Positions 1 to 64,000 of a stretch of 64,000 bases of DNA are shown here, piece after piece. The DNA is from an uncultured Candidatus Peribacteria bacterium (lineage in GTDB: Bacteria; Patescibacteriota; Gracilibacteria; CAIRYL01; GCA-016699755), in contig CAZLFD010000004.1 of the NCBI GenBank assembly GCA_964558715.1, forward strand, positions 1,257 through 65,256. The letters are read 5' to 3'. Both the position numbers and the translations under genes were made by a program. The notes under the pieces are model-generated. The model did not search any database, had not been told where the DNA came from, and saw only the letters and a list, made by a program, of their open reading frames with translations. The stretch's first letter is position 1. The number at the start of each line of letters is the position of its first letter.

Positions 1-834
1 CAGCAATATGCAGAGAGTTTTCGTCAGGCTCAGGAGATTGAGAGATTAAGAAAGAAGCTTAAAATCGCCCTCGAACAAGGCTTTTCCTTTTCTTCCGCTG
101 AGGATGTTGCCCTTATTTCTCGCAGTTTAGATCACGAAATTTCACGTGCACTATTTCCTTTTCGATACGTCAGATACGGTACCTCAATATTTGGTTCTGC
201 AAGATTGGACAAAAAAGATCCTGAATTTCGTGAAGTCACCAAAATTACATGCGGGATTGTCTCAGAATCTTTGGTGGATATATATACGGGCGGTGGCCCC
301 GGTATCATGGAAGCAGCAAACCAGGGCTTAAAAGATGGGGCTAAGATAAGAGAGGGTTGTAAAAAAAGGAGTCGCGCCAAAAACACAGGACTCTCTATTA
401 CCTTGCCCTTTGAAGAAAGTGCTAATGCTCACTTAGATATTCACGCACCACACTTGACATTTGGCACAAGGCTAAACGAATTTGCTGATAGAAGTAACTC
501 AACTGTCACGTGGGATGGTGGAGGAGGATCGGATTTAGAGAGAGCATTTTTATTTCAACTCAAACAGGTTGGGCATCTTGAAGCGGATTTTCCCTTAATT
601 CTTAAAAGACAGATGTGGGAAGCCATACAGGAACAAAAGATGCGAACGATGTATTTTCAGCGAGTAGCTAATGATCGTACCCCCTTGGTAAGTCCTAAAG
701 ATGGAGAACTAGTCATGTTTGCTGATCATCCGGATGACGCTATTCAATATATTCTGAATCATTATAATGAGTGGAAAACTAGAGTTTGGAACAAACTTGA
801 TACAGAATCTCAAGAGGCTATTCTGGAATCATAG
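1..834 (+). CDS. LOG/TIGR00730-family Rossmann-fold nucleotide-binding protein (5' end outside window)
   Basis: Frame 1 is open from nt 1 (...RYGTSIFGSARLDKKD...), so the TTG start listed at 205 is internal. Motifs 'FGSAR', 'YTGGGPGIMEAANQG' and 'DGGGGSDLE' fit the LOG/PpnN-type signature. Confidence 0.65.
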   Translation, partial: QQYAESFRQAQEIERLRKKLKIALEQGFSFSSAEDVALISRSLDHEISRALFPFRYVRYGTSIFGSARLDKKDPEFREVTKITCGIVSESLVDIYTGGGPGIMEAANQGLKDGAKIREGCKKRSRAKNTGLSITLPFEESANAHLDIHAPHLTFGTRLNEFADRSNSTVTWDGGGGSDLERAFLFQLKQVGHLEADFPLILKRQMWEAIQEQKMRTMYFQRVANDRTPLVSPKDGELVMFADHPDDAIQYILNHYNEWKTRVWNKLDTESQEAILES

Positions 835-954
835 TAAAACTGGCTCTCCTTAATGTTGGATGTTCGAACTGCCTTAATCACCAAGAATAGGTGATGCATA
901 AAAATAAAAACAAATTGACTAAAAAAATATTTAATTCAAGATGGTTACGATTTT

Positions 955-3123
955 TTGACCCGAGTGAAGGAGCGTCATAAAATAAGTATGTGCAATAAAC
1001 ATGCAATTAATATGGGTGGCGAGTTCCTTTCCACGGAGTATAAAAATGCTCATGGAAAATTACGGTGGAAATGCCATCTCGGACACGAATGGGAGCAAGA
1101 CTGGCATCATGTGAAAAACAGGGGGCAGTGGTGCCCCCACCCCGATTGTTGCCGATCATCAAAAAAATACGATATCGAATTTTGCCGAGACCTAGCATCA
1201 AAGAGTGACGGAAGATGCCTCTCCAACGAGTACAAGGGGATATTTGAGAATCTGGATTGGGAGTGCTCGCAAGGGCACCTGTTTGAGAGACCTCTAAAAG
1301 TGATAAAAAAAGGAAAATGGTGCCCAGAGTGTGAGAGTGAAGACCGTGGCAAATTAATGCGGGTAACTAAAACCAGAGAGCTTCAAGAGTTAGTAGCACC
1401 GAAAGGTGGTACACTCTTAACACCATTTGAAGACTGGCGGACAAAGTTGTTGTGGCAGTGCTCTGAGGGTCATAGGTGGAAAGCCAGAGCTATCCAGATC
1501 AGAAGCGGCGCATGGTGTAGAACGTGTGCGCGTACAAGAACCTCCAAAAGCATGTTATCGCCGATTGCGGATGTCGAACGGCTTGCTGAACTGAGAGGCG
1601 GTAGTTGTACGGGTTACGATTTCGAAAGGAAAAAATATACTTTCAAATGCGCATTAGGACATCATTGGGCTGCGTCATTAAGCCATATTAAGTATGGAAA
1701 ATGGTGCCCTGATTGTGCTAGATTGGGATTGGGTGAGCGTCTTTGTCGAATATATTTTCAGGAAATTTTTGGTAAAAAATTCCCTAAGATAAGACCAAAA
1801 TGGCTCAGGGGTGCAAAAGGCCTACCTCTAGAGCTTGATGGATATTGCGCGTCACTTAATCTTGCTTTTGAGCATCAGGGAAAACATCACGATAAGCAAG
1901 ACGACTTTTTTCATTCTAAGGAAGCAGATTATCAGCAACGTCTTATTTATGATGAAACCAAGAGGAGAATATGCCGTGAGCGTGGAATCGTCCTGATTGA
2001 GATTCATCAGGTTACGACAAAATTACCGATTGATAAGCTGGCGGAGGAGATTTTCAAGAAATGTACCGAGGCAGGAATCGCCATGCCGCCCATTGACCCC
2101 ATTACTATTAAGCCGGATCTCGGGCCCGCATATTCGCCAGTGAATTTAGAATACTTCAATCAGATTAAAGAAATTGCTAGGCAGAAAGATGGTGTTTGTA
2201 CATCAACGGAATATGGGGGATGTTTATATAAACTCGATTTCCTCTGTGCTAATGGTCATAATTTCCAGGCAACTCCAAGCAGTATTCAGCAGGGCAAGTG
2301 GTGCCCCGTGTGTGCTCGGATCGAACGCAAAACCCAGCATCAACAGCTACAATATGAGTTCTACCAAGCATTGACAGTTGCAAATAGTGGGAGAATACTT
2401 ACTCCAGCAGCTGAATATATCAATGCTCAGAGCAAGGTCGAGTGGGAATGTTCCGAAGGTCATCGATGGGAGGCAACGCCGAATGCCATACAACAGGGGC
2501 AATGGTGTCGAATATGCGGCCATAAGAAGCGTTGGGCTGGTCGCAAGACCACGATCGAGGAAATGCACCAGTTGGCTATTTCAAGGGGTGGCAAGTGCCT
2601 GTCAAGCGAATATACAGATTCTCATACAAGGCTGCGATGGAGTTGCTCCGAGGGGCATGAGTGGGAGGCTATACCTACTAGTGTAAAACGAGGGAGTTGG
2701 TGCAAGCGCTGTGCGTGTCGAAAGATTAATGAGCCGAAAAAACCTCTGATTGATACGATTAGAAAAATTGCTAAAAGCAAGGGTGGTAAACTTTTGTCTC
2801 AGAACTACCTCAACGCCAGTAAAAAGCTGAAATGGCAGTGTAAAGCAGGTCACCAATGGGAAGCTTCGTGGAATCAGATCCAACAGGGACGATGGTGCCC
2901 AAAGTGTGCTGCCATGCGTAGAAACGACTGGAAACGGCTAACAATAGAACAAATGCGCGAATTGGCAGAAGAAAGGGGTGGCAAATGTCTATCGAATAAG
3001 TATGTCGATGCCAGAACTAAACTCAGCTGGCGATGTTCAAAAGCGCATAAATGGTTGGCTACCCCCGATCATATTAAAAGGGGGCAGTGGTGTAAATTGT
3101 GCAAGAAGCGCAAAAGGGGATAG
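955..3123 (+). CDS. Multi-zinc-ribbon repeat protein (9 treble-clef-like repeats) with central PD-(D/E)XK-like nuclease core
   Basis: Nine copies of the pattern W-x-C-x2-GH-x-W/F-x(9-10)-G-x-WC-x2-C (e.g. 'RWKCHLGHEWEQDWHHVKNRGQWCPHPDC', 'KWQCKAGHQWEASWNQIQQGRWCPKCA'). Four lie before and five after a non-repeat segment 'LELDGYCASLNLAFEHQGKHH...GIVLIEI' that resembles a D...E-x-Q/K restriction-endonuclease-fold motif. An in-frame ATG at 988 is an alternative start. Confidence 0.7.
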   Translation: MTRVKERHKISMCNKHAINMGGEFLSTEYKNAHGKLRWKCHLGHEWEQDWHHVKNRGQWCPHPDCCRSSKKYDIEFCRDLASKSDGRCLSNEYKGIFENLDWECSQGHLFERPLKVIKKGKWCPECESEDRGKLMRVTKTRELQELVAPKGGTLLTPFEDWRTKLLWQCSEGHRWKARAIQIRSGAWCRTCARTRTSKSMLSPIADVERLAELRGGSCTGYDFERKKYTFKCALGHHWAASLSHIKYGKWCPDCARLGLGERLCRIYFQEIFGKKFPKIRPKWLRGAKGLPLELDGYCASLNLAFEHQGKHHDKQDDFFHSKEADYQQRLIYDETKRRICRERGIVLIEIHQVTTKLPIDKLAEEIFKKCTEAGIAMPPIDPITIKPDLGPAYSPVNLEYFNQIKEIARQKDGVCTSTEYGGCLYKLDFLCANGHNFQATPSSIQQGKWCPVCARIERKTQHQQLQYEFYQALTVANSGRILTPAAEYINAQSKVEWECSEGHRWEATPNAIQQGQWCRICGHKKRWAGRKTTIEEMHQLAISRGGKCLSSEYTDSHTRLRWSCSEGHEWEAIPTSVKRGSWCKRCACRKINEPKKPLIDTIRKIAKSKGGKLLSQNYLNASKKLKWQCKAGHQWEASWNQIQQGRWCPKCAAMRRNDWKRLTIEQMRELAEERGGKCLSNKYVDARTKLSWRCSKAHKWLATPDHIKRGQWCKLCKKRKRG

Positions 3124-3148
3124 GGATTTTTTCTTTTTTTAATAGGCG

Positions 3149-3811
3149 ATGTCAATCGAGGCCATGCAGGATTTGAAGCTCCTGCAATTATTGCATCAGT
3201 ACAGAGGAGGATTCGATTCGGGTAGAACTGTGTATCATCCGCTGACCGAGCGCTGTATGAATACGCTTACCGAGTACTACGGCAGCGCGTATGGGGGGCT
3301 CCTTCTCTACCTGCAGGCAAAGAATGAGTGGCTTAACGTCTTTTCCGAAACACCCGATAACAGCGACCGAATCCCAAAATATAAAATGATAGCAGCTTGT
3401 ATCGGGATTTATGCCAGTTTGCGGATTTGCTTGGCAGTCGCTAGTGAGTTGAGCAACATTACTATTGCGGGCGGGAGGCTCAGTGCTGAAGCGTGCAAGA
3501 GTTTGATGCTTTTACTCGATAGTAATCAAGAGTTTGTCCGTGGATTTATAGCGAAAAGGGATAAGCTGACTGCTCATCCGATTACTCAAGATAGAAAGGA
3601 ACTGCTTGATGCCCCCAGTTCGATTAGTGATTCAGAGATTTGTTTTTATATTTTCTCGATTGACCCTGATTCAAATGAAGCAGTTGAAGAGCTAAAAATC
3701 AAGCCATATGAGGATTTTAAGGCCATTTTCCAATATTTGGAATCATTGACTCCTTTCATAGCGATGCATCTCACAAATGGTGAAAACCCTTATAAGGAGC
3801 AACTCTCCTGA
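3149..3811 (+). CDS. Hypothetical protein with HEPN-like Rx5H motif
   Basis: 220-aa ORF 25 nt downstream of the zinc-ribbon gene. 'AKRDKLTAHP' matches the R-[ND]-x3-A-H form of the HEPN Rx4-6H motif. No other recognisable domain. Confidence 0.55.
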   Translation: MSIEAMQDLKLLQLLHQYRGGFDSGRTVYHPLTERCMNTLTEYYGSAYGGLLLYLQAKNEWLNVFSETPDNSDRIPKYKMIAACIGIYASLRICLAVASELSNITIAGGRLSAEACKSLMLLLDSNQEFVRGFIAKRDKLTAHPITQDRKELLDAPSSISDSEICFYIFSIDPDSNEAVEELKIKPYEDFKAIFQYLESLTPFIAMHLTNGENPYKEQLS

Positions 3812-3818
3812 GTTGCTC
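3797..3818 (+). terminator. Perfect 9-bp stem-loop spanning the stop codon of the 220-aa gene
   Basis: GAGCAACTC-tcct-GAGTTGCTC. The downstream tract is only moderately T-rich (tatacgtttctt). It lies between convergent transcription units (220-aa gene and tRNA-Gln). Confidence 0.4.
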
Positions 3819-3874
3819 TATACGTTTCTTGCTCAACTCAAAATGTCAGAGAAAAGAATGGCACAACAAAAAAC

Positions 3875-3949
3875 TGGCTCGGGAGGTAGGATTCGAACCT
3901 ACGAATGACGGATTCAGAGTCCGTTGCCTTACCACTTGGCGACTCCCGA
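3875..3949 (-). tRNA. tRNA-Gln (anticodon CUG), CCA encoded
   Basis: The reverse complement folds as a cloverleaf: acceptor TCGGGAG/CTCCCGA, anticodon stem ACGGA/TCCGT with loop CT-CTG-AA, T-arm GTAGG-TTCGAAT-CCTAC, discriminator G, then CCA. Confidence 0.9.
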
Positions 3950-4046
3950 TTACACAAATAATACCCCTGCATTGTGCCAAAAATAATCAGGTTTTTCAAT
4001 TGGTTTTCCTCTCTACGAATTACGAGTGTATCGGCACTGCCATCAC

Positions 4047-4718
4047 TCATATTTCTGCATCTTCCTCGATTGCAAACTCTACGTTTGTAGCCTCTTCTAT
4101 TCCTATGTCATCACCGGTTTGCAGTTTGTGTTTACCAACACGCAGCTTGCCGCTGATGACAAAAACATACACGCTACTCTTCTCTACATCTTCCCAGTCA
4201 TAACGCCGTGACTGAAGAGCACTAAAATCACCGCGAGTGAACCAGGCATCCTGAAAAATCTTGACCACGTCTTCTGTGCTCCAATCTGGGGCAACGATGC
4301 GTTGATATTTGTTTCTCTGCTTTGCCGGAGCAAGTTTTTTTGGCTGTACGCCAGAGTGGTTTGGGGCGTGCGTGTTTGCACCCAGATCTTTCAAACCTCA
4401 CTGGTTCCATTTCAGAATGCGTAATGCCCGTACCGGCGCTGCCTGCATGTCGTTTGGTTTGATGATCGCCACGTTTCCCATACTGTCTTCGTGCTTAAGC
4501 GAGCCAGATTTAAGAATGGAAATGATCTCCATATCGTTATGCTGATGGCGGCCAAGGCCCTTTGCCGGTGCGACAAAATCATCATTGATCACAGGCAGCG
4601 CGCCAAATTCCATCCGTTCGGGATTAAAATAGTCGGCAAATGAAAAAGTCTGGCGGCTTACAAGCCAGCATTGGTCGACAAGGCCGCACGAATCGGTAGC
4701 ATGGAAGATTACTTTCAT
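4047..4718 (-). pseudogene. Pirin-family (YhhW-like cupin) gene disrupted by frameshifts
   Basis: The N-terminal ORF 4398-4718 carries pirin motifs ('FSFADYFNPERMEFGALPVINDD', 'GLGRHQHNDMEIISILKSGSLKHEDSMGN') but ends in 'MQAAPVRALRILKWNQ*'. The expected 'GTGITHSEM' motif is readable only in another frame (4402-4434). The C-terminal part continues in a third frame (ORF 4047-4394, 'VQPKKLAP...YQ'). Confidence 0.6.
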
Positions 4719-4773
4719 GTTTCGTGAAAAGGCACCCCTGTTTTACCGGAAGGCTTTGTAATGAAACATAGAA

Positions 4774-5592
4774 TTATTTTCGTGCTCCAAGTAAGACCCG
4801 TTGCAACAGAGCTATTAGAATCAGAATCCCGATTAAACTTAGTACAATCGCACTACTACTCGGCACATCGATTGCAAACGAGAGAAAAAGCCCGACTGCC
4901 ACGCCGATAATATTGCATGCGATACTCCAGGCAACCGATTGTGCAAACGTGCGACTGAGGTTTTGCGCGGCCAAAACCGGAATCACGAGAAGTGCGCCGA
5001 CCAGTAATCCACCGATGATCTTGAGCGAAACGGCAACGAGGATACCGACCAGCATCATAAACATCGCTTCGATCAGATGATGGTCGGCAAAGCGGCTACC
5101 CGCGAACTCTGGGTCGATCACGCTTGTACGCAGGCGGTTCCAAACAAGCAGCAACGTCAGCAGAATCAGTGCGCAGATAATCAGAATCAGGCGTACTTCG
5201 AGCGGAGTCACAGTAAGAATGCTGCCGAAAAGATAGGTCTCGAGCGAGATGGGATTATTTTTCGCAAGATGGCTGAAGAGGAGCGCGAGCGCGAGACTGC
5301 CAGTCATGATCAGCATGGCAGCAGCCTCTGGCGGAATTTTGCCGCGGCGACGGAATTGCCACAGCAAAAGCGCACTGACAATGGCGATGACTCCGCCACT
5401 GAGCGGTGGGGCAATGTTCAGAAAAATTCCCACTCCAACACCGGCGAGAGCAGAGTGCGCAAGCATGTCTGAGACAATGGCATTGCGCGAAGCGACGACA
5501 AAATTCCCAAGAATCCCCGCGACAACGCCGACAACCGTGCCCACCAGAAGCGCGCGTAAAAGAAAATCGTGTGAGAAGAAATCAATGATCAT
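4774..5592 (-). CDS. znuB: Metal (zinc) ABC transporter permease, ABC-3 family
   Basis: 272-aa polytopic membrane protein. The N-terminus 'FLLRALLVGTVVGVVAGILGNFVV' is typical of ZnuB/MntB-type permeases. It overlaps the ATPase gene by 11 nt. Confidence 0.75.
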   Translation of the reverse strand: MIIDFFSHDFLLRALLVGTVVGVVAGILGNFVVASRNAIVSDMLAHSALAGVGVGIFLNIAPPLSGGVIAIVSALLLWQFRRRGKIPPEAAAMLIMTGSLALALLFSHLAKNNPISLETYLFGSILTVTPLEVRLILIICALILLTLLLVWNRLRTSVIDPEFAGSRFADHHLIEAMFMMLVGILVAVSLKIIGGLLVGALLVIPVLAAQNLSRTFAQSVAWSIACNIIGVAVGLFLSFAIDVPSSSAIVLSLIGILILIALLQRVLLGARK

Positions 5593-6325
5593 CGGGATGA
5601 CAGTGATGGTGAATGGGAGTCAGGTTTTTTCCGGCTTTGATCATATGCTTTGTATCGATCTCGCCTTTGGCGAAATGCACCGGATGGCAGCCGACATGCA
5701 AGGTTTTATCTAAACAGAGGATGCGCTCGCATTTACTGATCACCGCATCCACCTCGTGCGATACAAAGAGAATGGTGATTCCTTTTTTTTGGTTCAATTC
5801 GGCAAGCAGGTCGTAAATGCGGATTTTTGTCGCGTAGTCCACACCGCTAAACGGCTCGTCAAAAAGCAACAACTCCGGTCTGCCCACGAGTGCCCGCGCG
5901 ATGATGACCCGCTGTTTTTGCCCGCCAGAGAGCGAGGCAAAACTCTTGCTGAGCCATGACTCGTCAAAACCAACGGCTTGCAGCGCTTGTAGGCTGGCTT
6001 GCCTTTCTTTTTCTTGCTGCCAAAAGCCCAGTCGACTAAAGCCCATTTGTAATACTTCATCCACCGAGATCGGCACCGACGGTGCCAGTAAAAAATGTTG
6101 CGGCACATATCCGATGCGAGATTTTTTTGGCGCTGTGATCTTTCCTTTGCTAACCGAGATCAGCCCGAGTATCGCTTTGAGTAGTGTTGATTTTCCCGCT
6201 CCGTTCGGGCCGATCAAGCCGACATATTCCCCCTGTTTCAGATCGAAATCGATATGGCGCAATGCTTCCTTTTCACCATAGCACACGGCGAGTCCGCGGA
6301 CAGAGAGGAGCGTGGTATCTGCCAT
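5582..6325 (-). CDS. znuC: Metal (zinc) ABC transporter ATP-binding protein with His/Cys-rich C-terminal tail
   Basis: Walker A 'GPNGAGKST', signature 'LSGGQKQR', Walker B 'LLLFDEP'. The C-terminus is '...CHPVHF...PIHHHCHPDDH'. Confidence 0.8.
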   Translation of the reverse strand: MADTTLLSVRGLAVCYGEKEALRHIDFDLKQGEYVGLIGPNGAGKSTLLKAILGLISVSKGKITAPKKSRIGYVPQHFLLAPSVPISVDEVLQMGFSRLGFWQQEKERQASLQALQAVGFDESWLSKSFASLSGGQKQRVIIARALVGRPELLLFDEPFSGVDYATKIRIYDLLAELNQKKGITILFVSHEVDAVISKCERILCLDKTLHVGCHPVHFAKGEIDTKHMIKAGKNLTPIHHHCHPDDH

Positions 6326-7407
6326 TAAGAGCAGCCCAGAGCGGTACGCAAGGATAAAAGGTTCGCTTGCATCACGTCAAAATAATCATCCTCTGGATCG
6401 AGCGGTCCGGCACCGAGCGGGTTGACCTGAAGCACGGCCAAGCCAGTCTCGGTGGCAAGCATTTGTGCGAAGCGTTGCACCGCTGTGGCTTCGGAGAGGA
6501 TATGAGTAATACCATCTTCTTCGGCGAGCTCGCTCAACTCTGCCAACACTTTTGCGCTCGGTTCATCCATCGTCGAAATGCCTGCAATCGGGTGGAGTTC
6601 AAATGCATAGCGGCGGGCGAGATAGCCGAAAGCATCATGCGAGACAATGGCTTCTGTGCGTTCGCATGTCGATAGCCCCTCCGAGTAGCGTGCATCGAGA
6701 GCATCGAGGCGCACTCGCAAACGGCCGGCGTTTGCCTCGTATTCGCGCACGTGAGCGATGTCGGTTCTGGCAAGTGCAGCGATGATGGCATCCCCCATTT
6801 TTTGTGCGAGTATTGGGTCGAGCCAGACGTGCGGGTCGAATTCACCGTGGTGATGGTGGTCATCATCATGCTCGTCTTCATGTTTTTCACTTTCATGATC
6901 TTCTTCGTCGTGTTCAGCGTCTGAGTGACCGTCTCCGTCAGTGAGTTCTTTCAGATCATCCCCATCGTGATCCGCTTCATCTTCGTGATGGTCTTGATCC
7001 TCATGTTCGTCGTGATCTTTATGGCCATTTTCATCCGCCAGTCTGTAGAGTGGCAGATATTCCGATACTTTGACAGTGGCCACTCCTTCCGCTTCCAGTT
7101 GCGGAATCACATCGTCGGTCCAAGGCTCCATCTCGGCACCCAAATAGACGACCAGGTCAGCGGAATTGAGTTGAGCGAGCTGCTGGGGAGTAGGGGAGTA
7201 ATCGTGCGGATCGCTCGCGCCCGCCAGATTGATGACTTCGGCGTGTTCGCCAGCGATTTCATTGGCGAAAAAATAGAGTGGATAAAAGCTAGTAATGACC
7301 AATGGTTTACTTTCAGTATCCGCCATCGGTTCCGTAGTTGGTTGCTGCGTACAGGCCGTTAGGCCGAGGGAAAGCGCCACTACGAAAGAGAAATATAAAC
7401 GCTTCAT
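6325..7407 (-). CDS. znuA: Metal (zinc) ABC transporter substrate-binding lipoprotein with very long His/Asp/Glu-rich loop
   Basis: Lipobox 'LGLTAC'. Cluster A-I SBP layout with a ~70-aa insert 'ENGHKDHDEHEDQDHHEDEADHD...EDEHDDDHHHHGEFDPHVW', as expected for zinc-specific ZnuA proteins. Confidence 0.75.
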   Translation of the reverse strand: MKRLYFSFVVALSLGLTACTQQPTTEPMADTESKPLVITSFYPLYFFANEIAGEHAEVINLAGASDPHDYSPTPQQLAQLNSADLVVYLGAEMEPWTDDVIPQLEAEGVATVKVSEYLPLYRLADENGHKDHDEHEDQDHHEDEADHDGDDLKELTDGDGHSDAEHDEEDHESEKHEDEHDDDHHHHGEFDPHVWLDPILAQKMGDAIIAALARTDIAHVREYEANAGRLRVRLDALDARYSEGLSTCERTEAIVSHDAFGYLARRYAFELHPIAGISTMDEPSAKVLAELSELAEEDGITHILSEATAVQRFAQMLATETGLAVLQVNPLGAGPLDPEDDYFDVMQANLLSLRTALGCS

Positions 7408-7416
7408 AAAAAGGGG

Positions 7417-7815
7417 TTATAGACATTTGTTGCAGATTCCCGCTAGCGAAAACTGATGTTCGTGTACGGTAAGCCCTTGTTTTTGCAGTCGCTGCTCCAT
7501 TGCTGCTATTTCTGCTTCTAAACTTTCATCTTCAAGGCAAATGGTGCTACTGCAATCGGTGCAGACAAAGTGATGGTGATGATGATGCTCGGCGAGCTCA
7601 AAATGTGCTACGTTGCTTGTGAGAGTGACTTTTTGAATATTGCCAGATTCAGACAAAGTTTCCATCTGCCTATACAAACTCGTTTTATTTGGCGAGAAGC
7701 CACGTTGGTCGAGCAATTTCGTTAATTCTGGAATCGTCAGCGGACGCTGTTCATTCTGAAAAATATCCAGAATCGTTTGGCGCAGAGCAGTGTTGCGAGA
7801 AGGTTTTTGAATCAT
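7417..7815 (-). CDS. zur: Fur-family metalloregulator (probable Zur)
   Basis: 132 aa with an N-terminal winged helix, 'HHHHHHFVCTDCSSTICL' and C-terminal 'CNKC' (CxxC...CxxC). First gene of the znu operon. Confidence 0.65.
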   Translation of the reverse strand: MIQKPSRNTALRQTILDIFQNEQRPLTIPELTKLLDQRGFSPNKTSLYRQMETLSESGNIQKVTLTSNVAHFELAEHHHHHHFVCTDCSSTICLEDESLEAEIAAMEQRLQKQGLTVHEHQFSLAGICNKCL

Positions 7816-7820
7816 CTACC

Positions 7821-7854
7821 AAAAAATCCACTGCTAGCATAGCAATGGATTTTT
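7821..7854 (-). terminator. Intrinsic-terminator-like hairpin ending 5 nt before the zur start codon
   Basis: The minus-strand RNA AAAAA-AUCCAUUGCUA-UGC-UAGCAGUGGAU-UUUUUU forms an 11-bp stem including one G-U pair. That pair is a C-A mismatch on the plus strand, so the fold is strand-specific. It lies 58 nt downstream of the 85-aa gene. Confidence 0.5.
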
Positions 7855-7911
7855 GTTAAAGCAACTCATTTGCATTTACAAGGAGAGATATTATTATGTC
7901 CTGATGAATCG

Positions 7912-8169
7912 CTACTGTGCCGATATTGGGGTTCTTTCTGATGATTTCCATCTATAGTACGCTTGCTTGAATTCCAGTACTCTTAAGTCTATTATTTCTG
8001 GATCGACTTCTTGGGTACCATCGGGATGTAAGCCTAGCATCTCAGAGCCTGGAATGTTTCTCGAGGCTAGTTCACGCATTCTCGCATCTCTTTCTGCAAC
8101 TACTTGACGCTTGATTGATGCTAAATACATGTCATTCAAATTCATAATCAAACAAAAAGTTGTCGGCAT
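7912..8169 (-). CDS. Hypothetical small protein
   Basis: 85-aa ORF with no recognisable motif. An internal Met ('MNLNDMYL') is an alternative start. Confidence 0.35.
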   Translation of the reverse strand: MPTTFCLIMNLNDMYLASIKRQVVAERDARMRELASRNIPGSEMLGLHPDGTQEVDPEIIDLRVLEFKQAYYRWKSSERTPISAQ

Positions 8170-8439
8170 TTTATGGTTTTTTACTTATTTGTCAAGTGTT
8201 TGCGCAAAGTTTTTATGTAGAATGTGGCAACGGAAGGTGGGCAGCATTTCACTTTTTACCGACACGGTCTGCCTAAAGAACTGTGTTGTTTTTCACTAAG
8301 TAGTCATTGTGTTTTCAAGATGCCATGACGGTGATGAAAAGAGATTCCCGCTTTCGCGGAAATGACACGTGAGGTGAAACTTTTCCTCTTCCCATTTCTC
8401 CGCTTTTGTGAAAGAATACTCCGGCAAATCCCGCAATTC

Positions 8440-10800
8440 ATGGACCGCAAAATACGCGCCGCCGCCTTGGCGAAGCACATCGGCATAAGTTCACAAGACC
8501 TGAGAAAACTTCTCTCTACAGTTAACTTTGGCGTAAAACCCACTGATCGTGAGTTTCCAGAATCTTTGGCATCCGGCATCGTGCGCTTTGCATCGCGCAA
8601 GTACAAACGCGAAATACCGCCGCTGATTAATTATGACAATATCGAAGATGATGAAGAGGAAGAGCAAAAAGATACGCTGACTGCCGAAAAGGTGCGTGAA
8701 GAATCTGGGGGTGAGGTAAGTGCTTTTGAAGCGCTTAATCGGCTTGGGAAGAAATCAACAGATGAGGATCACCAGGAAGCTCCCGCGAAAAAAGCCCAGA
8801 AGAAAGAAAAAGAAGATACAGCGGCGGAGCAAAAACCGAGTGCGGCTCCCAACCCTGCTATTTTCCGTAAAATCGAAGTTGACCCGACCGAGGCGGCCGC
8901 AGCGAAAGAACGTCACTTAGAAAAAGAGCGCATCAGCAAAGAAGAACGCGAACAAGAAATGATCGAGAAGAAGGCGATGGAACGGCGCAAGAAGAAATCG
9001 CAGGTGCTCGTCAAAAAAGAAGGGGTCGTCGAGATTCCTGATGCTATTTCGATTAAAGAATTCTCCGAGAAAATTGGTGTTCCGGCAGCCGAAATCATTT
9101 CGGTACTGATCAAAAACGGCATGATGGTGACCATGACTCAGTCAGTCGACTTCGACACACTTTCAATCGTCGCACCAGAACTTGAAGTCGAAATCAAACG
9201 CGAAGAACGTCAGGCGAGTGCTGCCGACTTAAAATCTGGCAACCTCGAGCAACTACTGGCCGATGAGCCAGAAAACCTGGTCGAGCGACCACCGGTCATC
9301 GTGGTAATGGGGCATGTCGACCATGGAAAAACGAAGATATTGGATGTGATCCGCGAGACAAAAGTGGTAGAAGGCGAAGCCGGAGGAATCACCCAGCATA
9401 TTGGAGCGTATCAGGTCGAGAAGAACGGGAAGTTTATAACCTTTATCGATACTCCTGGGCATGAGGCATTTACGAGTATGCGAGCACGCGGCGCTCGTAC
9501 GGCAGATGTGGCGATACTGGTAGTCGCAGCAGATGAAGGCTTTAAGCCACAAACGGTTGAAGCGCTGAACCACGCGCGCGAAGCAGAGTTGCCGATTGTG
9601 GTCGCCATCAATAAAATCGACAAGCAAGATGCGAATATCGATAAGGTAAAAGGCGAGCTCGTATCGCATGAGCTAAACCCCGAAGATTGGGGCGGGCAAA
9701 CGCCAACGGTAGAAGTATCCGCATTGCAGAAAAAAGGAATCGACGATCTTTTGGAGCTTATCGTCTTGCAAGCCGACATGTTAGAACTAAAGGCGAATCC
9801 GAAGAGATTAGCAGTGGGAACGGTGGTCGAATCGCATCTCGATACCTCACTCGGGCCGGTTGCGACGATCATCATCAACACAGGAACGCTAAACATTGGC
9901 GATGATTTCGTGCTTGACGGAAGTGCCGGAAGAGTAAAGACGATGATCGATGATGCCGGGAAAAAAATCAAAGCGGCGCCACCGGGCATGCCGGTGCGTA
10001 TTTCAGGCCTTGAATCGGTTCCATCGGCAGGTGGATTACTCCAGGTCCACCCAACTGCGAAAGCAGCAAGAGAACAATCAGAAGAAATACAATCCCTCCG
10101 TCACCAAGAAAAAGCGAGCGGCACAGGTCTCTCAGATATTATGGCCGGTTTGCAGCAAGGTAAGATGAAGTTTCTTAAAATCGTACTCAAAGCCGATACT
10201 GAGGGCTCGCTCGAAGCGGTACGCCAGGCGATCGAGAAAATCAAAAACGACGAAGTCGCACCAAAAGTCATCCACGCGGCAGTAGGAAGTGTAACCGAGA
10301 CAGACGTGATGATGGCATCTGCCAGCCAAGGAATCGTACTTGGGTTTAATGCGCTCGTCTCGCCGCGTGTGAAGCGGATTGCCGAAAACGAGCAAGTCGA
10401 GGTGCAGAATTACGATATTATCTACAATCTGGTCGATGATGTGAAGAAAATCCTCTTTGGCCTGCTTGAGCCCGAAACCATTGAAGTGGTGACCGGTCAA
10501 CTAGATGTAAAACAGATATTCTTCACGAAAAAGAAGATGGCGATCGTGGGCTGTAAGGTACGTAAAGGTTTTGTTGAGAACGGAGAATTTGTCCGCATCT
10601 TCCGCGGAGAACCAGCAGAAGATGATGAACCGGAATCAATCGGTATCGGGAAAATCGCCAGCTTGCAGCACTTTGAAAGCAAAGTGCCAAAAGTAGAAGA
10701 AAACCAGGAGTGTGGTATTCAGTTTGAAGGAAAGATTCCGGTAGAAGAAGGTGACCGGCTCGAAGCGTATAAATTGGAAGAGCGTTTGAAGACTTTGTGA
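8440..10800 (+). CDS. infB: Translation initiation factor IF-2
   Basis: G domain 'VVMGHVDHGKTKILD', 'DTPGHEAF', 'NKIDK', plus the IF-2 C-terminal domains. The ORF opens at 8362, but the ATG at 8440 ('MDRKIRAAALAKHIGISSQDL') gives a typical IF-2 N-terminus. Confidence 0.9.
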   Translation: MDRKIRAAALAKHIGISSQDLRKLLSTVNFGVKPTDREFPESLASGIVRFASRKYKREIPPLINYDNIEDDEEEEQKDTLTAEKVREESGGEVSAFEALNRLGKKSTDEDHQEAPAKKAQKKEKEDTAAEQKPSAAPNPAIFRKIEVDPTEAAAAKERHLEKERISKEEREQEMIEKKAMERRKKKSQVLVKKEGVVEIPDAISIKEFSEKIGVPAAEIISVLIKNGMMVTMTQSVDFDTLSIVAPELEVEIKREERQASAADLKSGNLEQLLADEPENLVERPPVIVVMGHVDHGKTKILDVIRETKVVEGEAGGITQHIGAYQVEKNGKFITFIDTPGHEAFTSMRARGARTADVAILVVAADEGFKPQTVEALNHAREAELPIVVAINKIDKQDANIDKVKGELVSHELNPEDWGGQTPTVEVSALQKKGIDDLLELIVLQADMLELKANPKRLAVGTVVESHLDTSLGPVATIIINTGTLNIGDDFVLDGSAGRVKTMIDDAGKKIKAAPPGMPVRISGLESVPSAGGLLQVHPTAKAAREQSEEIQSLRHQEKASGTGLSDIMAGLQQGKMKFLKIVLKADTEGSLEAVRQAIEKIKNDEVAPKVIHAAVGSVTETDVMMASASQGIVLGFNALVSPRVKRIAENEQVEVQNYDIIYNLVDDVKKILFGLLEPETIEVVTGQLDVKQIFFTKKKMAIVGCKVRKGFVENGEFVRIFRGEPAEDDEPESIGIGKIASLQHFESKVPKVEENQECGIQFEGKIPVEEGDRLEAYKLEERLKTL

Positions 10801-10937
10801 TCAGCTCCTTCGCTGAGCAAAGGGGTCAAATCATTAAAATCGACCGCCTTCGGCTCCATCTAACTACACTTCAACTAACGCACAAGTAGGTAGCAGACAC
10901 AATGCAGTAAAAACTAACAAAACCCTCCTGAATCGGT

Positions 10938-12089
10938 TCAAGTCGGAATGACTCCTGCGTTTTTTGCTTGTTCCTTCTTCCACTCTCTTTCCACGAATTC
11001 TTTGATTTCTTTGTCGAAGCGTTGTGCCGAAAACTGCTTCGCGTATTCCGCCAGTTTTTCACGTTTCAACTTTTTCTCAATACTTTCAAATTCATGAATG
11101 GCTTTTTCGAGTACGAACGGTGTTTGTTCATCAAACAGTACACCAGTTTTGCCATGCTCTAGGGTCGATATCACTCCTCCTTTGCCGTAGGCGATGACCG
11201 GCGATCCGGCAGCTAGGGCTTCGATCGCGGTGATGCCCGCATCTTCTAACTGCGGAAAAAGCAGTGCCTTAGCTTGCCCCATTAACTTTGGCACTTCGTT
11301 ATCGCGCACAAAACCACGGAATTCGATATTTGGCACATCCGCAGCCATCTTCCGCAGTTCTGCTTCATTTCGCCCTGTTCCAGCAATGACGAGCCGCTGA
11401 TGAGGCATTTTTTTAAAGGTATTGATGAGCAAATCAAAACGCTTCTGCGGCACTAAGCGACCAAAGCCGAGATAGAATTTTTCCTTTTTTTCGTTGAGCC
11501 CAATAGCAAAGCGGTCGACATCTGCCGGAGGGATGATCACGCTTGCATCACGATTATAGTAGCGTTTGATGCTGGAAGCGATGTAATCGGAATTAGCAAT
11601 ATACACATCGGGCCGCTGGGCCGCGTAATAATCCCAGATGCGGAGTTTGGTAAAATAGCGCGGTAGCAATTGCTTAACCCGTTTTGGTACGGGAAAATCT
11701 TCTAAATACTGCTGCCAATCACCCCATAAATAACGGGTAGGGGAGTGACAGTAGCAGATATGCAGCTGATTTGGATGTGTGATGATCCCCTTGCCGACAA
11801 ACGAACTGCTCGAAAGTACAATGTCGTATTCCGCGACATCCAGATTTTCAATCGCCTTGGGTAAAAAGGGGAGAAGAAAAGGATGATGTTTACGGATGCG
11901 CTCTGGTAATTTTTGTAAATACGAGGTATGAATGCGCTCTTTTGCGATGCGTAAGCGAAAGGTGCGTGGCGTATACACCGTGGTATACATGTGCGCATGC
12001 GGAAACACTTGGAGAAAGCGCTTTATAACAGCTTCTGCACCCCCAGATATGGTAAGCCAATCGGCGATGATGGCGACTTTTGGTTGCAT
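10938..12089 (-). CDS. Glycosyltransferase family 4 (GT-B, group 1)
   Basis: E-x7-E motif 'EDAGITAIEALAAGSPVIAYGKGG...GKTGVLF' and a GT4-type N-terminus 'IADWLTISGGAE'. Confidence 0.75.
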   Translation of the reverse strand: MQPKVAIIADWLTISGGAEAVIKRFLQVFPHAHMYTTVYTPRTFRLRIAKERIHTSYLQKLPERIRKHHPFLLPFLPKAIENLDVAEYDIVLSSSSFVGKGIITHPNQLHICYCHSPTRYLWGDWQQYLEDFPVPKRVKQLLPRYFTKLRIWDYYAAQRPDVYIANSDYIASSIKRYYNRDASVIIPPADVDRFAIGLNEKKEKFYLGFGRLVPQKRFDLLINTFKKMPHQRLVIAGTGRNEAELRKMAADVPNIEFRGFVRDNEVPKLMGQAKALLFPQLEDAGITAIEALAAGSPVIAYGKGGVISTLEHGKTGVLFDEQTPFVLEKAIHEFESIEKKLKREKLAEYAKQFSAQRFDKEIKEFVEREWKKEQAKNAGVIPT

Positions 12090-12257
12090 GATGAGGTATT
12101 TTATCTAAGCTTGCCGGAAATTTAGATTTTATGAAAGCTGTAGGCGGCTTAATAGTGTTAGAAAGCCGCTTCGCAAACAGAGCTTCGCAAACAGAATATA
12201 TTGACTAATATAATTATATATTATATAATATTAAGATTATTGTTCCCCCATCTTCTA

Positions 12258-13778
12258 ATGGAACTTTCTATCGCCCAACAGGCGAAAAGTCTCATCGAAA
12301 AGAGCAAAAAAATCCTTCTGGTCGCGCATGCGAAGATGGATGGTGATACGCTGTCGGCAACGATAGCCCTGCATAAACTGCTGCAGAAAATCGGAAAGAA
12401 AACGGTGGTGGCTTGCGCCGATGCCGTGCCCGAGGTGTTTTCGTTCCTCCCCGAAACAGGGGTGCTGGAGCGCGAAATATCGGCCGGAAACGATTTTGTC
12501 ATCTCGCTTGATTGCTCACGCACGCAGGCGCAAAAACTGCGCTGGAAGATCGAAGGGAATCAGCTGAAGATTTTCGTCACGCCATTTGGGGGATCGTTTC
12601 AGGCAAAAGATGTCAACTTTTCTGAACAATCCGATTTTGACCTGATTATTACAATCGATGCCGCAGATCGCCAACAGCTCGGGAGCATATTTGAAGAAAA
12701 CACTGATCTGTTTGCCCGGGTTCCGGTACTCGTCTTTGACCACCACACGAGCAACCCTGGTTTTGGTACGGTGAATGTCATCGATACAAAAGCGGCGAGT
12801 ACGACCGAGGTGCTGTTTCACTTTTTGCCCACGATGTTCGGCGAACACTGGAAGAAAAAAATAGACGCCGATATCGCGACATTACTACTCACCGGAATCA
12901 TCACTGATACAGCAAGCTTTCAAAACCCGAACACCACGCCAAAATCGCTAGAAGTAGCCGCCGATCTGGTAGAGCTGGGGGCGCGCCAACAAGAGATTAT
13001 CCGTCATATATTTAAGACGAAAAACATTCCCACACTCAAACTTTGGGGGCGTGTGCTTTCTAAGATCAAGACCGATCCGCTACATCGCATGCTCTGGAGT
13101 ACGGTTTCAGCCGATGACCTGAAAGATACCGGCGGTACGCTTGAAGATATGAACGGGATTGTCGATGAACTGCTCGCCACCGCGCCGGGAATGGAAATGG
13201 TTTTTCTGCTCAAAGAGCGTGACGACGGTGTAGTTGCCGTCTCGATCCGCACCACCACCCCACTGTGTGATGCTTCGAAATTTTCATTGGAGTTTGGTGG
13301 CGGTGGGCATGTACAGGCAGCAGGCTTCAAAATACGTGCCAGTAAGCCATTCGACATTATTGTGGGCGAAGTCATATCGGCAGCACAAAAGTTTCAGGCG
13401 AAGCGTTTTGCTGAAGAAAGTGGAGAAGAACGAGATAATTCTGATAAAGATTCAGACACTAAAGATAATCCCGAATTGAAATCGGGTGAGCAATACCTCG
13501 ATGATGCCGCCTTGGAAGAATTTGCTATTGATCCAACAATTAAGTCAGGTGAAGATATATCACCCCTAAGTGCAACAGAATCACCTGCCGAAAGCTCTGA
13601 AGATGAAAGCGGAGCACTTCCATCTTCAGGGCAGAAGTCTACCGAAGTAGTTCCGCCCAAAAAACCCCGCGATTTATCGCACGAAGAGTTTTCCGGTATG
13701 TTGGAACAGATAATGCGTCGCAATCCATTAGGTAAAAACGGTGATAAAAAAGACGATTTATCTTCTCCTAACAAATGA
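12258..13778 (+). CDS. DHH/DHHA1 phosphoesterase (NrnA-like) with ~130-aa acidic/Ser-rich C-terminal tail
   Basis: Motifs 'HAKMDGDTLSA', 'ITIDAAD', 'VFDHHTSN', 'GIITDT', 'GGGGHVQAAGF'. The ORF opens at 12201, but the ATG at 12258 ('MELSIAQQAKSLIEKSKKILLVAH') is the family-typical start. Confidence 0.8.
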   Translation: MELSIAQQAKSLIEKSKKILLVAHAKMDGDTLSATIALHKLLQKIGKKTVVACADAVPEVFSFLPETGVLEREISAGNDFVISLDCSRTQAQKLRWKIEGNQLKIFVTPFGGSFQAKDVNFSEQSDFDLIITIDAADRQQLGSIFEENTDLFARVPVLVFDHHTSNPGFGTVNVIDTKAASTTEVLFHFLPTMFGEHWKKKIDADIATLLLTGIITDTASFQNPNTTPKSLEVAADLVELGARQQEIIRHIFKTKNIPTLKLWGRVLSKIKTDPLHRMLWSTVSADDLKDTGGTLEDMNGIVDELLATAPGMEMVFLLKERDDGVVAVSIRTTTPLCDASKFSLEFGGGGHVQAAGFKIRASKPFDIIVGEVISAAQKFQAKRFAEESGEERDNSDKDSDTKDNPELKSGEQYLDDAALEEFAIDPTIKSGEDISPLSATESPAESSEDESGALPSSGQKSTEVVPPKKPRDLSHEEFSGMLEQIMRRNPLGKNGDKKDDLSSPNK

Positions 13779-14044
13779 ATATTTTTTACGGCTTACTTGG
13801 CATGGCGGCAGCATATTGTCTGATCCGCTATCGCAAAAAAGTCATTGGATTTACCGGCCAATGGCCCTGGGCTGAAAAAGCTTTCGGACCCGGACATACC
13901 GACTTTGCATTACTGCTACTAGCGATTTGCATCTTCTTTTTGTCGATTACTGTAATGACCGGTCAGATGGACGATCTGCTGAACAGTAGTGTAGGAGATT
14001 TAAGTGAAGAAAAGCAAAAGCAAGGCACTTCGACTCTCAGGTAA
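13775..14044 (+). CDS. Small membrane protein (hypothetical)
   Basis: 89 aa with two hydrophobic helices. ATGA start/stop overlap with the DHH gene suggests translational coupling. Confidence 0.45.
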   Translation: MNIFYGLLGMAAAYCLIRYRKKVIGFTGQWPWAEKAFGPGHTDFALLLLAICIFFLSITVMTGQMDDLLNSSVGDLSEEKQKQGTSTLR

Positions 14045-14258
14045 AGAGTCATGAAGAAAGCGGGCTGAGAAGGTTACCTCTGCTTTGTTGACGTTGGCGC
14101 TACGAAGATCGATCTCACCGTGCTTTCCAGTTGGTCATTGGAGACTCTGTTTGCGGATGTAATGCTTGTTTTTTATACGCCACGAGAAAAACGCAGGAGC
14201 TTACTATTTAAGTTTTTCAAAACCGCTTTATCTCGAGCACTTTTCTGCGGTATTTGAA

Positions 14259-14300
14259 GAGCCATGGCCGCATTGCCATAGCTCTTTGTTAAATTTTCTT
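14259..14300 (+). terminator. Candidate intrinsic terminator
   Basis: GAGCCATGGC-cgcatt-GCCATAGCTC (10-bp stem, one mismatch) followed by TTTGTTAAATTTTCTT. It lies in the 275-nt gap between convergent genes. Confidence 0.4.
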
Positions 14301-14319
14301 ATTGGTAGAGTTTGAATTA

Positions 14320-15516
14320 TTAGATGGCAGGCACAATCCCCTGGAAGATGACGGAGTAATTGCCGACACGGCCGACAGCATCAACGACACAGACGGGTGC
14401 GAGTACTGCTTGAACACTGCTACCGGTTTCGAGGTAGTATCCGCACTCTACTCCATTGACTTCAGCGCCAGTGATGGAGATATTTTGCGCTTCGAGGCTC
14501 TCGAAGAATGCTCGACGGTCTTCGATCGGAATAGCGCCTGGGTACTGCAGCTCGACTTTTCCAAGTTCAAATACACCAGCTGCAATCGTTGCCGAAAGAT
14601 TTTCGGTCGAAGCAGTGTCGAGAACATCTTTTTCAACAATATTTGGGAAGTAGTGGTAGATATTCTCGATATCACCACTGTCATTCATCTGCACATTGAC
14701 AGAACCGGCCTCTTTCGGTTCGTATGAACCAGTTTTGGCTGGGGTGTTCAGTGTAATAACGGGTAGGGGAAGATCTGGTGTAAAGCGAATCCAGTTTTCA
14801 CCAAATCTGTCGGTTTCTTCACTCGTGCTATACGGGAACCGGAGTAAGCCAGCCGTATTTAGCGCATCAGCTACAGCTTGTGCTCCTGAGCCAGAGATCG
14901 ATGCTGCAATGCCCTCGGCATCAAAGGTAAGATGAAAGACATCATAGTAGAGGAAGTAATCAGCTGAAAGGAGGTCTGTAATCGTGTAGGTCTGCTCATT
15001 CAGGCGTACGACTACACCCTTAATGCCAAGCGTTTCGCCCATTTCCTGAACGACTTCAAGCAGGCTTTTATCGGTCGGGCGCTCAAGCAAATAGACAGGA
15101 AGAGACTCAGGAATCTGGATGTCAATCTCTGTATCGCTATTCGTCCACTCAACACTGTAAGTAGGAGACTCGGCAATCTGTGGCTCATAGTCGGTGATTG
15201 CTGAAGCTGTAAGTTCTTCCTTTTGACGAGTCGTCAGAAATTTCAGCTCTGCTTCACCGCTTTCATCGTAAATCGCCGCTGCAACATCATCCGCTGTTGG
15301 TGTAGGGATATCAGCCTGACTTAGTGCCGCAGAAGTAGGCGTCGGTCGATCATCTTCCTCACCTTTCTCTATGGTTTCTTCAGTCGAGACCAGAGTACTA
15401 GTTGCCGCAGGAGGAGTGGCTTCTTCCGTGTCTGGCGCTGGCGCACCGTTAAAGAGAAGGAGGGCGATAAGCGCCAGAATGCCGATGACGGCAATGATGG
15501 GGATGAGTTTTTTCAT
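14320..15516 (-). CDS. Membrane-anchored extracytoplasmic protein, unknown family (paralog of 52282-53532)
   Basis: N-terminal TM 'LIPIIAVIGILALIALLLF', then a Pro/Thr/Glu-rich linker and a conserved domain. Blocks shared with the paralog include 'VRxNEQxY', 'WIRFxPDLxLPV', 'YPGAI...RR', 'VECGY', 'VIFQG'. Confidence 0.7.
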   Translation of the reverse strand: MKKLIPIIAVIGILALIALLLFNGAPAPDTEEATPPAATSTLVSTEETIEKGEEDDRPTPTSAALSQADIPTPTADDVAAAIYDESGEAELKFLTTRQKEELTASAITDYEPQIAESPTYSVEWTNSDTEIDIQIPESLPVYLLERPTDKSLLEVVQEMGETLGIKGVVVRLNEQTYTITDLLSADYFLYYDVFHLTFDAEGIAASISGSGAQAVADALNTAGLLRFPYSTSEETDRFGENWIRFTPDLPLPVITLNTPAKTGSYEPKEAGSVNVQMNDSGDIENIYHYFPNIVEKDVLDTASTENLSATIAAGVFELGKVELQYPGAIPIEDRRAFFESLEAQNISITGAEVNGVECGYYLETGSSVQAVLAPVCVVDAVGRVGNYSVIFQGIVPAI

Positions 15517-15551
15517 GAGTTGAAAAGATAGAGGGAAGGAAGAAGGAAGGA

Positions 15552-17366
15552 TTAGGATTCGATCAGAATACCTGCTTCAAAGCCATCTGCGGCAGTATTG
15601 GTGGCATCAATGTCACCAAAATAGGTACCGGCACAAGCATTTTGCTCTACGGCGAAGAAAAGTTGGAAGATGTCGAGTGCGGCATCTCCATCCTTCCATG
15701 CAAAGCGAGTGGCAATGTCATCAGGATCGGCGACTTGCACTGCATAGTAACCATCTTCAGAAGTGATACCACTGTGCAATTCAGCAACCAAAGCCTGCTT
15801 TTCTTGGGCGTTCAATCTAAGGCTGTCAGCAATAGTGCTCGCGTACCTTTCTACATCAGACTTTGCAACACAAGCCTCACCGACATATCCGCCGCCGTAA
15901 TCTTTGAGGAACGCATAGCGATAGTAGAAGGTATCCTTGTTGCCAGAAGCTAATGTCCACTGCTGCTCACCCGTATCAAACATCTTACTGGCATAGGTAA
16001 CCAGTACGTCGTCAAAGCTGGGCTTCAGTTTCACTTCTTCTGATGAAGAAAGCACAAGGCGAGGGGAGACACCTTGAACATATTCAAAGGTAACAACTGG
16101 TCCACCATTTGCCCCATCACACTTAATTCTATCCCTAATCTTACCACTTATGTTTTTCCTCTGCGAACCGTCACAGAGTACCAAACAGGTATTTGGTTCG
16201 AGGCTTCCAGTCCAGAAAGCCATCGAATCGACAAAGTATTGCGCCCAGTTAGCCTCTGTTCCGTTATCTGGTAGGGCATCGAGAACACCTTTGGCAACAC
16301 GTTCAGATCGGTAAGTGATATCAAGGACAAAATCAGCGATTTCTTTTGCTGCTCCAGCACGGTTGTTATTGGTGATAACATCTTTTACAAGATTCGTTAG
16401 TTTGCTCGCATTGGCATTGCCACTACCACTACCGGTCGAGGCATTGATCAACTCAGTGGCACTAATTGAGTTGATGCCGGTTACTTCTCCTCCCTTGTTA
16501 TCCAGGATAATTCCCAATAAAGCCTGTTTGAGCATCTCCATACCTACAGCGCTGTCTGTAAAACGCTGCAATGTTATTTGGTCGATGCCCGCGGCGTTTG
16601 CATAGTGCGTATGCCCGCCTTCATTACGAGCAAGTTGTAGCGCTTGCGAACCAACAGCATCAAAAGCATTCACGATAGCAGGAAAAGGCGCGTTGGCCGG
16701 ATCGAGGAAGACACTCTCGATTATATTTCGTCCGCTATCGCAGAGAGTAGTACAGGTACCCGATGTACCAGCTGCTTGACGAGAGGCTCTTTCAATCTCA
16801 GCCACATCAGATACATCTGCCACGATATCTACAATAGTCGGTAAGCTGTGGGTTCCGATAAAATAGTTTTGGTTTGTCTTTGCTCCTTGTAGCTGATCCC
16901 AACTGTCTTCTAGGCGAGAGAAGGCATCGAGCACGATTTTCTTTCCGATCATCGGCCAGATGATACTCGCATGGACATCAAGCGAAAAGTAGCCACTGCT
17001 CGGGTCGGTTTCATTAATCTGAAAACAGACGCCGTTACTTGGCCTATCTGTGGCTGCTGGGTTGGAACTTCGAGTGTAGATGAACACTTGTACTGGTGCA
17101 CCAGGCTGAGCGTTTCCTTCGATTTTAAAAGTTTCACCTTCGCGTACGGTAATGATCTCGGTACGTTGGTTGAAAATCGAGCGCTGCCATGCTGTGTCGT
17201 TATCGCCACGGATAATATAGGCATCATCCCAGTCGATGTTGGCTGGCACTTGTGCGACCAGATCTGGGTCGCAGTTCTGCACACTCTGTTGTTGTGCCAT
17301 GGCAGGTGAAGTCCACAGGCTTGCGACAAGTAAAATGCTCGAGAGGAGGTAATTTTGTGTTTTCAT
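15552..17366 (-). CDS. Secreted Cys-rich protein, unknown family (paralog of 53558-55435)
   Basis: Signal peptide 'MKTQNYLLSSILLVASLWTSPAMA'. Long blocks shared with the paralog include 'AYIIRGDxDTAWQRxIFNQRT', 'QPGAPVQVFIYTRS', 'NGVCFQ', 'DPANAPFP', 'GSQALQLAR', 'FWTGxLEPNxCLxLCDG', 'YVGEACxAKSDVE', 'LDIFQLFFA', 'ADGFEAGILI'. Confidence 0.75.
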   Translation of the reverse strand: MKTQNYLLSSILLVASLWTSPAMAQQQSVQNCDPDLVAQVPANIDWDDAYIIRGDNDTAWQRSIFNQRTEIITVREGETFKIEGNAQPGAPVQVFIYTRSSNPAATDRPSNGVCFQINETDPSSGYFSLDVHASIIWPMIGKKIVLDAFSRLEDSWDQLQGAKTNQNYFIGTHSLPTIVDIVADVSDVAEIERASRQAAGTSGTCTTLCDSGRNIIESVFLDPANAPFPAIVNAFDAVGSQALQLARNEGGHTHYANAAGIDQITLQRFTDSAVGMEMLKQALLGIILDNKGGEVTGINSISATELINASTGSGSGNANASKLTNLVKDVITNNNRAGAAKEIADFVLDITYRSERVAKGVLDALPDNGTEANWAQYFVDSMAFWTGSLEPNTCLVLCDGSQRKNISGKIRDRIKCDGANGGPVVTFEYVQGVSPRLVLSSSEEVKLKPSFDDVLVTYASKMFDTGEQQWTLASGNKDTFYYRYAFLKDYGGGYVGEACVAKSDVERYASTIADSLRLNAQEKQALVAELHSGITSEDGYYAVQVADPDDIATRFAWKDGDAALDIFQLFFAVEQNACAGTYFGDIDATNTAADGFEAGILIES

Positions 17367-17593
17367 GAAATTTGAAAAAAGATTTCACTGTATACGATAC
17401 ATCATAATTACTGTTCTTTGCAAGTTCTTAGCGCATGATACCGCTCTATTAACAGCAATGATCGCATATGATGAAAGCGTCCTGTAATACATCTGACTCC
17501 TGTACTGTAGAGTGCGCGAAAACAATTCACTATTTTCGCTTTGCTTTTTGTGAATATTTGTCGAAAATAAAATTCGTATGTTTTTTTTGAATC

Positions 17594-17962
17594 ATGACAA
17601 AGTATTCCTTCCTGATGATCTGCACTCTTGTTGTTCTGACTGGGTGTGCGCCAAGTAGTGGCTCAGCTGATCGTGAGCCTGTTTCCGAGCTTGAAAAATT
17701 TGCCGCTTGCATTACCGAGAAAGATGCGGTGTTTTACGGAACCGAGTGGTGCCCGCACTGTAAAACGCAGAAAGCAATGTTTAAAAGCGGTGCGATGGAT
17801 TTTATAAATTATGTCGATTGTGATGAAAAGCCCGGTACATGCCAGGTAGCCAAGATCACCGGATACCCGACTTGGATCATCGGCGGTGAGCAGCGCTTGT
17901 CTGGCACCCAGCCACTCGAAAAATTGGCTGAGGCAACGGCTTGCCCTGCACCTGCGGCATAA
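17594..17962 (+). CDS. Thioredoxin-fold lipoprotein resembling the VKOR-associated Trx-like domain
   Basis: Lipobox 'VLTGC'. 'FYGTEWCPHCKTQKAMF...YVDCD...ITGYPTWIIGG' carries a CxxC active site and the cis-Pro 'YPTW' pattern of VKOR-fused Trx-like domains. Confidence 0.65.
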   Translation: MTKYSFLMICTLVVLTGCAPSSGSADREPVSELEKFAACITEKDAVFYGTEWCPHCKTQKAMFKSGAMDFINYVDCDEKPGTCQVAKITGYPTWIIGGEQRLSGTQPLEKLAEATACPAPAA

Positions 17963-17974
17963 TACTCTGATAGT

Positions 17975-19252
17975 ATGAAGCATATTTCCACGACACTCGC
18001 GAGCGGATTACGCCTCGTCACTGTTCCTGTAATCGGCACAAAAGCCGTTACTGTTTTGGTTTTGGTCGGTGCCGGTAGTCGGTATGAGGTTGATCGTGAG
18101 CGCGGAATTGCCCATTTTTTAGAGCACATGTTTTTTAAGGGCGGTATCAAATTTGACACGCCACATAAGGTCGCTGAGACAATCGATAGTATCGGCGGTG
18201 ATTTTAATGCCTTTACTGGCAAAGAATACGCCGGCTACTACGTGAAGTGTGCCGGTGAGAAAAAATCAGTTGCCTTTGATGTGCTAAGCGACATGCTCCT
18301 GAATACCAAGTTATCACCCGAAGACATCGAGCGCGAAAAAGGTGTTATTCTTGAAGAGCTGAATATGTATCAAGACACCCCCATGTACCAGATCGGTTGG
18401 GATTATGAACACCTGATGTATGGCGATACTGCTATGGGGCGCGATCAAATCGGAATTCCCGAAACAATCCGCTCGTTTACTCAGCAAGATTTCACCCAGT
18501 ACAAGCACGATCTCTACACTGCTGATAATACTGTAATCATCGTCGCAGGAGATATTACTTCGGTAGAAGCCGAAGATTTAACAAAGCATTATTTTCGATT
18601 CCCAGATGGCAAGAAAAAGCGATCTTTTGAGCAGCACCAGTCATTTTCACTTGATCAGCAAGTGCAGATCCGCACGAAAAAAACCGAGCAAGCCCATCTT
18701 GTCATCGGTTTTCCTGGCTACGCATTTGGCCATCCTGACGAGATTACCAGTCGTTTGCTCGCGATTATACTGGGCGGCGGTATGAGCTCGCGCATGTTTA
18801 CCGAAATCCGGGAACAACGCGGCCTCTGTTATTCGATCTCGACCAGTACCGATAACTATAGTGATAGCGGAATCATCTCAACTCATGCTGGTGTCGACTT
18901 TTCTCGTTCCAAAGAAGCGGTGCGAGCGATAGCGGAAGAATATATCACGATGGCCAAAAACGGACCGACTAGTGAAGAAGTGACTAAAGCGAAAAATTAT
19001 TTGAAGGGGAAACTGACCCTGCGCTTAGAAGACAGCGAAGAGCTCGCGAGTTATTTTGGAGTACAGGCGATCCTGGTAAGTGAAACTCGCACGGTCGAAC
19101 AATTGTTCCAGAAAATCGATAATATCAGCCTGCAAGATATTGCTCGAGTAGCTGCAGAAAGCTTTCAAGAGCAATATTGCTACTTGGCTGCAATTGGAAA
19201 TTTTACAGAAAATGCTGACGCAGACTTCAAAGACCTCCTGAAAATATCATGA
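17975..19252 (+). CDS. M16-family zinc peptidase (insulinase-like)
   Basis: Inverted zinc motif HxxEH in 'GIAHFLEHMFFKG', downstream 'EE' glutamates, and a ~425-aa two-lobe layout. Confidence 0.8.
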   Translation: MKHISTTLASGLRLVTVPVIGTKAVTVLVLVGAGSRYEVDRERGIAHFLEHMFFKGGIKFDTPHKVAETIDSIGGDFNAFTGKEYAGYYVKCAGEKKSVAFDVLSDMLLNTKLSPEDIEREKGVILEELNMYQDTPMYQIGWDYEHLMYGDTAMGRDQIGIPETIRSFTQQDFTQYKHDLYTADNTVIIVAGDITSVEAEDLTKHYFRFPDGKKKRSFEQHQSFSLDQQVQIRTKKTEQAHLVIGFPGYAFGHPDEITSRLLAIILGGGMSSRMFTEIREQRGLCYSISTSTDNYSDSGIISTHAGVDFSRSKEAVRAIAEEYITMAKNGPTSEEVTKAKNYLKGKLTLRLEDSEELASYFGVQAILVSETRTVEQLFQKIDNISLQDIARVAAESFQEQYCYLAAIGNFTENADADFKDLLKIS

Positions 19253-19367
19253 TTATGAAATGTATTACTTTAAATGCAACAAAAAAGTGTTTGCCATTCT
19301 AATAATTTTTTCTGATAATTGCCTTTAGATTTGAAAGAAAGCACTGCGGAGCTCTTTTTCCATTTTT

Positions 19368-19685
19368 TTGTTTCTCATGATATCCACTTCGCGCGTTCAA
19401 GAACTTATCGAAGAAAACGATGTCGTCATCTTTGGAAAAGGAGAGAGAGACCATTCGAACTGTGAAATGACCAGTCGCTTGCAAGAGCTCTTTGAAGAGA
19501 TCTTTCCGGACTATGAAATGATAGATGTAGAAGACGACCCAGAAATGTCGAGCGAAATCCGCGCTCTCTCTGGCTGTTCAGTGTTTCCGCAGGTGTTTAT
19601 TTTTGGAGAATTCGCCGGTGATTACGATACTGTTTGCGAACTCGAGGAAGACGGCGAATTATATGATATGATCGGGCAAGACTAA
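19368..19685 (+). CDS. Monothiol-glutaredoxin-like protein with non-canonical active site
   Basis: Grx4-type layout '[21 protein letters not shown]...[35 protein letters not shown]...GEL', but the CGFS motif is replaced by 'CEMT'. Confidence 0.55.
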
Positions 19686-19695
19686 TCCCCATTTC

Positions 19696-20595
19696 ATGCA
19701 GACATATCTCGACCTGGCGCGTACTATCCTTAAAACTGGAGTCGATAAACAAGACCGTACCGGAACAGGGACACGCTCGCTTTTTGGTGCGCAGATGCGT
19801 TTCAATCTGCAAAAAGGTTTTCCCCTGCTTACGACCAAAAAGGTTTTTTTGCGCGGTATCATCCACGAGCTTCTATGGTTTTTGACCGGCAATACAAATA
19901 TCCGCCCGTTGGTACTTGAAAACGTGAAGATATGGAACGAATGGCCGTACGAGAATTATAAGGCGAGTGATTCATTTGCCGGCGAATCGCTGAATGAGTT
20001 CATCGAGAAAATCCGAGGTGATGAAGAATTTGCCGAAAAATGGGGTGACCTTGGCCCGGTCTACGGCAAACAGTGGATTCGCTGGGAGAGCAAGAATGGC
20101 GAACAAATTAATCAGATCGCCAGTGTGATCGAAGAGATCAAAGCGAATCCCGATTCTCGCCGCATGATCGTGAGTGGATGGAATGTAGCGGATATCCAAG
20201 AACTCGTTAAAGGAACGCGTTCTGCACCGCCGCTCTGCCACACGATGTTTCAATTCAACGTGGTCAATGGCAAGCTTCATTGCCAACTCTATCAGCGCAG
20301 CGCAGACTTTTTTCTCGGTGTTCCATTTAACATCGCCTCGTACTCACTCCTTACTATGATGATCGCGCAGGTGACCGATTTGGAGCCGGGTGATTTTGTG
20401 CACACCTTTGGTGATGTGCATATCTATAATACCCATTTCGATCAGATGCACGAGCAGCTCTCACGCGAACCACGACCGTTACCGCAGATGAAACTCAATC
20501 CTGCGCGAAAGTCAGTATTCGATTTTGTTTATGAAGATTTTGAACTTATCGGTTACGAGCCGCATCCCCCGATTGTAGCACCGATTGCCGTGTAA
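19696..20595 (+). CDS. thyA: Thymidylate synthase (ThyA type)
   Basis: '[12 protein letters not shown]', 'PPCH' context '[12 protein letters not shown]', '[18 protein letters not shown]'. Confidence 0.95.
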
Positions 20596-20655
20596 TCTTT
20601 GGTACACCAAAGAATTGTATTTGTTGCGTAATTTTTGTAAATAATAGGTGCTATT

Positions 20656-21153
20656 TTGAAAACCGACCTGATTTTAATGGCCGCTATCGGCGCAAACCGA
20701 GAAATCGGCAAAGAAAATCAGCTCATCTGGTCATTGCCTGCTGATCTACAGCACTTCCGTAAAACAACCGAGGGGAAGCCAGTGATCATGGGGCGCAAGA
20801 CATTTGAATCGATCGGACGACTTCTGCCCAACCGCAAAAACATCATCCTCAGTAAAAACCCAGACTATCGGATTTTGGGTGCCGAAGTCGTCAATTCATT
20901 TGAAACAGCGGTGCATTTGGCACGCAATTTTAGCCGCGAAGTGTTTGTGATCGGTGGTGCTAAGATTTATGAATTGGCGCTTCCCTTTGCTTCACAGATG
21001 ATCCTTACTCATGTTAAGGGTGTATTTCCGGGGGCTGATGCGTATTTTCCGGAAATCGATGAGGAGAAATGGAACATCATCGAGAGAGAGCATTATCCAT
21101 CTGACTCAGAGAATAGCTACGCGTTTGATATCGTCAAATACGAACGAGCGTAA
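20656..21153 (+). CDS. folA: Dihydrofolate reductase
   Basis: 'LILMAAIGANREIGKENQLIWSLPADLQHFRKTTEGKPVIMGRKTFESIG', 'VIGGAKIYE'. TTG start. Immediately downstream of thyA. Confidence 0.9.
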   Translation: MKTDLILMAAIGANREIGKENQLIWSLPADLQHFRKTTEGKPVIMGRKTFESIGRLLPNRKNIILSKNPDYRILGAEVVNSFETAVHLARNFSREVFVIGGAKIYELALPFASQMILTHVKGVFPGADAYFPEIDEEKWNIIEREHYPSDSENSYAFDIVKYERA

Positions 21154-21155
21154 TT

Positions 21156-23012
21156 CTACTTTTTCGGGTACAAGAGGTTAAAGCCTTTCGCAAAAGCATG
21201 CAGCGAAGCCACAATAATGTCGGGGCTACTGGCTTTGGCGCTCACCTTATTGCCGTCTGCATCACTCATTTCCATCTTTACTTTTACCAAAGCGTTTTCG
21301 CGACTGCTGGAAACATCTACGCTAAAGTCTTCTAGCATGGGCCAGAAGGCCGTCTGTTGGCTTACGGCAATCTGTAGTGCTTTAATAAGGGCATCTACTG
21401 GCCCCACACCATCGGCTTCAGCGGTCAATGGTGTACCGGCGAACTCGATGCTGATGCTGCCGTGTGGAGTACGACTGATGCCCCCGACGGACTCAAAATC
21501 CACAATCTGCATCGGATCATGAGGGATGGTGGTGTCTTCGATTGCTTCTTGCAAAATACTGAAGAGATCTCCGGTGCGAATCTCTTTGCCGCGCTTGATA
21601 AAGTTCTCCACTTCTAACGCGACGCCTTTCACAATCAGTTCTGCAGCATCGTACTTAAACTCATCTTTGAGTACAGTATGTAATTGCTGCTCTGTCGGCA
21701 TCGTTTCAAAAACAACCGTTTCTTTGCTGCTATCACTCGCTTCGATACTGATCGATCCTGATGTGAGTAGTCGTTCGATTTCTTCGATATTCGGGTCAAC
21801 CGAAGGCGGATCAGAGAAGCTGGCAATCGCGGCTTTGGGGTCTTTGAGTCCTGTTCCGGTCGCGACACAGACGATGGTGTCATCTGACGAAATCACCTGG
21901 CGCTCCAATAATCCCTCGAGCACAGCAATAGGAATCGCCCCTGATGGTTCGGTAAAGATCGATTCTTCTTTTGAAAGCAGTTTTTGCGCCGCCAGTATCT
22001 GTGTGTCATTCACTATGGCAGTATCACCTTTCGAATCGCGCAAGGCTCTAAGGGCCTTGATGTCGTCTTGTGGAACACCGATACCCACGGCGCTGGCGAT
22101 GGTCTGCGGCTTTTCTACTTTCGTAAAGCGTTTTGCTCCTGTCTTAAACGCAGTACATACTGTATCAGAACCGGTCGGCTGCACGCCGATCATACTTGGC
22201 AGGCGATCGATGAGTCCTAGTTCGTGAAATTCCACAAAACCTTTCCAGACTCCAGAGATATTGGTGCCGCACCCGATCGGCACAATCACGACATCTGGCA
22301 CCTTCCAGTGCAACTGTTCGATGATCTCATACGCGGTGGATTTAGCTCCTTCCGCTCGGAACGCGTAGTCCCCACCAAGATAATAGTTATTCCGTTTTGC
22401 CATTTCTTCGGCGAGCACAACACAATCGGCATATGTGCCACGCACCTGAATCAGCTGCCCGCCATAGCTGAGCGTCTGCGAGAGTTTTCCAATAGGCGTA
22501 CCCTCGGGCACAAGAATATAGCAGGGGAGACCGGCTTGGCTCGAATAGGCCGCAACCGAGGCGGCCATGTTCCCGGTGCTTGCTACACAAACCCCGTTGG
22601 CCCCCATTTCAAGTGCTTTCGTGATTTCGACTAAACTACCGCGGTCTTTAAACACTCCGGTCGGATTCGCCCCTTCGTTTTTCACATACAAATGCTTGAG
22701 CCCCAGTTTGGCGCCAATCTTTTTCACGGCATATAGTGGTGTATCGCCTTCACGCAGACTGATGACTTTTGAACGGTCGGCGATCGGGTAAAAATCCAAA
22801 TACTTTGCGGTCGAAAGAGGAGCATGCTCTAACAAAAACCGATTTAGGCGTGTGCCGATAAGCTCTAAATCCATTCCTACTTCCAGGGCATTATTACAGT
22901 CCAAGCAGGTGGTGCAGGTTTCTTGCTCATCCCATTCTTTGCCGCAGGCAACACATGTAATCGTGTAATATCGATCGTTCGTGCTCATCTCAAAAAAGAC
23001 AGTACGCCCCAT
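21156..23012 (-). CDS. thrC: Threonine synthase fused to a C-terminal LeuA-type (LeuA_dimer-like) allosteric domain
   Basis: N-terminal Cys4 ribbon ('CVACG...CTTCLDC'). PLP-lysine motif 'NEGANPTGVFKDRG' and 'ASTGNMAAS'. The C-terminal ~115 aa ('GVGPVDALIKALQ...LEDFSVDVSSSRENALVKVKMEM...SSPDIIVASLHAFAKGFN') match the regulatory domain of 2-isopropylmalate/citramalate synthases. Confidence 0.75.
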   Translation of the reverse strand: MGRTVFFEMSTNDRYYTITCVACGKEWDEQETCTTCLDCNNALEVGMDLELIGTRLNRFLLEHAPLSTAKYLDFYPIADRSKVISLREGDTPLYAVKKIGAKLGLKHLYVKNEGANPTGVFKDRGSLVEITKALEMGANGVCVASTGNMAASVAAYSSQAGLPCYILVPEGTPIGKLSQTLSYGGQLIQVRGTYADCVVLAEEMAKRNNYYLGGDYAFRAEGAKSTAYEIIEQLHWKVPDVVIVPIGCGTNISGVWKGFVEFHELGLIDRLPSMIGVQPTGSDTVCTAFKTGAKRFTKVEKPQTIASAVGIGVPQDDIKALRALRDSKGDTAIVNDTQILAAQKLLSKEESIFTEPSGAIPIAVLEGLLERQVISSDDTIVCVATGTGLKDPKAAIASFSDPPSVDPNIEEIERLLTSGSISIEASDSSKETVVFETMPTEQQLHTVLKDEFKYDAAELIVKGVALEVENFIKRGKEIRTGDLFSILQEAIEDTTIPHDPMQIVDFESVGGISRTPHGSISIEFAGTPLTAEADGVGPVDALIKALQIAVSQQTAFWPMLEDFSVDVSSSRENALVKVKMEMSDADGNKVSAKASSPDIIVASLHAFAKGFNLLYPKK

Positions 23013-23079
23013 TGTGGCAAAATCGCACAGAAAAGCAAGGGCGAGGTTGCTCTTTTAGCCGAAATACGCGATACTGAAT

Positions 23080-23406
23080 ATGATGAGATGCGTTCTGCTT
23101 CTGTGGGCACTTTTCGCCGCACTGGTACTGCCTCAGCCATTGGTTTTGGCACAAGAGTTATCCGATGGTACGATCAGTATCGAAATCGCTGCCGAAGAAG
23201 AAAGCGCAGGAGCCTCCGCCAGTGCGACAAACGCAGCTCCGGTAAGCGTTCCCCAGTCGTGGAATATGGCATTATGGGCATTTGTCGTCGCTGTGTTGAT
23301 TATATCATTTGCGGCAAGAGGGTCTTCTGAAAAATCACCGTCGAATCAAAACAAGCTTTCAGGACATGTTACGATGGATTTGGATAAAACATCAGATCAA
23401 AAATGA
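23080..23406 (+). CDS. Small secreted/membrane protein (hypothetical)
   Basis: Signal-like N-terminus 'MMRCVLLLWALFAALVLPQPLVLA' and a second TM 'LWAFVVAVLIISFAA'. ATGA overlap with the pyrB start. Confidence 0.4.
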   Translation: MMRCVLLLWALFAALVLPQPLVLAQELSDGTISIEIAAEEESAGASASATNAAPVSVPQSWNMALWAFVVAVLIISFAARGSSEKSPSNQNKLSGHVTMDLDKTSDQK

Positions 23407-24380
23407 ATAAAGCGATAACCGATCGGCTAAAAAAAATACGGGGCAAGCGGTGTTTGTCCGTTCACGACTTGACATCCGTCGATAATCTCACCGTTGCCGA
23501 TTGTGAACTTATTTTTGAATTGGCACGTGAGTTTAAGAAATTAGGAACAGAAAAACTCGATCTACTCAAAGGCAAGTCTATCGCTCTCGCTTTTTTTGAA
23601 AGCAGTACCCGCACACAGAGCAGTTTTGATTGGGCGGCCAAGCAGTTGGGTGCAGATACAGTAGGGGTGGGCAGCGGTACAGCAGAAAAGAAAAAGGAAT
23701 CCTATATCGATATCGCGCAAGTAATCGACGCTATGAATGCAGCAGCAGTCGTTATCCGCACAGAGTATTCGGGCCTGCCCGCACAAATCAGTAAATATAC
23801 TAACGCCGCGATCATCAATGCAGGCGATGGTTGGCACGAACATCCGACTCAGGGCTTACTTGAGGCCATGACCGCGCTGGATGAATTTGGATCGCTAAAG
23901 GGAAAAGTCATCACGTTTGTGGGAGACATTCTCCATTCGCGTGTGTTCGGTTCTGCAGCCCGGATCTTCAAGAAACTAGGAGCTACGGTGCGCGTGGCAG
24001 CGCCACTGACGTTTATTCCGGAGAATGCCGAAAAAGTCTTTGGTGTAACAATCTATACCGATATTGAAGTGGCACTGAAAGGCGCGGATATTGTCGATGT
24101 CATCCGGGTACAAAACGAACGTGGCGCCACTGGCGAAATCTCTACCATCCGCGAATATTCCAAGGCCTACGGCATTTCAAAAGACCGTCTTAAGCTGGCG
24201 AAGCCGGGCGCCTTACTAATGCATGCTGGTCCTGTACAGCGCGATACCGACATCCACCATGCCCTGATGACGATTCCTGGATCTCGTATCCTCGCCATGG
24301 TCGAAAACGGCCTCGCTATTCGTAAGGCGCTTTTGTGGCTGCTGTGCACCGGAGAGCAAAAACCTTTCACACATATCTAA
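23403..24380 (+). CDS. pyrB: Aspartate carbamoyltransferase catalytic subunit
   Basis: 'FFESSTRTQSSF', 'HPTQGLLE', 'GDILHSRV', 'HAGP'. Confidence 0.9.
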   Translation: MNKAITDRLKKIRGKRCLSVHDLTSVDNLTVADCELIFELAREFKKLGTEKLDLLKGKSIALAFFESSTRTQSSFDWAAKQLGADTVGVGSGTAEKKKESYIDIAQVIDAMNAAAVVIRTEYSGLPAQISKYTNAAIINAGDGWHEHPTQGLLEAMTALDEFGSLKGKVITFVGDILHSRVFGSAARIFKKLGATVRVAAPLTFIPENAEKVFGVTIYTDIEVALKGADIVDVIRVQNERGATGEISTIREYSKAYGISKDRLKLAKPGALLMHAGPVQRDTDIHHALMTIPGSRILAMVENGLAIRKALLWLLCTGEQKPFTHI

Positions 24381-25679
24381 ATGTCAGAGCAGATCCTCAT
24401 TGCCGGCGGTAGAGTGGTCGACCCCGCGAGTAAGCGCGATGGTATATTTGATATGCTTATTCAGGACGGGAAGATAAAGCAAATCGGGAAGATAAAGGCT
24501 GAAGCGAACATGACCGTGATCGATGCAAAGAATAAAGTCGTCTGCCCAGGGTTGATTGATTTGCAGGTACACCTGCGCGAACCGGGGCGCGAAGACACGG
24601 AAACAATCGAGACTGGGTTAAAGGCGGCAATCGCGGGAGGGGTTACATCTGTCGTTTCGATGCCAAACTTGAACCCAGTGGCAGATAACCAGGCGATCAT
24701 CGAATTCCAAATAAAACGCGCCAAAGAACTCGGCTTGGCGAACCTCTACCCCACGGCAGCTACGACCGTAGAACAAAAAGGCGAACGCCTTACGGAAGTG
24801 CGCGAGGTAAAACTGGCAGGGGCAGTAGCGATTACCGATGATGGCGCCGATGTGCAAAGCGCGGGTCTGCTCGAAAAAGCAATGAAATGGGCAAAAACCT
24901 TTGATATGCCGGTATTCTCGCATTGCGAAGAAGAGTCGCTTCACAACCATGGATTGATGCACGAAGGGGAGTGGAGTACGCGGCTTGGCTTACCGGGTGT
25001 TTCGGCAGAAGTCGAAGATTATGGTGTGTTCCGCAGTTTGCTATTGGCAGAACGATCTGGCGCTAAATTTCATGCCTTACATTGCTCGACCGCAAAAGGT
25101 TTGGCGATGATCGCAGCCGCAAAAAAGCGTAACAAAAACGTCACATCTGAAACCTGCCCTCAGTATTTTGCCCTAACCGATGCGGTATGCGCAGGCTACA
25201 ACACGATGGCGAAGATGTATCCGCCGATCCGCAGTGAAGAGCACCGAGAGGCGGTCATCAAGCATTTGAAAGATGGCACGATCGACTGCATCTCGACCGA
25301 CCACGCACCACACCTGCTTTCAGAAAAATTGAAACCTTTTGCTGAAGCGGCCTTTGGTAGTGTCGGAATCGAGACTTCACTAGCGCTTGGGCTCACGCAT
25401 CTGGTGAACACGAAACATCTCACGCTTTCGCAACTGATCGAAAAGATGACGATCAACCCGGCTAAAGTGATTGGTGTGGAGTGCGGCACTTTAAAAATAG
25501 GTGCAGTCGCAGACGTGACGATCTTTGACCCCAAGCAAAGCTGGATAATCGATCCGGATGAATTTTACAGTAAAGGCAAGAACTGCGTGTTTAGCGGCAT
25601 GAAAGTACAAGGAAGAGTTACAGATGTAGTGGTCGGCGGAAGATTGATTTTTCGGCAGCAGCAATTTGTCTCAGCCTAA
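24381..25679 (+). CDS. pyrC: Dihydroorotase
   Basis: 'PGLIDLQVHLREPG', 'ITDDG', 'HCST', 'STDHAPH'. Starts directly after the pyrB stop codon, with no intervening nucleotides. Confidence 0.9.
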   Translation: MSEQILIAGGRVVDPASKRDGIFDMLIQDGKIKQIGKIKAEANMTVIDAKNKVVCPGLIDLQVHLREPGREDTETIETGLKAAIAGGVTSVVSMPNLNPVADNQAIIEFQIKRAKELGLANLYPTAATTVEQKGERLTEVREVKLAGAVAITDDGADVQSAGLLEKAMKWAKTFDMPVFSHCEEESLHNHGLMHEGEWSTRLGLPGVSAEVEDYGVFRSLLLAERSGAKFHALHCSTAKGLAMIAAAKKRNKNVTSETCPQYFALTDAVCAGYNTMAKMYPPIRSEEHREAVIKHLKDGTIDCISTDHAPHLLSEKLKPFAEAAFGSVGIETSLALGLTHLVNTKHLTLSQLIEKMTINPAKVIGVECGTLKIGAVADVTIFDPKQSWIIDPDEFYSKGKNCVFSGMKVQGRVTDVVVGGRLIFRQQQFVSA

Positions 25680-25681
25680 GT

Positions 25682-26458
25682 ATGGATATTTCTGAAACTC
25701 TCGGAATCTCGGAGCGGGATTTTGGCATTTACCGCCTGCTCAATGCGTATGGCGCCATGCCCGCGAGCACAATTGCGGCTCGCCTCAAAATGAACCGCAC
25801 AACCGTATTTTCTGCATTACGCCGCCTGGTAGAGCGCGGCTTGGTTTGCGAAATACCCAAAAAAGGCGTGACCTGGTTTGCAGCGACTGATGCCGAGCAG
25901 ATCCATCGCCAGGGCAAAGAGCAGCTGCAGAAAGAAACCGATCGGGTCCAGAGTTTGCATAAAGTCGTCGAGTTGCTCAACACTGAAAAAGGTACCGGCA
26001 CAAATCGACCAAGTGTTACATTTTACGAAGGTGAAGATGGTATTGTCTCGCTATTTGCCCAATCACTTACGCTCAGCAAAGAGCAATGCGCATTTCTTAC
26101 GCTCGAGCAGATGCCAGCGAAGATCCTGGCCTACTTGCAACAAGAGTACATCGAAGAAAAACTCAATCAAGATGTCCACTCTCGTGTGCTGATTCCCGAT
26201 AGTCCGCGCGCACGCAAGTACCGCAAGCTCGATAAAGACGGGAATCGCGAAACTCGCCTAGTGCCCTCATCAGCCGAATTTCAAACGGAATACATCATCG
26301 CCGAAGACCATGTGGCTTTGGTCGATTTTCACCCACCGTGCATTGGCGTGCTTATCGAAAGCCCGCATATTGCTAAGACGATGCGCTCGGTGTTCGAGTT
26401 GGTGTGGAAGGGCGGAAAGCGGAAAATAGTCGCTCATCTAGATGCTTTGCTAATATGA
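25682..26458 (+). CDS. TrmB-family winged-helix transcriptional regulator
   Basis: N-terminus 'YRLLNAYGAMPASTIAARLKMNRTTVFSALRRLVERGLV', then a coiled-coil and a C-terminal domain as in TrmB-like regulators. Follows pyrC by 2 nt. Confidence 0.6.
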   Translation: MDISETLGISERDFGIYRLLNAYGAMPASTIAARLKMNRTTVFSALRRLVERGLVCEIPKKGVTWFAATDAEQIHRQGKEQLQKETDRVQSLHKVVELLNTEKGTGTNRPSVTFYEGEDGIVSLFAQSLTLSKEQCAFLTLEQMPAKILAYLQQEYIEEKLNQDVHSRVLIPDSPRARKYRKLDKDGNRETRLVPSSAEFQTEYIIAEDHVALVDFHPPCIGVLIESPHIAKTMRSVFELVWKGGKRKIVAHLDALLI

Positions 26459-26478
26459 CGCAAATGGGGTGAGCTTTC

Positions 26479-27297
26479 TTAAATCCAAATATTTTGACCG
26501 TGTTCCGAGAATAAATCGCTAGGGCATGTTTTGATATCTCCCGCATCGATTTCAGCGACAGGCAAACACCCAAACAGTGAATTAGTAATCAGTACTTCAT
26601 CTGCTCGCTGCAGATCAGCTACCATAAAATCTTGCTCTACATATTCGTAACCACTTGCCTGCACTTTGGCGACGAGCATTTTTTGCGCTGTGCCTGGCAG
26701 TACTTTTTCTGACTTTGCACCGATTAATTGATTTTCTCTCCGCATGACGATGTTAAAAACCGTACCTTCGGTCACGATTCCGTTTGTATCGGTAAAGATC
26801 GCATCAAAAGCACCGGCTTTTTCTGCTGCTTGTTTGCCAAGAATCATGGGGAGTAGGGAACTCGATTTTACTTCGGGCAATATCCTTTCCATCTCTCGTG
26901 AAATGAGTTTTACGCCACTGTGGTGCTTAGAGTAATCCGCCAATGGTGAGGCAGTAATAACCAGGATAGGATTTTTTGCTCCACTAAATTGATAGTCGTT
27001 TTCACCACGGGTTACGCTGATGCGCACGCGCGATTCCTTGAATCCATTTTTTTCTACCACTTCTTCTGCCCAGCTTTTCAACACTGCATCATGCCACGGA
27101 ATTGGCAATTGCATTAAATTCGCAGATTTTCTGAGTCGCGCTAAATGTGAATCGATATCAAAGACTTCGCTTCCGCCGATCGTGCGCATGGTTTCGTAAA
27201 TGCCATCGCCATATAAAAACCCATGGTCAAAAGGGGAGATGCGAGCATCTACTGTCGGGATGATTTTGCCATTCAAGCAGACGAATTTCATACTCAA
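26479..27297 (-). CDS. Class IV (fold type IV) PLP aminotransferase: ADC lyase / BCAT / D-Ala aminotransferase family
   Basis: 'DHGFLYGDGIYETMR', 'HLARLRKSA', 'EVKSSSLLPMILGKQAAEKAGAFDAIF', 'VTEGTVFN'. The 272-aa length fits PabC-like enzymes. Confidence 0.7.
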   Translation of the reverse strand: MSMKFVCLNGKIIPTVDARISPFDHGFLYGDGIYETMRTIGGSEVFDIDSHLARLRKSANLMQLPIPWHDAVLKSWAEEVVEKNGFKESRVRISVTRGENDYQFSGAKNPILVITASPLADYSKHHSGVKLISREMERILPEVKSSSLLPMILGKQAAEKAGAFDAIFTDTNGIVTEGTVFNIVMRRENQLIGAKSEKVLPGTAQKMLVAKVQASGYEYVEQDFMVADLQRADEVLITNSLFGCLPVAEIDAGDIKTCPSDLFSEHGQNIWI

Positions 27298-27413
27298 AAA
27301 TCATGTATTGTAGCCGTATGATTGTACTCGGATTTCGTTTTTGTAGCAAAAACGGAAACTCAAGGAGAAGTTTCCATTGTTCGCTGCGCCATGCTCCGGC
27401 ATAATAAGTTGCG

Positions 27414-29852
27414 ATGAAGCATGTTCTCGTTCTCGACATCGAAGCCACCGGGTTAGACGCGGAATCATCCGGACTGCTAGAGCTTTCTGCCGTACGCCTT
27501 TCGGCCGACTTTAAAAAAGAAACGGCAGTCTTCGACGAACTTGTGAATCCCAAGCAAGAGATTCCTCCGTTTATCGAGCGGTTGACAGGAATCAGCAACG
27601 AGATGGTCGAAGACGCAGCTTCTCTGGAAGAAATCCGTGATAAATTCCATAAATTTCTAAAACCCGGCGATATTATTTGCGGGCACAATATTATGTTCGA
27701 CGTAAACTTTCTATTGAGTAAAGATTTTAAGGTTCCCAACAACACGCTCGATACTTTTTCGCTCGCGCAGATCATCTTGCCAGATGAAGCGAGCTACTCG
27801 CTTGAGGTGCTTACAGAGAAGTATGAGATCGAACACAAAAACGCACACCGCGCGCTGGCTGATGTCGAGGCAAATGCTGAATTATTGCGGATCCTTGTTG
27901 ATGAAGTCCAAAAGTTCGATGCAGAATTGCTAGAAAAATTCTCAGAAATCCTCCAGAAGTCTGATTGGATCGGTAGCCAACTTATCCGCCAGGCGATTGA
28001 AGAACAGAAAAAACCAAAGAAGAAAGCGGCAAGCAATGCACAGCTGACAATCTTCGATTTCGAAGATACTACTGGGCCGGTACCGGTAATTCCTATAGCC
28101 GAAATTGAAAATATTTCTCGCGAATTAACAGCCGTGGAGAACTCCGCTGCTCAGCAGATTGAAAACGAGATGCGGCAAGGCGGAGAAATACTTTTCTCTT
28201 TGCCGATGGACACCTCGCAGATTCTCGTTGCAAACGCGGCTGCGAAACAATTCCATACGCGTCGCAATGAGTCGGTGGCAGTTGCGATGCCAAAGATTTA
28301 CGGGCACACAACTCCACCAGGGCTCTTTCGCTATACTTCACCCGGTGGAATTATTTGTGAGACCGAATTCCGCAATTGGCTCGAGAAAAAATCCACACTC
28401 GATGAATCAGATACTATTGTCGCCCTCAAATTCGAGCGCGAGAAATTTTATGGAAATTCGCTTGCTGTGCAAGATTTCCCCGCAGTCTATGCCGAACGTC
28501 AGATTGTAAAAACCTGGCTCAGCGAAGATCACACCCGCTGTAAAAGTGATTGCCCGGCAAAGAAAGTATATCTCGAAGCACCTAGTAAAAAACTCTTTTT
28601 CTGTGATTATTCCGATATCGCCAATTGTCCCGCGCAACATGTGATTTTGCTCAAGAGCGACTCTCTCATCAAACACGTCGATTCGTTTTCACGCGAGCGT
28701 TTTTTTGTAAATCAACTAGAAAAATTTCTCGAAAAAAATGCAGATACCCATGCCAATTTTGTCGATGGTGCACTCTTCGGCATTGGCCTGCTTAAGCGCT
28801 TTGTACGAGAACAAGTCGGTGAAAGCCCCTATCGTAAGAATCTGGTTTTCGACGAATCTATCATTGCCACGCCAGATATCACCAATCTGGCAGAAGGTTT
28901 TCGTGTTGCCAGCGCAGAAGTGCAAAAACTCTTTCCTGACCAGCGTGAAGCAGCAGAGAATTTTGCAGCTCTCGCCGAGCTTGTCTCGGCACCTGTCACC
29001 GAAAACGAATGCCGCTTTGCTACCATTGCCGAAGATGATGAACTGACCTTCACCAAAGCGCCACAGTCGTTGCAAGACAAGCTTGAAGTGATGCTGGCAA
29101 ATAAGGAAGCCCGAGCCTTTGTTGGAAATGTATTTTTGAAAAAAGGTGGTCGCTGTGTTTTTGGTTCCGATTTAGCAGCGCCAGAGCGCCAGTTCATCAT
29201 AAATTCTGACTTTGATTTCGCCAAAAACTCACTCGTGCTGGTGCCAGAATCAGGGGGAAACACCAAATCTGCCGATCACCAGACTACAGTCGATTTTATG
29301 CGACAGTTACTGCCAAAGTGCCCGGGCAATCTATTGGCTCTATTCCCTAATTCGGCTTTTGGCGAAAAATTCATCACCGATATCAGTGCAACAGCAGAGG
29401 AAAATGGCTTTTCCTTGCTCTCTGCTTCTGGTGGTTCTACCGGAAAACTGCGTGCCCAATTGGCGCGCTCTGAAAAGACGATTCTCGTAGCTAGTGCCAG
29501 TAACATCAAACGCATCGATTTTCGCACAGTCAGTTTTGCAGGCTGTGTGCAACATCGTCTCTTTTTCGACCCACCGCCAGACCCAGCAACAGCAGCACAA
29601 AATGCAGGTGTCTCTGACGAATTTTTAGAATACGCCCTGCCACGCGCTGTGCAGCGTTTTTCACGGATTTTTGGTAACTTGTTAGCAGGTAAAAAACCGT
29701 TTTTTTGGACGAACCTTGATGCCCATTTTCAGCGCAAAGGCGGCTTTGCCGATGAGTTTTTGCGTGCTTTACCGAGTTCGGTCCCGATTGTGCAAAAATC
29801 GGTAAATGAGATGAATGATGACATTCTGCTATTTTTGCGAGAGCATGAGTAA
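27414..29852 (+). CDS. DnaQ-type 3'-5' exonuclease fused to a DinG-like helicase module with degenerate ATPase motifs
   Basis: Exo motifs 'VLDIEATGLD', 'GHNIMFDVNFL', 'HRALADVEA'. The C-terminal ~600 aa follow the DinG layout ('LVASASNIKRIDF...LFFDPPPDP'). No GxGK[ST] Walker A and no DEAH box are visible ('SLPMDTSQILV', 'LLKSDSLIKH' at the expected places). Confidence 0.65.
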   Translation: MKHVLVLDIEATGLDAESSGLLELSAVRLSADFKKETAVFDELVNPKQEIPPFIERLTGISNEMVEDAASLEEIRDKFHKFLKPGDIICGHNIMFDVNFLLSKDFKVPNNTLDTFSLAQIILPDEASYSLEVLTEKYEIEHKNAHRALADVEANAELLRILVDEVQKFDAELLEKFSEILQKSDWIGSQLIRQAIEEQKKPKKKAASNAQLTIFDFEDTTGPVPVIPIAEIENISRELTAVENSAAQQIENEMRQGGEILFSLPMDTSQILVANAAAKQFHTRRNESVAVAMPKIYGHTTPPGLFRYTSPGGIICETEFRNWLEKKSTLDESDTIVALKFEREKFYGNSLAVQDFPAVYAERQIVKTWLSEDHTRCKSDCPAKKVYLEAPSKKLFFCDYSDIANCPAQHVILLKSDSLIKHVDSFSRERFFVNQLEKFLEKNADTHANFVDGALFGIGLLKRFVREQVGESPYRKNLVFDESIIATPDITNLAEGFRVASAEVQKLFPDQREAAENFAALAELVSAPVTENECRFATIAEDDELTFTKAPQSLQDKLEVMLANKEARAFVGNVFLKKGGRCVFGSDLAAPERQFIINSDFDFAKNSLVLVPESGGNTKSADHQTTVDFMRQLLPKCPGNLLALFPNSAFGEKFITDISATAEENGFSLLSASGGSTGKLRAQLARSEKTILVASASNIKRIDFRTVSFAGCVQHRLFFDPPPDPATAAQNAGVSDEFLEYALPRAVQRFSRIFGNLLAGKKPFFWTNLDAHFQRKGGFADEFLRALPSSVPIVQKSVNEMNDDILLFLREHE

Positions 29853-30429
29853 TCCCCTACATGTAGGCATTCTCGCGAGTACGAATGGCACGATCCTTCC
29901 GGCGATTCTCGAAAGCGAATTGCCCGATGTCATTTTTTCTGTTCTCGTCACAAATAGAGCGGGATGTGGCGCACAACAAAAAGCGGCCGCCGCCGCAATA
30001 CCTACAATCGCTATCGAATCGAGCGGAAAATCGCGAGAAGAGTGGGATGCAGCTTGCGTCAACGTGCTGCACAAATACCAGGTTGATCTGGTTATCCTTG
30101 TCGGGTTTATGCAGATTTTATCAGGAGAGTTTATCCGTACTTTTCCCGGTAGAATTTTGAATGTGCATCCCTCGCTCCTCCCCAAATTCGCCGGTGGAAT
30201 GAACTTAGATGTTCACGCGGCCGTGCTCGAAGCGGGTGAAAAAAAGACCGGCGCGACGATTCATCTTGTCACGGAAGATCTAGATGCTGGCCCGATTGTA
30301 CTGCAGCAAGGCATTCCCATACGACCGGATGATACCGTGGAATCGATAAAATCGCGCGTGCAGCAATTGGAGGGCCGGCTTTATCCGCAGGCGATTGAAA
30401 TGATGCAACAGCGGCTGCAATCCCATTGA
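29845..30429 (+). CDS. purN: Phosphoribosylglycinamide formyltransferase
   Basis: 'GILASTNGT', 'LVGFMQILS', 'ILNVHPSLLPKFAG', 'GATIHLVTEDLDAGPI'. The ORF opens at 29815; the ATG at 29845 ('MSNPLHVGIL') is more typical. Confidence 0.85.
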   Translation: MSNPLHVGILASTNGTILPAILESELPDVIFSVLVTNRAGCGAQQKAAAAAIPTIAIESSGKSREEWDAACVNVLHKYQVDLVILVGFMQILSGEFIRTFPGRILNVHPSLLPKFAGGMNLDVHAAVLEAGEKKTGATIHLVTEDLDAGPIVLQQGIPIRPDDTVESIKSRVQQLEGRLYPQAIEMMQQRLQSH

Positions 30430-30449
30430 GAAATGGTTACAATCGCAAT

Positions 30450-32486
30450 ATGAAGATTCCGCTTAAAACTCCACTTGATAGAAAAGTACTGGCGACGACT
30501 GATGAGCGCATCAAACTGCTCCGCGAAATCGGTATTATCACAGTGGGGGATTTGTTGATGTATTTTCCACGGACGCACGAAGACCTGAGCGCGCCGACGA
30601 ATTTGGCAGAATTACGGGCAGACGAGAAGAATCTGCTGCGAGGAAAGTTTATCCGTGTTTGGAAAGAAACGACCGCAAACCGCAAAATATTAGTAAAAGC
30701 CATGTTCGAAGAGCAGCAAGGCGGGCTAGTGGAATGTGTCTGGTTTAATAATCCCACAATTGAAAAAAGGATTCCGCTTAAGCGAGACGTACTGATTACT
30801 GCGCGTGCTAAGCTTGCTTTTGGCAAGCTTAGCCTGCAATCACCCGAGTTTGAACTGGCAGGCGAGGGTGTGCACCTTGGTCGTATTGCCCCTGTGTATC
30901 GCGAGCACGGAGCCTTGAAATCGACCTGGTTCCGGCAAAAGATCTATGAACTCATCGAACATACCGAAAAAATACCCGAGATGCTCCCCGAGAACATTCG
31001 CACTGCGCAGCAGTTGGTGCCTCGAGACCAGGCAATCAAAGAGATTCATTTTCCGACCGATCAAGCGGTACTCGAAGCCGGTAAACGTACGATTGCTTTT
31101 GAAGAGATATTTCTCATCCAACTAGTCGGTTTACGGCGCAAGCAAAAGTGGCAGGCCGAGAGCGGTGGGAATGCCTTGCAGATTCCGCTGAATGCAGCAC
31201 TCATGAAAGATTTTTTTACGACGCTGCCGTTTACTCCGACCGATTCGCAGAAAATCGCTATTTTCGAGATATTGAAAGATTTTGAAGAGCCGCACGCGAT
31301 GCTGCGCCTGCTTGAAGGTGATGTGGGTTCAGGAAAGACGCTTGTCGCGGTTGCGGCGGCGATTCCGGTACTAAAGGCTAGCGCGCAGGTAGCTGTTATT
31401 GCCCCAACCGAAATCCTTGCTCAGCAGCACGCAAGAGGGATTCAAAAGCTGATGGAGACCTATGACTCCAGTATCCGAGTCGAGCTCCTGACCGGTTCGA
31501 TAAAAGGCAAACCTCGTGAAGAAATTTTGACGGCAACACGACAGGGGAAGGTGCATATTCTTGTTGGAACGCACGCTTTGCTTGAAGAAAATGTGATTTT
31601 TCATCGCCTGGGGTTTGTGGTAATCGATGAACAACATCGGTTTGGCGTGAACCAGCGTGAACGATTGATCGAAAAAGGTGCTCCGCATGTATTGCAGATG
31701 ACGGCAACACCGATTCCACGCACCTTGGCGATTGTCGCTTTTGGCGATCAAGATCTTTCGGTACTGCTCGAGATGCCGCCCGGGCGCAAAGAAATCATTA
31801 CAAAAGTCGTTCCACCGAGCGGTCGCCAACAGATCGAGCGTTTTATCGAAAGCGAAGTCGCCAAAGGGCGCCAAGCCTTTGTTATCTGCCCTTTGGTAGA
31901 AGAATCGGAAAAGCTCGAAGTAAAGGCCGCGACTGATGAGTTTAGCAGGCTTGAAACCGTATTCCCCAAACTCAAGCTTGGTCTGGTTCATGGTCGCATG
32001 AAGCCAAAAGAGAAAGATAAGATGATGCGCCGTTTTCAGGAAAAAGAGATCGATGTACTTGTTTCTACGGCGGTAGTCGAGGTTGGAGTCGATATTCCCA
32101 ATGCGACGATAATGCTGATCGAAGGCGCAGAACGTTTTGGTCTGGCGCAGCTTCATCAGTTCCGCGGGCGAGTGGGGAGGGGAGGGAACCAATCATATTG
32201 CTTCCTTTTTCCGACCGAACGGGTGACCGACCGACTCAAGGCGATGGAAAACGAATCGTGCGGATTTCGCTTGGCAGAAGTTGATTTGCACTTGCGGGGC
32301 CCGGGGCAGATGTATGGCCTGCGCCAGTCGGGTATACCTGATTTACGTCTCGGCGATATTTTTGACCCACGCACCGTTTCTGCGGCACGTAAAGCGGCAG
32401 AAGAGTTTTTGGAGCAGGAAGATATCACCAAATTTCCGTTGCTCGCAAAAGAGCTGCAAAAATTTGAGGACGGCGCCAACGTCTAG
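30450..32486 (+). CDS. recG: ATP-dependent DNA helicase RecG
   Basis: Wedge domain, 'GDVGSGKT', 'DEQHRFG', 'TATPIPRT', 'QLHQFRGRVGRG'. The ORF opens at a TTG at 30426; ATG 30450 is preferred. Confidence 0.9.
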   Translation: MKIPLKTPLDRKVLATTDERIKLLREIGIITVGDLLMYFPRTHEDLSAPTNLAELRADEKNLLRGKFIRVWKETTANRKILVKAMFEEQQGGLVECVWFNNPTIEKRIPLKRDVLITARAKLAFGKLSLQSPEFELAGEGVHLGRIAPVYREHGALKSTWFRQKIYELIEHTEKIPEMLPENIRTAQQLVPRDQAIKEIHFPTDQAVLEAGKRTIAFEEIFLIQLVGLRRKQKWQAESGGNALQIPLNAALMKDFFTTLPFTPTDSQKIAIFEILKDFEEPHAMLRLLEGDVGSGKTLVAVAAAIPVLKASAQVAVIAPTEILAQQHARGIQKLMETYDSSIRVELLTGSIKGKPREEILTATRQGKVHILVGTHALLEENVIFHRLGFVVIDEQHRFGVNQRERLIEKGAPHVLQMTATPIPRTLAIVAFGDQDLSVLLEMPPGRKEIITKVVPPSGRQQIERFIESEVAKGRQAFVICPLVEESEKLEVKAATDEFSRLETVFPKLKLGLVHGRMKPKEKDKMMRRFQEKEIDVLVSTAVVEVGVDIPNATIMLIEGAERFGLAQLHQFRGRVGRGGNQSYCFLFPTERVTDRLKAMENESCGFRLAEVDLHLRGPGQMYGLRQSGIPDLRLGDIFDPRTVSAARKAAEEFLEQEDITKFPLLAKELQKFEDGANV

Positions 32487-32584
32487 AGGGGCGGATTAGC
32501 CACTACTTTTAAGATATATTTGTCAGATATAATCGCTAAATCTTATGTATGGGAGCCATTAATCTCTAGATTCCTATTTTTTGC

Positions 32585-32612
32585 TTGCAATACTTTTGGA
32601 AATATTTAAAAT
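32585..32612 (+). promoter_or_regulatory. Candidate sigma70-type promoter (TTGCAA-16 nt-TAAAAT)
   Basis: Hexamers at 32585-32590 and 32607-32612 in an AT-rich spacer, about 35 nt upstream of the 142-aa ORF. Confidence 0.3.
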
Positions 32613-32647
32613 GCTTGCCAATTTCATAATATTAATTTCCAATTACA

Positions 32648-33076
32648 ATGCTCAAAGCACGAGACGATTCCGCGGCGGGATTTGAATTACCAGATAAATA
32701 TGCGGTGGAGCCATCACCATCAACAGCTGATGGGAATCAATTCAACCCCTTATGGCATGATAGCTATGTCACAAATGAATATTTAGAATGGCAACTCGGC
32801 TTACCAATTGATGTTGATCCAGTTATTACATCTGGAAGATTGTTTGACAACACAAAGAGACCAGCTAATCTTGATACGACATTAGAAGAACAGGCTTTTG
32901 AAAGATATGTCGAAAAACTATGTGCTATGAGTGCTGCTGAGCTTCGAAATATAGCATTGAACGGTGAAGTGAATCTAACCGCGATTCTGATAGGTGCGAT
33001 TAGCAGAAGGCGAAAGCACTTTCTTGAAATCACCAGCGCACGTGATAATCTTAATACAAGACAAAATTCGATTTAA
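32648..33076 (+). CDS. Hypothetical protein (orphan)
   Basis: 142-aa ORF flanked by AT-rich spacers. No motif recognised. Confidence 0.45.
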   Translation: MLKARDDSAAGFELPDKYAVEPSPSTADGNQFNPLWHDSYVTNEYLEWQLGLPIDVDPVITSGRLFDNTKRPANLDTTLEEQAFERYVEKLCAMSAAELRNIALNGEVNLTAILIGAISRRRKHFLEITSARDNLNTRQNSI

Positions 33077-33079
33077 CTA

Positions 33080-33099
33080 TGCACAATAAAAATTGTGCA
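33080..33099. terminator. Short AT-rich hairpin between convergent genes
   Basis: TGCACAAT-aaaa-ATTGTGCA (8-bp perfect stem), followed by AAGTTTTAAAA. Confidence 0.35.
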
Positions 33100-33141
33100 A
33101 AGTTTTAAAACGCTCTCTGAAGATAGTTATGTTTTCTTTCC

Positions 33142-34209
33142 TTAATATCCCATTCGCTCAAGCTCTTGTTTTTCTTTTGTCGCTTCAGGATTCGTCGGGC
33201 TAATGCTTAAAATCTTTTCAAAGGCTTGTTTGGCGCCAGAAAAGTTTCGTACAGCTAAATAACTATCTGCCAAGAAAAATTGATACTCCACGTTGCGCGG
33301 TGATAAACGAATGGCTTTTTCGAAGGCGGCGATAGCTTTGGGTATATCACCGGAGAAAAAGAGCGATTGGCCCAGATTGGCGTGGCGCTCTGGATTTTTT
33401 GAATCGATTTCGGTGGCTAGTTGAAACGCCGCGACAGAATCTTCAATCCGCATCGGGTCTTTTTGCTCGAGAATCGCTAATGCAAAGTTGGTGAGCAGTG
33501 AGGCGTCGCGTGGCTTGGTTTGAATGGCTTTGCGGTAGAGGCTTTCAGCCTTGCGGAACTCACCAGATTGCAAGTAGACAAAGGCGAGATGAGTGCTAGC
33601 ATCAAAATGGTCTTCCTGCCATGAGAGGATGCGAATCAGGATTTTTTTTGCTTCATTAAAGTCTTTGCGGGCGATTAGCGCGTCGACACGACGCAGAAGC
33701 GTAATGATTGATTGCGGGGTTATATCGTCAATCTGGGTATCGCTTGTTGCTTCGTAGGCTTCTTCTCGTATTTGTTCTTCCTCTGCTTCTTCCCTTGATG
33801 AATCTTCTGTGCCTGCACTCTCTTCTATATCTTCGCTTCTTGTATCTTCTATAATCTCATCATCTTGCATTGGATTATCAACCACAAACGGGTAGATTTC
33901 TTCTTCATGGCGTAGTTCTGCTTCGATTGACGCGATGTCTTGCTTTGTATCTTGTTCCTTTTTTTCACCGAAATAACGAGAAAAAAGCACATGCTCTTTC
34001 AGGGATTTTGTCGAACCAAAGAATGTGGCGGCTGCATCTGCCTCGGCGAGCGGCTCTTTGCGGGTAAACCATTTTTTGCGAAGTTCAGCCCACTGAGCGC
34101 GCCGCTTGATCCCCCAACGGATAATGCGATATCCAACTACTCCTGCAATCCCTGCAAGTGAGAGGTAAAAGAAGCCGAGTGAAAGAACTAGTATTACGTC
34201 CATAATCAA
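33142..34209 (-). CDS. Membrane-anchored TPR-repeat protein
   Basis: N-terminal TM 'VILVLSLGFFYLSLAGIAGVVGY', an acidic linker, then several TPR-like units ('AESLYRKAIQTKPRDASLLTNFA', 'AIAAFEKAIRLSPRNVEYQFFLADSY', 'AKQAFEKILSISPTNPEA'). Confidence 0.65.
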   Translation of the reverse strand: MIMDVILVLSLGFFYLSLAGIAGVVGYRIIRWGIKRRAQWAELRKKWFTRKEPLAEADAAATFFGSTKSLKEHVLFSRYFGEKKEQDTKQDIASIEAELRHEEEIYPFVVDNPMQDDEIIEDTRSEDIEESAGTEDSSREEAEEEQIREEAYEATSDTQIDDITPQSIITLLRRVDALIARKDFNEAKKILIRILSWQEDHFDASTHLAFVYLQSGEFRKAESLYRKAIQTKPRDASLLTNFALAILEQKDPMRIEDSVAAFQLATEIDSKNPERHANLGQSLFFSGDIPKAIAAFEKAIRLSPRNVEYQFFLADSYLAVRNFSGAKQAFEKILSISPTNPEATKEKQELERMGY

Positions 34210-34257
34210 TGTGTAATCAAGTGAGATAATCCCCCATTTTCAAAAAAATGTCCAGCC

Positions 34258-35274
34258 TTATGGCAAAGAAAACAGCAGGTGCTCCATGAGCAGTTTTCGA
34301 TTTGCATTTGCCGCCAGGCCGCGCCGTGTACTTTCTGTTTCGGCAAGAATTTGTAGAACGGTTGTGATGTGGATTTTCTGAGCAATATCTAGTTCTTTTT
34401 TCATCACCTTTTCCACAAGAATACTACGCAGAAAGCGAGTGAGGTTTTGTAAAAAAATAAGACAGTTTTCCGCCTGATCGGCTTCGGCAAGTTCGGCTGC
34501 CAATGCGCTTTTCTGGCTTCCGGGTGCAAAGAAGGCGCGAGAGATACGTTGAAACCACTCGCGTTCATCATCATAGAATTCGGGATCGGCCAAAAAGTGG
34601 TGGATGATTTCGCTCCGGCCTTGGGCTATTGTAAGCATTTCTTGCTGCTCGGCTGATTCGACACCTTGTAAATCAAGAAATTCCGCCAGCCTTTTACGCG
34701 GCACAAGCCCGAATCGAAGAATCTGGCAACGCGAAACAATCGTCTCTGACAAGTTCTGCTCATGAGTCACAGTAAGTACAAAAATCGTCTGCGGAGGTGG
34801 TTCTTCAAGTGTTTTCAAGAGAGCATTTGCTGCCTCACTGGTCATCCGATCAGCATTTCGGATAATCCCGACCTTCCATTTTGCAGAGCTAGAATTGCAG
34901 AACGGCCTCAGAAAACTATGGATATCACGCACGCCAATCGTATTCGAACGTCGCGGTGATTCGCCATCGACTCCGGTACGGTGCTTCTGCTCAAAATTTG
35001 AAGTGAGTGAAATGATGTCCCAATCTTCAAGTTTACCGGCTTGCCATAAATCGCCGAGAAGAATCACGTCAGGGCTGATATTCTTGTCGATCTCTCGCTG
35101 CATCGAGATATCACTTTGATTGAGAAGCTTAGCAAAATCCTTCGCGATTCGAAATTTGCTAATATCGCGAGGGCCTACAAAAAGAAAGGCGTTGGGTAAT
35201 ATGTCTCGCGTCGCCATCTTCTCGAGAAAAGCACAGTTTGCATCGTGGCCGAGGATTTTTGAATGCCATTTCAT
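34258..35274 (-). CDS. holB: DNA polymerase III delta' subunit
   Basis: Clamp-loader AAA+ layout with a degenerate P-loop ('NAFLFVGPRDISKF'), 'ANALLKTLEEPP' and 'TIVSRCQ'. Confidence 0.75.
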   Translation of the reverse strand: MKWHSKILGHDANCAFLEKMATRDILPNAFLFVGPRDISKFRIAKDFAKLLNQSDISMQREIDKNISPDVILLGDLWQAGKLEDWDIISLTSNFEQKHRTGVDGESPRRSNTIGVRDIHSFLRPFCNSSSAKWKVGIIRNADRMTSEAANALLKTLEEPPPQTIFVLTVTHEQNLSETIVSRCQILRFGLVPRKRLAEFLDLQGVESAEQQEMLTIAQGRSEIIHHFLADPEFYDDEREWFQRISRAFFAPGSQKSALAAELAEADQAENCLIFLQNLTRFLRSILVEKVMKKELDIAQKIHITTVLQILAETESTRRGLAANANRKLLMEHLLFSLP

Positions 35275-35303
35275 TGCGCAACCAGTATGCGATTTTTATC
35301 GGG

Positions 35304-36326
35304 CTATTGCAAAAGTAAGGGCAGTATATTGCTTGCCGATTTGCGTTCAACAGTGCGGATCTGCTGAAAATCTCTGGTAGATTTTTTTTGAATCACAATA
35401 CATGAGGAGGCTATTTTTTTTGTGGATGCGGTTTCTGCAATGATATGATCCGATAAACCTCGGTCCTCGAAAAATGAACGAATCTTCGGAGCAGCTGAGA
35501 GTGCCAAAAAAGGCGTATTTTCAAGTAGCGCGAGCAAATTGCCGTGCAGACGTGAAGATATGACCAGGCGGCTATTTGAAATCTCTTTTCGCAGCGTGCC
35601 AATATCACCTAACATAACGATTGGAACACCGCTTTTATGAGCAAAATTTGTATCCAATGAATCCATTACAGCACACCTGATTGGTTTTGGCAGAGCTTTT
35701 TCTTTGCATAATTTTTTTATTCTTTTGCTACTCATCTTTCCATCACCACGAATCATCAAAAGAGTACCTTTTTTACTTTTTGGTGCCGATAACTTGCGCA
35801 ATAGAAATACCGCATCGGTGGCAATTATAATGCGCTCGTTTGGAATACCTAGTTTTACCAACATTTTTTGTGATGCCTGGTCGCGCACCGAAATAAATCG
35901 TGCACCAAGAAAGGCCTTTCGCGCATGTTTTCGTGCCGATTCTGTAACGAGTGGGCCGACTGAATTGGCAATGATGATATATTTTTTTTGAAACCTTCGT
36001 GCCCACCAAACGTAATATGACCACAAGAGTGGTGCTTTTGCTTCTCGGTCTTGAAATAAGCCTCCTCCACCGTAAATGACGAGATCGGTAGCTCGCAACG
36101 CAAGAAGAAAGCGGAAAAAACTCGTCAATTTTAAAAATGAACGGAGGCCGAACGGAGGCCGAGGAACCGACGCTACACTGTGTTCTTGCATAGTGAACCG
36201 GGGATTTGCAGAAACGACGGTGGTTTCAAAATCCGTCTTTTTAAGAGCGCTGATCAGACCTGCACAGATAGCTTCATCACCCCAGTTAATGCCTCCGTAG
36301 TTGCCGAATAGTAGGAGCTTCTTCAT
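35304..36326 (-). CDS. csaB: Polysaccharide pyruvyl transferase (CsaB-like)
   Basis: 'LLLFGNYGGINWGDEAI' N-terminal motif and 'SSRLHGNLLALLENTPFLALSAAPKIRSFF' C-terminal motif, typical of CsaB-family enzymes. Confidence 0.65.
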   Translation of the reverse strand: MKKLLLFGNYGGINWGDEAICAGLISALKKTDFETTVVSANPRFTMQEHSVASVPRPPFGLRSFLKLTSFFRFLLALRATDLVIYGGGGLFQDREAKAPLLWSYYVWWARRFQKKYIIIANSVGPLVTESARKHARKAFLGARFISVRDQASQKMLVKLGIPNERIIIATDAVFLLRKLSAPKSKKGTLLMIRGDGKMSSKRIKKLCKEKALPKPIRCAVMDSLDTNFAHKSGVPIVMLGDIGTLRKEISNSRLVISSRLHGNLLALLENTPFLALSAAPKIRSFFEDRGLSDHIIAETASTKKIASSCIVIQKKSTRDFQQIRTVERKSASNILPLLLQ

Positions 36327-36393
36327 AGCTTCATGGTATCAAAAAAGTGCCTCCAACGAGTCACTTTCTCTATTCATCAAATAACTAAACAGC

Positions 36394-36966
36394 CTATTCC
36401 TTTTTCTCTTCTGGTTCTTCGGCAGGAGCCTCTTCATTTTTTACCTCTTCTTTCAGTGCTTCCGGAGCCTCTTCAACTTCAGGGGCAACTTCTGCTTCCG
36501 GCGTAGACTCTGCTTCCGAGGTAGCAGTGGCATCTTCCTCCTTTTGATGCTCAACTGCTTCCGCGACTTCCTCTTCAGTAATCTCGTGCGGTTGCATCGA
36601 TTTTAACTCTTCTTCAGTAAAGAAGCGCTCTTTGAGACGTGCTGCTTTTCCGCGGAGATTACGCATAAAATAAAGCTTACCGCGGCGGACTTTTGCCTCC
36701 TTAACGAGTTCGATTTTTTCGACCAGTGGTGAGTGCACCGGAAAGACCTGTTCTACACCGATTCCGCCAACGATTTTACGGACCGTGATGGTAGCAGAAA
36801 GACTCCCCTGATTACGTACCTGGATAACCAGACCATCAAAAATCTGTACACGTTCTTTATCACCTTCGCGGATTTTACGATGTACACGTACGGTTTGCCC
36901 CGCGCGAAACTCGGCACCCACCTTTTTCTTGTTCTCCTGGCGGAGGTCTTCGATTCTAACAGTCAT
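36394..36966 (-). CDS. rplS: 50S ribosomal protein L19 with ~70-aa acidic C-terminal extension
   Basis: '[33 protein letters not shown]...[29 protein letters not shown]', followed by a Glu/Ala/Pro-rich tail. Confidence 0.9.
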
Positions 36967-36979
36967 AAAAGTAGATAAA

Positions 36980-37567
36980 TCAAGAGCTTAAGAACTCTTC
37001 GGTAACCTTTTCGAGTTTATTGGCCAGAATAAGGTTGTTCTCGTTTTTGAGGAGGTCAATGGCGAATTTGTCGTTGCACTCGAGGCGGTAGACAAAATCC
37101 TCTCTCGAAAAGACGGAATAATGAATCTCTTGCTTGAGTTCACTCGCGAGTTCCCGAGAAAGATAGTCGGATAACTTATTCTTGTCAAGGTTTCCTACTG
37201 CTACAAGATCGACTTTACTCGATAAATTTACAAATGTGCCAGTAAGCACCAAAAGATCAAGTTTTCCCATCCGTTGGATTTTCTTCAAGACTTTAAGGCT
37301 CACACTTTCCGATTTTTGGAAGATAGAGCGTAATTCAGTCAAGACGGGAAACTTAGGGTTGATTCTGTAGTATTTTTTTCGTTCGCGAGTCTTACTTGTT
37401 AACAAGCCGATTTTTTCGAGATTCTCTAATTCACGGCGGATGGAGTTGATCTGTTCATCGAGGTCACGGGTCAACTCGCGGACAAAATATTCTTTCCCCT
37501 CAGAAGAAAGTAAATAGATGCGTAAGAGTTTTACGCGAGTGGTGGAAGAAAAGAGTGCCTTTAGCAT
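36980..37567 (-). CDS. Winged-helix (ArsR-like) transcriptional regulator with C-terminal domain of unknown function
   Basis: '[47 protein letters not shown]'. Confidence 0.55.
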
Positions 37568-37798
37568 TCGAGAATCTGTGAAAAAAGCGTACTAAATATT
37601 TACTCATTTGCGGTTTTTGGTCAAGCTTTTTCTTTGAAAAAAGAGTTTTATCGTTTATATATAGCCAAAAAAAAGAATCACTTTTTTATCCAATCCTGAG
37701 AATCTTTTTATATATACTGTATAAATAATGTATTCATCTTTGATTCTTCTTTTCTTTCACAATCCGGTATACTAGTAAATACTAAAGTATGGAATATT

Positions 37799-38116
37799 AT
37801 GAACGAAACGAGGATCAATATTTGTTACGGTAAGCACTGTTGTCGCAGCGCTCCCTCTTTAGTGCGTGCTGCAACTGACAGAGTGCGTGCACTGCATCAT
37901 GCAGATGAGATTAAAATTGAGCAGTGTGGTTGTTTGGGCGAATGTCAAAAAGGGCCGAATATCCGAATTGAATCGAAAGGAGAAAGTGTCTTGCACCTTG
38001 GTATGACCTCGCACAAACTCACAAATAGAATCGATGAGCTTGCCGGTAAAAAGCCGATCATCATTCCCGGAAAAGCCAAGCAATCTGTTAACGACCTCTT
38101 GAAAGGTGGTTTCTGA
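37799..38116 (+). CDS. Thioredoxin-like [2Fe-2S] ferredoxin
   Basis: Cys pattern 'CYGKHCC ... CGCLGECQKGPN', characteristic of NuoE/thioredoxin-like 2Fe-2S ferredoxins. Confidence 0.6.
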   Translation: MNETRINICYGKHCCRSAPSLVRAATDRVRALHHADEIKIEQCGCLGECQKGPNIRIESKGESVLHLGMTSHKLTNRIDELAGKKPIIIPGKAKQSVNDLLKGGF

Positions 38117-38123
38117 TCTCAAT

Positions 38124-38741
38124 ATGTTCTTTCGCCAAATCGCTGTAGGCCCGATGCAAAATTTCTCGTATCTGATAGGATGCGATAACACAAAGGATGC
38201 TGCTGTTATTGATTGCGGTTTTGAGCCAGAGATGATTTTGTGTGAAGCAGAGACTAATGGCTATAAAATCACTAAAATATTGCTGACACATGTGCACTAC
38301 GACCACTCTAGCGCTGCAGAAAGGTTGTCGGAATTGACCGGTGCACCGATTTTTATGAATCCGGAGAGTGTGTGGAAACGCGGAGAAAACCCTACACGTG
38401 GCTATTGGGTGATTCCACAAGTCTCGCAGCCGATCGGCGCCGGTGAATCAATTTCCATTGGAAAACTGCAAGGAGAAATTATCGCTTCGCCAGGGCATCA
38501 ACGCGACCATTTAATGTTTCTCTTCGACCCGTATCTACTCGCCGGGGATACACTTTTTATCGACGGCTGCGGTCGTACTGATTTACCCGATTCTGATCCC
38601 GAGGCGATGCAAGAGGCACTCAAAATCATAGCCACTAAACTCCCCGACCATCTCATCGTTTGCCCAGGGCACGATTACGGATCAGTACCGACGCGATCTT
38701 TAGGTGAAGAAAAGCTGAGTAATCCGAATCTGAGATTCTAG
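38124..38741 (+). CDS. MBL-fold metallo-hydrolase (glyoxalase II-like)
   Basis: 'LLTHVHYDH' (HxHxDH), 'SPGHQRDH', 'GDTLFIDGCGRTD', 'CPGHDY'. The ORF opens at 38106; ATG 38124 is preferred. Confidence 0.8.
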   Translation: MFFRQIAVGPMQNFSYLIGCDNTKDAAVIDCGFEPEMILCEAETNGYKITKILLTHVHYDHSSAAERLSELTGAPIFMNPESVWKRGENPTRGYWVIPQVSQPIGAGESISIGKLQGEIIASPGHQRDHLMFLFDPYLLAGDTLFIDGCGRTDLPDSDPEAMQEALKIIATKLPDHLIVCPGHDYGSVPTRSLGEEKLSNPNLRF

Positions 38742-38789
38742 CGGATTATTTTCACTCACATAACCAAACCGTAATAAAACTCGCACGCA

Positions 38790-39221
38790 TCATTGGCTTC
38801 GTGCTGTTCTAGGTTTGAAGAATTGGTCTTTAGGCAATCTTGTTCTGAGTTCTTCGATTATTCCTGAGACAATTGTTTGGAGCAAGGTTTCGTACTGTTG
38901 CTCCAGCATTTTTATGTTGAAATCCACCGAAAATATAATTTTATAGATGCATGCTTTGTTTCGAAAATCGATTTGTACATCCGTTTCAACTACCTCATGC
39001 GTAAAATCGGGGTTTGGTTGCATAGCTAAATCGGACTGAAGCTTCAAGGAGGCACTAAGAGCATCTTGTATTTTTAATCTCAACAGCTGTGAAAGCTGAT
39101 TTGTATGATCTGAAAAAGTCTCCCCATTCATCATATCGTGTTCCTGGAAGCCACTTATTTCTCCACAGATATTTGTGTGGTCACCAATTATCACCGAACG
39201 AAAGCCCACCTCGCAATTCAT
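38790..39221 (-). CDS. Hypothetical protein (orphan)
   Basis: 143-aa ORF with no recognisable motif. Confidence 0.4.
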   Translation of the reverse strand: MNCEVGFRSVIIGDHTNICGEISGFQEHDMMNGETFSDHTNQLSQLLRLKIQDALSASLKLQSDLAMQPNPDFTHEVVETDVQIDFRNKACIYKIIFSVDFNIKMLEQQYETLLQTIVSGIIEELRTRLPKDQFFKPRTARSQ

Positions 39222-39275
39222 AGCTCATCAAAAATTGTAATATATTTATAGTTTTAAATTGTAGTATTGTCAATC

Positions 39276-40883
39276 CTATTTCGCAAAATCTTTGGCAGAC
39301 TTCAAAAAGCCTGCAAAAAGCGGATGTGGGCGCTGTGGGCGACTGAGAAATTCGGGATGGAATTGTGAGCCAAGCATAAACGGATGATCGGTGATTTCAA
39401 CGATTTCTACCAGTCTTCCATCTGGCGAAAGACCAGAGAAAGTAAATCCGTTCTTTTCAAATTGTTTTTGGTATTCGGTATTGAACTCATAGCGATGACG
39501 ATGACGCTCTGAGATGCTTCCCTTTTGATAGCATTCGTGAGCAAGCGTACCTTTCTTGACTTTGCACGGCCATGCACCCAGGCGAAGCGTGCCACCTTTT
39601 TTGACGCTTTCTGACTGACCGGATAAAAAATGGATGATTTTTTGCTTGGCATGCGGTGAAAATTCTTCACTCGTGGCAGTTTTAATATCGAGCACGTTGC
39701 GGGCAAACTCGATCGCCATGATCTGTGAACCAAGACATAATCCTAAATACGGAACCTTGTTTTCACGAGCATATTTGGCAATAGTAATCTTCCCTTCTAT
39801 GCCGCGCGTGCCAAAGCCACCTGGCACAACAAATCCGGCAACAGATTCTACTTTTGCCCACTCCTTCTTCACACCCTTCTCGATTTTTTCGGTATCGATC
39901 CACACGATCTCTACTTTGCGGTCGACAGCGTATGCGGCGAACTTTGTCGATTCAATCACCGAGAGATAGGCATCTTCAAGGCCATTGTATTTTCCGGCCA
40001 TACCGATGCGAATCACCTTTTCCGCATTCTTGATCTTTGCGATCAGCTTTCTCCAATCCCCCATCTTGCTTTTTATCTTTGGTAGATGCAGCTCGCGTTC
40101 GAGTACGGCAGCAATATTTTGCTCCTCAAAAATCAGTGGTACTTCGTAAATACTCGAAACCGTTGGTGCAGCAATAACGGCATCTTCGCGCGTATTACAG
40201 AATTTAGCGATTTTAAATAGCAGCTCTTGTGGAATCTGTTGGTCGGCGCGGGCAATGATGATTTCGGGCTGAATACCGGCGCGGCGGATATCGCGTACCG
40301 ATAGCTGGGTGGGTTTGGTCTTCAGCTCTTTTGGCCCGGCGAGATAGGGCAAAAGCGTAAGGTGAACCGAGATCGCGTTCTCTTTTCCTTTCTCTTGGCG
40401 AATCTGGCGAATAGCCTCTAAAAACGGTTCGCCCTCGATATCGCCTACCGTGCCACCGATCTCAACTACCAGTATTTCTGCTTTATTCGCTACTGCGGCC
40501 GCATAAATGCGTGCTTTGATCTCATCGACGATATGCGGAACCACCTGAATCGTTCCGCCTAAAAAGTCGCCTTTGCGTTCGCGATCGAGTACTTCGCGAT
40601 AGACTTTACCGGTGGTCACCGTTGAAAACTTGGTGATGTTTTCGTCGATGAAACGCTCGTAATGGCCAAGGTCTAAATCTGTCTCGGCTCCATCATCTGT
40701 TACAAAAACCTCGCCGTGTTGAAACGGTGACATCGTGCCAGGGTCTACGTTTAAATAGGGATCGAGTTTTTGAATCGAAACCTTGAACCCAGCTGACTTG
40801 AGTATTTTGGCGATGGAGGCGGAGGCAATGCCCTTACCTAGGGAGCTACAAACGCCACCAGTAACAAATACGAACTTTGGCAC
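39276..40883 (-). CDS. pyrG: CTP synthase
   Basis: 'KFVFVTGGVCSSLGKG', 'GGTVGDIE', glutaminase 'GLCLGSQ', 'HRHRYEFN'. GTG start. Confidence 0.95.
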   Translation of the reverse strand: MPKFVFVTGGVCSSLGKGIASASIAKILKSAGFKVSIQKLDPYLNVDPGTMSPFQHGEVFVTDDGAETDLDLGHYERFIDENITKFSTVTTGKVYREVLDRERKGDFLGGTIQVVPHIVDEIKARIYAAAVANKAEILVVEIGGTVGDIEGEPFLEAIRQIRQEKGKENAISVHLTLLPYLAGPKELKTKPTQLSVRDIRRAGIQPEIIIARADQQIPQELLFKIAKFCNTREDAVIAAPTVSSIYEVPLIFEEQNIAAVLERELHLPKIKSKMGDWRKLIAKIKNAEKVIRIGMAGKYNGLEDAYLSVIESTKFAAYAVDRKVEIVWIDTEKIEKGVKKEWAKVESVAGFVVPGGFGTRGIEGKITIAKYARENKVPYLGLCLGSQIMAIEFARNVLDIKTATSEEFSPHAKQKIIHFLSGQSESVKKGGTLRLGAWPCKVKKGTLAHECYQKGSISERHRHRYEFNTEYQKQFEKNGFTFSGLSPDGRLVEIVEITDHPFMLGSQFHPEFLSRPQRPHPLFAGFLKSAKDFAK

Positions 40884-40972
40884 AAGCAGAGCCTACAGCA
40901 AAACAAAGGTCAGCGCAAAACAATTTGTATCGCGTTTTTTCTGCTTAGAATTTCTGGCATACTCAAGGCAAA

Positions 40973-41842
40973 ATGAATCTTTGGCAATCACAACAATGGC
41001 AACAGCTCCAATCCTCACTTGGGCATCGTGTGTTCCGTGCTGAGGGAATTCTGGTACTCGAAAAGAAGCTACCGGGAAATCTCTGTTATTTTGAGATTCA
41101 GCGCGCCTCCCCTACTCCGAATACCTGGAACAAGATCAAGGCGGAAGCGAAAAAACGCAAAGCAATTTTTTGTCGCATTTCTCCTGAGAGAGGCTCTCTT
41201 CCTCCAGATATCAAACAGGCACTTCCCTCCCCTGAAGAGCATTTTCCTCCGGCATCACGGATAATCGAACTCGCGCCAACGGAAGATGCAATCCGAGCTC
41301 GTTTTTCACAAACCGGCCGACGACATTTGCGCGCTGCGGAAAAAGCGGAACACACTATATCTCTTTCCAGCGATGTTAGCAGGTATGCGGAGCTGGCAAA
41401 AATCACTGCCAAGCGCGACGGATTTGGTGTGCATGGTGCGGCATATTTTCAGATGGTGCTAGATACTTTTGCTGACAACGGCTTTCTTTTGGTGATTAAA
41501 AAAGATGGTGAATGGCTGGCCGCAGGAATCTTTCTGATTTGCAATGGAACCTGCACCTACTATTACGGCGCGAGTGGCAATGCAAATCGTGAGTTGCAAC
41601 CGGCGACACTATTGCAGTGGGAAGCGATGAAAATCGCCAAGGCGCGGGGTTGTACTACATTCGATCTATTCGGCATTGCGCCGGAAAATCAACCGCAGCA
41701 TCGATTAGCAGGAGTATCGCGCTTCAAACATAAATTTGGCGGAGAAGTCATCGAGTACTATCCAGAATCGATTATTGTGTTTCGACCACTGGCTTATCGA
41801 TTACTACGCATAGCAAAACGGATTCGCTCTTTCTTGCGCTGA
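40973..41842 (+). CDS. FemAB-family peptidyltransferase-like protein
   Basis: 'YYYGASGNANRELQPATLLQWEAMKIAKARGCTTFDLFGI', 'GVSRFKHKFGG'. Shorter than classic FemX. Confidence 0.65.
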   Translation: MNLWQSQQWQQLQSSLGHRVFRAEGILVLEKKLPGNLCYFEIQRASPTPNTWNKIKAEAKKRKAIFCRISPERGSLPPDIKQALPSPEEHFPPASRIIELAPTEDAIRARFSQTGRRHLRAAEKAEHTISLSSDVSRYAELAKITAKRDGFGVHGAAYFQMVLDTFADNGFLLVIKKDGEWLAAGIFLICNGTCTYYYGASGNANRELQPATLLQWEAMKIAKARGCTTFDLFGIAPENQPQHRLAGVSRFKHKFGGEVIEYYPESIIVFRPLAYRLLRIAKRIRSFLR

Positions 41843-43083
41843 TGCGACCACACAAAATACCTGTCGACATTGCCGATATTTTTTTGGCTTGTACGCTAGA
41901 AGGGGTAGTCTTTTGGCGCGCAGGAGATGTGTGGTGTTTTGCAGCAAATCCGAAACGGCGAATAACAGGTTCTGAATGGGAGGTGCAGGAAGCAATTGAC
42001 GAATTGACCTCACTACAGAAAAAACCGATTTCAGATTTGCCACTTGCACTGCCTTTTGGTTTTGGCTTTTTTTCGTACGACTTTGGCCGAGAATCTCTTG
42101 GAGTAAGGGGCAGAAAGGATTACAAAACTCCTCTGTTGCAATGGAATCTGTACGACTCGCTCGCCTGGGGTGAGCTCGGCAGTGGTGTCAGCTATTGTAT
42201 CGGCGATGCAGAAATATTTACGGTGTCAAACCATACCCAAAAAGAGCGCTATTCACTCTCTTCGTTTTCTTCATTGCACGATAAGTCGCTTTGGCAAGAA
42301 GGTTTCACTCAGGTGCAAAAAGATATTCATGCCGGAGAGATATATCAGCTTAATCTCGGCCGCCAATTTTCCGCGGATTTTTCCGGCAATCCAAGACAAG
42401 TGTTTCTCGATCTTTTTGCAAGCAATCCGGCAAAATATGCCGTATTTTTACAGGGAGACAGTTTCGAAATACTTTCGATGAGCCCAGAGCTGTTTCTCTG
42501 CTTTCAGGATAATTCGGTCACTACCGAGCCGATCAAAGGCACGCGTAAGCGTGGAAAAGATACTGAAGAAGACGAAGCAAATAAAATCGCTCTACTGGCT
42601 TCAGAAAAAGAGTCTGCCGAATTACTGATGATTACCGATCTGCTGCGTAATGACCTGTCGCAAACTTGTCTTGCTGGAACCATTATCGTCGAAGAAGTGC
42701 GTGCCCTGCAGCAGAATCCGACTGTGTGGCACACATATTCTCGCATCCGCGGAGAACGAAAACCGCAGAGTTCTATCGCAGATACGCTTTTCTCTTGCCT
42801 ACCCGGAGGATCGGTTTCGGGCTGCCCAAAAAAGCGCGCCTGTGAAATTATCGAACACGTCGAGCCACATGCACGCGGTATTTTTTGCGGCTCGATAGGC
42901 TACTTGGATGCTGCTGGAAATGGTGAATTCTCGATTTTGATTCGTACGCTGCTGCGGCACCAAGAACAGCTTTATTTTCAGGCAGCTGGGGGTATTACGG
43001 CGTATTCCGAAGCAGAGCGCGAAGCAGAAGAACTGAATGAGAAGTGTGCGGCGTTTTTTCGATTAAGAGAGATGATCTTTTGA
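41842..43083 (+). CDS. pabB: Aminodeoxychorismate synthase component I (chorismate-binding enzyme)
   Basis: 'GEIYQLNLGRQFS', 'SPELFL', 'TEPIKGTRKRG', 'PGGSVSGCPKKRACEIIEHVEPHARGIFCGSIGY', 'AGGGITAYSEAEREAEE'. TGATG overlap with the previous gene. Confidence 0.8.
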   Translation: MRPHKIPVDIADIFLACTLEGVVFWRAGDVWCFAANPKRRITGSEWEVQEAIDELTSLQKKPISDLPLALPFGFGFFSYDFGRESLGVRGRKDYKTPLLQWNLYDSLAWGELGSGVSYCIGDAEIFTVSNHTQKERYSLSSFSSLHDKSLWQEGFTQVQKDIHAGEIYQLNLGRQFSADFSGNPRQVFLDLFASNPAKYAVFLQGDSFEILSMSPELFLCFQDNSVTTEPIKGTRKRGKDTEEDEANKIALLASEKESAELLMITDLLRNDLSQTCLAGTIIVEEVRALQQNPTVWHTYSRIRGERKPQSSIADTLFSCLPGGSVSGCPKKRACEIIEHVEPHARGIFCGSIGYLDAAGNGEFSILIRTLLRHQEQLYFQAAGGITAYSEAEREAEELNEKCAAFFRLREMIF

Positions 43084-43205
43084 TAGCGAACCTGCTTAAT
43101 GATTCTACCCTTTACATTTCCCATCAGAAACACACCTTTTGCAGATAACAGAGGAATCCAGAAAACCCCATTAATCCCCATTATCAGGGCGAAGAAAACA
43201 CAATC

Positions 43206-44372
43206 TTAAACCTTCTTCGCTTTTCTAAGTACACCAAAGAGCTGCCACTTGGCGTTGAGAATCGCACCGAATGCCAAGACAAAGACGATAAATTTGATAA
43301 GCCATCCAATAATCGGCAGCAAGCTAAGTAAGAAAAGAAGAATGCTCCCGAGTACGAATGAACCTAATAAATGGCGGAAATCCGGTTTTTTTGTGCTCGG
43401 AAAGAAAAAGGCGCCCAGTGCGAGCCCGTCAATAATGCAGACGAAAATCAATGTCGCCAAATACGCAAACAGCAATATAAAGCCGATCGGCAACCCGACA
43501 AATGTCACCATCAGGATAATACTGAGGATAGGAATCAAGATGATACTGAGAATGCCAATACCAAAATTTACAAAGGGTTTTGTGCGCACCGAGTCAGAAA
43601 AATCTTTCCAGAAAGGCTGCAACAGATACATGAGTAACGCACCAATAAGCAGTGAGGAAAGCAGCATGACAAAGCTAAATCCGTCGAAGAGCTGCTTGGC
43701 ACGATGCTCGAATGAATGTGGTGAGCCAGTCATTTTGCTCTCGGTCGCATATATCTCGCCTCCGACCTTTTCTGGGGTTATGGTGCTTTTTCCTTTTGTC
43801 GAGAGATTCCCTTGAATAAAACCACCACCTTCGATTTTCACTTCACGAGCATTGATTTCGGCATTTCCTCCGATTTCGGCTTTAATATGCACACGATCGG
43901 CATTGATTATAATGTCTCCCTCAATCGGTCCGAGAACCTCAATCGTATTACCTGTCAGCCAGGCATCTCCCCCAACTACTCCCGTGCTACGGATAATAAT
44001 CATCTCACCTAGAGCGACGAGTTGGTCACCAATCGTGCTAGATATCTTTAATGTTTGGCCGGCAATGCGCACATCGTCTTCTATTGGGGCAAGTAAGTCG
44101 ACCGACTCCCCTGCGGCGACTAGGTCACCACCAATTGGCTGATTGATTTCGATGATTCGACCAACAGCATACAGATCGTCTGCGATATTAAAATCAATAT
44201 TCAAGAAATCTCCGGCCGCGTAATAATTCTCTTCGTTGGCAGTGCTGATTTGAACGGATTGATCGTCTCCGCTACGATATGATGCTTGCGTAGTTAAAGG
44301 AAAAGCGATGATTAAAAATAAGGCGAAAAATTTGGTTGCGGATGAAATCATCGAAAGCAAAAAAGTACACAA
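43206..44372 (-). CDS. Exported beta-helix-repeat (bactofilin-like) protein with C-terminal polytopic membrane domain
   Basis: Signal/TM at the N-terminus. ~170 aa of degenerate repeats ('PIGGDLVAAGESVDLLAPIEDDVRIAGQTLKISSTIGDQLVALGEMIII...GPIEGDIIINADRVHIKAEIGGNAEINAREVKIEGG'), then 4-5 predicted TM helices. Confidence 0.5.
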   Translation of the reverse strand: MCTFLLSMISSATKFFALFLIIAFPLTTQASYRSGDDQSVQISTANEENYYAAGDFLNIDFNIADDLYAVGRIIEINQPIGGDLVAAGESVDLLAPIEDDVRIAGQTLKISSTIGDQLVALGEMIIIRSTGVVGGDAWLTGNTIEVLGPIEGDIIINADRVHIKAEIGGNAEINAREVKIEGGGFIQGNLSTKGKSTITPEKVGGEIYATESKMTGSPHSFEHRAKQLFDGFSFVMLLSSLLIGALLMYLLQPFWKDFSDSVRTKPFVNFGIGILSIILIPILSIILMVTFVGLPIGFILLFAYLATLIFVCIIDGLALGAFFFPSTKKPDFRHLLGSFVLGSILLFLLSLLPIIGWLIKFIVFVLAFGAILNAKWQLFGVLRKAKKV

Positions 44373-44406
44373 ATTCTATGCTCTTGGTTGAAATCGTTCA
44401 AGTTAC

Positions 44407-44441
44407 AAAAAAAGAGTGTTGCGATTAGAACACTCTTTTTT
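44407..44441 (-). terminator. Strong bidirectional-type intrinsic terminator
   Basis: AAAAAAGAGTGTT-gcgattag-AACACTCTTTTTT (13-bp perfect inverted repeat including the A/T runs), about 24 nt downstream of the DsbA-like gene stop. Confidence 0.7.
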
Positions 44442-44464
44442 GATTATCAATAATTGAAGTCAGC

Positions 44465-45277
44465 TTATGAGTTTGCCAGCTCGTCTTCGATGATTTGCTC
44501 AAAAGCCTCATATGGAAATGCTCCCTTAATAAACCATCCGTTTACAAAGAAGCCAGGTGTACCACTGACACCATATTTGCTGCCATCAGCAATGTCTTGT
44601 TCGATTTCTTCATCAAATTTTCCGGAGTCGAGACAAGTCTGAAATTCACCGGCATCAAGATTTAGCTCTTCTGCCCAAGCGACAAAATTTTCTGGAATCA
44701 ACTCTGTTTGATTGGCAAAGAGAATATCGTGATACTCGAAGTAGGTTTCGTCATCACTTTGGTCACGCGCGCAGTTAGCAGCCACAGCAGCCGGAAAGGC
44801 ATTAGGGTGAAACGAGAGCGGGAAGTCGCGATAGACGTATTTAACTTTTCCCGTATCGATATAGTTTTCAATAAGCTGCGGATAGACCTGCTCGATGTGA
44901 CGACCACAGAATGGGCATTCGTAATCGCTGAATTCGACAATCGTGACAGGGGCATCTGCATCACCCTTCATAGGATCGTCGTCGACAGATATACCCTCTA
45001 CTCGCTGTGGCTTATTGGCTTCTTCTGCTTGTTGGCGAGCTTCTTCTTCTTGTTGAGCGACAAAGGCATTGATGCCTTCTTCGACCTTGGCATTAAACTC
45101 ATCACTGCTAAATTCTTCGGCAATGATTTCGCGCACGTCTTCTTCGGAAAGCCCACCAGTAGCCGTATTATTACAGGCAGAGAGCAGTACAATCGAAGCA
45201 AATGCTAAAGAAAGTGGTGCAAATTTCATGAGATATAAAACAAAGAAAAATATGTTTGCAGATGCGATTTTACGCAA
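44465..45277 (-). CDS. DsbA-family thiol:disulfide oxidoreductase lipoprotein
   Basis: Lipobox 'LLSAC', active site 'YECPFCGRH', 'GVSGTPGFFVNG' cis-Pro region. The Met at 45229 ('MKFAPLSLAF') is the likelier start. Confidence 0.8.
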   Translation of the reverse strand: MRKIASANIFFFVLYLMKFAPLSLAFASIVLLSACNNTATGGLSEEDVREIIAEEFSSDEFNAKVEEGINAFVAQQEEEARQQAEEANKPQRVEGISVDDDPMKGDADAPVTIVEFSDYECPFCGRHIEQVYPQLIENYIDTGKVKYVYRDFPLSFHPNAFPAAVAANCARDQSDDETYFEYHDILFANQTELIPENFVAWAEELNLDAGEFQTCLDSGKFDEEIEQDIADGSKYGVSGTPGFFVNGWFIKGAFPYEAFEQIIEDELANS

Positions 45278-45869
45278 AATTTTCAGAAAAGAAAAGCTGA
45301 CTTTCTGAAATGACTATATTCATTTTTCGATCATGCGCTTCGGTCGGAACCCTTGCGATGATTTGCCAATCAAACACGATTGCTGCAAGCGATTGTTCGT
45401 AGGACTGTAAAAAAGTGTCGTAATAGCCCTGCCCAAAGCCTAGGCGGTTTCCTTGTGTATCCACTGCTAAGGCTGGTACAAGAACAAGATCGATCTGCTT
45501 CAAATCGATAGCAGGTCGATCAGATGGCGGTTCGAAGATACCGCATTTATTTCGCACTAATTTATCGGAATCCAGTGTAAAAACCGCTTCCAATGATCTC
45601 TTAAATATCATTCGCGGCAGGGCAAAACGTTTTTTGGGAAACATCTTGATCAACGGAAAAATATCTACTTCACCAGGGAGGGGCGCATAGATGAGAATCG
45701 CTTCGGCATTCTGAAAAACTGGCCAATCGATAATATTCTGGATAATCCGTTGAGATCGTGTTTCGGCTTCGGATGTGGAAAATGCAGCGCGTTGCGCTTT
45801 CATCTGCATGCGCAACTGCCTCTTGGTCTCAGGCGTTTTGCTTGGCACCGAATATCTCAGAAATAACAT
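45270..45869 (-). CDS. 5-formyltetrahydrofolate cyclo-ligase
   Basis: 'KRQLRMQMKAQR', 'YAPLPGEVD', 'LVPALAVDTQGNRLGFGQGYYD'. Confidence 0.8.
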   Translation of the reverse strand: MLFLRYSVPSKTPETKRQLRMQMKAQRAAFSTSEAETRSQRIIQNIIDWPVFQNAEAILIYAPLPGEVDIFPLIKMFPKKRFALPRMIFKRSLEAVFTLDSDKLVRNKCGIFEPPSDRPAIDLKQIDLVLVPALAVDTQGNRLGFGQGYYDTFLQSYEQSLAAIVFDWQIIARVPTEAHDRKMNIVISESQLFFSENFA

Positions 45870-47394
45870 TTGGATCTGTCACTGGTTTATCATCTGGCAA
45901 AGCAGAGTCTGAAGCAGACATATTTTCGACTGGTTCGAGAATAACTGATTTTGTTTCGAGCTTGATCTCGATACCATCAAAGAAAGTAGTATGTACTGCG
46001 CTGATCAGCTCTGCCATACGCTTATTTTCTGCGACTTGCGTCCGTAAGACCTCGGCAGGAAAAGTAAGAATAAGCTTTCCCTCTTTTGTGCCTGATTGCA
46101 CTTGCTGCAAAGCAATCCGCAACACCGGATCTTTCAACTGCTCTAAAACTTTTGGCCAATACACAGGTAAACTTTCACTTGTCAGATCAGTTCCTGCTGT
46201 CGAAGCCGAAGGAATAACTTCTTCTTCTTGGATTTCTGGTTCGACCTGCACAGCTTTCGTTTCTGTCGATGGCGTCTGGGTATTTGCCGGAGCAAGCTTC
46301 TCTGCTTTGGTTTCCTTTTTCCCAAAAATGTTCCAGCTCTCATCTTTTTTTCCTGAAGCTGCCACTGTTTCGCTGTTTAACAAAGTAGCTTTCACAATCG
46401 CAATCTCGAGTGGAAGCGTGGGAATAGGTGCGTCACGCAGGGTGCGGCGAGCCGTTTCGAACAAATCGATATGATGCAAAATGGTTCCCAGCATAGCGTG
46501 TTTCTCGCTCTCGAGCGAAGCCTCAAGCATCAACTCGCGAAGATGGCCTAGCAGTTGTTCAACGAAGTCGCCGAGAAAGATTCCCTCCATTGACAGATTT
46601 CCAACAAAACGAATAGCGGCTTCGGCATCTTTTTTTTGAATATACTCGTAGAACGTATCTAAATCACCCAGAGAAGCCATACCCAACTCTTGTTGGATCT
46701 GCTTGACGGTAACCTCGCCGCTAGCAGCGATCTGCTCGAAAAGCCCAATCGCATCACGTAGGCCGCCGAGCGATTTTTTGGCGATTAGCAATAAGGCATC
46801 GTGCTCGACGATCACGTCTTCTTTCTGAGCGATTTCATTTAAGCGCCCAGCAATCTGCTCTGGTGAAAGACGATGGAAAGTAAAAGTCTGGCAACGGCTG
46901 CGAATGGTTTCGGGTACTTTTTGCAGCTCGGTCGTCGCCAGTAAGAAAAAGGCATGCTCTGGCGGTTCTTCAATCGTTTTAAGGAGGGCATTAAACGCTT
47001 CTTTGGTGAGCATGTGCACCTCGTCGATGATGTACACTTTGCGCTTACCCAGGGTCGGCGCGAAGTAGATTTTTTCGATCAGCGCTCGAGCATGCTCGAT
47101 TTTACGATTACTGGCTCCGTCGATCTCGATCATATCGACAAAAGTCCCATTATCGGCGCCAAGACAAAATTCACAGGTGTTACATGGGTCTCCAGATTCA
47201 CGAGGATTTTGGCAGTTCAGGGCTTTTGCAAGAATACGGGCACTACTCGTTTTACCTGTACCGCGAGAACCAAAAAAGAGGTAGGCGTGTGCTACCTTGT
47301 CTGACTTGAGCGCTGCCTGCAGGGTTTGGCGGACAAACTCTTGCCCGACGAGTTCTTGAAGGGTTTTGGGTCGATACTTCTGATAGAGCGCCAT
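45829..47394 (-). CDS. dnaX: DNA polymerase III subunit gamma/tau
   Basis: 'MALYQKYRPKTLQELVGQEF', 'GSRGTGKTS', zinc module 'CQNPRESGDPCNTCEFC', 'YIIDEVHMLT', 'TIRSRCQ'. The ORF opens at 47451, but the Met at 47394 is the family-typical start. Confidence 0.9.
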   Translation of the reverse strand: MALYQKYRPKTLQELVGQEFVRQTLQAALKSDKVAHAYLFFGSRGTGKTSSARILAKALNCQNPRESGDPCNTCEFCLGADNGTFVDMIEIDGASNRKIEHARALIEKIYFAPTLGKRKVYIIDEVHMLTKEAFNALLKTIEEPPEHAFFLLATTELQKVPETIRSRCQTFTFHRLSPEQIAGRLNEIAQKEDVIVEHDALLLIAKKSLGGLRDAIGLFEQIAASGEVTVKQIQQELGMASLGDLDTFYEYIQKKDAEAAIRFVGNLSMEGIFLGDFVEQLLGHLRELMLEASLESEKHAMLGTILHHIDLFETARRTLRDAPIPTLPLEIAIVKATLLNSETVAASGKKDESWNIFGKKETKAEKLAPANTQTPSTETKAVQVEPEIQEEEVIPSASTAGTDLTSESLPVYWPKVLEQLKDPVLRIALQQVQSGTKEGKLILTFPAEVLRTQVAENKRMAELISAVHTTFFDGIEIKLETKSVILEPVENMSASDSALPDDKPVTDPNVISEIFGAKQNA

Positions 47395-47454
47395 CTCGCT
47401 AAGAAAATTGCTCAATGATTTTGGCACATCACTATTGCAATGTGAAGCCAAATC

Positions 47455-48369
47455 TTACTGTCTTGGCGGAACTTCATCCAGACGAAAGCGCTCGAGAAAA
47501 GGTTTGTCACGAATAATGAAAAACAAGAAGAGTAGCGCAAAAAGCGATATTCCCAAACTCATGATCACCGGTAAGCGGATGCCATATGCTATTGCCACCA
47601 CATCACCACGGAAAAAATCGAGAAAAGCGTTTGTAAGCCCAAGTACAAAGAGCATCACCATAAAAAATTTTCCTTCGCTCCAACGCCGCCAGATCTTACG
47701 CTCCCAAAAAACCCACCCGATCCAAAACACAACGGCAAGCAAAAGGGCAGAATACAGTTGCACCGAATAGATGGGAACCGAATAGCGGACTTCTTGCAGT
47801 TCATACTTCACTGAAAGCGGAAACGGTAACCATTCAGGGGCTGGCGAACCATAATTCCATCCGGCAAAAAACCCGCCCAATGCTGCAAAAAATGCCAGCA
47901 CGATTCCCGGGAGAATAAAGGCATCGAGCCACGAAAAAAACCTTTCTTTTCGCCAATACGCCAAAAGAAAAAAAGCGATAAAAAACCCGCCGACCGCCCA
48001 ATCAGCCTTGAGCGAACCATCACCAAATAGAAAAAATGAGCGAAAAATTTCGATGAGCGAACCAAAGATGTCAGAACTCGGCAAGCGTTGCTTAACTGTT
48101 GGCCACAACGAAAGAAAAGCGCCCAAGCGGCCAAACAGAAATGGAATCACAACAAAAAAGAAGAGGTGATCACTTAAAAATTTAAGCGAGATGTCTTCAT
48201 CACGAATAGTATGAATGAGGATTGCAGCGGCGGCGAGTACTCCGATACAGACAATGATTCCCCCCGTAGGAACAAGAAACGGGCCAAGGGGGATGATGGA
48301 AATATTCATAACTGCGATCGAATGAGATTTGCGAGAAATACTGTGCCAGAAATCGATAGCCTGTCGCAA
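47455..48369 (-). CDS. Lgt-like polytopic membrane protein (divergent; catalytic residues apparently not conserved)
   Basis: By-eye colinearity with E. coli Lgt ('FGRLGAFL' vs 'GGRIGYVL', 'VQLYSALL' vs 'SQLYELLL', 'FLDFFRGD' vs 'IVEFFRQPD'). However, the 'GRLGNFINGE' block reads 'AALGGFFAGW'. Confidence 0.4.
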   Translation of the reverse strand: MRQAIDFWHSISRKSHSIAVMNISIIPLGPFLVPTGGIIVCIGVLAAAAILIHTIRDEDISLKFLSDHLFFFVVIPFLFGRLGAFLSLWPTVKQRLPSSDIFGSLIEIFRSFFLFGDGSLKADWAVGGFFIAFFLLAYWRKERFFSWLDAFILPGIVLAFFAALGGFFAGWNYGSPAPEWLPFPLSVKYELQEVRYSVPIYSVQLYSALLLAVVFWIGWVFWERKIWRRWSEGKFFMVMLFVLGLTNAFLDFFRGDVVAIAYGIRLPVIMSLGISLFALLFLFFIIRDKPFLERFRLDEVPPRQ

Positions 48370-48425
48370 GCAGGAGCGGATTAAGATATTGCCTCAAATC
48401 AGACATTGTGGAACAATCACTTTTG

Positions 48426-49004
48426 ATGAAAAAAAGAATATTTCTGGTCGGCTTGGCACTCCTATTGTTTGGTGGATGCAGCGGTGATAATGAGAGTAAT
48501 GGGGCCGAGTCACCTACTCCATCTAATGCTTCTGCCGCTTTTCAGGTAGAGAAGTCTGGTTTGCGCCTAACAGTACCAATGACCTGGCGTGAAATTGCGG
48601 CGTCAGAGTTTCCGCCGGCAGTACTCAATCGCGACCCGGTTACTGTCTTTCGGCGTAGAGAAGCAGATAATGGAGTGTTTCCGAATATTGTGATCACAAC
48701 CCAGTCTATCGATTCGAATATATCTGCTCTTGAATTTTCTCGGTCAACCAGGGAAAATAGTTCCGCTACTTTGCTTGATTACGAAGAGCTTGCACTCAAT
48801 GAGAGAGAGCTCTCGGGACAACTGACTAATGTCATCGAGTTTACCGCTCGATCTGCCCCCGACCAGCGCCGGTTACGCTTTTGGCAGACATTCATCATCC
48901 GTCAGAATACCGGTTATGTCTTGACAGCAGCAGCCTCGACAGAATCCAGTGAAATCGTAGCATCAGAGATCAAAAGTATTATTGACAACATCGGCATCCA
49001 ATAA
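48426..49004 (+). CDS. Lipoprotein, unknown function
   Basis: 'MKKRIFLVGLALLLFGGCSG' lipobox. The ORF opens at a GTG at 48408. Confidence 0.6.
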   Translation: MKKRIFLVGLALLLFGGCSGDNESNGAESPTPSNASAAFQVEKSGLRLTVPMTWREIAASEFPPAVLNRDPVTVFRRREADNGVFPNIVITTQSIDSNISALEFSRSTRENSSATLLDYEELALNERELSGQLTNVIEFTARSAPDQRRLRFWQTFIIRQNTGYVLTAAASTESSEIVASEIKSIIDNIGIQ

Positions 49005-49009
49005 AGTTC

Positions 49010-49083
49010 GGCGACGTAGCCAAGTGGCAAGGCCGGGGCCTGCAAAGCCTTTATCGGCGGTTCGATTCCGCCCGTCGCCTCCA
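49010..49083 (+). tRNA. tRNA-Cys (anticodon GCA), CCA encoded
   Basis: Acceptor GGCGACG/CGTCGCC, anticodon loop CT-GCA-AA, T-arm GGCGG-TTCGATT-CCGCC. Confidence 0.9.
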
Positions 49084-49199
49084 ATTCAACTCACTAGATA
49101 AACAAATTCAAGACTATGACCTCCTACTTCTTATAAGGAGATGTGAATGGATTTGCATAGCATCCTCCCGATTCCGGTCAAGCCGGAATATGACCCCAC

Positions 49200-49285
49200 G
49201 CCGGGGTGGTGAAATGGTAGACACGAGGGACTTAAAATCCCTTGAGGGCAACCTCGTGCGGGTTCGATTCCCGCCCCCGGCACCA
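49200..49285 (+). tRNA. tRNA-Leu (anticodon UAA), long variable arm, CCA encoded
   Basis: Acceptor GCCGGGG/CCCCGGC, anticodon stem AGGGA/TCCCT with loop CT-TAA-AA, extra arm, T-arm GCGGG-TTCGATT-CCCGC. Confidence 0.9.
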
Positions 49286-49429
49286 CACTTCGCCTTGCCA
49301 TAAGCAAATCGAATGGCTAATGGGAAGCATACCCCCGTCTTCGATTTTGATGTCGCTGAGGATTAAGGATGGTGCGGCTAGTAGAAAGACTTTAGCAGAG
49401 AGTTTGCTAATTTTTACAATTTTAACTAT

Positions 49430-51232
49430 TTACGACGCTACTCCCAAAAGTGGCCAAAAACAATTGATCAAATAGGTAGTGATAAAAAGAAGAATCAAGT
49501 TCAGCGGTGCTCCGACCTTCATGAAATCAAAGAAACGGTAGTTGCCAGAGCCATACACCATCGTATTTGTCTGATACCCGACTGGTGTGAGAAAGCTCGT
49601 AGAAGCAGCAAACATGACGACCAGGATTAATGGAAGTGGATTCACATTCATGGCATCGGCGACCGATATCGCAATCGGTGCGAGCAGGACAACTGCGGCA
49701 TTATTCGAGATGACCTCAGTCAACACGGTAGTAACGACATATAATAGAATGAGGATAAAAATCGCTTTCTGCCCGTCGGAAACAACACCGATAGTAGTCG
49801 CAATCATATCGGCAGCACCAGATTTTTGCATAGCGATACCAAGCGGAATCACCCCTGCCAACAGGAAAATAATCTCCCAGTTGATGGCGTTGTACATTTC
49901 TTCCGTATTTAGACAGCGGGTGAGTATCATGGCCACCACACCGACCAATGCTGAGATAACGATTGGTATTCCCATCACTGCCGAGCAAAAAATAACTCCG
50001 GCGACGATCGTCAATGAAAGCCACATCTTTTCCGGATTAAACTCGTCTTCCAGGGTCTCAAGCAGTACGAAATCGCGTGATTCCCGTAAGCGCCGCAGGC
50101 TATTGACCGAAGCCTGCACCATCAATATCTGTCCGACGTTCAGTGGCATTGCCCCTAAGCGTTGCCCCTTGAGTTGCGGCACATTAAGGCCGACGACGCT
50201 GGCATTGAAGCGGCGCCAAAAATTGATCTCATCTAAACTGCGATCATGAAAAGCAGTAAACCCACGCAGCATCACTTTGATGATCTTGCCAGTTCCTGCC
50301 GGACGCTTGCGGGCTTCTTCGTCGAAATTCGGCAAGAGTTTTATGTGCTCTTGCTTAGTGAGTTCGATTATGCGCTGTTCGGTAGCACGCAAAACGAGAA
50401 TATCGCCTTCTTCGATGCTTTTCTCTTCGGCACTTTTAATGAATGAAGCATTGTCGCGGATCAGCTTCATCACCAGCACATCATATTTATCGGCAAATTT
50501 GGATTTCTCCAGTGTTTTGCCGATAAAATTACTCCCCTTTTCAATCACCACTTCTGTCAAAAATAAATCTTCGTGTTTCTCGCCTTTGCCATCACTTTTG
50601 CGCTCAGGCAGCAAAAAACGCCCGATAAAAACGAAGTACACCACGCCAACCAAAAGTACGATGGCGCCAACATGGGTAAACTCGAAAAGCCCGATCGCCT
50701 GGCCTTTTGAGGCATCACGTAAAATGGAACTGGCAAGGATATTGGTCGAGGTACCGATGAGGGTAAGCATGCCGCCAAGCATGCCAAAAAACGAGAGTGG
50801 AATAAGTAGCTTTGTCGCGGCGGTGCCGGAACGGCGAGCCAGGTCTAAAACCATCGGCAGCAGAATCGCCACCGCGGCGGTATTGTTCACGAAGCCAGAA
50901 ATCGGCGCTACGATCAAAGCGATAGCAAGCAGTTGTTTGATTTCGGAATTTCCCACAAAACCAAACATCTTTCGGCCCAGGCGGTTGATTACTCCTGTGC
51001 GCTGCACACCTGCCGAAAGGATAAACATCGCTAATACCGTTATCGTTGCTTCGTTCGAGAGGCCAGAAAGCCCTTCTGAAACAGTAGGAAAAGAATCAGG
51101 ATAGAGCAATCCTAATAACATCAACGTTATCAGGATGAGGAATGCGGTGATATCGACCGGCAATTTCTCGGTCACGAACAAAAACAGCGCGAAGAGAATC
51201 ACTGCAAATACGAGTAATATCTCTATAGCCAT
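49430..51232 (-). CDS. SLC13/DASS-family permease with central TrkA-C domains
   Basis: 600 aa. Polytopic N- and C-halves flank a soluble ~200-aa insert ('EVVIEKGSNFIGKTLEKSKF...DILVLRAT', repeated 'VMLRGFTAFHDRSLDEINF...ILMVQAS') typical of TrkA-C pairs in CitT/ArsB-superfamily transporters. Confidence 0.7.
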   Translation of the reverse strand: MAIEILLVFAVILFALFLFVTEKLPVDITAFLILITLMLLGLLYPDSFPTVSEGLSGLSNEATITVLAMFILSAGVQRTGVINRLGRKMFGFVGNSEIKQLLAIALIVAPISGFVNNTAAVAILLPMVLDLARRSGTAATKLLIPLSFFGMLGGMLTLIGTSTNILASSILRDASKGQAIGLFEFTHVGAIVLLVGVVYFVFIGRFLLPERKSDGKGEKHEDLFLTEVVIEKGSNFIGKTLEKSKFADKYDVLVMKLIRDNASFIKSAEEKSIEEGDILVLRATEQRIIELTKQEHIKLLPNFDEEARKRPAGTGKIIKVMLRGFTAFHDRSLDEINFWRRFNASVVGLNVPQLKGQRLGAMPLNVGQILMVQASVNSLRRLRESRDFVLLETLEDEFNPEKMWLSLTIVAGVIFCSAVMGIPIVISALVGVVAMILTRCLNTEEMYNAINWEIIFLLAGVIPLGIAMQKSGAADMIATTIGVVSDGQKAIFILILLYVVTTVLTEVISNNAAVVLLAPIAISVADAMNVNPLPLILVVMFAASTSFLTPVGYQTNTMVYGSGNYRFFDFMKVGAPLNLILLFITTYLINCFWPLLGVAS

Positions 51233-51311
51233 AGACGACCTTCAACAGAAAGTATGTGATGCGTCATGTACTTAAGACAATGGAAGATGTGAGGTTGAAT
51301 ACAAGTGATGG

Positions 51312-52217
51312 TTAGTCTTTCTTATGCCAAATGACAATGAGTGGAGCGGCGATAAAGAGTGATGAATACGTTCCGATGATAAGCCCTGCAGAGAGAGCAA
51401 TAAAGAAAGCAAAGAGTGAAGAAAAACCCATAAAATACGCCATCATGGCAAAGATAACGAGCAATGTTGAAATCGAGGTGTTCATCGAGCGGCGCATCGA
51501 CTGCCATGCCGCTACTTCGGTAAGCTTGGCCAGGTTTTTCTTGTTCTTTTCTCCTTTTAAGTTTTCGCGGATGCGGTCGAAGATGACAATCGTATCATTA
51601 ATAGAAAAGGCGAGCACGGTGAGTAAAGCGGTAATAAAGAGGGTGTCGACTTCTACCCCGTAAAAAACACCAAGCAAAGCAAAGATGCCCACGACAATAA
51701 TGGTATCGTGCGCTAAAGCGGCAATGGCGGCAAGCCCGAATTTCCAACTCGAAAGCCCTTCTGGCACATGGCGAAACGCCCAGGCCACGTAGAGGATGAT
51801 TGTAAGAATCGCTAGACTAACCGCAATGAAAGCACGCTTTTTAAAAACTTCTCCCACGGTCGGGCCGATGGTGTTGACCTGCTCTACCGTTAAGGAAGCA
51901 CCGTTTTGTGCAAACGCATCGGATAATGAATTTACCTCATCATCTGTAAGTAGGCGTGAACGTATGATGTATCCACCCCCATCGAAAGTGGCGGTAATAA
52001 CCTCCCCCATTTCGTCTCCTAATGCGCCCTGAAACAGCTCTTGTACTTGCTGTTGTGTAACAGCGCCATTACTGGAAGAGATTTCTAAACGGGTTCCTCC
52101 AGTAAAATCAATTCCGGCGTTGAGACCAAAAATACTGATGAATAGCAGTGAAAGAAACACGAGCCCCCCAGAGATGCTAAACCAGAGATTGCGATTAGGA
52201 ATGATATCGAACTTCAT
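51312..52217 (-). CDS. secF: Protein translocase subunit SecF
   Basis: 'GIDFTGGT', 'TIGPTVG', 'ALAHDTIIVVGIFAL', 'ITALLTVLAFSINDTIVIFDRIRE'. The Met at 52217 ('MKFDIIPNRNLWF') is preferred over 52247. Confidence 0.85.
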   Translation of the reverse strand: MKFDIIPNRNLWFSISGGLVFLSLLFISIFGLNAGIDFTGGTRLEISSSNGAVTQQQVQELFQGALGDEMGEVITATFDGGGYIIRSRLLTDDEVNSLSDAFAQNGASLTVEQVNTIGPTVGEVFKKRAFIAVSLAILTIILYVAWAFRHVPEGLSSWKFGLAAIAALAHDTIIVVGIFALLGVFYGVEVDTLFITALLTVLAFSINDTIVIFDRIRENLKGEKNKKNLAKLTEVAAWQSMRRSMNTSISTLLVIFAMMAYFMGFSSLFAFFIALSAGLIIGTYSSLFIAAPLIVIWHKKD

Positions 52218-52281
52218 GCAGCAGAAAAATTCCGCCACATTCTGCATTGATTTTTCCGATAATTCAAGTCGTATACGGTAT

Positions 52282-53532
52282 TTACTCCTGATCGGGGTTC
52301 ACAGCGCTTATGACTCCTTGAAAAATAACATCGTAATCACCCGCTCTACCGATGCCGACCACCTTACACGATGGTACAATCAATGCTTGTGGCACAGGAG
52401 ATGTTTCAAAGAGGTAGCCGCATTCAACGCTGCTTAATTCTGCCTGTTCGATAGAAATGATGTCTTGCTCATTTTGCTGGGCATAGAAGGAGCGTCGTTC
52501 AGAAACAGCGATGGCACCTGGGTGTAGTAACTCTATCTTGCCTTTCTGAAAATCACCGGCCTCTGTGAGTGCAATAATAGAGTCGCTGTCCTGCAGACGG
52601 ACGGTTTGTGCCTCACTGACATTCGGGAAGCGTGAATGGATCTCGACAATCGATGATTCATCATTAATGAGGATATCTACGACACCATCGGCTGCCGGTT
52701 CAAAGGTGTTGACTAAGAGTGGCGTTTCTAGTGAATACACCGGCAATGAAAGGTCGGGTTGAAAGCGAATCCATTGATTTCCGAAATCATCCATAATCTC
52801 TTCAGCGTTATATGCGAAGCCAAGTACACCTGCCTCTCTTAGCGTCTTTGCAACGGTCTCTACAGTTGAATCGGCTAAGCCGATATCGACGGCATGCGTC
52901 TCAAAAATCATATGAAATAAATTATAAGCGAGGGAGTAGTCGCCACCGACAATATCCATCAACACATACTCTTGTTCATTGACACGCACGAGATGACCAT
53001 TGATACCCAGGTTGGCAGCAAGATTGGTGATTAATGACTTAAGATCGCCTCCTGCGGGCCTTAAGATTTCATAGACTGGTGCCTCACCGGGCAGATCAAG
53101 TGGTGCTGTAACCTCATCATCGGTCCATTGTACTTCAAGGCGCATAATCGGCTCGGCGGGTGGTTGGTAGGAAGAAATTGCTGACTCGTTCAGCTCTTCT
53201 ACAATCTCGGGCGCCAGCAGCTCAGTCATCGAATCGCTTTTATCCGCAAAAAGTATGGCGTCAAGGCCGGCTTTCGTAGTTGTTCGAGCAATTGGACTTG
53301 GTTGCGTTGAAGTCTCTGGTTGATCTGGAGTATCATCTGTCATTTCGTCTTCGCCGGAATCTGCAGGTGAAGAAGGTGCTATTTTTGCGTCAGGCGATGT
53401 GTCACCGTCAGAAATGGCTGCCTCGGGCGGAGTATCCGATGTAGTGCCTTGCTGTTGGGTGTTGGCGACGATCACCAGAATGATCACAATACCAGCTACA
53501 AGCGCGAAGAGAAGCAGTGTTTTTTTGGTCAT
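52282..53532 (-). CDS. Membrane-anchored extracytoplasmic protein, unknown family (paralog of 14320-15516)
   Basis: N-terminal TM 'LLLFALVAGIVIILVIV', a Pro/Asp/Thr-rich linker, and the same conserved C-terminal blocks as the 398-aa paralog. Confidence 0.7.
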   Translation of the reverse strand: MTKKTLLLFALVAGIVIILVIVANTQQQGTTSDTPPEAAISDGDTSPDAKIAPSSPADSGEDEMTDDTPDQPETSTQPSPIARTTTKAGLDAILFADKSDSMTELLAPEIVEELNESAISSYQPPAEPIMRLEVQWTDDEVTAPLDLPGEAPVYEILRPAGGDLKSLITNLAANLGINGHLVRVNEQEYVLMDIVGGDYSLAYNLFHMIFETHAVDIGLADSTVETVAKTLREAGVLGFAYNAEEIMDDFGNQWIRFQPDLSLPVYSLETPLLVNTFEPAADGVVDILINDESSIVEIHSRFPNVSEAQTVRLQDSDSIIALTEAGDFQKGKIELLHPGAIAVSERRSFYAQQNEQDIISIEQAELSSVECGYLFETSPVPQALIVPSCKVVGIGRAGDYDVIFQGVISAVNPDQE

Positions 53533-53557
53533 GATTGAAATGAGAAGACTACTGTGG

Positions 53558-55435
53558 TCAGTCGATCAAGATGCCGGCTTCAAAGCCATCGGCACCACTT
53601 TTTGTCGCTTCTATCGATCCAAAATCAGTCGCGTCGCAGTCATTTTTATCAATCGCGAAGAAGAGCTGGAAGATATCCAATGGTATACCACCGTTTTTCC
53701 AGCGAAAGCGCTCAGCAATACTGGCAGGATCGGCGACTGAAAGTTTGTAGTAGCCCTCATCGTCGGTGATACTGCTAAACAGCTCAGCTACCAGTGCTCG
53801 TTCTTCCGTCGTATTGAGGCCGAACTTGGTGCTCACATCTCGTGCGTAGCCTTCAACATCAGACTTCGCAATGCAGGCTTCGCCCACATAAGCACCCGCG
53901 TAAGGTTTTAGGAATGCATATTGATAGTAAAAACTGCCATTAAAATGAGCTGGGATCGTCCACCCTTGTTGTCCCGAGTCGAACAGCTTACTGGCATAGG
54001 TGATCATGATATCTTTAAAGTCTGGTTCTAGGTTGACCTCCTCTTCCGAGTTCAACACCAAGCGCGGGTCATCGCCAATCACGAACTCGAAGTTCAATAC
54101 TCGTATGCGCCGGTTGCCAGGCGCAGTATCGGTGTCAGTCTGTGCTACACCGTTGCAAGTATAGTTGCCTCCACGATTTCCGCTTACGAGTTGGTCGCTA
54201 AATGAAGTGCCGTCGCAGAGAGACAGGCAGACATTGGGCTCTAAGTCGCCGGTCCAGAATGTGACCGTGTCGGCGAAATTCTGTGCCCAGTTTTCTTCAG
54301 TGCCCGCCGTTGGCAAAGCTGATAAGAGGGCCTGCGCCGCATTTCGGAAGAGATTATCGTTATTCATCAATACCCGTGCGATATCTTCTGCAGCTTCATT
54401 ACGATCAGGAGCATTGGTTAACATCTTTTTCAGGTTGAGTGCCATTTGCGATGCGCCCAGATTAGCGGCTCCAGAACCACTAGCAGCCGCTTGCAGTTCT
54501 GCAGCGCTGATGGTTGAAATTCCATCGATCGGCATGCTGACAGTATCATTGCGGAGACCTAAAAGCGTTTGCTTTAACACTTCAATGGTTACCGCATTCA
54601 TCGTGATGTCAGCCACCGATTGGCGATCGTTGATGAGTTCACTATTGAGATACACTGTATTTGTCCCTTCGATTCGAGCTAACTGTAAAGCTTGTGAACC
54701 AATAGCGTTGAAGGATTGTTCAATGATCGGAAAAGGGGCATTGGCCGGATCGATCAACACGGCCTCCAACAAGTTTGGCTCGCCATTAGTATTGTTACAG
54801 ATGGTATTGCACGATCCCGAAACACCCGCCCGTTGGCGTGACAGTTCTTCGATATCTTCAAAGGAGGATTGCTCGAGTTCAACCGAGACGGTCGTTGGTA
54901 GGATGTGCGTGCCGATATGATAGTTCTGATTTGTTCTTGCGTTTTCTAACTGGTCCCAACTGTTTTCAAGGCGAGAGAAGGCATCGAGCACAATATTTCT
55001 GCCGATATTCGGCCAAAGGAGGCGCGCGTGTAGCTCCATCGAAAAATAGCCGCTGCTGGGATCGGTTTCATCAAGTTGGAAGCAAACTCCATTATTCGGA
55101 CGATTACTTGCTCCGGGTTCTTGGCTGCGAGTATAAATGAAGACCTGCACTGGGGCACCCGGCTGTGCAGTACCTTCTATGGTAAATGTTTCTCCTTCGC
55201 GGATGGTGACGACATCGGTTCGCTGATTAAAAATAGCTCGTTGCCAAGCGGTATCATCATCACCGCGGATGATATAGGCATTGTCCCATAAGATATCATC
55301 CGGTACATTCGATACGAGATCAGGGGAACAGGATTTGATTTCAGGTGTACCCTGCGCCAAACCTGTGCTCATGCTGAATGCTCCACCTAGAACAAGGATG
55401 CCTGCACCAAAAAGGAGGTGAGTAAAAGATTTCAT
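53558..55435 (-). CDS. Secreted Cys-rich protein, unknown family (paralog of 15552-17366)
   Basis: Signal peptide 'MKSFTHLLFGAGILVLGGAFSMSTGLA'. Colinear with the 604-aa paralog, and the Cys positions are conserved. Confidence 0.75.
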   Translation of the reverse strand: MKSFTHLLFGAGILVLGGAFSMSTGLAQGTPEIKSCSPDLVSNVPDDILWDNAYIIRGDDDTAWQRAIFNQRTDVVTIREGETFTIEGTAQPGAPVQVFIYTRSQEPGASNRPNNGVCFQLDETDPSSGYFSMELHARLLWPNIGRNIVLDAFSRLENSWDQLENARTNQNYHIGTHILPTTVSVELEQSSFEDIEELSRQRAGVSGSCNTICNNTNGEPNLLEAVLIDPANAPFPIIEQSFNAIGSQALQLARIEGTNTVYLNSELINDRQSVADITMNAVTIEVLKQTLLGLRNDTVSMPIDGISTISAAELQAAASGSGAANLGASQMALNLKKMLTNAPDRNEAAEDIARVLMNNDNLFRNAAQALLSALPTAGTEENWAQNFADTVTFWTGDLEPNVCLSLCDGTSFSDQLVSGNRGGNYTCNGVAQTDTDTAPGNRRIRVLNFEFVIGDDPRLVLNSEEEVNLEPDFKDIMITYASKLFDSGQQGWTIPAHFNGSFYYQYAFLKPYAGAYVGEACIAKSDVEGYARDVSTKFGLNTTEERALVAELFSSITDDEGYYKLSVADPASIAERFRWKNGGIPLDIFQLFFAIDKNDCDATDFGSIEATKSGADGFEAGILID

Positions 55436-55494
55436 GTTTGTTTTTAAAAATGCACTAAATATTATACCTGAAAAATCCTGTCAAAAGCAAGTGG

Positions 55495-56925
55495 TTAGTT
55501 TCGGGCATCGCGAGTGCGCAGATCTGAAAGCAGATTCTCAAAATATACCTGAAAATCATCGTCGATCACATAAATGTCAGCGCGTACTCTCAGTCGCGTA
55601 TCATCTCCGCTATCGATGACAATGCCACCATTCAGAAAAACAAAAGTCGCCTTACGGTCAACGGTTGTATCGACCACATTTGAAACCAATTCATCGTTTA
55701 TCTCAACAAAAAGATTTTTCAGACCGCCATCATCGATGCCGTCAAACGACAGAACCATCGATTCTATAATCGCGCTTTCCTCGCCAGAGATCTCGGAGAT
55801 CTTGATCCGCGCCACATCGGCACGTTTGCGGACGTAGTATAACGGTGCGCGTGTCGGTTCGAATTCCACATTTAGTTCGGCAGTTATCGAATTAACGGCA
55901 CCGATCATGTTGCTCGAAATGGGAAACTGGCCCTGAATGGCGATAGGTTCACCAGATTCTTTGCCAATGAGCAGAATGGAATCCGTATTTTCTATCACTA
56001 ACTGATGATTTCCATCACCACTTTCGGCATCCATGTCGGCAGCAATTACGATGTTTCTTGTCTCCCCTGCCGCGATTTCGACCGGTTCATAGCTGATATT
56101 CAGTTCGGCGATATGGTCATCGGCAAAACTACGTCGCGAACCGTAGCGCGCGCCATCCACCAATACTTTTACGCCGATAAAATCCTTTTCGCTGCCCAGA
56201 CCTTTGCGCCGAATGGTAATACCTTCCAAACCCACTGCCTCGGTCGTGGGCGCGGAGATGGCAATCTCTAAAAAGCGTACATTCGATGCATTGCGTGGAA
56301 TCGCACCAGGCGGGAAGAACCCGGGAGCCAAACTGACGTTTGCATAGTCTCGCTCAGGAACAGGTGTGATTTCTGCTTGCGTTTGCTCCTCTACCTCCAC
56401 GATGTCTTGTTCGCAGACCGTGCCATATTGTTGGATAGAATTTGCAGCTAGTAACCAATCTTCCATTTTTAATTCAGTCAGCGGCTGATGCGGCAAAAAT
56501 ACTATCCGCTCAGATCGATGTAGACAGAGCGTGGTTGCTGTTTGAATATACGGTGCAAACCACATTTCCTCTTTTATATCCAGAAACGGAATTGCAGTGT
56601 TCTCTGCCTCCGTCTCAATCTCTAAAAGTGTGAGGATGACTTTCAGCGCTTCCGCACGCGTAACTGCTCGATCAGGCACAAAGAGGCGATGATCAGGAAG
56701 GCTGATTGCACCTTGCTCGAGTGCGAATTCGATAAACGGAGCATTTTTATCTGTAGCCGAAATATCAAGAAAGCGAGTGTTTTGATTCGTTAATTGTTCA
56801 CCTGGGAAGAGGGTGCTCACCACCTCACGCACAAGATCTCCGCGAGTAATGATATTCGATTCAGCTAATGAATGCGGTAAAAAAGTAGTGTAAATAAGCG
56901 CAATGCAAAGAAAGATTTTTTTCAT
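55495..56925 (-). CDS. SLH-domain-like cell-surface protein
   Basis: Signal peptide 'MKKIFLCIALIYTTFLPHSLA'. Two SLH-like units ('FLDISATDKNAPFIEFALEQGAIS...FVPDRAVTRAEALKVILTL', 'FLDIKEEMWFAPYIQTA'), then a ~300-aa probable beta-rich domain. The ORF opens at 56949. Confidence 0.55.
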   Translation of the reverse strand: MKKIFLCIALIYTTFLPHSLAESNIITRGDLVREVVSTLFPGEQLTNQNTRFLDISATDKNAPFIEFALEQGAISLPDHRLFVPDRAVTRAEALKVILTLLEIETEAENTAIPFLDIKEEMWFAPYIQTATTLCLHRSERIVFLPHQPLTELKMEDWLLAANSIQQYGTVCEQDIVEVEEQTQAEITPVPERDYANVSLAPGFFPPGAIPRNASNVRFLEIAISAPTTEAVGLEGITIRRKGLGSEKDFIGVKVLVDGARYGSRRSFADDHIAELNISYEPVEIAAGETRNIVIAADMDAESGDGNHQLVIENTDSILLIGKESGEPIAIQGQFPISSNMIGAVNSITAELNVEFEPTRAPLYYVRKRADVARIKISEISGEESAIIESMVLSFDGIDDGGLKNLFVEINDELVSNVVDTTVDRKATFVFLNGGIVIDSGDDTRLRVRADIYVIDDDFQVYFENLLSDLRTRDARN

Positions 56926-57036
56926 GATCAGCAGATAAAACCACGCCAAAGAGTATGCTTTGCAGCAAAAGTTGCAAGCCCTGTTTTTTCAAAATACAAC
57001 GTGTCAGAATACCCCGTGCATCATTCCGTTTATAAA

Positions 57037-58140
57037 ATGAACAGATTCATCAAAATCCTTTTCACTCTCACATTACTCCTCTTTGCACAAGGAGCATCTG
57101 CCCAAGATGCTGCTTTTTACCGCGCCACTGTGACGGAAGTAGAGGAATCGGGCGAGAACGAATTCGGTGAATATCAGTTGTTGCAAATCGAGCTTGATGA
57201 AGGGCCGCAAGTCGGTGAGCGGTTTACAATCGAGGCGGGAGATATGTTTAACGAATCCGCCTCTAAAAATCTGCAACCGGGCGACCGCATTGTGGTGCGC
57301 ACTGATGAACTGGGAAATATGATGTTTGTGGAAAAATATCGTTTTGAGCGGATTATTTTTTTAATTCTTCTGTTCGCTGGCTTGTGTGTAATGATGGCGC
57401 GAAAGCGCGGGTTTTATGCTCTGATCGGGCTCGGGTTTACCGTGCTTGTTATCACCTTGTTTCTGCTGCCAGCGATTGCCGCAGGTAAGAGCTTGCTCCT
57501 CTTTGGTGGCATTTCGCTCGTAGTGATTACAGCCGTAGCGGTTGTGTTTTCGCATGGTGTACGCGCTACTACGATGATCGCCGTGTTGGGCATTGTACTC
57601 ACTATGTTAGGCGCTGCGTTGCTGGCGGTATTGGCGAGTCAATTTGCTTTTCTCTTTGGTGTAGGTAACGAGACAATTTTGCATGTGCAATTAGCGGGCA
57701 TGGAGTTTCTCGACTTTAGGGGTTTGTTTTTACTGGGTGTGCTGCTTGGCGCCCTCGGTGTACTCGATGATGTTACAACCGCGCAGGCAAGCGTAGTAGC
57801 AGAGCTGAAGCGGGCAAACCCCAAATACTCGGCATCCGAACTTTTTCGAAGTGCGAGTAGTGTGGGGCAAGAACACATGATCGCCATGATCAACACACTG
57901 TTTTTGGCGTATGCCGGAGTATCGTTCCCATTACTTCTGCTGTTTTATGTCGATAGCATCCCGGTGTGGGCATTTGTCAATAGTGAGATGATCGCCGAAG
58001 AGATCGTCCGTACTTTGGTGGGCAGTATCGCTTTGCTTTTTTCGGTGCCGCTTACGACTTTTTTGGCTTCGCTGTATTTTTCGAACCGGACTCCTCTCCA
58101 TGAGGAGGGCCATTCTCATTCGCACTCTTCTCTGCATTGA
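57037..58140 (+). CDS. YibE/F-like polytopic membrane protein with His-rich C-terminus
   Basis: Signal/TM, a ~90-aa extracytoplasmic domain, then 6-7 TM helices with 'GVLDDVTTAQASVV'. The tail is 'HEEGHSHSHSSLH'. The ORF opens at a GTG at 57001. Confidence 0.45.
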   Translation: MNRFIKILFTLTLLLFAQGASAQDAAFYRATVTEVEESGENEFGEYQLLQIELDEGPQVGERFTIEAGDMFNESASKNLQPGDRIVVRTDELGNMMFVEKYRFERIIFLILLFAGLCVMMARKRGFYALIGLGFTVLVITLFLLPAIAAGKSLLLFGGISLVVITAVAVVFSHGVRATTMIAVLGIVLTMLGAALLAVLASQFAFLFGVGNETILHVQLAGMEFLDFRGLFLLGVLLGALGVLDDVTTAQASVVAELKRANPKYSASELFRSASSVGQEHMIAMINTLFLAYAGVSFPLLLLFYVDSIPVWAFVNSEMIAEEIVRTLVGSIALLFSVPLTTFLASLYFSNRTPLHEEGHSHSHSSLH

Positions 58141-59188
58141 GCTTCGTGATCTTCACTTTGTGTTTTGTGATTTTCTCGTTCGCTTCAGTAAGTTCACGTT
58201 CAAGCTGGCGATTTCGGCGTTGCAGACGCGCCACGACTTGGTCGATCTTTTCACCGCTTTCTTCGGCATGAGCTTTGATCGCCTCAAATTCTGTTTTCAT
58301 TTTACGCTGTATCACTTGTTCACGTTGCTTTGTCACTTCTCTGTAAAAAGAGGCACCCAATAACCCCGTAGGCAGGGCAAATATTCCTACGCCGAGCACC
58401 GCTGCGACAGAACCGAGTATTTTGCCAAGCGGAGTTAATGGAACCATATCACCATAGCCGATAGTCGTGAGCGTGGCGACACCCCACCAAAATGTCGCGG
58501 GGATGCTGGTAAACTGCGTGCCATCAACCTTGTTTTCTACGGCGTAGAGTGCCGCCGAGGTGATAAACAGCGACATCACCATAATCCCAAAGATAGCGAC
58601 GAGCTCTTCTTTTTCGCGCTTCAAAACGGCAAGGATCCTATCGAGTGCAATAGAGTACGGGGCCAGGCGCATGATCCGGAAAATACGCACCAACCGGAAA
58701 ATCCTGATCCAGCGCGCATCGAAGAAGAAAAAAGTCTGCAGATAAAACGGAATGATTACTACCAAGTCAAACAGCATCGGCAGACTGAATGTATAGCGTA
58801 TTCTCCCGAACCGCTGATTGTATCTCTTTTTCATGTTCCCCACCCACAGGCGCAGTATGTATTCGAGCGTAAAAATAAGTACCGATATCGTCTCAAACCA
58901 TTTAAAGAACTGGAAAAACTGTGCCTCGACTTCTGCCACTGTTTCGAGCGCCGAGAACACGACATTGATGAAAATCAACAAAAATAAGCTATATTCGAGC
59001 AATTTTCCCAGTTGGGTTTTACTGCGAAATTCGAAGTAATCATGCACATGCTGCCGAAAAGTTTCGATGGCGGCCACAAGTTGAAAAAGAGAGCGAATCC
59101 TCACAGTATAGCAAAATCCTGGAAAAATCGGAAATGCTTGCCAAATCCTCCGAAATTCCTCCAAGCTATTTTTCAGAAATTTTTCCAA
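58052..59188 (-). CDS. Voltage-gated-type potassium channel (6TM) with C-terminal coiled coil
   Basis: S4 'RWIRIFRLVRIFRIMRL', selectivity filter 'TLTTIGYGD', and a C-terminal heptad-rich segment. Confidence 0.8.
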   Translation of the reverse strand: MEKFLKNSLEEFRRIWQAFPIFPGFCYTVRIRSLFQLVAAIETFRQHVHDYFEFRSKTQLGKLLEYSLFLLIFINVVFSALETVAEVEAQFFQFFKWFETISVLIFTLEYILRLWVGNMKKRYNQRFGRIRYTFSLPMLFDLVVIIPFYLQTFFFFDARWIRIFRLVRIFRIMRLAPYSIALDRILAVLKREKEELVAIFGIMVMSLFITSAALYAVENKVDGTQFTSIPATFWWGVATLTTIGYGDMVPLTPLGKILGSVAAVLGVGIFALPTGLLGASFYREVTKQREQVIQRKMKTEFEAIKAHAEESGEKIDQVVARLQRRNRQLERELTEANEKITKHKVKITKLNAEKSANENGPPHGEESGSKNTAKPKKS

Positions 59189-59195
59189 ATCAAAG

Positions 59196-59465
59196 ATGCC
59201 GACCTATGACTATCGTTGTAACAAGTGCGCTCATCGATTCAGTAAGAATATGCCCATCGGTACAAAGGTGGTGGAATGCGAAACATGCGGCGAGCCAGCG
59301 ACAAAAGTTTTTGTTGCTCCCGCAGTGCATTTTAGCGGCAGCGGCTTTTATGCGATTGATAGCAAACAAAAAGCAAATCCAGAATCTTCATCTGTGAACG
59401 CTGCTCCGACTGATTCGGAATCTACGAAGCCATGCTGTGGTGGGGATGTGAATCGCAAAAAATAA
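59196..59465 (+). CDS. FmdB-family zinc-ribbon protein
   Basis: 'MPTYDYRCNKCAHRF...CETCG'. Confidence 0.7.
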   Translation: MPTYDYRCNKCAHRFSKNMPIGTKVVECETCGEPATKVFVAPAVHFSGSGFYAIDSKQKANPESSSVNAAPTDSESTKPCCGGDVNRKK

Positions 59466-59504
59466 TGGGTCATGACGAGAACAGAGACATAAGAATATAG
59501 CAAT

Positions 59505-59815
59505 AATGTCCCTAAGGAGCAGAAAAATAAGTACAAAAAACGTAGCAAGATTTCTGAGCAGAAATTCAGAGAAATGGGGTGCTATTTTGCAGCCGATAAA
59601 ATAGCAGAATTCACTGGACTCAACCGAAATACGATCAATAGATACCTTCTCAAGATACGAGAAAAGATCGCTGCTTTTTGTGAATCAGAATCACCATTTA
59701 AAGGAGAAGTAGAAGGAGACGAGAGCTTCTTTGGAGCAAGGCGTAGAAAAGAAACAGAGGGCGCGGAGCTTATGGAAAGACGACTATTCTCGTCTTGACC
59801 CTAGTAAAAAATATG
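59505..59815 (+). mobile_element. Degraded N-terminal remnant of an IS1595 (ISXO2-like) transposase
   Basis: 'ISEQKFREMGCYFAADKIAEFTGLNRNTINRYLLKIREKIA...FKGEVEGDESFFGARR' matches the HTH and start of the DDE domain. The expected continuation 'KRNRGRGAYGKT' is only found in another frame after a stop. The element then ends abruptly at the gdhA 3' end. No inverted repeats were seen. Confidence 0.55.
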
Positions 59816-61087
59816 TCAAATCCTTCCGCGTAAGCGCATGGCGGCATCGATGCGTTCAAGCGCGCAAACGAAAGCAGCCTGGCGAAGGGTTACTTTTTCG
59901 CACACCTCTTTGTTCGCATCATCGAGAGATGCCGTGCAGCGGACTTGCGCAGCAAATACAGCATCGAGCGCGTTTTCCATGATTTTCTGCAAGCGGCGTT
60001 GCACTTTATTGGCACTCCAATAAAAGTTGGCTTCATTCTGAACGAGTTCAAAGTATGAGACAACGACTCCTCCGGCATTGGCAAGAATGTCTGGAATCAC
60101 ATCGATACCTTTACTGGCAAGTGTGCGGTCGGCTTCAATAGTGACTGGGCCATTGGCTAATTCTACTACAAACCCAGCTTGGATGGAATCGACATTATCG
60201 TGGCGCACCTCGTTTTCGCGCGCGGCAAGAAACAGCACATCACAAGGCATGGCGAGCAGATCTTCGTTGCTGACTTTCAGCGCGTCATCATAATCTTGCA
60301 CAACACCGCCTTTGTGAGCTTTGATCTGCGTGACTTTTTTTACGTCAATCCCCTTTTGATTGTAAATACCCCCACCGGAGTCCGAAACCCCTAGTACTTG
60401 GATGCCCTTGTCTTCCAAAAATTGTGCGACAAACGAGCCGGCATTGCCGAAGCCTTGTACGATTGCGGTTTTGACCTGCTTTCCAGTTTTCTCGAGATAT
60501 TTATCGAAGACATAAATACCGCCTTGCGCTGTGGCAGAATCGCGCCCGAGCGAGCCACCAAGTGGCAACGGTTTGCCGGTAAAGACGCCTAATGTATTTT
60601 GCCCTTCGAGAGTCGAAAATTCATCGACTGCCCAAGCCATGATCTGCGGATTGGTATACATATCGGGGGCTGGAACATCTTTTTTTGGCCCGATGATCGG
60701 CGCAATCGCTTTAACGTAGCCGCGTGTCAAGCGCTCGAGTTCGCCTTGGGAAAGCTCTTTCGTGTTTACCTTTACGCCACCCTTACCACCACCAAGCGGA
60801 ATGTTCACAACGGCGCACTTCACACTCATCCAAGCGGCAAGTGCTTGAACTTCATCTAAATCGACCGCCAACGCATAGCGGATACCACCCTTGGCCGGGC
60901 CGCGTACGGTGCTGTGTTGCACGCGATAACCTTCGTACACCTTGATCTTTCCGTCATCCATGCGCACTGGGATCGAAACCTGCAGAATCCGTTCGGGGTG
61001 CTCAAGAATACGGCGGGAATCATCTGTTAAACCAACGAGATTGGCAGCATCTTCCATTTGCTGTAGTGTTTGTTGAAACAAGGACAT
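59816..61087 (-). CDS. gdhA: Glutamate dehydrogenase (Glu/Leu/Phe/Val dehydrogenase family)
   Basis: 'KGGIRY', 'LGGGKGG', Rossmann 'VQGFGNAGS', ~420 aa. Confidence 0.85.
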   Translation of the reverse strand: MSLFQQTLQQMEDAANLVGLTDDSRRILEHPERILQVSIPVRMDDGKIKVYEGYRVQHSTVRGPAKGGIRYALAVDLDEVQALAAWMSVKCAVVNIPLGGGKGGVKVNTKELSQGELERLTRGYVKAIAPIIGPKKDVPAPDMYTNPQIMAWAVDEFSTLEGQNTLGVFTGKPLPLGGSLGRDSATAQGGIYVFDKYLEKTGKQVKTAIVQGFGNAGSFVAQFLEDKGIQVLGVSDSGGGIYNQKGIDVKKVTQIKAHKGGVVQDYDDALKVSNEDLLAMPCDVLFLAARENEVRHDNVDSIQAGFVVELANGPVTIEADRTLASKGIDVIPDILANAGGVVVSYFELVQNEANFYWSANKVQRRLQKIMENALDAVFAAQVRCTASLDDANKEVCEKVTLRQAAFVCALERIDAAMRLRGRI

Positions 61088-61135
61088 CGGAAACTAAGAA
61101 AGAAAATTTTTGCGCTCACATTAGCAAAACGCAAA

Positions 61136-61155
61136 GAAAAGAAAAGAAAAGAAAA
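61136..61155. repeat. (GAAAA)4 pentanucleotide repeat, i.e. (TTTTC)4 on the gdhA-sense strand
   Basis: Four perfect tandem units 49-68 nt upstream of the gdhA start codon. Confidence 0.9.
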
Positions 61156-61233
61156 GGGATTATTGCGTAACATAGGTGACGAACAGCTTTCGTCAAGCAA
61201 GCATAGGGGTACGATGCTCGCGCCTTTTATCCA

Positions 61234-62739
61234 CTATTTCGAAATATGCGCACGGATAATCTCACCTGCTTTTGCCGAGTTCTCGACTGATAAATTGGGG
61301 AGCGAGGCGCGTACAAAGCGACTTCGGTCATCTTTTTTTCTATCGGCTTCTGAAAAGAACTTATTCGCCGGCATCAACACGACTCTTTGCTCCGCCAGTT
61401 CGGTAAGTACCTGCTCGATGGGTTTTTGTGCAGTTTGCGGCCCCTCTAAATTCCGCAGATCGATGGTTCCGTAGTAGCTGTTTTGTGGCTGCGGTAGACC
61501 CATCGCTTTGTAAAACGCTTCTACTTTTTTGCGTAAAGTCTCAGCATACGCTTTGCGCTCTTCTTTGCCAAGGATAATGTGACAGAGCCCCAATATTTGT
61601 GATGGTCCGGCAACGCCAGAAATATGCTGAAAGACACCGATGGTGCGGCCGCCAGAAGATTTACAGAGAAACATAAACCAGCGAAAGTCGCCGTACTTTT
61701 CCACAAAACCCGGGCATTCTGGCTCGATTATCTCTTTCGCGATGAATTCACGGGTAATCGCCGGTAGATAGGCGTCTCCTAAGCGTACTCCGGTGGCACG
61801 TTCGATTTTGGATAATGCGTTCAGGCGTACGGTGCGTTTTTTAGCTCCGGGCATATGGATGATGCTTTCTTTGCCTTCAAAGAACTCGGCATAGACTTCA
61901 TCGGAAAGGATGATGGAGTTGCTCGTTTCGGCGATTTCGGCGATTTTTTCGAGAATCGATTGCGAAAGCGCGAACCCAGTCGGATTATTCGGATCGATCA
62001 TAATGATTGCCTTGATCCGTTGTTTGTGTTTGCGCGCTTTCTCAAAACTATCTTCATCGAGCTCGCCGGTTTCTGGGTCGATAGAAATATTCACGAGGTT
62101 GAGTCCCCTATCTTCAATAAATTGGGTATACGGCGCGTATACCGGCGAGATCATCAGCACGCTGTCGCCCCTGCGCAAAAAACCAACACCTTCTTCGCCG
62201 AGCCCTTTAAAAAACATGCCCACACCCTGCGAAGCGCCGTTTAGCATCAAGACATCTTCAAAGTTGACCGCAAAGCCGAATTCCCTGCTGCGCTCATCGG
62301 CAATCGCCATGCGAACGATCATCTCACCCCAGCTGTTTGGGTAACGGCCGCCACTGAGAATTGAGAACTTAAAGATGTCGAAGATAATCTCCTGACGCGA
62401 TTTTGGATATCCCTGCTCCGTAGTTATCCGCTCTAGTTCATCCAAAAAATAATCCAACTCTTCGAGCAAAGCTTCTGCCAATTCTACTGTATACGATTGC
62501 TCAGCAATATCCGCAATGGTATCGAGAACCTGATCGATGTCTGTTTGGCCACCAGAACCAAAATGCACTTCGGTCTGATTATTGTTGAGATGCGTATCAA
62601 TGAGCAAAAGAAACGAGAAGAAGCGCCGACTGCGCGTGCTAGGCGCAAAGCCGTAACCGGGTTCACCTTGCGAAATATCAAGAATACCGAGTTCACCGTG
62701 CTTTTCTACCGCCTTGCGCCGCAGTGAACGGAAGGCCAA
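61234..62739 (-). CDS. Large class I/II PLP-dependent aminotransferase (AsdA-like size)
   Basis: 501 aa. 'LDISQGEPGYG', 'MLNGASQG', 'ISPVYAPY', 'IIMIDPNNPTG', 'LNALSKIERATGVRLG' (PLP lysine context). Confidence 0.65.
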   Translation of the reverse strand: MAFRSLRRKAVEKHGELGILDISQGEPGYGFAPSTRSRRFFSFLLLIDTHLNNNQTEVHFGSGGQTDIDQVLDTIADIAEQSYTVELAEALLEELDYFLDELERITTEQGYPKSRQEIIFDIFKFSILSGGRYPNSWGEMIVRMAIADERSREFGFAVNFEDVLMLNGASQGVGMFFKGLGEEGVGFLRRGDSVLMISPVYAPYTQFIEDRGLNLVNISIDPETGELDEDSFEKARKHKQRIKAIIMIDPNNPTGFALSQSILEKIAEIAETSNSIILSDEVYAEFFEGKESIIHMPGAKKRTVRLNALSKIERATGVRLGDAYLPAITREFIAKEIIEPECPGFVEKYGDFRWFMFLCKSSGGRTIGVFQHISGVAGPSQILGLCHIILGKEERKAYAETLRKKVEAFYKAMGLPQPQNSYYGTIDLRNLEGPQTAQKPIEQVLTELAEQRVVLMPANKFFSEADRKKDDRSRFVRASLPNLSVENSAKAGEIIRAHISK

Positions 62740-62779
62740 AAACGGCGGTGTCTCGTGTACATCCCAGCCCCACTTGTTA

Positions 62780-63290
62780 TCAAGAAACTTCAGCTACTTT
62801 AAAAAATCGCATTTCAGGTTGCCAGAAAACAGGCAAGTGGTCAAAAAAATCACGCAGAGCTTCTATATGCTTTTTGACAGTTGCATCGATTATTGTTGAG
62901 ATTTCCCCTTTCGAGACATGTCGCTTACGCTGCATTTCGCGAACAGGTCGTAGTTCTAGCGGCGCACCAGATACCTCAGATATGTTGCAATACCAAGAGG
63001 CTCGGTTCGGCGTATTTTAGACCACAAATTATTTTTCTGCGAATATGGAGGAGCAATAAGCCATACACATATCCTTTTTCGCACCAAACTGCTTCTATCA
63101 AGTTTTCAGTAAATGCTGCGGGCATAACACCGTTGTCTACCAGTTCAACAACATTCTCAGATTTTTGAGCTGTAACCAATAGGCAAGGATGGTATATCTC
63201 TGCCTGAGTACAACATAGAATCCGTGTGCCGTATCCATCCATCTCTGAATTCATCTTCGAAGGTCTAATTGTGAATTTGTAGACCATCAA
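62780..63290 (-). pseudogene. Possible frameshifted gene of unknown function
   Basis: The 104-aa ORF (62976-63290) ends at TGA. A second minus-strand frame continues directly with about 64 more codons ('VSGAPLELRPVREMQRKRHVSKGEISTIIDATVKKHIEALRDFFDHL...') to a stop at 62780. Confidence 0.3.
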
Positions 63291-63396
63291 CAGCGATTCT
63301 GCCTCTATTATTTGCAGCGTTAGACAACACTAATGCAAGAAAAGACCGGGCATCTAAACCAAAGATGCATTTATGCTGTATATTACCGTATATATC

Positions 63397-63427
63397 AAAA
63401 AAACCGGTAACTCTCGTCACCGGTTTT
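63397..63427 (-). terminator. Intrinsic terminator downstream of gap
   Basis: Minus-strand AAACCGGT-gacgagagtt-ACCGGTTT followed by TTTTTTT... (the arms include flanking A/T). It lies 26 nt after the gap stop codon. Confidence 0.65.
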
Positions 63428-63452
63428 CTTACTCATTGAAATAAGATGTCGA

Positions 63453-64000
63453 TTACCTCTTGCTTACCATTACCGCAAGCTCAGCCAAGCGCAGGGCATA
63501 GCCCCATTCATTATCGTACCAGGCAAGCAGTTTGGCCATGTTTCCCATAGTCGAAGTAGCAAGCCCGTCGACAATAGTGCTGCGGTCATCACCAAGAAAA
63601 TCGCGCGAGACAAGCGGGCGCTCTTCGTAGCCGAGAATACCCTTAAGTTCACCTTCTGAGGCCGCCTTAAGAGCGGCATTGATTTCTTCGGCACTGGCTT
63701 CTTTTGCAAGAGTGACCGTGAGGTCTACCACAGAAACATCTGGCGTTGGTACGCGGATTGCGAGGCCGTTGAGTTTCCCTTTTAATTCTGGAATCACGAG
63801 GCCAACGGCTTTAGCCGCACCGGTAGAGGTTGGTACCATAGAAAGATTGGCAGCACGAGCGCGACGCAGGTCGCTATGTGGTGCATCGAGCAAGCGCTGG
63901 TCGCCGGTGTAACTGTGGATAGTTGTCATGAGTCCGCTCAATATCCCGAATTTTTCGTGGAGCACTTTCGCGACAGGGGCAAGCCCGTTAGTAGTACAGC
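63453..64000 (-). CDS. gap: Glyceraldehyde-3-phosphate dehydrogenase (5' end outside window)
   Basis: The frame stays open to the window edge ('[19 protein letters not shown]', then '[14 protein letters not shown]', 'STGAAKAVG', 'WYDNEWGY'). Confidence 0.9.

What the first reader, a model, noticed from the sequence alone, without database searches (positions are those of the whole stretch)
955..3123. 722-aa protein: nine treble-clef zinc-ribbon repeats flanking a PD-(D/E)XK-like core
The sequence shows nine units of W-x-C-x2-GH-x-W...G-x-WC-x2-C. Each is usually preceded by a GG-x-(L/C)LS-x-(E/N)Y segment. Four units lie N-terminal and five C-terminal to a ~130-aa unique region containing 'LELDGY...LAFEHQGKHH...GIVLIEI'. 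That region reads like the D / E-x-Q(K) catalytic signature of restriction-endonuclease-fold nucleases. Single or double copies of this ribbon (DUF4379-like) attached to endonuclease-like domains are known from phage, giant-virus and bacterial accessory genes. A 9-fold array surrounding the core is unusual and suggests a modular nucleic-acid-recognition scaffold.
Basis: partly seen in the sequence, partly recalled or inferred. Interest (0 to 1): 0.6.

Follow-up and report, generated by a model that had tools for sequence, protein, structure and literature searches.

The report
Zinc-module-array Vsr-type homing-like endonuclease
This gene encodes a probable site-specific DNA-cutting enzyme, with a Vsr/DUF559-type nuclease core between nine small zinc-binding DNA-reading modules. 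It is an ordinary member of a very large, widely scattered family of homing-endonuclease-like genes that has been described by sequence analysis but never tested in the lab.

Summary
ORF 955-3123 (+) encodes 703-722 aa, depending on the start codon. It has nine ~63-aa modules, four N-terminal and five C-terminal to a unique core. Each module has an intact C-x3-H...C-x2-C zinc site (Pfam DUF4379, 84.9 bits, 8 stretches; CapR domain, 55.7 bits).

The core (residues ~259-394) is a nuclease of the Vsr/DUF559 branch of the restriction-endonuclease fold.
- E261, D295, E306, H312 and D333 are invariant in 27 homologues.
- A profile-profile comparison aligns them with the DUF559 catalytic residues (84-86% probability, E about 5e-6; reversed controls 0.1-0.2%).
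- The same DUF559 profile finds I-Bth0305I (PDB 3R3P).

The claim that a 9-fold array around the core is unusual is wrong. More than 1,000 full-length homologues exist, and 25,953 protein clusters carry the core. There are 415 loci in bacteria and archaea and 248 in viral contigs, with 0-9 modules before the core and 0-6 after it.

The family was described in silico in 2025 as CapR-like modules plus an EDxHD/Vsr-like homing nuclease. Here the gene is free-standing, single-copy, absent from 40 relatives, and lies at a synteny break beside tRNA-Gln.

Verdict: new member of a known kind. Its activity and target remain untested.

The parts
955..3123 (+). Whole gene: zinc-module-array Vsr/DUF559-type endonuclease (722 aa from TTG 955; alternative ATG starts at 988 and 1012 give 711 or 703 aa)
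   Evidence: phrog_559 E=4.9e-96 and phrog_681 E=2.1e-68.
964..1728 (+). N-terminal array of four zinc modules: unit 1 at 964-1164, unit 2 at 1156-1344, unit 3 at 1351-1539, unit 4 at 1540-1728. Zinc ligands C40/H44/C60/C65-66, C104/H108/C123/C126, C169/H173/C188/C191, C232/H236/C251/C254.
   Evidence: The four ligands are 100% invariant in 301 units from 30 homologues. AF2 gives helix, strand, beta-hairpin, short helix for each unit.
1729..2136 (+). Nuclease core (residues 259-394): alpha1, three beta strands, alpha2, a beta strand and alpha3, followed by a helical extension. Candidate catalytic codons: E261 1735-1737, D295 1837-1839, E306 1870-1872, Q308 1876-1878, H312 1888-1890, D333 1951-1953, K336 1960-1962.
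   Evidence: Conservation. AF2 pLDDT 91.9. hhalign to DUF559 at 84-86% probability, E about 5e-6. Foldseek matches to viral 'restriction endonuclease', 'DUF559' and 'homing endonuclease' models.
2137..3114 (+). C-terminal array of five zinc modules: unit 5 at 2137-2325, unit 6 at 2341-2529, unit 7 at 2536-2730, unit 8 at 2731-2919, unit 9 at 2926-3114.
3149..3811 (+). Neighbouring 220-aa ORF, 25 nt downstream. Context only; not shown to belong to the nuclease.
   Evidence: It has no family hit. The only match among 5.8 billion proteins is itself. No homologue lies in 80 loci that carry the nuclease.
3875..3949 (-). tRNA-Gln(CUG). Its 3' end faces the nuclease and ORF220. Context only.

Best explanation
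The gene encodes a free-standing, homing-endonuclease-type, site-specific DNA endonuclease. It belongs to the family built from CapR/DUF4379-like zinc modules plus an EDxHD/Vsr/DUF559-like nuclease.

Proposed mechanism:
1. Each ~63-aa module folds around one Zn2+ held by C-x3-H on a beta-hairpin knuckle and C-x2-C at a helix start. The ligand pattern is shown; the fold is an AF2 prediction; zinc binding is inferred.
2. The four N-terminal and five C-terminal modules bind DNA on either side of the cut site, giving a long asymmetric target. This is inferred from CapR, where the equivalent cysteines are needed for DNA binding.
3. The central domain cleaves by the Vsr-type mechanism. D295 and D333, probably with E306, hold Mg2+; H312 acts as general base; E261 on helix 1 assists. 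This is inferred from residue-by-residue alignment with DUF559 and from published Vsr and I-Bth0305I work.
4. The break or nick provokes recombinational repair that can copy the gene into alleles lacking it. This is inferred from relatives inside phage introns and is not shown here.

In this genome the gene looks intact and catalytically competent. It is a lineage-specific accessory gene at a synteny break next to tRNA-Gln.

The confidence of 0.72 is for the site-specific nuclease of this family. Family membership alone I put at about 0.9, and active homing in this genome at about 0.5.
For: - Family hits: Pfam DUF4379 and CapR above their cut-offs; phrog_559 'HNH endonuclease' E=4.9e-96 and phrog_681 'endonuclease' E=2.1e-68.
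- Core conservation: invariant E261, D295, E306, G309, H312 and D333; near-invariant R265 and K336, across 27 homologues.
- Core versus a DUF559 alignment by hhalign: 86.3% (E 4.7e-6) and 84.1% (E 7.5e-6). It aligns ELDGY with IVDFV, AFEHQGxQH with IExDGGQH, and D..K with D..R. Reversed-sequence controls give 0.1-0.2%. The Vsr versus DUF559 positive control gives 92%.
- The same DUF559 profile hits PDB 3HRL (2.6e-42) and 3R3P, the I-Bth0305I nuclease domain (1.7e-5).
- 9 of 27 core sequences hit Pfam DUF2726 (best E 0.0012); no other family recurs.
- The AF2 core model is confident (pLDDT 91.9). Foldseek against viral models gives 65 hits at E<=1e-3, named 'restriction endonuclease', 'zinc-ribbon domain-containing', 'DUF559' or 'homing endonuclease'.
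- Bacillus phage 0305phi8-36 ORF194, annotated 'homing nuclease', is 34% identical to the core.
[quoted passage not shown] CapR's cysteines are required for DNA binding (PMC8096241). Catalytic roles in Vsr and I-Bth0305I are given in PMC3239194.
- Selfish-gene signature: single copy here and absent from 40 relatives. There are 415 loci across bacterial and archaeal phyla and 248 in viral contigs, with several copies in some genomes. No conserved neighbour gene occurs in 80 loci. No intron RNA surrounds the gene. Synteny with same-genus genomes starts only at znuB.
Against: - No biochemical data exist for any member with this architecture.
- Foldseek of the core against solved structures gives nothing significant (best E 0.36). 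3HRL, 3R3P and 1VSR are not among the 50 matches listed.
- The core profile finds no PDB sequence directly and does not align directly with Vsr. The link to Vsr/EDxHD goes through DUF559.
- There is no sign of recent mobility of this copy. The nearest homologue is only ~40-45% identical. GC and GC3 lie within 1 SD of the window's genes. No flanking repeats were found. No clean empty site could be reconstructed: the flanking LOG-like and pirin genes are adjacent in G007, but in a different relative orientation.
- Two near-invariant core positions differ here (Q311 to H, P351 to H). At least one homologue shares H at the first position.
Confidence: 0.72

Rival explanations
1. Domesticated or defensive nuclease. 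The host uses the protein to cut invading phage or plasmid DNA (restriction-like defence), possibly together with the downstream 220-aa ORF as a two-gene conflict islet next to tRNA-Gln.
For: - The gene is intact in a small (1.47 Mb), 97.7%-complete genome.
- Its composition resembles the host's.
- It is followed 25 nt later by an orphan ORF and then a tRNA gene.
- An earlier first-reader note (e1-3107391) proposed that the ORF is HEPN-like.
Against: - Neither protein has a credible PADLOC hit.
- ORF220 has no Pfam, PHROG or NCBIfam match and no homologue anywhere except itself.
- ORF220 never accompanies the nuclease in 80 other loci, and no other neighbour is conserved either.
- No methyltransferase or other self-protection gene is adjacent.
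Confidence: 0.12
2. Nuclease-dead DNA-binding regulator. As with CapR of the Vibrio PLE satellite, the zinc-module array has been kept as a sequence-specific repressor or architectural protein and the core no longer cuts.
For: CapR is a domesticated relative of homing-endonuclease DNA-binding modules and acts as a repressor (PMC8096241). The CapR Pfam model matches four stretches of this protein.
Against: Every residue that aligns with the DUF559/Vsr catalytic set (E261, D295, E306, H312, D333) is intact here and invariant in the family. CapR itself lacks a nuclease domain.
Confidence: 0.08
3. Housekeeping DNA-repair nickase. A Vsr-like enzyme that nicks at mismatches or lesions, with the zinc modules serving general DNA affinity.
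For: The core is related, through DUF559, to Vsr mismatch endonucleases.
Against: - It is absent from all 40 relatives, including the same genus.
- Module number and module identity differ freely between homologues. Only 110 of 301 modules have their best match at the same array position.
- It is abundant in phages and giant viruses.
- It has no direct similarity to Vsr.
Confidence: 0.04

Closest known systems
[quoted passage not shown]
   Same: Same two building blocks: ~60-aa CapR/DUF4379-like zinc modules and a ~100-aa Vsr/EDxHD-like nuclease. That paper already notes thousands of unannotated relatives in UniProt. Both are assigned a function from sequence and predicted structure only.
   Different: The phage proteins have 3-5 modules followed by a C-terminal nuclease and sit inside self-splicing introns. 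This protein has the nuclease in the middle of a 4+5 array, is free-standing with no intron RNA, and lies in a small bacterial chromosome. I did not align this protein directly with those four phage proteins.
I-Bth0305I, prototype of the EDxHD homing endonuclease family (PDB 3R3P; PMC3239194)
   Same: Vsr-like catalytic set of E, D, (N/H/Q), H, D in the same order and with similar spacing: E170/D196/N208/H213/D222 there, E261/D295/Q308/H312/D333 here. Both are bipartite, with DNA-binding modules plus a nuclease.
   Different: I-Bth0305I uses two NUMOD/helix-turn-helix type motifs, not zinc modules. It is 266 aa and intron-encoded. Similarity to this core is only indirect, through DUF559.
DUF559 (PF04480; PDB 3HRL) and Vsr (PF03852) endonuclease-like domains
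   Same: The profile-profile alignment covers the catalytic strands and helix: D, E-x-(D/Q)-G-x-Q-H and D-x-x-(R/K).
   Different: This core carries a ~20-residue insert between H312 and D333 and a C-terminal helical extension. It does not reach the Pfam thresholds for either family. Q/H/N replaces the DUF559 Asp of E-x-D-G.
CapR of the Vibrio cholerae PLE satellite (PF21817; PMC8096241)
   Same: Homologous zinc module. In CapR the four cysteines are experimentally required for sequence-specific DNA binding.
   Different: CapR is a single-module repressor with no nuclease. Here nine modules flank an apparently active nuclease, and the ligand set is CHCC, not CCCC.
Giant-virus 'restriction endonuclease' proteins with DUF4379 repeats (for example Lausannevirus / Insectomime ISTM_159, PMC5513546; BFVD models from Klosneuvirus, Pithovirus and Marseillevirus)
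   Same: Same core fold model (Foldseek E down to 6e-12, TM up to 0.77, 27-39% identity) combined with DUF4379 modules (4 modules in ISTM_159).
   Different: These have eukaryotic-virus hosts, mostly fewer modules, and names that are annotations without tests.

Membership tests
DUF4379 (PF14311) treble-clef-type zinc module | Match to the Pfam model above the gathering score | tested here: met
   84.9 bits against a cut-off of 24.5, E=4.4e-24, 8 stretches.
DUF4379 (PF14311) treble-clef-type zinc module | Four zinc ligands in a knuckle plus helix-start arrangement | tested here: met
   C-x3-H...C-x2-C is present in all nine units. C37, H41, C56 and C59 are 100% invariant in 301 units. AF2 places the first pair on a beta-hairpin and the second before a helix.
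DUF4379 (PF14311) treble-clef-type zinc module | Tetrahedral zinc geometry and actual metal binding | not testable with these tools
It needs metal analysis or a solved structure.
CapR homology domain (PF21817) | Match to the Pfam model above the gathering score | tested here: met
   55.7 bits against a cut-off of 24.2, 4 stretches.
EDxHD / Vsr-like homing endonucleases | Composite catalytic motif E, D, x, H, D conserved | tested here: met
   E261, D295, (Q308), H312 and D333 are invariant in 27 homologues. They align with DUF559 D51, E62, D64, H68 and D75.
EDxHD / Vsr-like homing endonucleases | Detectable homology to Vsr or I-Bth0305I | tested here: inconclusive
   The direct tests fail: the core profile against PDB sequences finds nothing, and core versus Vsr by hhalign gives 0.1%. 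The indirect chain holds: core to DUF559 at 84-86%, E about 5e-6; DUF559 to 3R3P at E=1.7e-5; DUF559 to Vsr at 92%.
EDxHD / Vsr-like homing endonucleases | Vsr-like (restriction-endonuclease) fold | tested here: inconclusive
   The AF2 element order alpha-beta-beta-beta-alpha-beta fits. Viral models named restriction endonuclease or DUF559 match strongly. Foldseek against solved structures has no significant hit, with only weak matches to PD-(D/E)XK domains of R2, TnsA, Lassa L and TseT.
EDxHD / Vsr-like homing endonucleases | Sequence-specific DNA cleavage and homing into alleles lacking the gene | not testable with these tools
   This needs biochemistry.
Canonical PD-(D/E)XK nucleases | D ... 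(D/E)-x-K motif with a catalytic lysine on the third strand | tested here: not met
   The position is E306-H307-Q308 here, and E-x-(Q/H/N) across the family. This is the Vsr-type variant with a His, not the canonical Lys. Membership is at superfamily level only.
Known anti-phage defence systems (PADLOC) | Match to any defence-system protein model | tested here: not met
   No hit for the nuclease. ORF220 has only E=0.019-0.044 chance-level GajB matches.
Intron- or intein-encoded homing endonuclease | Located inside a self-splicing intron or intein | tested here: not met
   No group I or group II intron model matches window 1-6000 at E<=1. The ORF stands alone between genes. It is therefore a free-standing type.

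The most novel reading that the evidence does not exclude
The two-sided array may be a natural modular DNA-reading scaffold, comparable in principle to zinc-finger or TALE arrays. Each 63-aa module has a rigid scaffold: about 20 positions are over 85% conserved, including the four invariant zinc ligands. About 16 positions are hypervariable and cluster around the hairpin knuckle and the short helix. Module number (0-9 before the core, 0-6 after it) and module order vary freely between homologues. If each module reads a short block of bases, the family would be a huge natural library of long-target nucleases with a nuclease placed between two readable half-sites, and it might be reprogrammable.
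Probability: 0.25. Interest if true: 0.7.

Novelty: new member of a known kind. Interest (0 to 1): 0.27.

Why it matters
For this genome the gene is an ordinary selfish or accessory gene. It marks a variable spot next to tRNA-Gln in a very small (1.47 Mb) genome.

More generally, this family is one of the largest groups of nuclease genes with no tested member: about 26,000 clusters at 50% identity, spread through bacteria, archaea, phages and giant viruses. It is still annotated only as 'zinc-ribbon domain-containing protein' or mislabelled 'HNH endonuclease'.

Correct annotation would help genome and virome annotation. A biochemical test of one member would show whether the module arrays read DNA in a modular way.

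Tried and rejected
1. Direct sequence search of the whole protein and of the core profile against PDB sequences: no hits, or chance RadA hits only.
2. Foldseek of the core model against PDB: nothing below E 0.36. Foldseek of the full-length model against PDB: only meaningless matches. The fold assignment therefore rests on profile comparison and on viral predicted models.
3. Direct hhalign of the core against Vsr: no match.
4. NCBIfam and PADLOC: no useful hits.
5. Conserved-partner hypothesis: all-against-all clustering of ORFs in 80 loci found no recurrent neighbour, apart from a tyrosine recombinase in 6 loci. ORF220 was absent from all of them. I rejected the HEPN-pair or operon idea as unsupported.
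6. Clean insertion site: the same-genus genomes G001 and G002 are collinear only from znuB onwards. G007 has the two flanking genes adjacent but differently oriented. No empty site could be reconstructed, and no flanking direct repeats or att-like copy of the tRNA end was found.
7. Intron context: no Rfam intron match.
8. Compositional foreignness: GC 45.8% and GC3 44.1% lie within 1 SD of the window's long ORFs, so there is no sign of recent import.
9. Positional orthology of modules: the nine modules have no consistent positional counterparts in 29 homologues.
11. I tried to fetch I-Bth0305I from the phage record for a direct comparison. The request failed on the range limit, and I replaced it with the PDB search using the DUF559 profile.
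Full report
**1. The observation**

The window has an open frame at 955-3123 on the + strand. From TTG 955 it gives 722 aa. In-frame ATGs at 988 and 1012 would give 711 and 703 aa, and the public gene call (P0002, 703 aa) uses 1012. An AGGAG lies at 969-973, 14 nt before ATG 988. The start is therefore uncertain by up to 19 residues, which does not affect the modules.

A pattern search finds nine units. Their first knuckle (W/F-x-C-x3-H) starts at residues 38, 102, 167 and 230, then 429, 497, 562, 627 and 692. Each unit has C-x3-H ... C-x2-C. Unit 1 has an atypical second knuckle (WCPHPDCC). Each unit is preceded by a helix and a GG-x-(C/L)LS-x-x-Y strand.

Pfam confirms this is not chance. 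DUF4379 ('probable treble clef zinc finger') scores E=4.4e-24 (84.9 bits, cut-off 24.5) in 8 stretches. The CapR homology domain scores 55.7 bits (cut-off 24.2) in 4 stretches. The nine units are only 33% identical to each other on average. At DNA level only the G-x-WCP-x-C stretch repeats. The array is therefore old and not a recent duplication.

**2. The array is typical, not unusual**

A search of 5.8 billion proteins found 1,025 homologues at E<=1e-3. The listed ones are 567-1,118 aa, 28-43% identical to this protein over most of its length, and carry the same Pfam domains. The few that have names are 'zinc-ribbon domain-containing protein' (Bacillus thuringiensis, Priestia megaterium, a Methanobacteriota archaeon).

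A profile of the core alone finds 25,953 clusters (50% identity) at E<=1e-3 and 1,279 at E<=1e-30. In one-genome-per-species collections, 415 loci encode the core. They span many bacterial phyla and several archaeal ones (Thermoplasmata, Nano-, Pace-, Woese-, Aenigm- and Micrarchaeota, Methanosarcinales), plus a Cupriavidus plasmid.

In the 80 best loci, the modules before the core number 0-9 and those after it 0-6. The exact 4+5 layout recurs in L004 and L007. A further 248 viral contigs carry the core. Many are 100-450 kb (jumbo phages, giant-virus MAGs), and some hold two copies. PHROGs has two families for this architecture: phrog_559, named 'HNH endonuclease' (E=4.9e-96), and phrog_681, named 'endonuclease' (2.1e-68). 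I found no HNH motif, so the HNH label is probably a misannotation.

**3. The core**

I aligned the core of 27 homologues (A2). Invariant residues are E261, F276, E293, D295, G296, A304, F305, E306, G309, H312, D333, C340 and L347. Near-invariant residues are C264, R265, Q311 (H here), K336 and P351 (H here).

AF2 on this alignment gives a confident model (pLDDT 91.9, pTM 0.83). Its order is helix (E261), strands (D295; E306...), a long helix (D333, K336), a strand (VLIEI), then further helices.

Sequence searches against PDB find nothing. Foldseek against PDB has no significant hit. The best weak matches are restriction-like endonuclease domains of R2 retrotransposons, plus TnsA, the Lassa L endonuclease and TseT, at E 0.36-2.8. 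I treat these as suggestive only.

Foldseek against predicted viral structures gives 65 hits at E<=1e-3, with TM up to 0.77 and 27-39% identity. They are giant-virus 'zinc-ribbon domain-containing' and 'restriction endonuclease' proteins, irido/ascovirus 'Uvr/REP helicase' (restriction-fold nuclease), a phage 'DUF559 domain-containing protein' and an Enterococcus phage 'homing endonuclease'. These names are annotations, not tests.

Scanning each of the 27 core sequences against Pfam, the only recurrent family is DUF2726 (9 of 27, best E 0.0012). From my own knowledge, DUF2726 sits in the PD-(D/E)XK clan.

For a direct test I collected 15 Vsr (PF03852) and 19 DUF559 (PF04480) sequences from genomes and ran profile-profile comparisons.
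- Core versus DUF559: 86.3% probability, E=4.7e-6 over 83 columns. The session's own tool, on a 16-sequence alignment, gives 84.1%, E=7.5e-6.
- Reversed-sequence controls: 0.1-0.2%.
- Vsr versus DUF559, a known relationship: 92.3%.
- Core versus Vsr directly: no match.

The alignment puts (M)ELDGY on (Y)IVDFV, AFEHQGxQH on IExDGGQH, and D-x-x-K on D-x-x-R. D295, E306, Q308, H312 and D333 therefore correspond to the DUF559 invariant D51, E62, D64, H68 and D75.

The same DUF559 profile hits PDB 3HRL ('endonuclease-like protein', 2.6e-42) and 3R3P (1.7e-5). 3R3P is the catalytic domain of I-Bth0305I, the prototype of the EDxHD homing endonucleases.

In Vsr and I-Bth0305I the corresponding residues have described roles (PMC3239194). 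These are the Mg2+-binding Asp (Vsr D51), the presumed general-base His (H69), a second Asp (D97) and a helix-1 Glu (E25). The EDxHD family also has an extra acidic residue at the Vsr F62 position, which fits E306 here.

So the core is a Vsr/DUF559-branch restriction-fold nuclease with a complete catalytic set. The canonical (D/E)-x-K lysine is not present (E306-H307-Q308).

**4. The modules**

The full-length AF2 model (pLDDT 81, pTM 0.40) behaves like beads on a string, with confidence dips at the linkers. It gives every unit the same order: helix, short strand, beta-hairpin carrying C-x3-H, short helix, then C-x2-C before the next helix.

Across 301 units from 30 proteins the four ligands are 100% invariant. 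About 20 scaffold positions exceed 85% conservation (G19, C21, S23, Y26, L33, W35, G40, W43, G53, W55, P57 and others). About 16 positions are hypervariable (24, 25, 27, 29, 30, 34, 36, 38, 39, 42, 46, 48, 49, 52, 54, 58).

The nine modules here have no consistent positional counterparts in other family members. Overall, only 110 of 301 modules have their best match at the same array position. Each protein therefore appears to have its own module composition.

CapR is the founding member of PF21817. It binds a specific promoter, and mutating its four cysteines abolishes binding (PMC8096241). This is the only experimental evidence that bears on what the modules do.

**5. Context**

- The window is C4:1257-65256 of a 1.47-Mb, 77-contig genome that is 97.7% complete.
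- The gene is single-copy and absent from all 40 relatives searched, including two of the same genus.
- Gene order is: DEAD-box helicase (split), LOG/SLOG-like gene, nuclease, orphan ORF220, tRNA-Gln(CUG) on the minus strand, a broken pirin gene, then znuB-znuC-znuA-zur.
- Collinearity with the same-genus genomes G001 and G002 begins only at znuB. In G001, tRNA-Gln is followed by four polyamine-synthesis genes before znuB.
- In the same-family genome G007 the pirin and LOG-like genes are immediate neighbours about 100 bp apart, but co-oriented. The ~3.2 kb between them here is therefore lineage-specific, and the site has been rearranged. It is not a clean insertion.
- No intron RNA, flanking repeat or att-like tRNA fragment was found.
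- GC (45.8%) and GC3 (44.1%) lie within one SD of the window's long ORFs.
- Across 80 other loci no neighbour gene is conserved. ORF220 has no homologue there or anywhere else.

**6. Interpretation**

The best reading is a free-standing, homing-endonuclease-type, site-specific nuclease. Two zinc-module arrays would bind DNA on either side of a Vsr-type active site.

What is shown here:
- the architecture and the ligand and catalytic-residue conservation;
- the DUF559 relationship;
- the sporadic, cross-domain and viral distribution;
- the lack of a conserved partner gene.

What is inferred: zinc and DNA binding, the catalytic mechanism, and homing.

[quoted passage not shown] This protein differs in three ways: the nuclease is central, the array is longer and two-sided, and the gene is free-standing in a cellular chromosome. 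The family survey shows that this layout is also common.

[quoted passage not shown] Bacillus phage 0305phi8-36 ORF194, annotated 'homing nuclease', shares 34% identity with the core.

Rival readings are a defence nuclease paired with ORF220, a nuclease-dead regulator and a repair nickase. Each is weakened by specific results listed under the rivals.

**7. Verdict**

This is a new member of a known, in-silico-described kind. Interest is modest for this copy. The open question is whether the arrays read DNA modularly, and no member of the family has been tested.

Earlier notes of this scan report the same family in many other genomes. They agree with this reading, but I do not count them as independent evidence.

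Noticed in passing
window 4047-4718 (-): The pirin gene is broken into at least two frames (106-aa and 115-aa ORFs). The same-family genome G007 has an intact 239-aa pirin (L225 896-1615). This is either a pseudogene or an assembly frameshift.
   Followed up: partly
L094 (G000:C4) 39-935, just upstream of the window: A DEAD-box helicase is split into two adjacent ORFs (39-560 and 567-935, +). This is a second apparently disrupted gene within 5 kb of the nuclease.
   Followed up: no
window 3149-3811 (+): The 220-aa ORF 25 nt downstream of the nuclease is a complete orphan. It has no credible Pfam, NCBIfam, PHROG or PADLOC hit, and the only match among 5.8 billion proteins is itself.
   Followed up: partly
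window 1-834 (+), continuing upstream to C4:1179: A 303-aa LOG/SLOG-like Rossmann protein has only weak hits to TIGR00730 and Lysine_decarbox. Its 53%-identical counterpart in G007 lies directly next to pirin. Same-genus genomes have only ~39% relatives.
   Followed up: partly
L051 and L067 (CAZWLZ010000001.1, 43,772 bp): Both ends of this 43.8-kb contig carry a copy of a family member with identical match statistics, in inverted orientation. This could be terminal inverted repeats of a linear element or an assembly artefact.
   Followed up: no
L012 4425-5267 and five other loci: A ~280-aa tyrosine-recombinase-like ORF is the only neighbour that recurs next to family members (6 of 80 loci). 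Some copies may therefore ride on integrative elements or cassettes.
   Followed up: no
P0042 (928 aa): This homologue has a long zinc-module array but lacks the central core. Instead it ends in a different nuclease-like domain (precomputed PF10881 DUF2726; motif LAFDF...IEYDGKQH). This suggests the nuclease domain can be exchanged on the same array scaffold.
   Followed up: no
L095 (G001:C7) 869-6031: In the same-genus genome G001, four polyamine-synthesis-like genes lie between tRNA-Gln and znuB: arginine decarboxylase, agmatinase, and carboxynorspermidine dehydrogenase and decarboxylase types. They are missing at this position in the window, so the tRNA-Gln/znu junction is a variable spot in the genus.
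   Followed up: no

Follow-up and report, generated by a model that had tools for sequence, protein, structure and literature searches.

A duplicated gene pair in a Candidatus Peribacteria genome encodes a predicted exported protein of an unannotated family and a putative membrane-anchored partner

A stretch of 64,000 nucleotides from an uncultured Candidatus Peribacteria bacterium (the window) encodes two copies of a gene pair, A and B, that is real and uncharacterised, and for which we infer a function. The first copy, on the minus strand, comprises A1 (15552..17366, a 604-aa ORF), a predicted secreted protein of an unannotated family, and B1 (14320..15516, a 398-aa ORF), its predicted membrane-anchored partner, separated by 35 nt. 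The second comprises their paralogs A2 (53558..55435, a 625-aa ORF) and B2 (52282..53532, a 416-aa ORF), also on the minus strand and separated by 25 nt. An earlier note, made from the sequence alone, had described these ORFs, the 35-nt gap and a second occurrence of the pair in the same order and orientation, and all of this was verified. Tentatively, we read A and B as a co-transcribed two-protein cell-surface module in which A, possibly a ligand-binding protein, would be docked by the ectodomain of B.

The similarity between the two copies far exceeds chance. A1 and A2 are 53% identical and colinear over their full length (E = 0), as had been judged by eye; the two-thirds identity estimated for the N-terminal ~150 aa is matched by 71% over residues 27-176, and the conserved Cys blocks of the large proteins are borne out by the retention of all nine A cysteines (9/9) between A1 and A2. 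B1 and B2 are 35% identical across 378 aa (E = 2e-81); identity peaks at 43% toward the C-terminus, over the last 170 aa, and both Cys are kept, in agreement with the shared C-terminal domain and two Cys that the note had reported. The duplication of the pair is ancient and its copies are old and diverged, a dating that follows from the saturation of synonymous sites (pS 0.84 for A and 0.81 for B). These values lie above the saturation limit, so that the dN/dS ratio the note had proposed to compute cannot be obtained; dN alone is 0.37 for A and 0.70 for B. Both genes are retained in both copies despite this saturation, with B evolving much faster than A (35% versus 53% identity). Promoter and terminator scans returned counts at or below shuffled expectation and gave no usable signal, and no terminator-like site was found in the A-B gaps in a scan that overall performed no better than this expectation.

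Protein A begins with a predicted cleavable signal peptide, the N-termini of A and B having been judged by eye and hydropathy. In A1 it is read from the sequence as residues 1-24 (17295..17366, minus strand), with a predicted cleavage site at AMA|QQ, and in A2 it is predicted as residues 1-27 (55355-55435, minus strand), with GLA|QG; both hydrophobic segments are consistent with the cleavable signal peptide assigned to A in the note. The 625-aa ORF of A2, not the 604-aa NCBI-derived model (P0002), agrees with the family, the latter beginning at an internal Met and losing the signal peptide. The protein is acidic (pI 4.3-4.5) and has no TM segment beyond the signal peptide, no lipobox, no SLH domain and no C-terminal LPXTG. 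Several modes of attachment were rejected on this basis: neither A nor B has the SLH domain (Pfam) of an SLH-anchored S-layer or surface protein; a sortase substrate would carry a C-terminal hydrophobic segment, which is missing from A1, A2 and the family overall (the lone LPxxG-like match lies inside A2, at residue 374, and has no counterpart in A1); and a lipoprotein, whose signal peptide would end in a lipobox [LVI][ASTVI][GAS]C, is disfavored by a first Cys that lies several residues past the predicted AXA cleavage site in A1 and A2 and that, family-wide, belongs to the GDNC motif following the signal peptide. The note had offered adhesion, interaction with a host or partner, or an S-layer-associated complex as possible roles for the pair; none of the SLH, LPXTG and lipobox signals occurs in A or B.

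The description of A as Cys-rich does not hold, since its nine Cys amount to 1.49% of residues in A1 (604 aa) and 1.44% in A2 (625 aa), against a mean of 1.14% in the window ORFs (n = 46), 10 of which are richer than A. The mean for the Peribacter proteome is 1.67% (PMC4736985). The cysteines are nevertheless conserved: eight are kept in 88-100% of 43 A-family members, and C205 and C394 are lost jointly in four. Divergent from A1 lies the gene for an exported thioredoxin-fold lipoprotein (17594..17962, plus strand; lipobox LTGC, active site WCPHC, Pfam Thioredoxin E = 7.8e-7), whose CPHC motif is of the DsbA type and which could supply disulfide-forming activity; no such neighbor was found at the other A loci examined. 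Because of the eight conserved Cys, the joint loss of C205 and C394 and the CPHC lipoprotein adjoining A1, A is very probably an exported protein carrying disulfides, as the earlier note had proposed.

Structurally, A1 is modeled by AF2 with confidence (pLDDT 85.4) as two blocks. The N-terminal block (residues 27-404; 16155..17288, minus strand) is predicted to contain a beta-sandwich, an alpha/beta region and a helical bundle, and the C-terminal block (residues 413-604; 15555..16130, minus strand) ends in the family motif DGFEAGIL. Within the former, residues ~50-155 are modeled as an eight-strand beta-sandwich, for which Foldseek ranks Ig V-type domains and the repeat domains of adhesins highest among PDB entries. 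This likeness to the Ig-like domains of surface proteins is marginal (E ~1e-2, TMq <=0.14), in that nothing in the PDB was matched at E < 1e-3 and the other ~450 residues were unmatched; against BFVD, the model gave a single marginal match (E = 8e-4, TMq 0.22). Neither A1 nor A2 matched Pfam or NCBIfam, searches of PDB sequences with A and B (phmmer, hmmsearch) returned 0 matches at E <= 10, and no catalytic motif or enzyme family was detected in A. A phage or defense origin was dropped, as PHROGs, PADLOC and tblastn against phage records were all empty. The claim that neither protein belongs to a described family thus stands across Pfam, NCBIfam, PHROGs, PADLOC, PDB profiles and Foldseek.

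When 1.84 billion representatives were searched exhaustively with a profile, A fell into a family of 75 clusters. By this measure the family is real but small, with 1-4 members per database cluster, and unannotated, as 0 of 43 members match Pfam at E <= 0.01. In nearly all full-length members a GDNC-type motif follows a hydrophobic segment at the N-terminus, and most have the C-terminal motif RDGFE[AV]GIL; conservation is spread over the whole length, with invariant residues in the C-terminal block at Y482, Y484, C499, E529, W557, C578 and G599. The family also has a Pro-rich insertion hot spot, and half of its members carry long Pro-rich spacers. Paralogs are multiple and fast-diverging, with 2-3 per locus, and the closest relative of A1 and A2 (P0003) is 44% identical. 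When genome and metagenome contig collections were scanned for patterns from the alignments of A and B, no relatives emerged and even the window genes went unmatched, which shows only that the source genome is absent from those collections.

Protein B is built differently. Its N-termini fit an uncleaved signal anchor, with a 19-20-residue h-region preceded by MKK or MTKK and followed by acidic residues. In B1 the predicted TM anchor spans residues 4-22 (15451..15507, minus strand; Kyte-Doolittle >1.6 at 1-29, MKK before and acidic residues after), where the model places a helix at 6-22, and in B2 residues 5-23 (53464-53520, minus strand). A possible VA|N site in B2 means that the segment might be cleaved, leaving B soluble. 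The anchor of B1 is followed by an acidic linker rich in Ala, Thr, Glu and Pro (residues 24-95; 15232..15447, minus strand; net charge -14), which is just 21% identical to that of B2 and is modeled as disordered (pLDDT < 50); hydropathy, composition and model confidence agree with the anchor and low-complexity linker predicted in the note. The remainder is a putative ectodomain (residues 96-398; 14323..15231, minus strand), delimited by conservation across the three distinct B sequences found, in which the conserved C358 and C376 fall in a C-terminal beta-hairpin of a low-confidence model. Word-index searches with B returned only B1 itself and the protein from one external locus (L089). B2 was missed, and the probable reason is that most shared words come from the low-complexity linker. 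B1 and B2 gave only noise against Pfam and NCBIfam (E >= 0.04), the B protein P0082 had no Pfam match, and the idea that B is a diverged piece of A was rejected, as hhalign of the two profiles gave a probability of 2%.

The AF2 model of B, built from three sequences, reaches a pLDDT of only 47, and its best PDB Foldseek matches, the structural-genomics protein 5coz (E = 4e-4) and YycI (2o3o, E = 1e-2 and weaker), come with TM-scores <=0.32 and rmsd of 14-20 A. YycI and YycH, regulators of WalK, are N-terminally membrane-anchored extracytoplasmic alpha/beta proteins, and the N-terminal anchor is a point of likeness to B. Unlike them, however, B shows no YycI, YycH or PepSY signal in Pfam in any of its sequences, and no histidine kinase gene adjoins the A-B pairs. 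The resemblance of the modeled B to YycI/YycH and 5coz is accordingly a lead, not a classification.

A link to S8 subtilases bears on what A may do. The N-terminal block of A (profile range 21-404) forms the extreme C-terminus of S8 proteins in three clusters (P0053, P0071 and P0074); S8 genes flank A genes at one locus (L088), and at another (L092) an S8 gene lies 1 nt upstream of A. Together with further A paralogs, S8 subtilases are commoner partners of A than B is. The reuse of some 380 aa on secreted subtilases is how a targeting or binding module behaves, not a catalytic one, and it recalls the C-terminal targeting and anchoring appendages of secreted S8 enzymes, e.g. the wall-binding regions of cell-envelope proteinases. 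The difference is that A1 and A2 have no S8 catalytic domain (Pfam), nor does an S8 gene adjoin either A-B pair in the window. The fusions and flanking genes, along with the low-confidence matches of B to 5coz and YycI, could also be taken to mean that A is the partner of a secreted subtilase, whether a substrate-recruiting protein, a scaffold, a regulatory subunit or a substrate, and that B is a membrane-anchored protein that regulates or chaperones A outside the cytoplasm, by analogy with YycI/YycH for WalK or YpeB for SleB. We consider this rather unlikely, given the missing S8 neighbor at both window pairs, the poor model and superpositions behind the B matches, the absence of YycI, YycH or PepSY family signals from B, and an A protein devoid of any recognizable enzyme or inhibitor motif.

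Comparison with other lineages shows that the A-B pairing is old but not general, being confined to a minority of relatives. Among the eight informative external lineages (L094 was left out of the count, as too short to tell), only L089 has an adjacent B homolog. There it lies downstream of A across a gap of 63 nt (hhalign 99.9%, E = 3e-32), and the identities to the window proteins are 32-33% for A and 32% for B. No B adjoins A in the other seven, namely the P0003 lineage, in which the A gene is followed by ferritin genes, and L088, L090, L091, L092, L093 and L095. A 589-aa gene following A (P0012) in L088 was considered as a candidate B and proved to be another A paralog. Of the two-gene module advanced in the note, then, the survival of the pair through an old duplication and its recurrence in L089 stand, whereas its generality does not; the note had named homologs lying apart in other genomes as a finding against a module, and this is seen in part, with adjacency in one of eight informative lineages. 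Most A proteins would therefore work without a neighboring B, and at such loci B could be encoded elsewhere in the genome. The suggestion that B substitutes for the Pro-rich spacer, which A proteins accompanied by B lack, was rejected, as short A forms that have neither spacer nor B are common.

This distribution invites the view that A and B are neighbors by descent alone, copied together in a segmental duplication with no functional coupling, and both the many A loci lacking B and the much faster evolution of B would suit it. We judge it unlikely, because three pairs separated by saturating divergence keep the same order and strand and gaps no wider than 63 nt, one of them in a lineage whose A is only ~32% identical, and because no B has been seen away from A (n = 3, leaving out a 2567-nt contig with P0082). 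The same features could be read in terms of conflict, with A as a polymorphic toxin or a bacteriolysin secreted by Sec, and B as an anchored extracytoplasmic immunity protein, since the gene order would then run from toxin to immunity and the paralogs diverge fast, the downstream gene faster still. Such a system is highly improbable here: immunity would be expected with every toxin, yet seven of eight other lineages have no adjacent B; searches for toxin and hydrolase domains were negative, as were those of PADLOC and PHROGs; and conservation runs along the full length of A, with no variable toxic tip.

The reading we prefer, still short of probable, is that B is a membrane-tethered stalk holding the secreted A at the cell surface. 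A would be exported by Sec and lose its signal peptide; the folded protein, acidic, multi-domain and about 65 kDa in size, would be held by about four disulfides and would itself carry no anchor to wall or membrane. B would be inserted N-in/C-out through its uncleaved signal anchor, and a stalk of 70-90 residues, acidic and rich in Pro and Thr, would set a 300-residue ectodomain off the membrane, at or beyond the wall, where this domain would dock A and retain it on the cell surface. A would be the working part, most likely ligand-binding. Export, disulfides, topology and co-transcription are features that the sequences predict; contact between A and B, and binding as the function of A, are hypothesized only.

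Several features favor the docking arrangement: the genes lie close together on one strand, with gaps of 35 and 25 nt in the window and of 63 nt in L089; both are retained in both copies, and the A-then-B order is repeated in L089; and an unanchored A bearing a signal peptide is juxtaposed with a B that combines a disordered acidic linker with an anchor at its N-terminus. The conserved cysteines, with the co-loss of C205 and C394 and the CPHC lipoprotein beside A1, point the same way, as do the presence of the A N-terminal 380 aa on subtilases without any catalytic motif or enzyme family in A, the Pro-rich spacers in half of the family, as in wall-spanning surface proteins, the multiple fast-diverging paralogs, and the Gram-positive-type surface of the host. 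It is weakened by the seven of eight A loci without an adjacent B, including that of the closest relative, by the possible cleavage of B to a soluble form, and by the short spacerless A forms that occur without B.

The host, confirmed as a CPR bacterium of the Peribacteria as the note had supposed, encodes SLH proteins, a CsaB-like pyruvyl transferase and Lgt, a gene content that indicates investment in a Gram-positive-type surface (cf. PMC4736985). The gene for one SLH-domain surface protein (55495..56949, minus strand; Pfam SLH E = 1.9e-6) precedes A2 by 59 nt on that strand, so that A2-B2 sits between this gene and secF. This setting, and a putative operon in which a larger secreted acidic protein precedes a smaller anchored stalk protein, recall SlaA/SlaB of the Sulfolobales, where a membrane-anchored SlaB stalk holds the outer SlaA at the surface. 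A might by this analogy be a lattice-forming S-layer-type protein and B its membrane stalk, which we regard as improbable. The comparison is one of gene architecture alone and not of homology, as A and B show no Pfam, PDB or Foldseek relationship to that system. SLH domains together with CsaB are the usual bacterial route of S-layer anchoring, and the host, a bacterium with peptidoglycan, has the former along with a CsaB-like enzyme, whereas A and B have no SLH. The anchor of SlaB, a TM helix and a coiled coil, is C-terminal, whereas that of B is N-terminal and leads into a disordered acidic linker, so that the two proteins are anchored at opposite ends. In addition, A is multi-copy and diverging (2-3 paralogs per locus), rare in databases, and without sign of a strong promoter in scans that stayed within shuffled expectation.

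CPR bacteria are believed to rely on other cells, and to our knowledge their surface machinery, pili aside, is annotated almost entirely as 'hypothetical protein'. A more specific and rather doubtful version of the stalk model would make the pair a hitherto unrecognized surface complex particular to Peribacteria and their CPR relatives, with new folds, in which the B stalk presents a disulfide-locked A head for attaching to or feeding on partner cells, the same head module being grafted onto secreted subtilases as well. If docking by B is correct, the pair offers a handle on how Peribacteria display binding or proteolytic modules at their surface, with a dedicated, predicted membrane-tethered partner for A in some lineages. 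If it is wrong, a new Pfam entry and an experimental structure would still be reasonable goals for the A family, a defined target that comprises ~75 clusters, has clear hallmarks and a modular link to subtilases, and is predicted with confidence to adopt a structure that has no match among solved folds. The protein families are new and their architecture is ordinary; CPR genomes encode many exported families that are lineage-restricted, and as one of these the pair should be a moderate surprise to a specialist.

A is also distinct from the exported proteins already described in this bacterial class. Ca. Peribacter riflensis encodes very cysteine-rich extracellular proteins, averaging 1,655 aa and 7.2 +/- 2.4% Cys, that are exported, uncharacterised and proposed to function in attachment (Anantharaman et al. 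2016, PMC4736985). Protein A shares with them its class, its predicted export and its uncharacterised status; at 604-625 aa and 1.5% Cys, it is set apart by both length and Cys content.

The window carries two copies of a gene pair on the minus strand, each combining a large, putatively secreted protein, A1 (15552-17366, 604 aa) or A2 (53558-55435, 625 aa), with a smaller, probably membrane-anchored partner, B1 (14320-15516, 398 aa) or B2 (52282-53532, 416 aa). The four ORFs occupy exactly the positions at which an earlier note had described a duplicated two-gene module, with intergenic gaps of 35 nt (A1-B1) and 25 nt (A2-B2), and A and B are probably co-transcribed. Across their whole length A1 and A2 are 53% identical (E = 0), rising to 71% over residues 27-176 and falling to 44% in the helical middle, with 59% over the C-terminal 160 residues; all nine cysteines are kept. 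B1 and B2 share 35% identity across 378 residues (E = 2e-81), with only 21% in the linker but 43% over the last 170 residues; the two B cysteines are retained. Synonymous sites between the copies are saturated (pS 0.84 and 0.81). In the NCBI-derived model of A2 (P0002, 604 aa) the start is placed at an internal Met and the signal peptide is missing; the ORF of 625 aa (Logan P0005) is a better fit to the A family, the relatives of A1 and A2. None of the four starts has a purine-rich, Shine-Dalgarno-like motif ahead of it (60 nt upstream of 17366, 15516, 55435 and 53532). A perfect TATAAT lies upstream of A2, ∼30 nt ahead of the ATG.

The label 'Cys-rich', which the earlier note had attached to A, is wrong: its cysteine content is 1.49%, against a mean of 1.14% for the 46 ORFs of the window, 10 of which are richer. 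The Ca. Peribacter proteome averages 1.67% Cys, and the pair differs from the giant extracellular proteins described as 'very cysteine-rich' in Ca. Peribacter riflensis (7.2% Cys, average 1,655 aa) (PMC4736985).

Beyond A1 and A2, a word-index search recovers a single relative, P0003 (682 aa), whereas exhaustive profile searching across 1.84 billion cluster representatives yields 75 A-family clusters, 62 of them at E < 1e-30. These are mostly 580-720 aa long and tiny (1-4 member sequences), and any name given is 'hypothetical protein'. Pfam has no match for any of the 43 full-length members in the alignment; A1 and A2 find no match in Pfam, NCBIfam, PADLOC, PDB sequences or phage records, and PHROGs returns a single noise-level hit to A1 (E = 0.01, unknown function). 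Loci with A members carry either housekeeping genes 44-67% identical to those of the window or CPR-typical PF18895 pilin genes; the family therefore appears limited to Peribacteria-like bacteria, as judged from ten loci. CPR genomes commonly carry exported orphan families confined to particular lineages.

The family is defined by a signal peptide with GDNC close behind, eight cysteines kept in 88-100% of members (A1 positions 32, 114, 205, 209, 394, 416, 499 and 578) and an RDGFE[AV]GIL motif at most five residues from the C-terminus. C205 and C394 are lost jointly in four members, which points to a predicted C205-C394 disulfide. Insertions concentrate at A1 positions ∼335-365 (window ∼16272-16364; family alignment A3), where about half of the family replaces a short helical segment with low-complexity, Pro-rich spacers that can reach ∼235 aa; the 88-aa Pro-rich insert of P0003 instead sits at position ∼419. 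The family tree is star-like. Members have no TM segment at the C-terminus and no lipobox, SLH domain or terminal LPXTG. An AF2 model of A, built from a 43-sequence alignment, is confident (mean pLDDT 85.4, pTM 0.68) and comprises an eight-strand beta-sandwich (residues ∼50-155), an alpha/beta region (177-257), a six-helix bundle (263-386) and a C-terminal alpha/beta domain (413-601). Foldseek against 350,542 PDB chains finds nothing at E < 1e-3; the top matches are local and Ig-like (E ∼1e-2, TMq ≤0.14), and the single marginal BFVD match is an uncharacterised giant-virus protein. The invariant residues of the family form no evident catalytic motif. That A is a toxin and B its immunity protein is very improbable.

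Genomic neighborhood analysis reveals a modular use of A. Three clusters of S8 subtilases (P0053, P0071, P0074; 1153-1302 aa) carry at their extreme C-terminus the A-family N-terminal block of ∼380 residues, and this block also stands alone in P0052, P0055, P0056 and P0062. Locus L088 (1402-11173) reads S8-A fusion, A, A, S8+DUF11, while in L092 (3915-7767) an S8 gene ends 1 nt ahead of an A gene; tandem A paralogs occur in L088, L089 and L091. Further A genes and subtilases, not B, are thus the commonest companions of A. A role tied to subtilases, in which B would act as a YycI/YpeB-like regulator or chaperone, would suit these neighborhoods, but the matches of B to YycI and 5coz derive from a model with a pLDDT of 47, and this explanation seems unlikely. 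Small PF18895 (T4SS_pilin) genes lie near A genes in L089 (1728-2132) and L091 (8355-9627). In L092, aminotransferase and glutamate dehydrogenase genes (7852-11468) come after the A gene P0020 and are 66-67% identical to a window pair (59816-62739) located 4-6 kb from A2; the synteny around the A2 locus is rearranged.

B is unrelated to A. It consists of a basic N-terminus, a hydrophobic segment of 19-20 residues, an acidic Ala/Thr/Pro/Asp/Glu-rich linker of 70-90 residues (net charge -14, modelled as disordered) and an ectodomain of ∼300 residues terminating in a predicted Cys-bridged beta-hairpin. B is known from just three distinct sequences: B1, B2 and a 454-aa protein of L089 (hhalign probability 99.9%, E = 3e-32; P0082 is 99% identical to it), whose gene follows the A gene P0014 after 63 nt. 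P0014 is ∼32% identical to A1 and A2 and is not their close relative; the L089 pair is an independent recurrence. HMM scans of every locus fetched (L094 excluded as too short) place B beside A in one of eight informative external lineages; in the other seven (the P0003 lineage, closest to A1 and A2, plus L088, L090, L091, L092, L093 and L095) no B lies next to A, and in the P0003 lineage ferritin genes follow A in place of B. Given the saturated synonymous sites, the divergence of P0014 and this distribution, the A-B linkage is old and kept where present, but not general across the family. The conserved two-component system of the earlier note is accordingly borne out only in part: the genes are adjacent in the retained duplicate and in L089, but not family-wide. 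That A and B lack functional coupling would agree with the seven lineages, less so with ancient retention and recurrence, and is decidedly unlikely.

The best-supported reading, a tentative one, is a surface module in which anchored B docks secreted A. A would be exported, disulfide-locked and without its own anchor; B, tethered in the membrane, would bear a wall-spanning stalk, contact A and dock it at the cell surface. The N-terminal block of A recurs as an appendage at the C-terminus of secreted proteases, and for this reason A may work as a binding module for some ligand and not as an enzyme. The adhesion or episymbiont role put forward in the earlier note is hypothetical. The pairing of a secreted protein with a neighbor anchored in the membrane is a familiar architecture, and, judged from gene-pair architecture, the pair appears functionally most like outer-protein/stalk pairs such as SlaA/SlaB. 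It probably belongs neither to the SlaA/SlaB family nor to any other family tested, and an S-layer-type lattice with stalk is very unlikely. Both families are new to curated libraries, and A also to solved structures. The pair would be well suited to structure determination and multimer modelling.

The window CTP synthase is 91% identical to its counterpart in an uncultured Candidatus Peribacteria MAG, 61-63% to those of other Peribacteria, Peregrinibacteria and Gracilibacteria MAGs, and ≤56% to everything else. Other genes encode IF-2, RecG, DnaX, PyrC, PyrG, ThyA, ThrC and GdhA, a set that fits the nucleotide-synthesis capacity published for Peribacteria; together these bear out the CPR host proposed earlier. 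Envelope genes include a CsaB-like polysaccharide pyruvyl transferase (35304-36326, minus strand), Lgt (47455-48369, minus strand) and an SLH-domain protein whose gene precedes A2 by 59 nt, likewise on the minus strand. Divergent from A1 across a 227-nt region, a 122-aa thioredoxin-fold lipoprotein (17594-17962, plus strand; lipobox LTGC, DsbA-type WCPHC site) is a candidate extracytoplasmic disulfide oxidoreductase. This gene content suggests a Gram-positive-type surface with putative SLH/pyruvylated wall-polymer anchoring, lipoprotein processing and extracytoplasmic disulfide chemistry. The SLH-domain gene, A2, B2 and a lone secF form a minus-strand run (51312-56949; gaps of 59, 25 and 34 nt) with no adjoining secD. 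Elsewhere, a 722-aa protein (955-3123, plus strand), without an NCBIfam match, has as its sole domain a C-terminal treble-clef zinc finger/CapR-homology region (DUF4379, residues ∼600-652). An unusual fusion (21156-23012, minus strand) joins threonine synthase (residues 17-394) to a match to the C-terminal part of 2-isopropylmalate synthase (453-616), and an 812-aa protein (27414-29852, plus strand) joins a DnaQ-type exonuclease to a DinG-family helicase.

Follow-up and report, generated by a model that had tools for sequence, protein, structure and literature searches.

A 64,000-nucleotide stretch of DNA from an uncultured Candidatus Peribacteria bacterium (hereafter, the window) encodes two copies of a module that consists of a large secreted protein and a membrane-anchored partner. 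Copy 2 lies in a run of co-directional genes for envelope proteins, between an SLH-like gene and secF. The preliminary description of this locus took the run for an operon that links the pair to a wall-anchored protein and to the Sec machinery, and suggested that copy 2 was the ancestral one. Does the neighborhood reflect a functional link of this kind, or does the pair occupy a place that other genes can fill as well?

Organization of the copy 2 block

On the minus strand, the SLH-like gene is followed by the genes for the 625-aa secreted protein, the 416-aa anchored partner and SecF. All four open reading frames are present, and the reported order and gaps (59, 25 and 64 nt) were reproduced. 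A CitMHS transporter gene extends the same-strand run one gene past secF, across a 79-nt gap that contains no hairpin. The features discussed below are the following, all on the minus strand:

55495..56925, minus strand: SLH-like wall-anchored surface protein (Pfam SLH, phmmer, ortholog P0006)
55461..55484, minus strand: promoter-like element TTGACA-N12-TATAAT (no other perfect hexamer pair in the window)
53558..55435, minus strand: large secreted protein of copy 2, 625 aa (signal peptide, paralog of copy 1)
52282..53532, minus strand: membrane-anchored partner of copy 2, 416 aa (N-terminal TM segment, paralog of copy 1)
52218..52268, minus strand: conserved non-coding secF leader (alignment with the relative)
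51312..52217, minus strand: secF, 301 aa from the conserved start (TIGR00966, Pfam)
49430..51232, minus strand: CitMHS/TrkA_C transporter, last gene of the same-strand run (Pfam; part of the conserved frame)
35304..36326, minus strand: CsaB-type polysaccharide pyruvyl transferase (PF04230 PS_pyruv_trans, E = 1e-34)
15552..17366, minus strand: large secreted protein of copy 1, 604 aa (paralog of the 625-aa protein)
14320..15516, minus strand: membrane-anchored partner of copy 1, 398 aa (paralog of the 416-aa protein)
14257..14286, minus strand: terminator-like hairpin closing copy 1 (-23.1 kcal/mol, z -3.67), with no equivalent at copy 2

The earlier statement that the three gaps of the copy 2 block lack terminator hairpins holds: RNA folding gave no significant hairpin in the 59-, 25- and 64-nt gaps (z = 0.60, 0.00 and -0.27, respectively), and the terminator scan of the same gaps was empty as well. 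Such hairpins are detectable in this lineage, both at the end of copy 1 (see above) and at the end of the gene that occupies the equivalent slot in a close relative (-40.4 kcal/mol, z -5.1).

The block accordingly shows the common strand, the short gaps and the freedom from internal terminators by which operons are recognized; two further operon hallmarks, lack of internal promoters and conserved gene order, are not seen. Promoter-like elements are predicted in the 59- and 64-nt gaps (the 25-nt gap has none), and the gene order is not retained in the relative or in nine other loci of the large-protein family. These observations bear on the possibility that the SLH-like gene, the pair, secF and perhaps the CitMHS gene form a true envelope operon, that is, a single regulated transcript in which the pair needs or aids SecDF-driven export and wall anchoring. 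The single strand, the short, hairpin-free gaps throughout (including the 79-nt one), the fact that every product is an envelope protein and the precedent of Firmicutes S-layer loci that adjoin accessory Sec genes are all compatible with this scenario, and the missing terminators would be expected of a true operon too. We nevertheless consider it improbable, given the internal promoter-like elements, the nature of secF, which appears to be the housekeeping gene with a conserved leader of its own rather than an accessory paralog, and the comparative data presented below.

The SLH-like protein

The SLH-like open reading frame spans 55495-56949 and encodes 484 aa from a TTG or 476 aa from the ATG at 56925; the preliminary description was right about the gene but combined the length of the former with the end of the latter, a trivial discrepancy. 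The 476-aa protein starts with a typical signal peptide, with cleavage predicted between MKKIFLCIALIYTTFLPHSLA and ES. Its residues 51-101 match the Pfam SLH model (PF00395) with 28.2-32 bits against a cut-off of 20.8, and in a phmmer search residues 52-159 match the SLH domain of B. anthracis Sap (3pyw/6bt4, E = 2e-4). By the profile threshold, the predicted protein can be assigned to the SLH-domain proteins.

In SLH-domain proteins, three tandem units assemble into a pseudo-trimer in which Trp13, GIIxG and TRAE-type motifs are conserved, and they bind pyruvylated secondary cell-wall polymer via the Arg of the TRAE motif, this polymer being the product of the class of pyruvyl transferases to which CsaB belongs (PMC6081394). 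The 476-aa protein comprises about 2.5 SLH motifs (TRGD, TRAE and TELK), of which Pfam scores just one; its C-terminal domain measures 290 aa. As in B. anthracis Sap and P. alvei SpaA and SlhA, the SLH motifs, among them a canonical TRAE, are N-terminal and come after a signal peptide; the differences are the single motif that passes the Pfam cut-off, the truncated first unit, the incomplete third unit and the C-terminal 290 aa that match no family. From our reading of the sequence, unit 1 is shortened to an ITRGD helix right after the signal peptide; unit 2 has TRAE (T89-E92), with Phe at the Trp13 position and QGAISL where GIIxG is expected; and unit 3 has Trp122, a TELK without the Arg and no GIIxG. 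The ortholog in the relative (P0006) is 48% identical, scores 33.3 bits for SLH and shares the conserved C-terminal domain. The genome also encodes a CsaB-type pyruvyl transferase (PF04230 match), the predicted source of the SLH ligand. A scan with the SLH-like alignment yielded one unrelated SLH-domain locus (L016), with neither secF nor a member of the large-protein family, which was discarded.

secF and its leader

The secF open reading frame spans 51312-52247, with the ATG at 52217 as its conserved start (MKFDII..., the same in the relative). The product scores 255.5 bits against the TIGR00966 cut-off of 160, matches Pfam SecD_SecF_C (PF02355, E = 1.6e-46) and Sec_GG (PF07549, E = 3e-6), and contains the GG motif and six hydrophobic segments; by these profile matches, it is a bona fide SecF. 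The secD gene is typically, if not universally, adjacent or fused to secF. No SecD-type protein was detected among the Pfam-scanned open reading frames of the window or in 15 kb of the relative. The locus thus shares a genuine SecF with the yajC-secDF operon and differs from it in that secF, both here and in the relative, has no adjacent secD or yajC, is preceded by surface-protein genes and carries a conserved leader of its own. We also considered whether the partner, or the 583-aa protein encoded in the relative's slot, could be a divergent SecD; this was rejected, as each contains just one TM segment and neither matches SecD.

The roughly 51 nt that precede secF form a conserved non-coding stretch: 37 of the 52 aligned columns are identical in the relative, and a 1-nt indel breaks any reading frame; sequence farther upstream does not align. 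This leader contains TTGAAT (52267-52262) and CAGAAT (52244-52239) separated by a 17-nt spacer, a predicted promoter-like arrangement. As judged from these features, secF appears to be the housekeeping gene rather than an accessory paralog.

A promoter-like element upstream of the pair

The 59-nt gap between the SLH-like gene and the pair contains TTGACA-N12-TATAAT (55484-55461), positioned 25 nt before the start codon (ATG) of the 625-aa gene. This is the sole perfect TTGACA/TATAAT pair in the window, where 0.09 would be expected. A 12-nt spacer is non-canonical for sigma-70; among intergenic hexamer pairs in these genomes, there is a class with 9-12 nt spacers besides that with 16-18 nt, albeit with small counts. 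The relative keeps TTTTGACA-N12-TAATAT at the equivalent place, after its SLH gene and before a different cargo. We predict that both this element and the secF leader act as promoters. The single operon transcript proposed earlier is at odds with these two predicted promoter-like elements, both of which are conserved in the relative.

The large secreted protein belongs to a small family

The 625-aa protein of copy 2 has a signal peptide, nine Cys residues, an N-terminal beta-sandwich, a helical middle part and an alpha/beta C-terminal domain. Word-indexed homolog searches with the large protein, the partner and the SLH-like protein recovered only the query itself, the paralog and one ortholog; the family surfaced in an exhaustive HMMER search, which yielded 75 clusters at 50% identity. 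The two copies in the window can be aligned over their full length with 28 other members, and the full-length HMM has about 590 columns, with invariant W64, R66, C118, D151, E285, K288, W383, C521 and C600 and a C-terminal GFExG(I/L)L motif.

No family member matches a Pfam, NCBIfam, PHROGs or PADLOC model, and the structural model of the large protein had no match in PDB or BFVD at E <= 0.001; the N-terminal beta-sandwich gives generic Ig-like matches, and the Foldseek match to the D. radiodurans HPI S-layer protein is weak and non-significant (E = 0.043). PDB contained no sequence matches to the A3 profile or to A7, the partner profile, nor were any matches obtained when the GTDB genome collection was scanned for the patterns of alignments A1 and A4 or metagenomes for that of A4. 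An origin from a phage, a defense system or a toxin-immunity module is unsupported: PHROGs and PADLOC gave no matches, and GC and GC3 are normal.

Members of this family often occur in tandem and are repeatedly adjacent (L008 and L010) or fused (P0055, P0071 and P0074) to S8 subtilases. Context genes at family loci include T4SS_pilin and DUF4012, which may hint at CPR/Patescibacteria-like lineages. In the three fused clusters, the N-terminal two-thirds of the large-protein family form a C-terminal extension of the peptidase. The partner is a different protein: homology between the two was rejected (hhalign probability 0.5%). It starts with one N-terminal hydrophobic (TM) segment and an acidic Pro/Thr/Ser-rich linker; the globular domain that follows spans about 330 aa and has two conserved Cys. 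Its structure prediction, made from a two-sequence alignment, was unusable (pLDDT 31). Three loci have a partner gene after the large one, namely, both window copies and L007 (the latter by hhalign, 99.9% probability); the partner is thus an optional companion of the large protein in this family. Among the 11 family loci compared, SLH and secF neighbors are found at copy 2 only, with both missing from copy 1 and the other nine; the usual genomic contexts of the family resemble neither window copy.

A conserved frame with different cargo in a close relative

One close relative was compared, GCA_041738935.1, a metagenome-assembled genome that may be incomplete. Flanking and housekeeping orthologs are 69-81% identical between the window and this genome, and its frame matches that of the window: SLH-like gene, slot, secF, CitMHS. 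The locus (L002) reads GT4, DHH, 88 aa, SLH-481, SLH-583, secF, CitMHS, lipoprotein, lgt, dnaX. The slot thus holds a 583-aa SLH protein that is unrelated to the pair (E > 0.5) and is followed by a strong terminator; in all, two strong hairpins precede the secF leader. The searched database included this assembly, yet it contributed no close ortholog of the large protein or of the partner.

The preliminary description proposed looking for the neighborhood in related genomes, and this comparison is what separates its sound part from the rest. The block is indeed co-directional and terminator-free, with the SLH and secF genes correctly identified, but a functional operon leading to Sec did not hold up: the relative keeps both genes around other cargo, sealed off from secF by a terminator, and the nine further family loci lack both, so that the neighborhood is not a property of the pair. 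Because the sister genome and ten other loci place the pair in a variable, promoter-equipped slot, there is no evidence for a dedicated pair-Sec operon. With a single close relative compared, the pair may equally have been inserted in the window genome or replaced in the relative.

The slot beside the SLH-like gene holds surface proteins in both genomes, which raises a different possibility, namely, that the SLH-like protein and the pair make up one surface assembly. The SLH-like protein would bind the pyruvylated polymer and dock the large protein, possibly through its conserved 290-aa C-terminal domain, with the partner holding on from the membrane side; the adjacency to the SLH gene would then be functional and that to secF would not. 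The encoded CsaB-type transferase fits such an assembly. We find it unlikely, however, considering that copy 1 and all other family loci have no SLH neighbor, that the relative retains the SLH-like ortholog without the pair and that the interaction between the SLH-like and large proteins is purely hypothetical.

Relationship between the two copies

The copy 1 module spans 14320-17366. The large proteins of the two copies (625 and 604 aa) are 53% identical (E = 0) and the partners (416 and 398 aa) 35% identical (E = 1e-81); from these comparisons, the copies are true paralogs, sisters of each other. Copy 1 is convergent with the genes for an 89-aa membrane protein and DHH and divergent from those for a thioredoxin-like lipoprotein and an M16 peptidase; as reported previously, neither SLH nor secF lies beside it. 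Disulfide machinery is encoded nearby, comprising a DsbA-like protein (44465-45277) and the thioredoxin-like lipoprotein (17594-17962).

Could copy 2 be the ancestral one, with copy 1 a derived duplicate and the relative having swapped SLH-583 into a slot that originally held the pair between the SLH-like gene and secF? The paralogs are old, their divergence being comparable to the 48% identity between the SLH-like orthologs, and may thus have arisen before the two genomes diverged; and since both genomes retain the promoter element of the slot, either cargo may have been there first. Against this, the relative's assembly yielded no close pair ortholog, and the pair is found in this frame in no outgroup. 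Copy 1 is self-contained, with its own 227-nt upstream region and terminator, whereas copy 2 ends without one, as fits insertion into a pre-existing frame. We therefore regard the ancestral status of copy 2 as doubtful. With the copies being sisters, the relative's slot lacking the pair and the family contexts resembling neither copy, nothing in the sequence comparisons favors the earlier suggestion. The aminotransferase/Glu-dehydrogenase synteny with L010 (window 59.8-62.7 kb; orthologs 66-67% identical) was set aside as a clue to the ancestral copy because orientation and order differ, so that it does not discriminate between the copies. Inverted repeats at the inversion breakpoints did not go beyond chance 7-10-mers.

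A proposed surface-protein module in a variable slot

The explanation that we prefer, and consider on balance probable, is that copy 2 is a lineage-specific paralog in a variable slot, with three transcription starts, read-through as a by-product and a surface-tether function. It would be a two-gene surface-protein module in a promoter-equipped slot of a conserved envelope-gene frame; the frame (SLH-like gene, slot, secF and CitMHS) would represent ordinary conserved synteny of the clade, and its cargo would differ between sister genomes. Of the transcription starts, one would lie upstream of the SLH-like gene. A second, at the TTGACA/TATAAT element of the 59-nt gap, would give a bicistronic transcript of the 625-aa and 416-aa genes that spans the 25 nt between them, and the third would be at the conserved leader of secF. 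Because the pair came without a terminator, its transcript probably continues into secF and CitMHS, which would be a by-product of insertion with no functional coupling. Three transcription units with possible read-through are, from the predicted elements, the likeliest layout; read-through from the pair into secF is likely, and that from the SLH-like gene through the pair into secF is possible.

With regard to function, our working model, drawn purely from topology, is a disulfide-stabilized surface protein tethered by its partner. Sec would export the large Cys-rich protein, with cleavage after Ala-x-Ala-type sites (GLA and AMA, each followed by Q). Disulfides would stabilize the protein, and it would be held at the cell surface by the partner, whose N-terminal TM segment and acidic Pro/Thr linker of about 60 aa would present the globular domain outside the membrane. 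In other genomes, the large protein may lack a partner, form tandem arrays, or be a neighbor or fusion partner of S8 subtilases, a distribution that points to a structural role in a surface layer, in adhesion or in association with proteases rather than to one in secretion.

A bolder and more tentative extension of our preferred explanation is that the large protein with its optional tether represents an undescribed, fold-novel surface family tied to S8 subtilases, and that the slot mediates cassette-type surface variation. Sister genomes would swap surface-protein cargo between a fixed promoter and a fixed secF leader, and the large protein would be a substrate, a scaffold or a protease-presenting module for the subtilases.

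Parallels with known surface-protein loci

In Firmicutes, S-layer loci adjoin accessory Sec genes, for example, slpA/cwp-secA2 in C. difficile and sap/eag with secA2/slaP and csaAB in B. anthracis. The secA2 gene in these loci serves as a dedicated accessory paralog, and export of the S-layer protein depends on it genetically. The locus described here resembles them in that genes for wall-binding surface proteins cluster with a Sec component and wall-polymer pyruvylation genes, and in that the surface-protein cargo varies between strains. It differs in that secF is apparently a housekeeping gene, the link with the pair is not conserved and csaB is located 16 kb away. A Sec-linked ancestral operon would be the more interesting outcome, but the comparative data do not support that framing. 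If the slot interpretation is correct, uncultivated bacteria would vary their surface by swapping or duplicating cargo within fixed synteny, promoter and secF leader. For annotation, the lesson is that a tidy same-strand run without terminators is not evidence of a functional operon; a single sister genome sufficed to tell the conserved frame from the cargo.

The connection with S8 subtilases has a parallel in the C-terminal extensions of these proteases: in three clusters, the N-terminal two-thirds of the large-protein family are likewise C-terminal to S8 peptidases, and stand-alone members adjoin S8 genes. In contrast, both window copies lack a protease domain, no S8 gene is present among the Pfam-scanned open reading frames of the window, and the large-protein domain matches no described protease-associated domain. 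Some 75 clusters of 600-aa secreted proteins that match no Pfam model or PDB fold and are recurrently coupled to subtilases present a target for structural and proteomic study.

The copy 2 gene block

Copy 2 of the module is most likely a paralog, specific to this lineage, of a surface module of two genes, and it occupies a variable slot in a conserved frame of envelope genes. The run comprises five minus-strand genes, the fifth of which is absent from the preliminary description:

55495-56949, minus: SLH-like protein, 484 aa from TTG, or 476 aa with a standard signal peptide from the ATG at 56925
53558-55435, minus: large secreted protein, copy 2, 625 aa, cleavable signal peptide, nine Cys
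52282-53532, minus: membrane-anchored partner, copy 2, 416 aa, single hydrophobic segment at the N-terminus, then an acidic Pro/Thr/Ser linker
51312-52217/52247, minus: secF, conserved ATG at 52217
49430-51232, minus: CitMHS transporter

The successive gaps are 59, 25, 64, and 79 nt, and no fold better than that of shuffled sequence was detected in the gaps of the block (z = 0.60, 0, and -0.27). Hairpins used elsewhere in the lineage reach -23.1 kcal/mol (z -3.67; end of copy 1) and -40.4 kcal/mol (z -5.1; end of the slot gene of a relative). The gene order, the gaps, and the lack of hairpins described previously are thus borne out, as are the identities of the SLH-like protein, which scores above the Pfam SLH threshold and has a phmmer match to the SLH domain of B. 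anthracis Sap, and of secF (TIGR00966, 255 bits against a cut-off of 160). The NCBI gene calls start too late for both the large protein (53558-55435; called as 604 aa, P0001, with loss of the signal peptide) and the SLH-like protein (55495-56925; called as 445 aa, P0005); paralog and ortholog alignments favor starts further upstream, giving 625 and 476 aa, respectively.

A conserved frame with different cargo

The SLH-like protein has a single detectable ortholog (P0006, 48% identity), encoded on an NCBI contig of GCA_041738935.1 (locus L002), in the order GT4 (minus), DHH (plus), an 88-aa protein (plus), SLH-481 (P0006 itself), SLH-583, secF, CitMHS, lipoprotein (minus), lgt, dnaX, 5-FTHF ligase, and DsbA. 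Because the secF, CitMHS, lgt, dnaX, GT4, DHH, and DsbA orthologs are 69-81% identical between the window and L002, the source of the latter is a close relative. Both genomes keep the frame, that is, the SLH-like gene, a slot, secF, and CitMHS, but the slot of the relative holds a 583-aa SLH-domain protein that is unrelated to the pair (E = 4.5 and 0.59 against the two proteins) and is followed by 285 nt with strong hairpins. The assembly of the relative, which is included in the database searched but is a MAG and may be incomplete, yielded no close ortholog of the pair. Two near-identical tandem hairpin arms (GGGCACTCTGCAAGAGTGCCC and GAGCACTCTTGCAGAGTGCTTG) lie between the slot gene and secF at L002 6806-6856, with a fold of -40 kcal/mol; no trace of these arms was detected in the window.

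The large-protein family

An exhaustive HMMER search with a profile of the two paralogs yielded 75 clusters (50% identity), of which 58 have E <= 1e-30, and the members are mostly 580-700 aa long. None of 30 members matched Pfam, and no family matches were obtained in NCBIfam, PHROGs, or PADLOC. Nine further genomic contexts were analyzed, with family membership confirmed by hmmsearch:

L004: family gene flanked by HAD and ferritin genes
L007: two large genes in tandem and a 454-aa partner (hhalign probability 99.9%)
L008 (1402-11173): S8-subtilase fusion, followed by two members in tandem and another S8 gene
L009: family gene, then a 1186-aa polysaccharide-deacetylase protein
L010 (7915-11767): family gene 2 nt downstream of the end of an S8 gene
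L011, L012, and L013: family gene alone
L014: family gene after ftsK

In three clusters (P0055, P0071, and P0074), an S8 peptidase is fused to the N-terminal two-thirds of the family domain, so that the family is recurrently associated with secreted S8 subtilases, by fusion or by adjacency. Among the contexts examined, the partner, which has no homology to the large protein, is confined to L007 and the two window copies. An SLH or secF neighbor was found in none of the nine. The expectation that the SLH-like gene or secF would accompany the pair in related genomes therefore failed, given also the unrelated SLH-583 in the slot of the relative. Of the Sec-linked envelope operon proposed previously, what stands is a terminator-free run of envelope genes; the pair appears to be tied to Sec by position, not by function, judging by the different cargo in the relative and the lack of SLH or Sec association elsewhere in the family.

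An AlphaFold2 model of the large protein (30-sequence alignment; pLDDT 79.6, pTM 0.64) consists of a beta-sandwich (~36-165), a mixed or helical middle part (to ~395), and an alpha/beta C-terminal domain (424-625). Foldseek searches with this model retrieved nothing at E <= 0.001 from PDB or BFVD; what is new here is this protein family without a Pfam or fold match, together with the apparent cargo slot. Among the nine Cys, six (C118, C209, C213, C403, C521, and C600) are invariant or nearly so in the 30-member alignment, which fits the presence of extracytoplasmic thiol-disulfide proteins nearby:

17594-17962, plus: thioredoxin/glutaredoxin-like lipoprotein with a CPHC motif, divergent from copy 1
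44465-45277, minus: DsbA-like protein, in the conserved frame

The large protein would be a disulfide-stabilized surface protein, tethered through the transmembrane segment and linker of the partner.

Junction elements and predicted transcription

Both ends of the slot carry conserved elements:

55484-55461, minus: TTGACA-N12-TATAAT, past the SLH-like stop, in the 59-nt gap
52268-52218, minus: secF leader, 51 nt ahead of the conserved ATG, holding TTGAAN-17-CAGAAT

The first is the sole perfect hexamer pair in 64 kb (0.09 expected), and in the relative, TTTTGACA-N12-TAATAT aligns with it, ahead of the different cargo there. A 12-nt promoter spacer is non-canonical. Across the intergenic DNA of the window and of ten related loci (L002, L004, and L007-L014), TTGACA-like/TATAAT-like hexamer pairs, small in number, have spacers of 9-12 nt (13 hits) or 16-18 nt (11 hits), with 4 hits altogether at 13-15 and 19-22 nt, and coding DNA is flat. 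Examples from the window lie at 3980-3958 (minus), 55484-55461 (minus), and 17449-17472 (plus), and a pair with an 11-nt spacer is located 9 nt upstream of tRNA-Gln. Judging from these sequence patterns, these bacteria may use promoters of unusual geometry. The secF leader matches that of the relative in 37 of 52 columns with a 1-nt indel, which rules out coding conservation; upstream of the leader, there is no alignment to the relative.

We infer that these junction elements are promoters, such that the slot would have its own promoter and secF would retain its own leader. The 25-nt gap between the 625-aa and 416-aa genes contains no signal, so these genes almost certainly form a bicistron, as do their counterparts in copy 1, separated by 35 nt, and in L007, separated by 63 nt. 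No terminator came with the pair, so transcription in the window probably continues into secF, unlike in the relative; such read-through would be incidental.

Copy 1 and the origin of copy 2

The two genes of copy 1 are located as follows:

15552-17366: large secreted protein, 604 aa
14320-15516: membrane-anchored partner, 398 aa

Copies 1 and 2 are 53% (604 versus 625 aa) and 35% (398 versus 416 aa) identical, and in a neighbor-joining tree of the family, the two window copies are sisters, with the family member P0007 next. The preliminary suggestion that copy 2 is the ancestral locus could not be demonstrated and appears rather unlikely to us: the slot of the relative lacks the pair, and copy 1 is self-contained, preceded by 227 nt of upstream sequence and closed by a terminator, which copy 2 does not have. 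Nevertheless, the predicted slot promoter is older than the split from the relative, and at 53% and 35% identity, against 48% for the SLH-like orthologs, the paralogs are old enough for the duplication, too, to predate that split.

Comparison with known systems

Some Firmicute S-layer loci adjoin secA2, and the defining feature of such loci is a dedicated accessory Sec paralog, the linkage of which to the surface-protein gene is conserved. The arrangement here is similar but lacks this feature. The window secF is a regular member of the SecF family, and neither secD nor yajC adjoins it in the window (51312-52217) or in the relative (L002 7063-7968), nor were these detected in the window ORFs that were searched with Pfam. 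The SLH-like protein would work like other SLH wall-anchored proteins but is atypical, with ~2.5 motifs, one TRAE, and just one motif scored by Pfam. Anchoring of SLH domains to a pyruvylated wall polymer has been described (PMC6081394) and is plausible for this protein, because the genome encodes a CsaB-type pyruvyl transferase:

35304-36326, minus: CsaB-type polysaccharide pyruvyl transferase (PF04230, E = 1e-34), with holB and TPR genes alongside; the SLH-like gene is 16-19 kb away

A probable inversion and additional observations

L002 376-3280 aligns with window 11031-13902 in the forward orientation and L002 7034-14749 with window 52245-44499 in reverse, suggesting that ~14.2-57.0 kb of the window is inverted relative to L002, with one junction visible in the relative. 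The breakpoints map to 14.05-14.32 kb and 56.93-57.00 kb, and no inverted repeats were found there. The segment is centered at ~35.6 kb, in coincidence with the maximum of the cumulative G-C curve (35.5 kb) and with the point (~33 kb) at which predominantly plus-strand genes give way to predominantly minus-strand genes. The pattern resembles a symmetric inversion about a replication terminus, which would put one copy of the module close to each end. Separately, a gene unrelated to the copy 2 block (955-3123, plus) encodes a 722-aa protein in which DUF4379 repeats of the treble-clef zinc-finger type are combined with a CapR homology domain.
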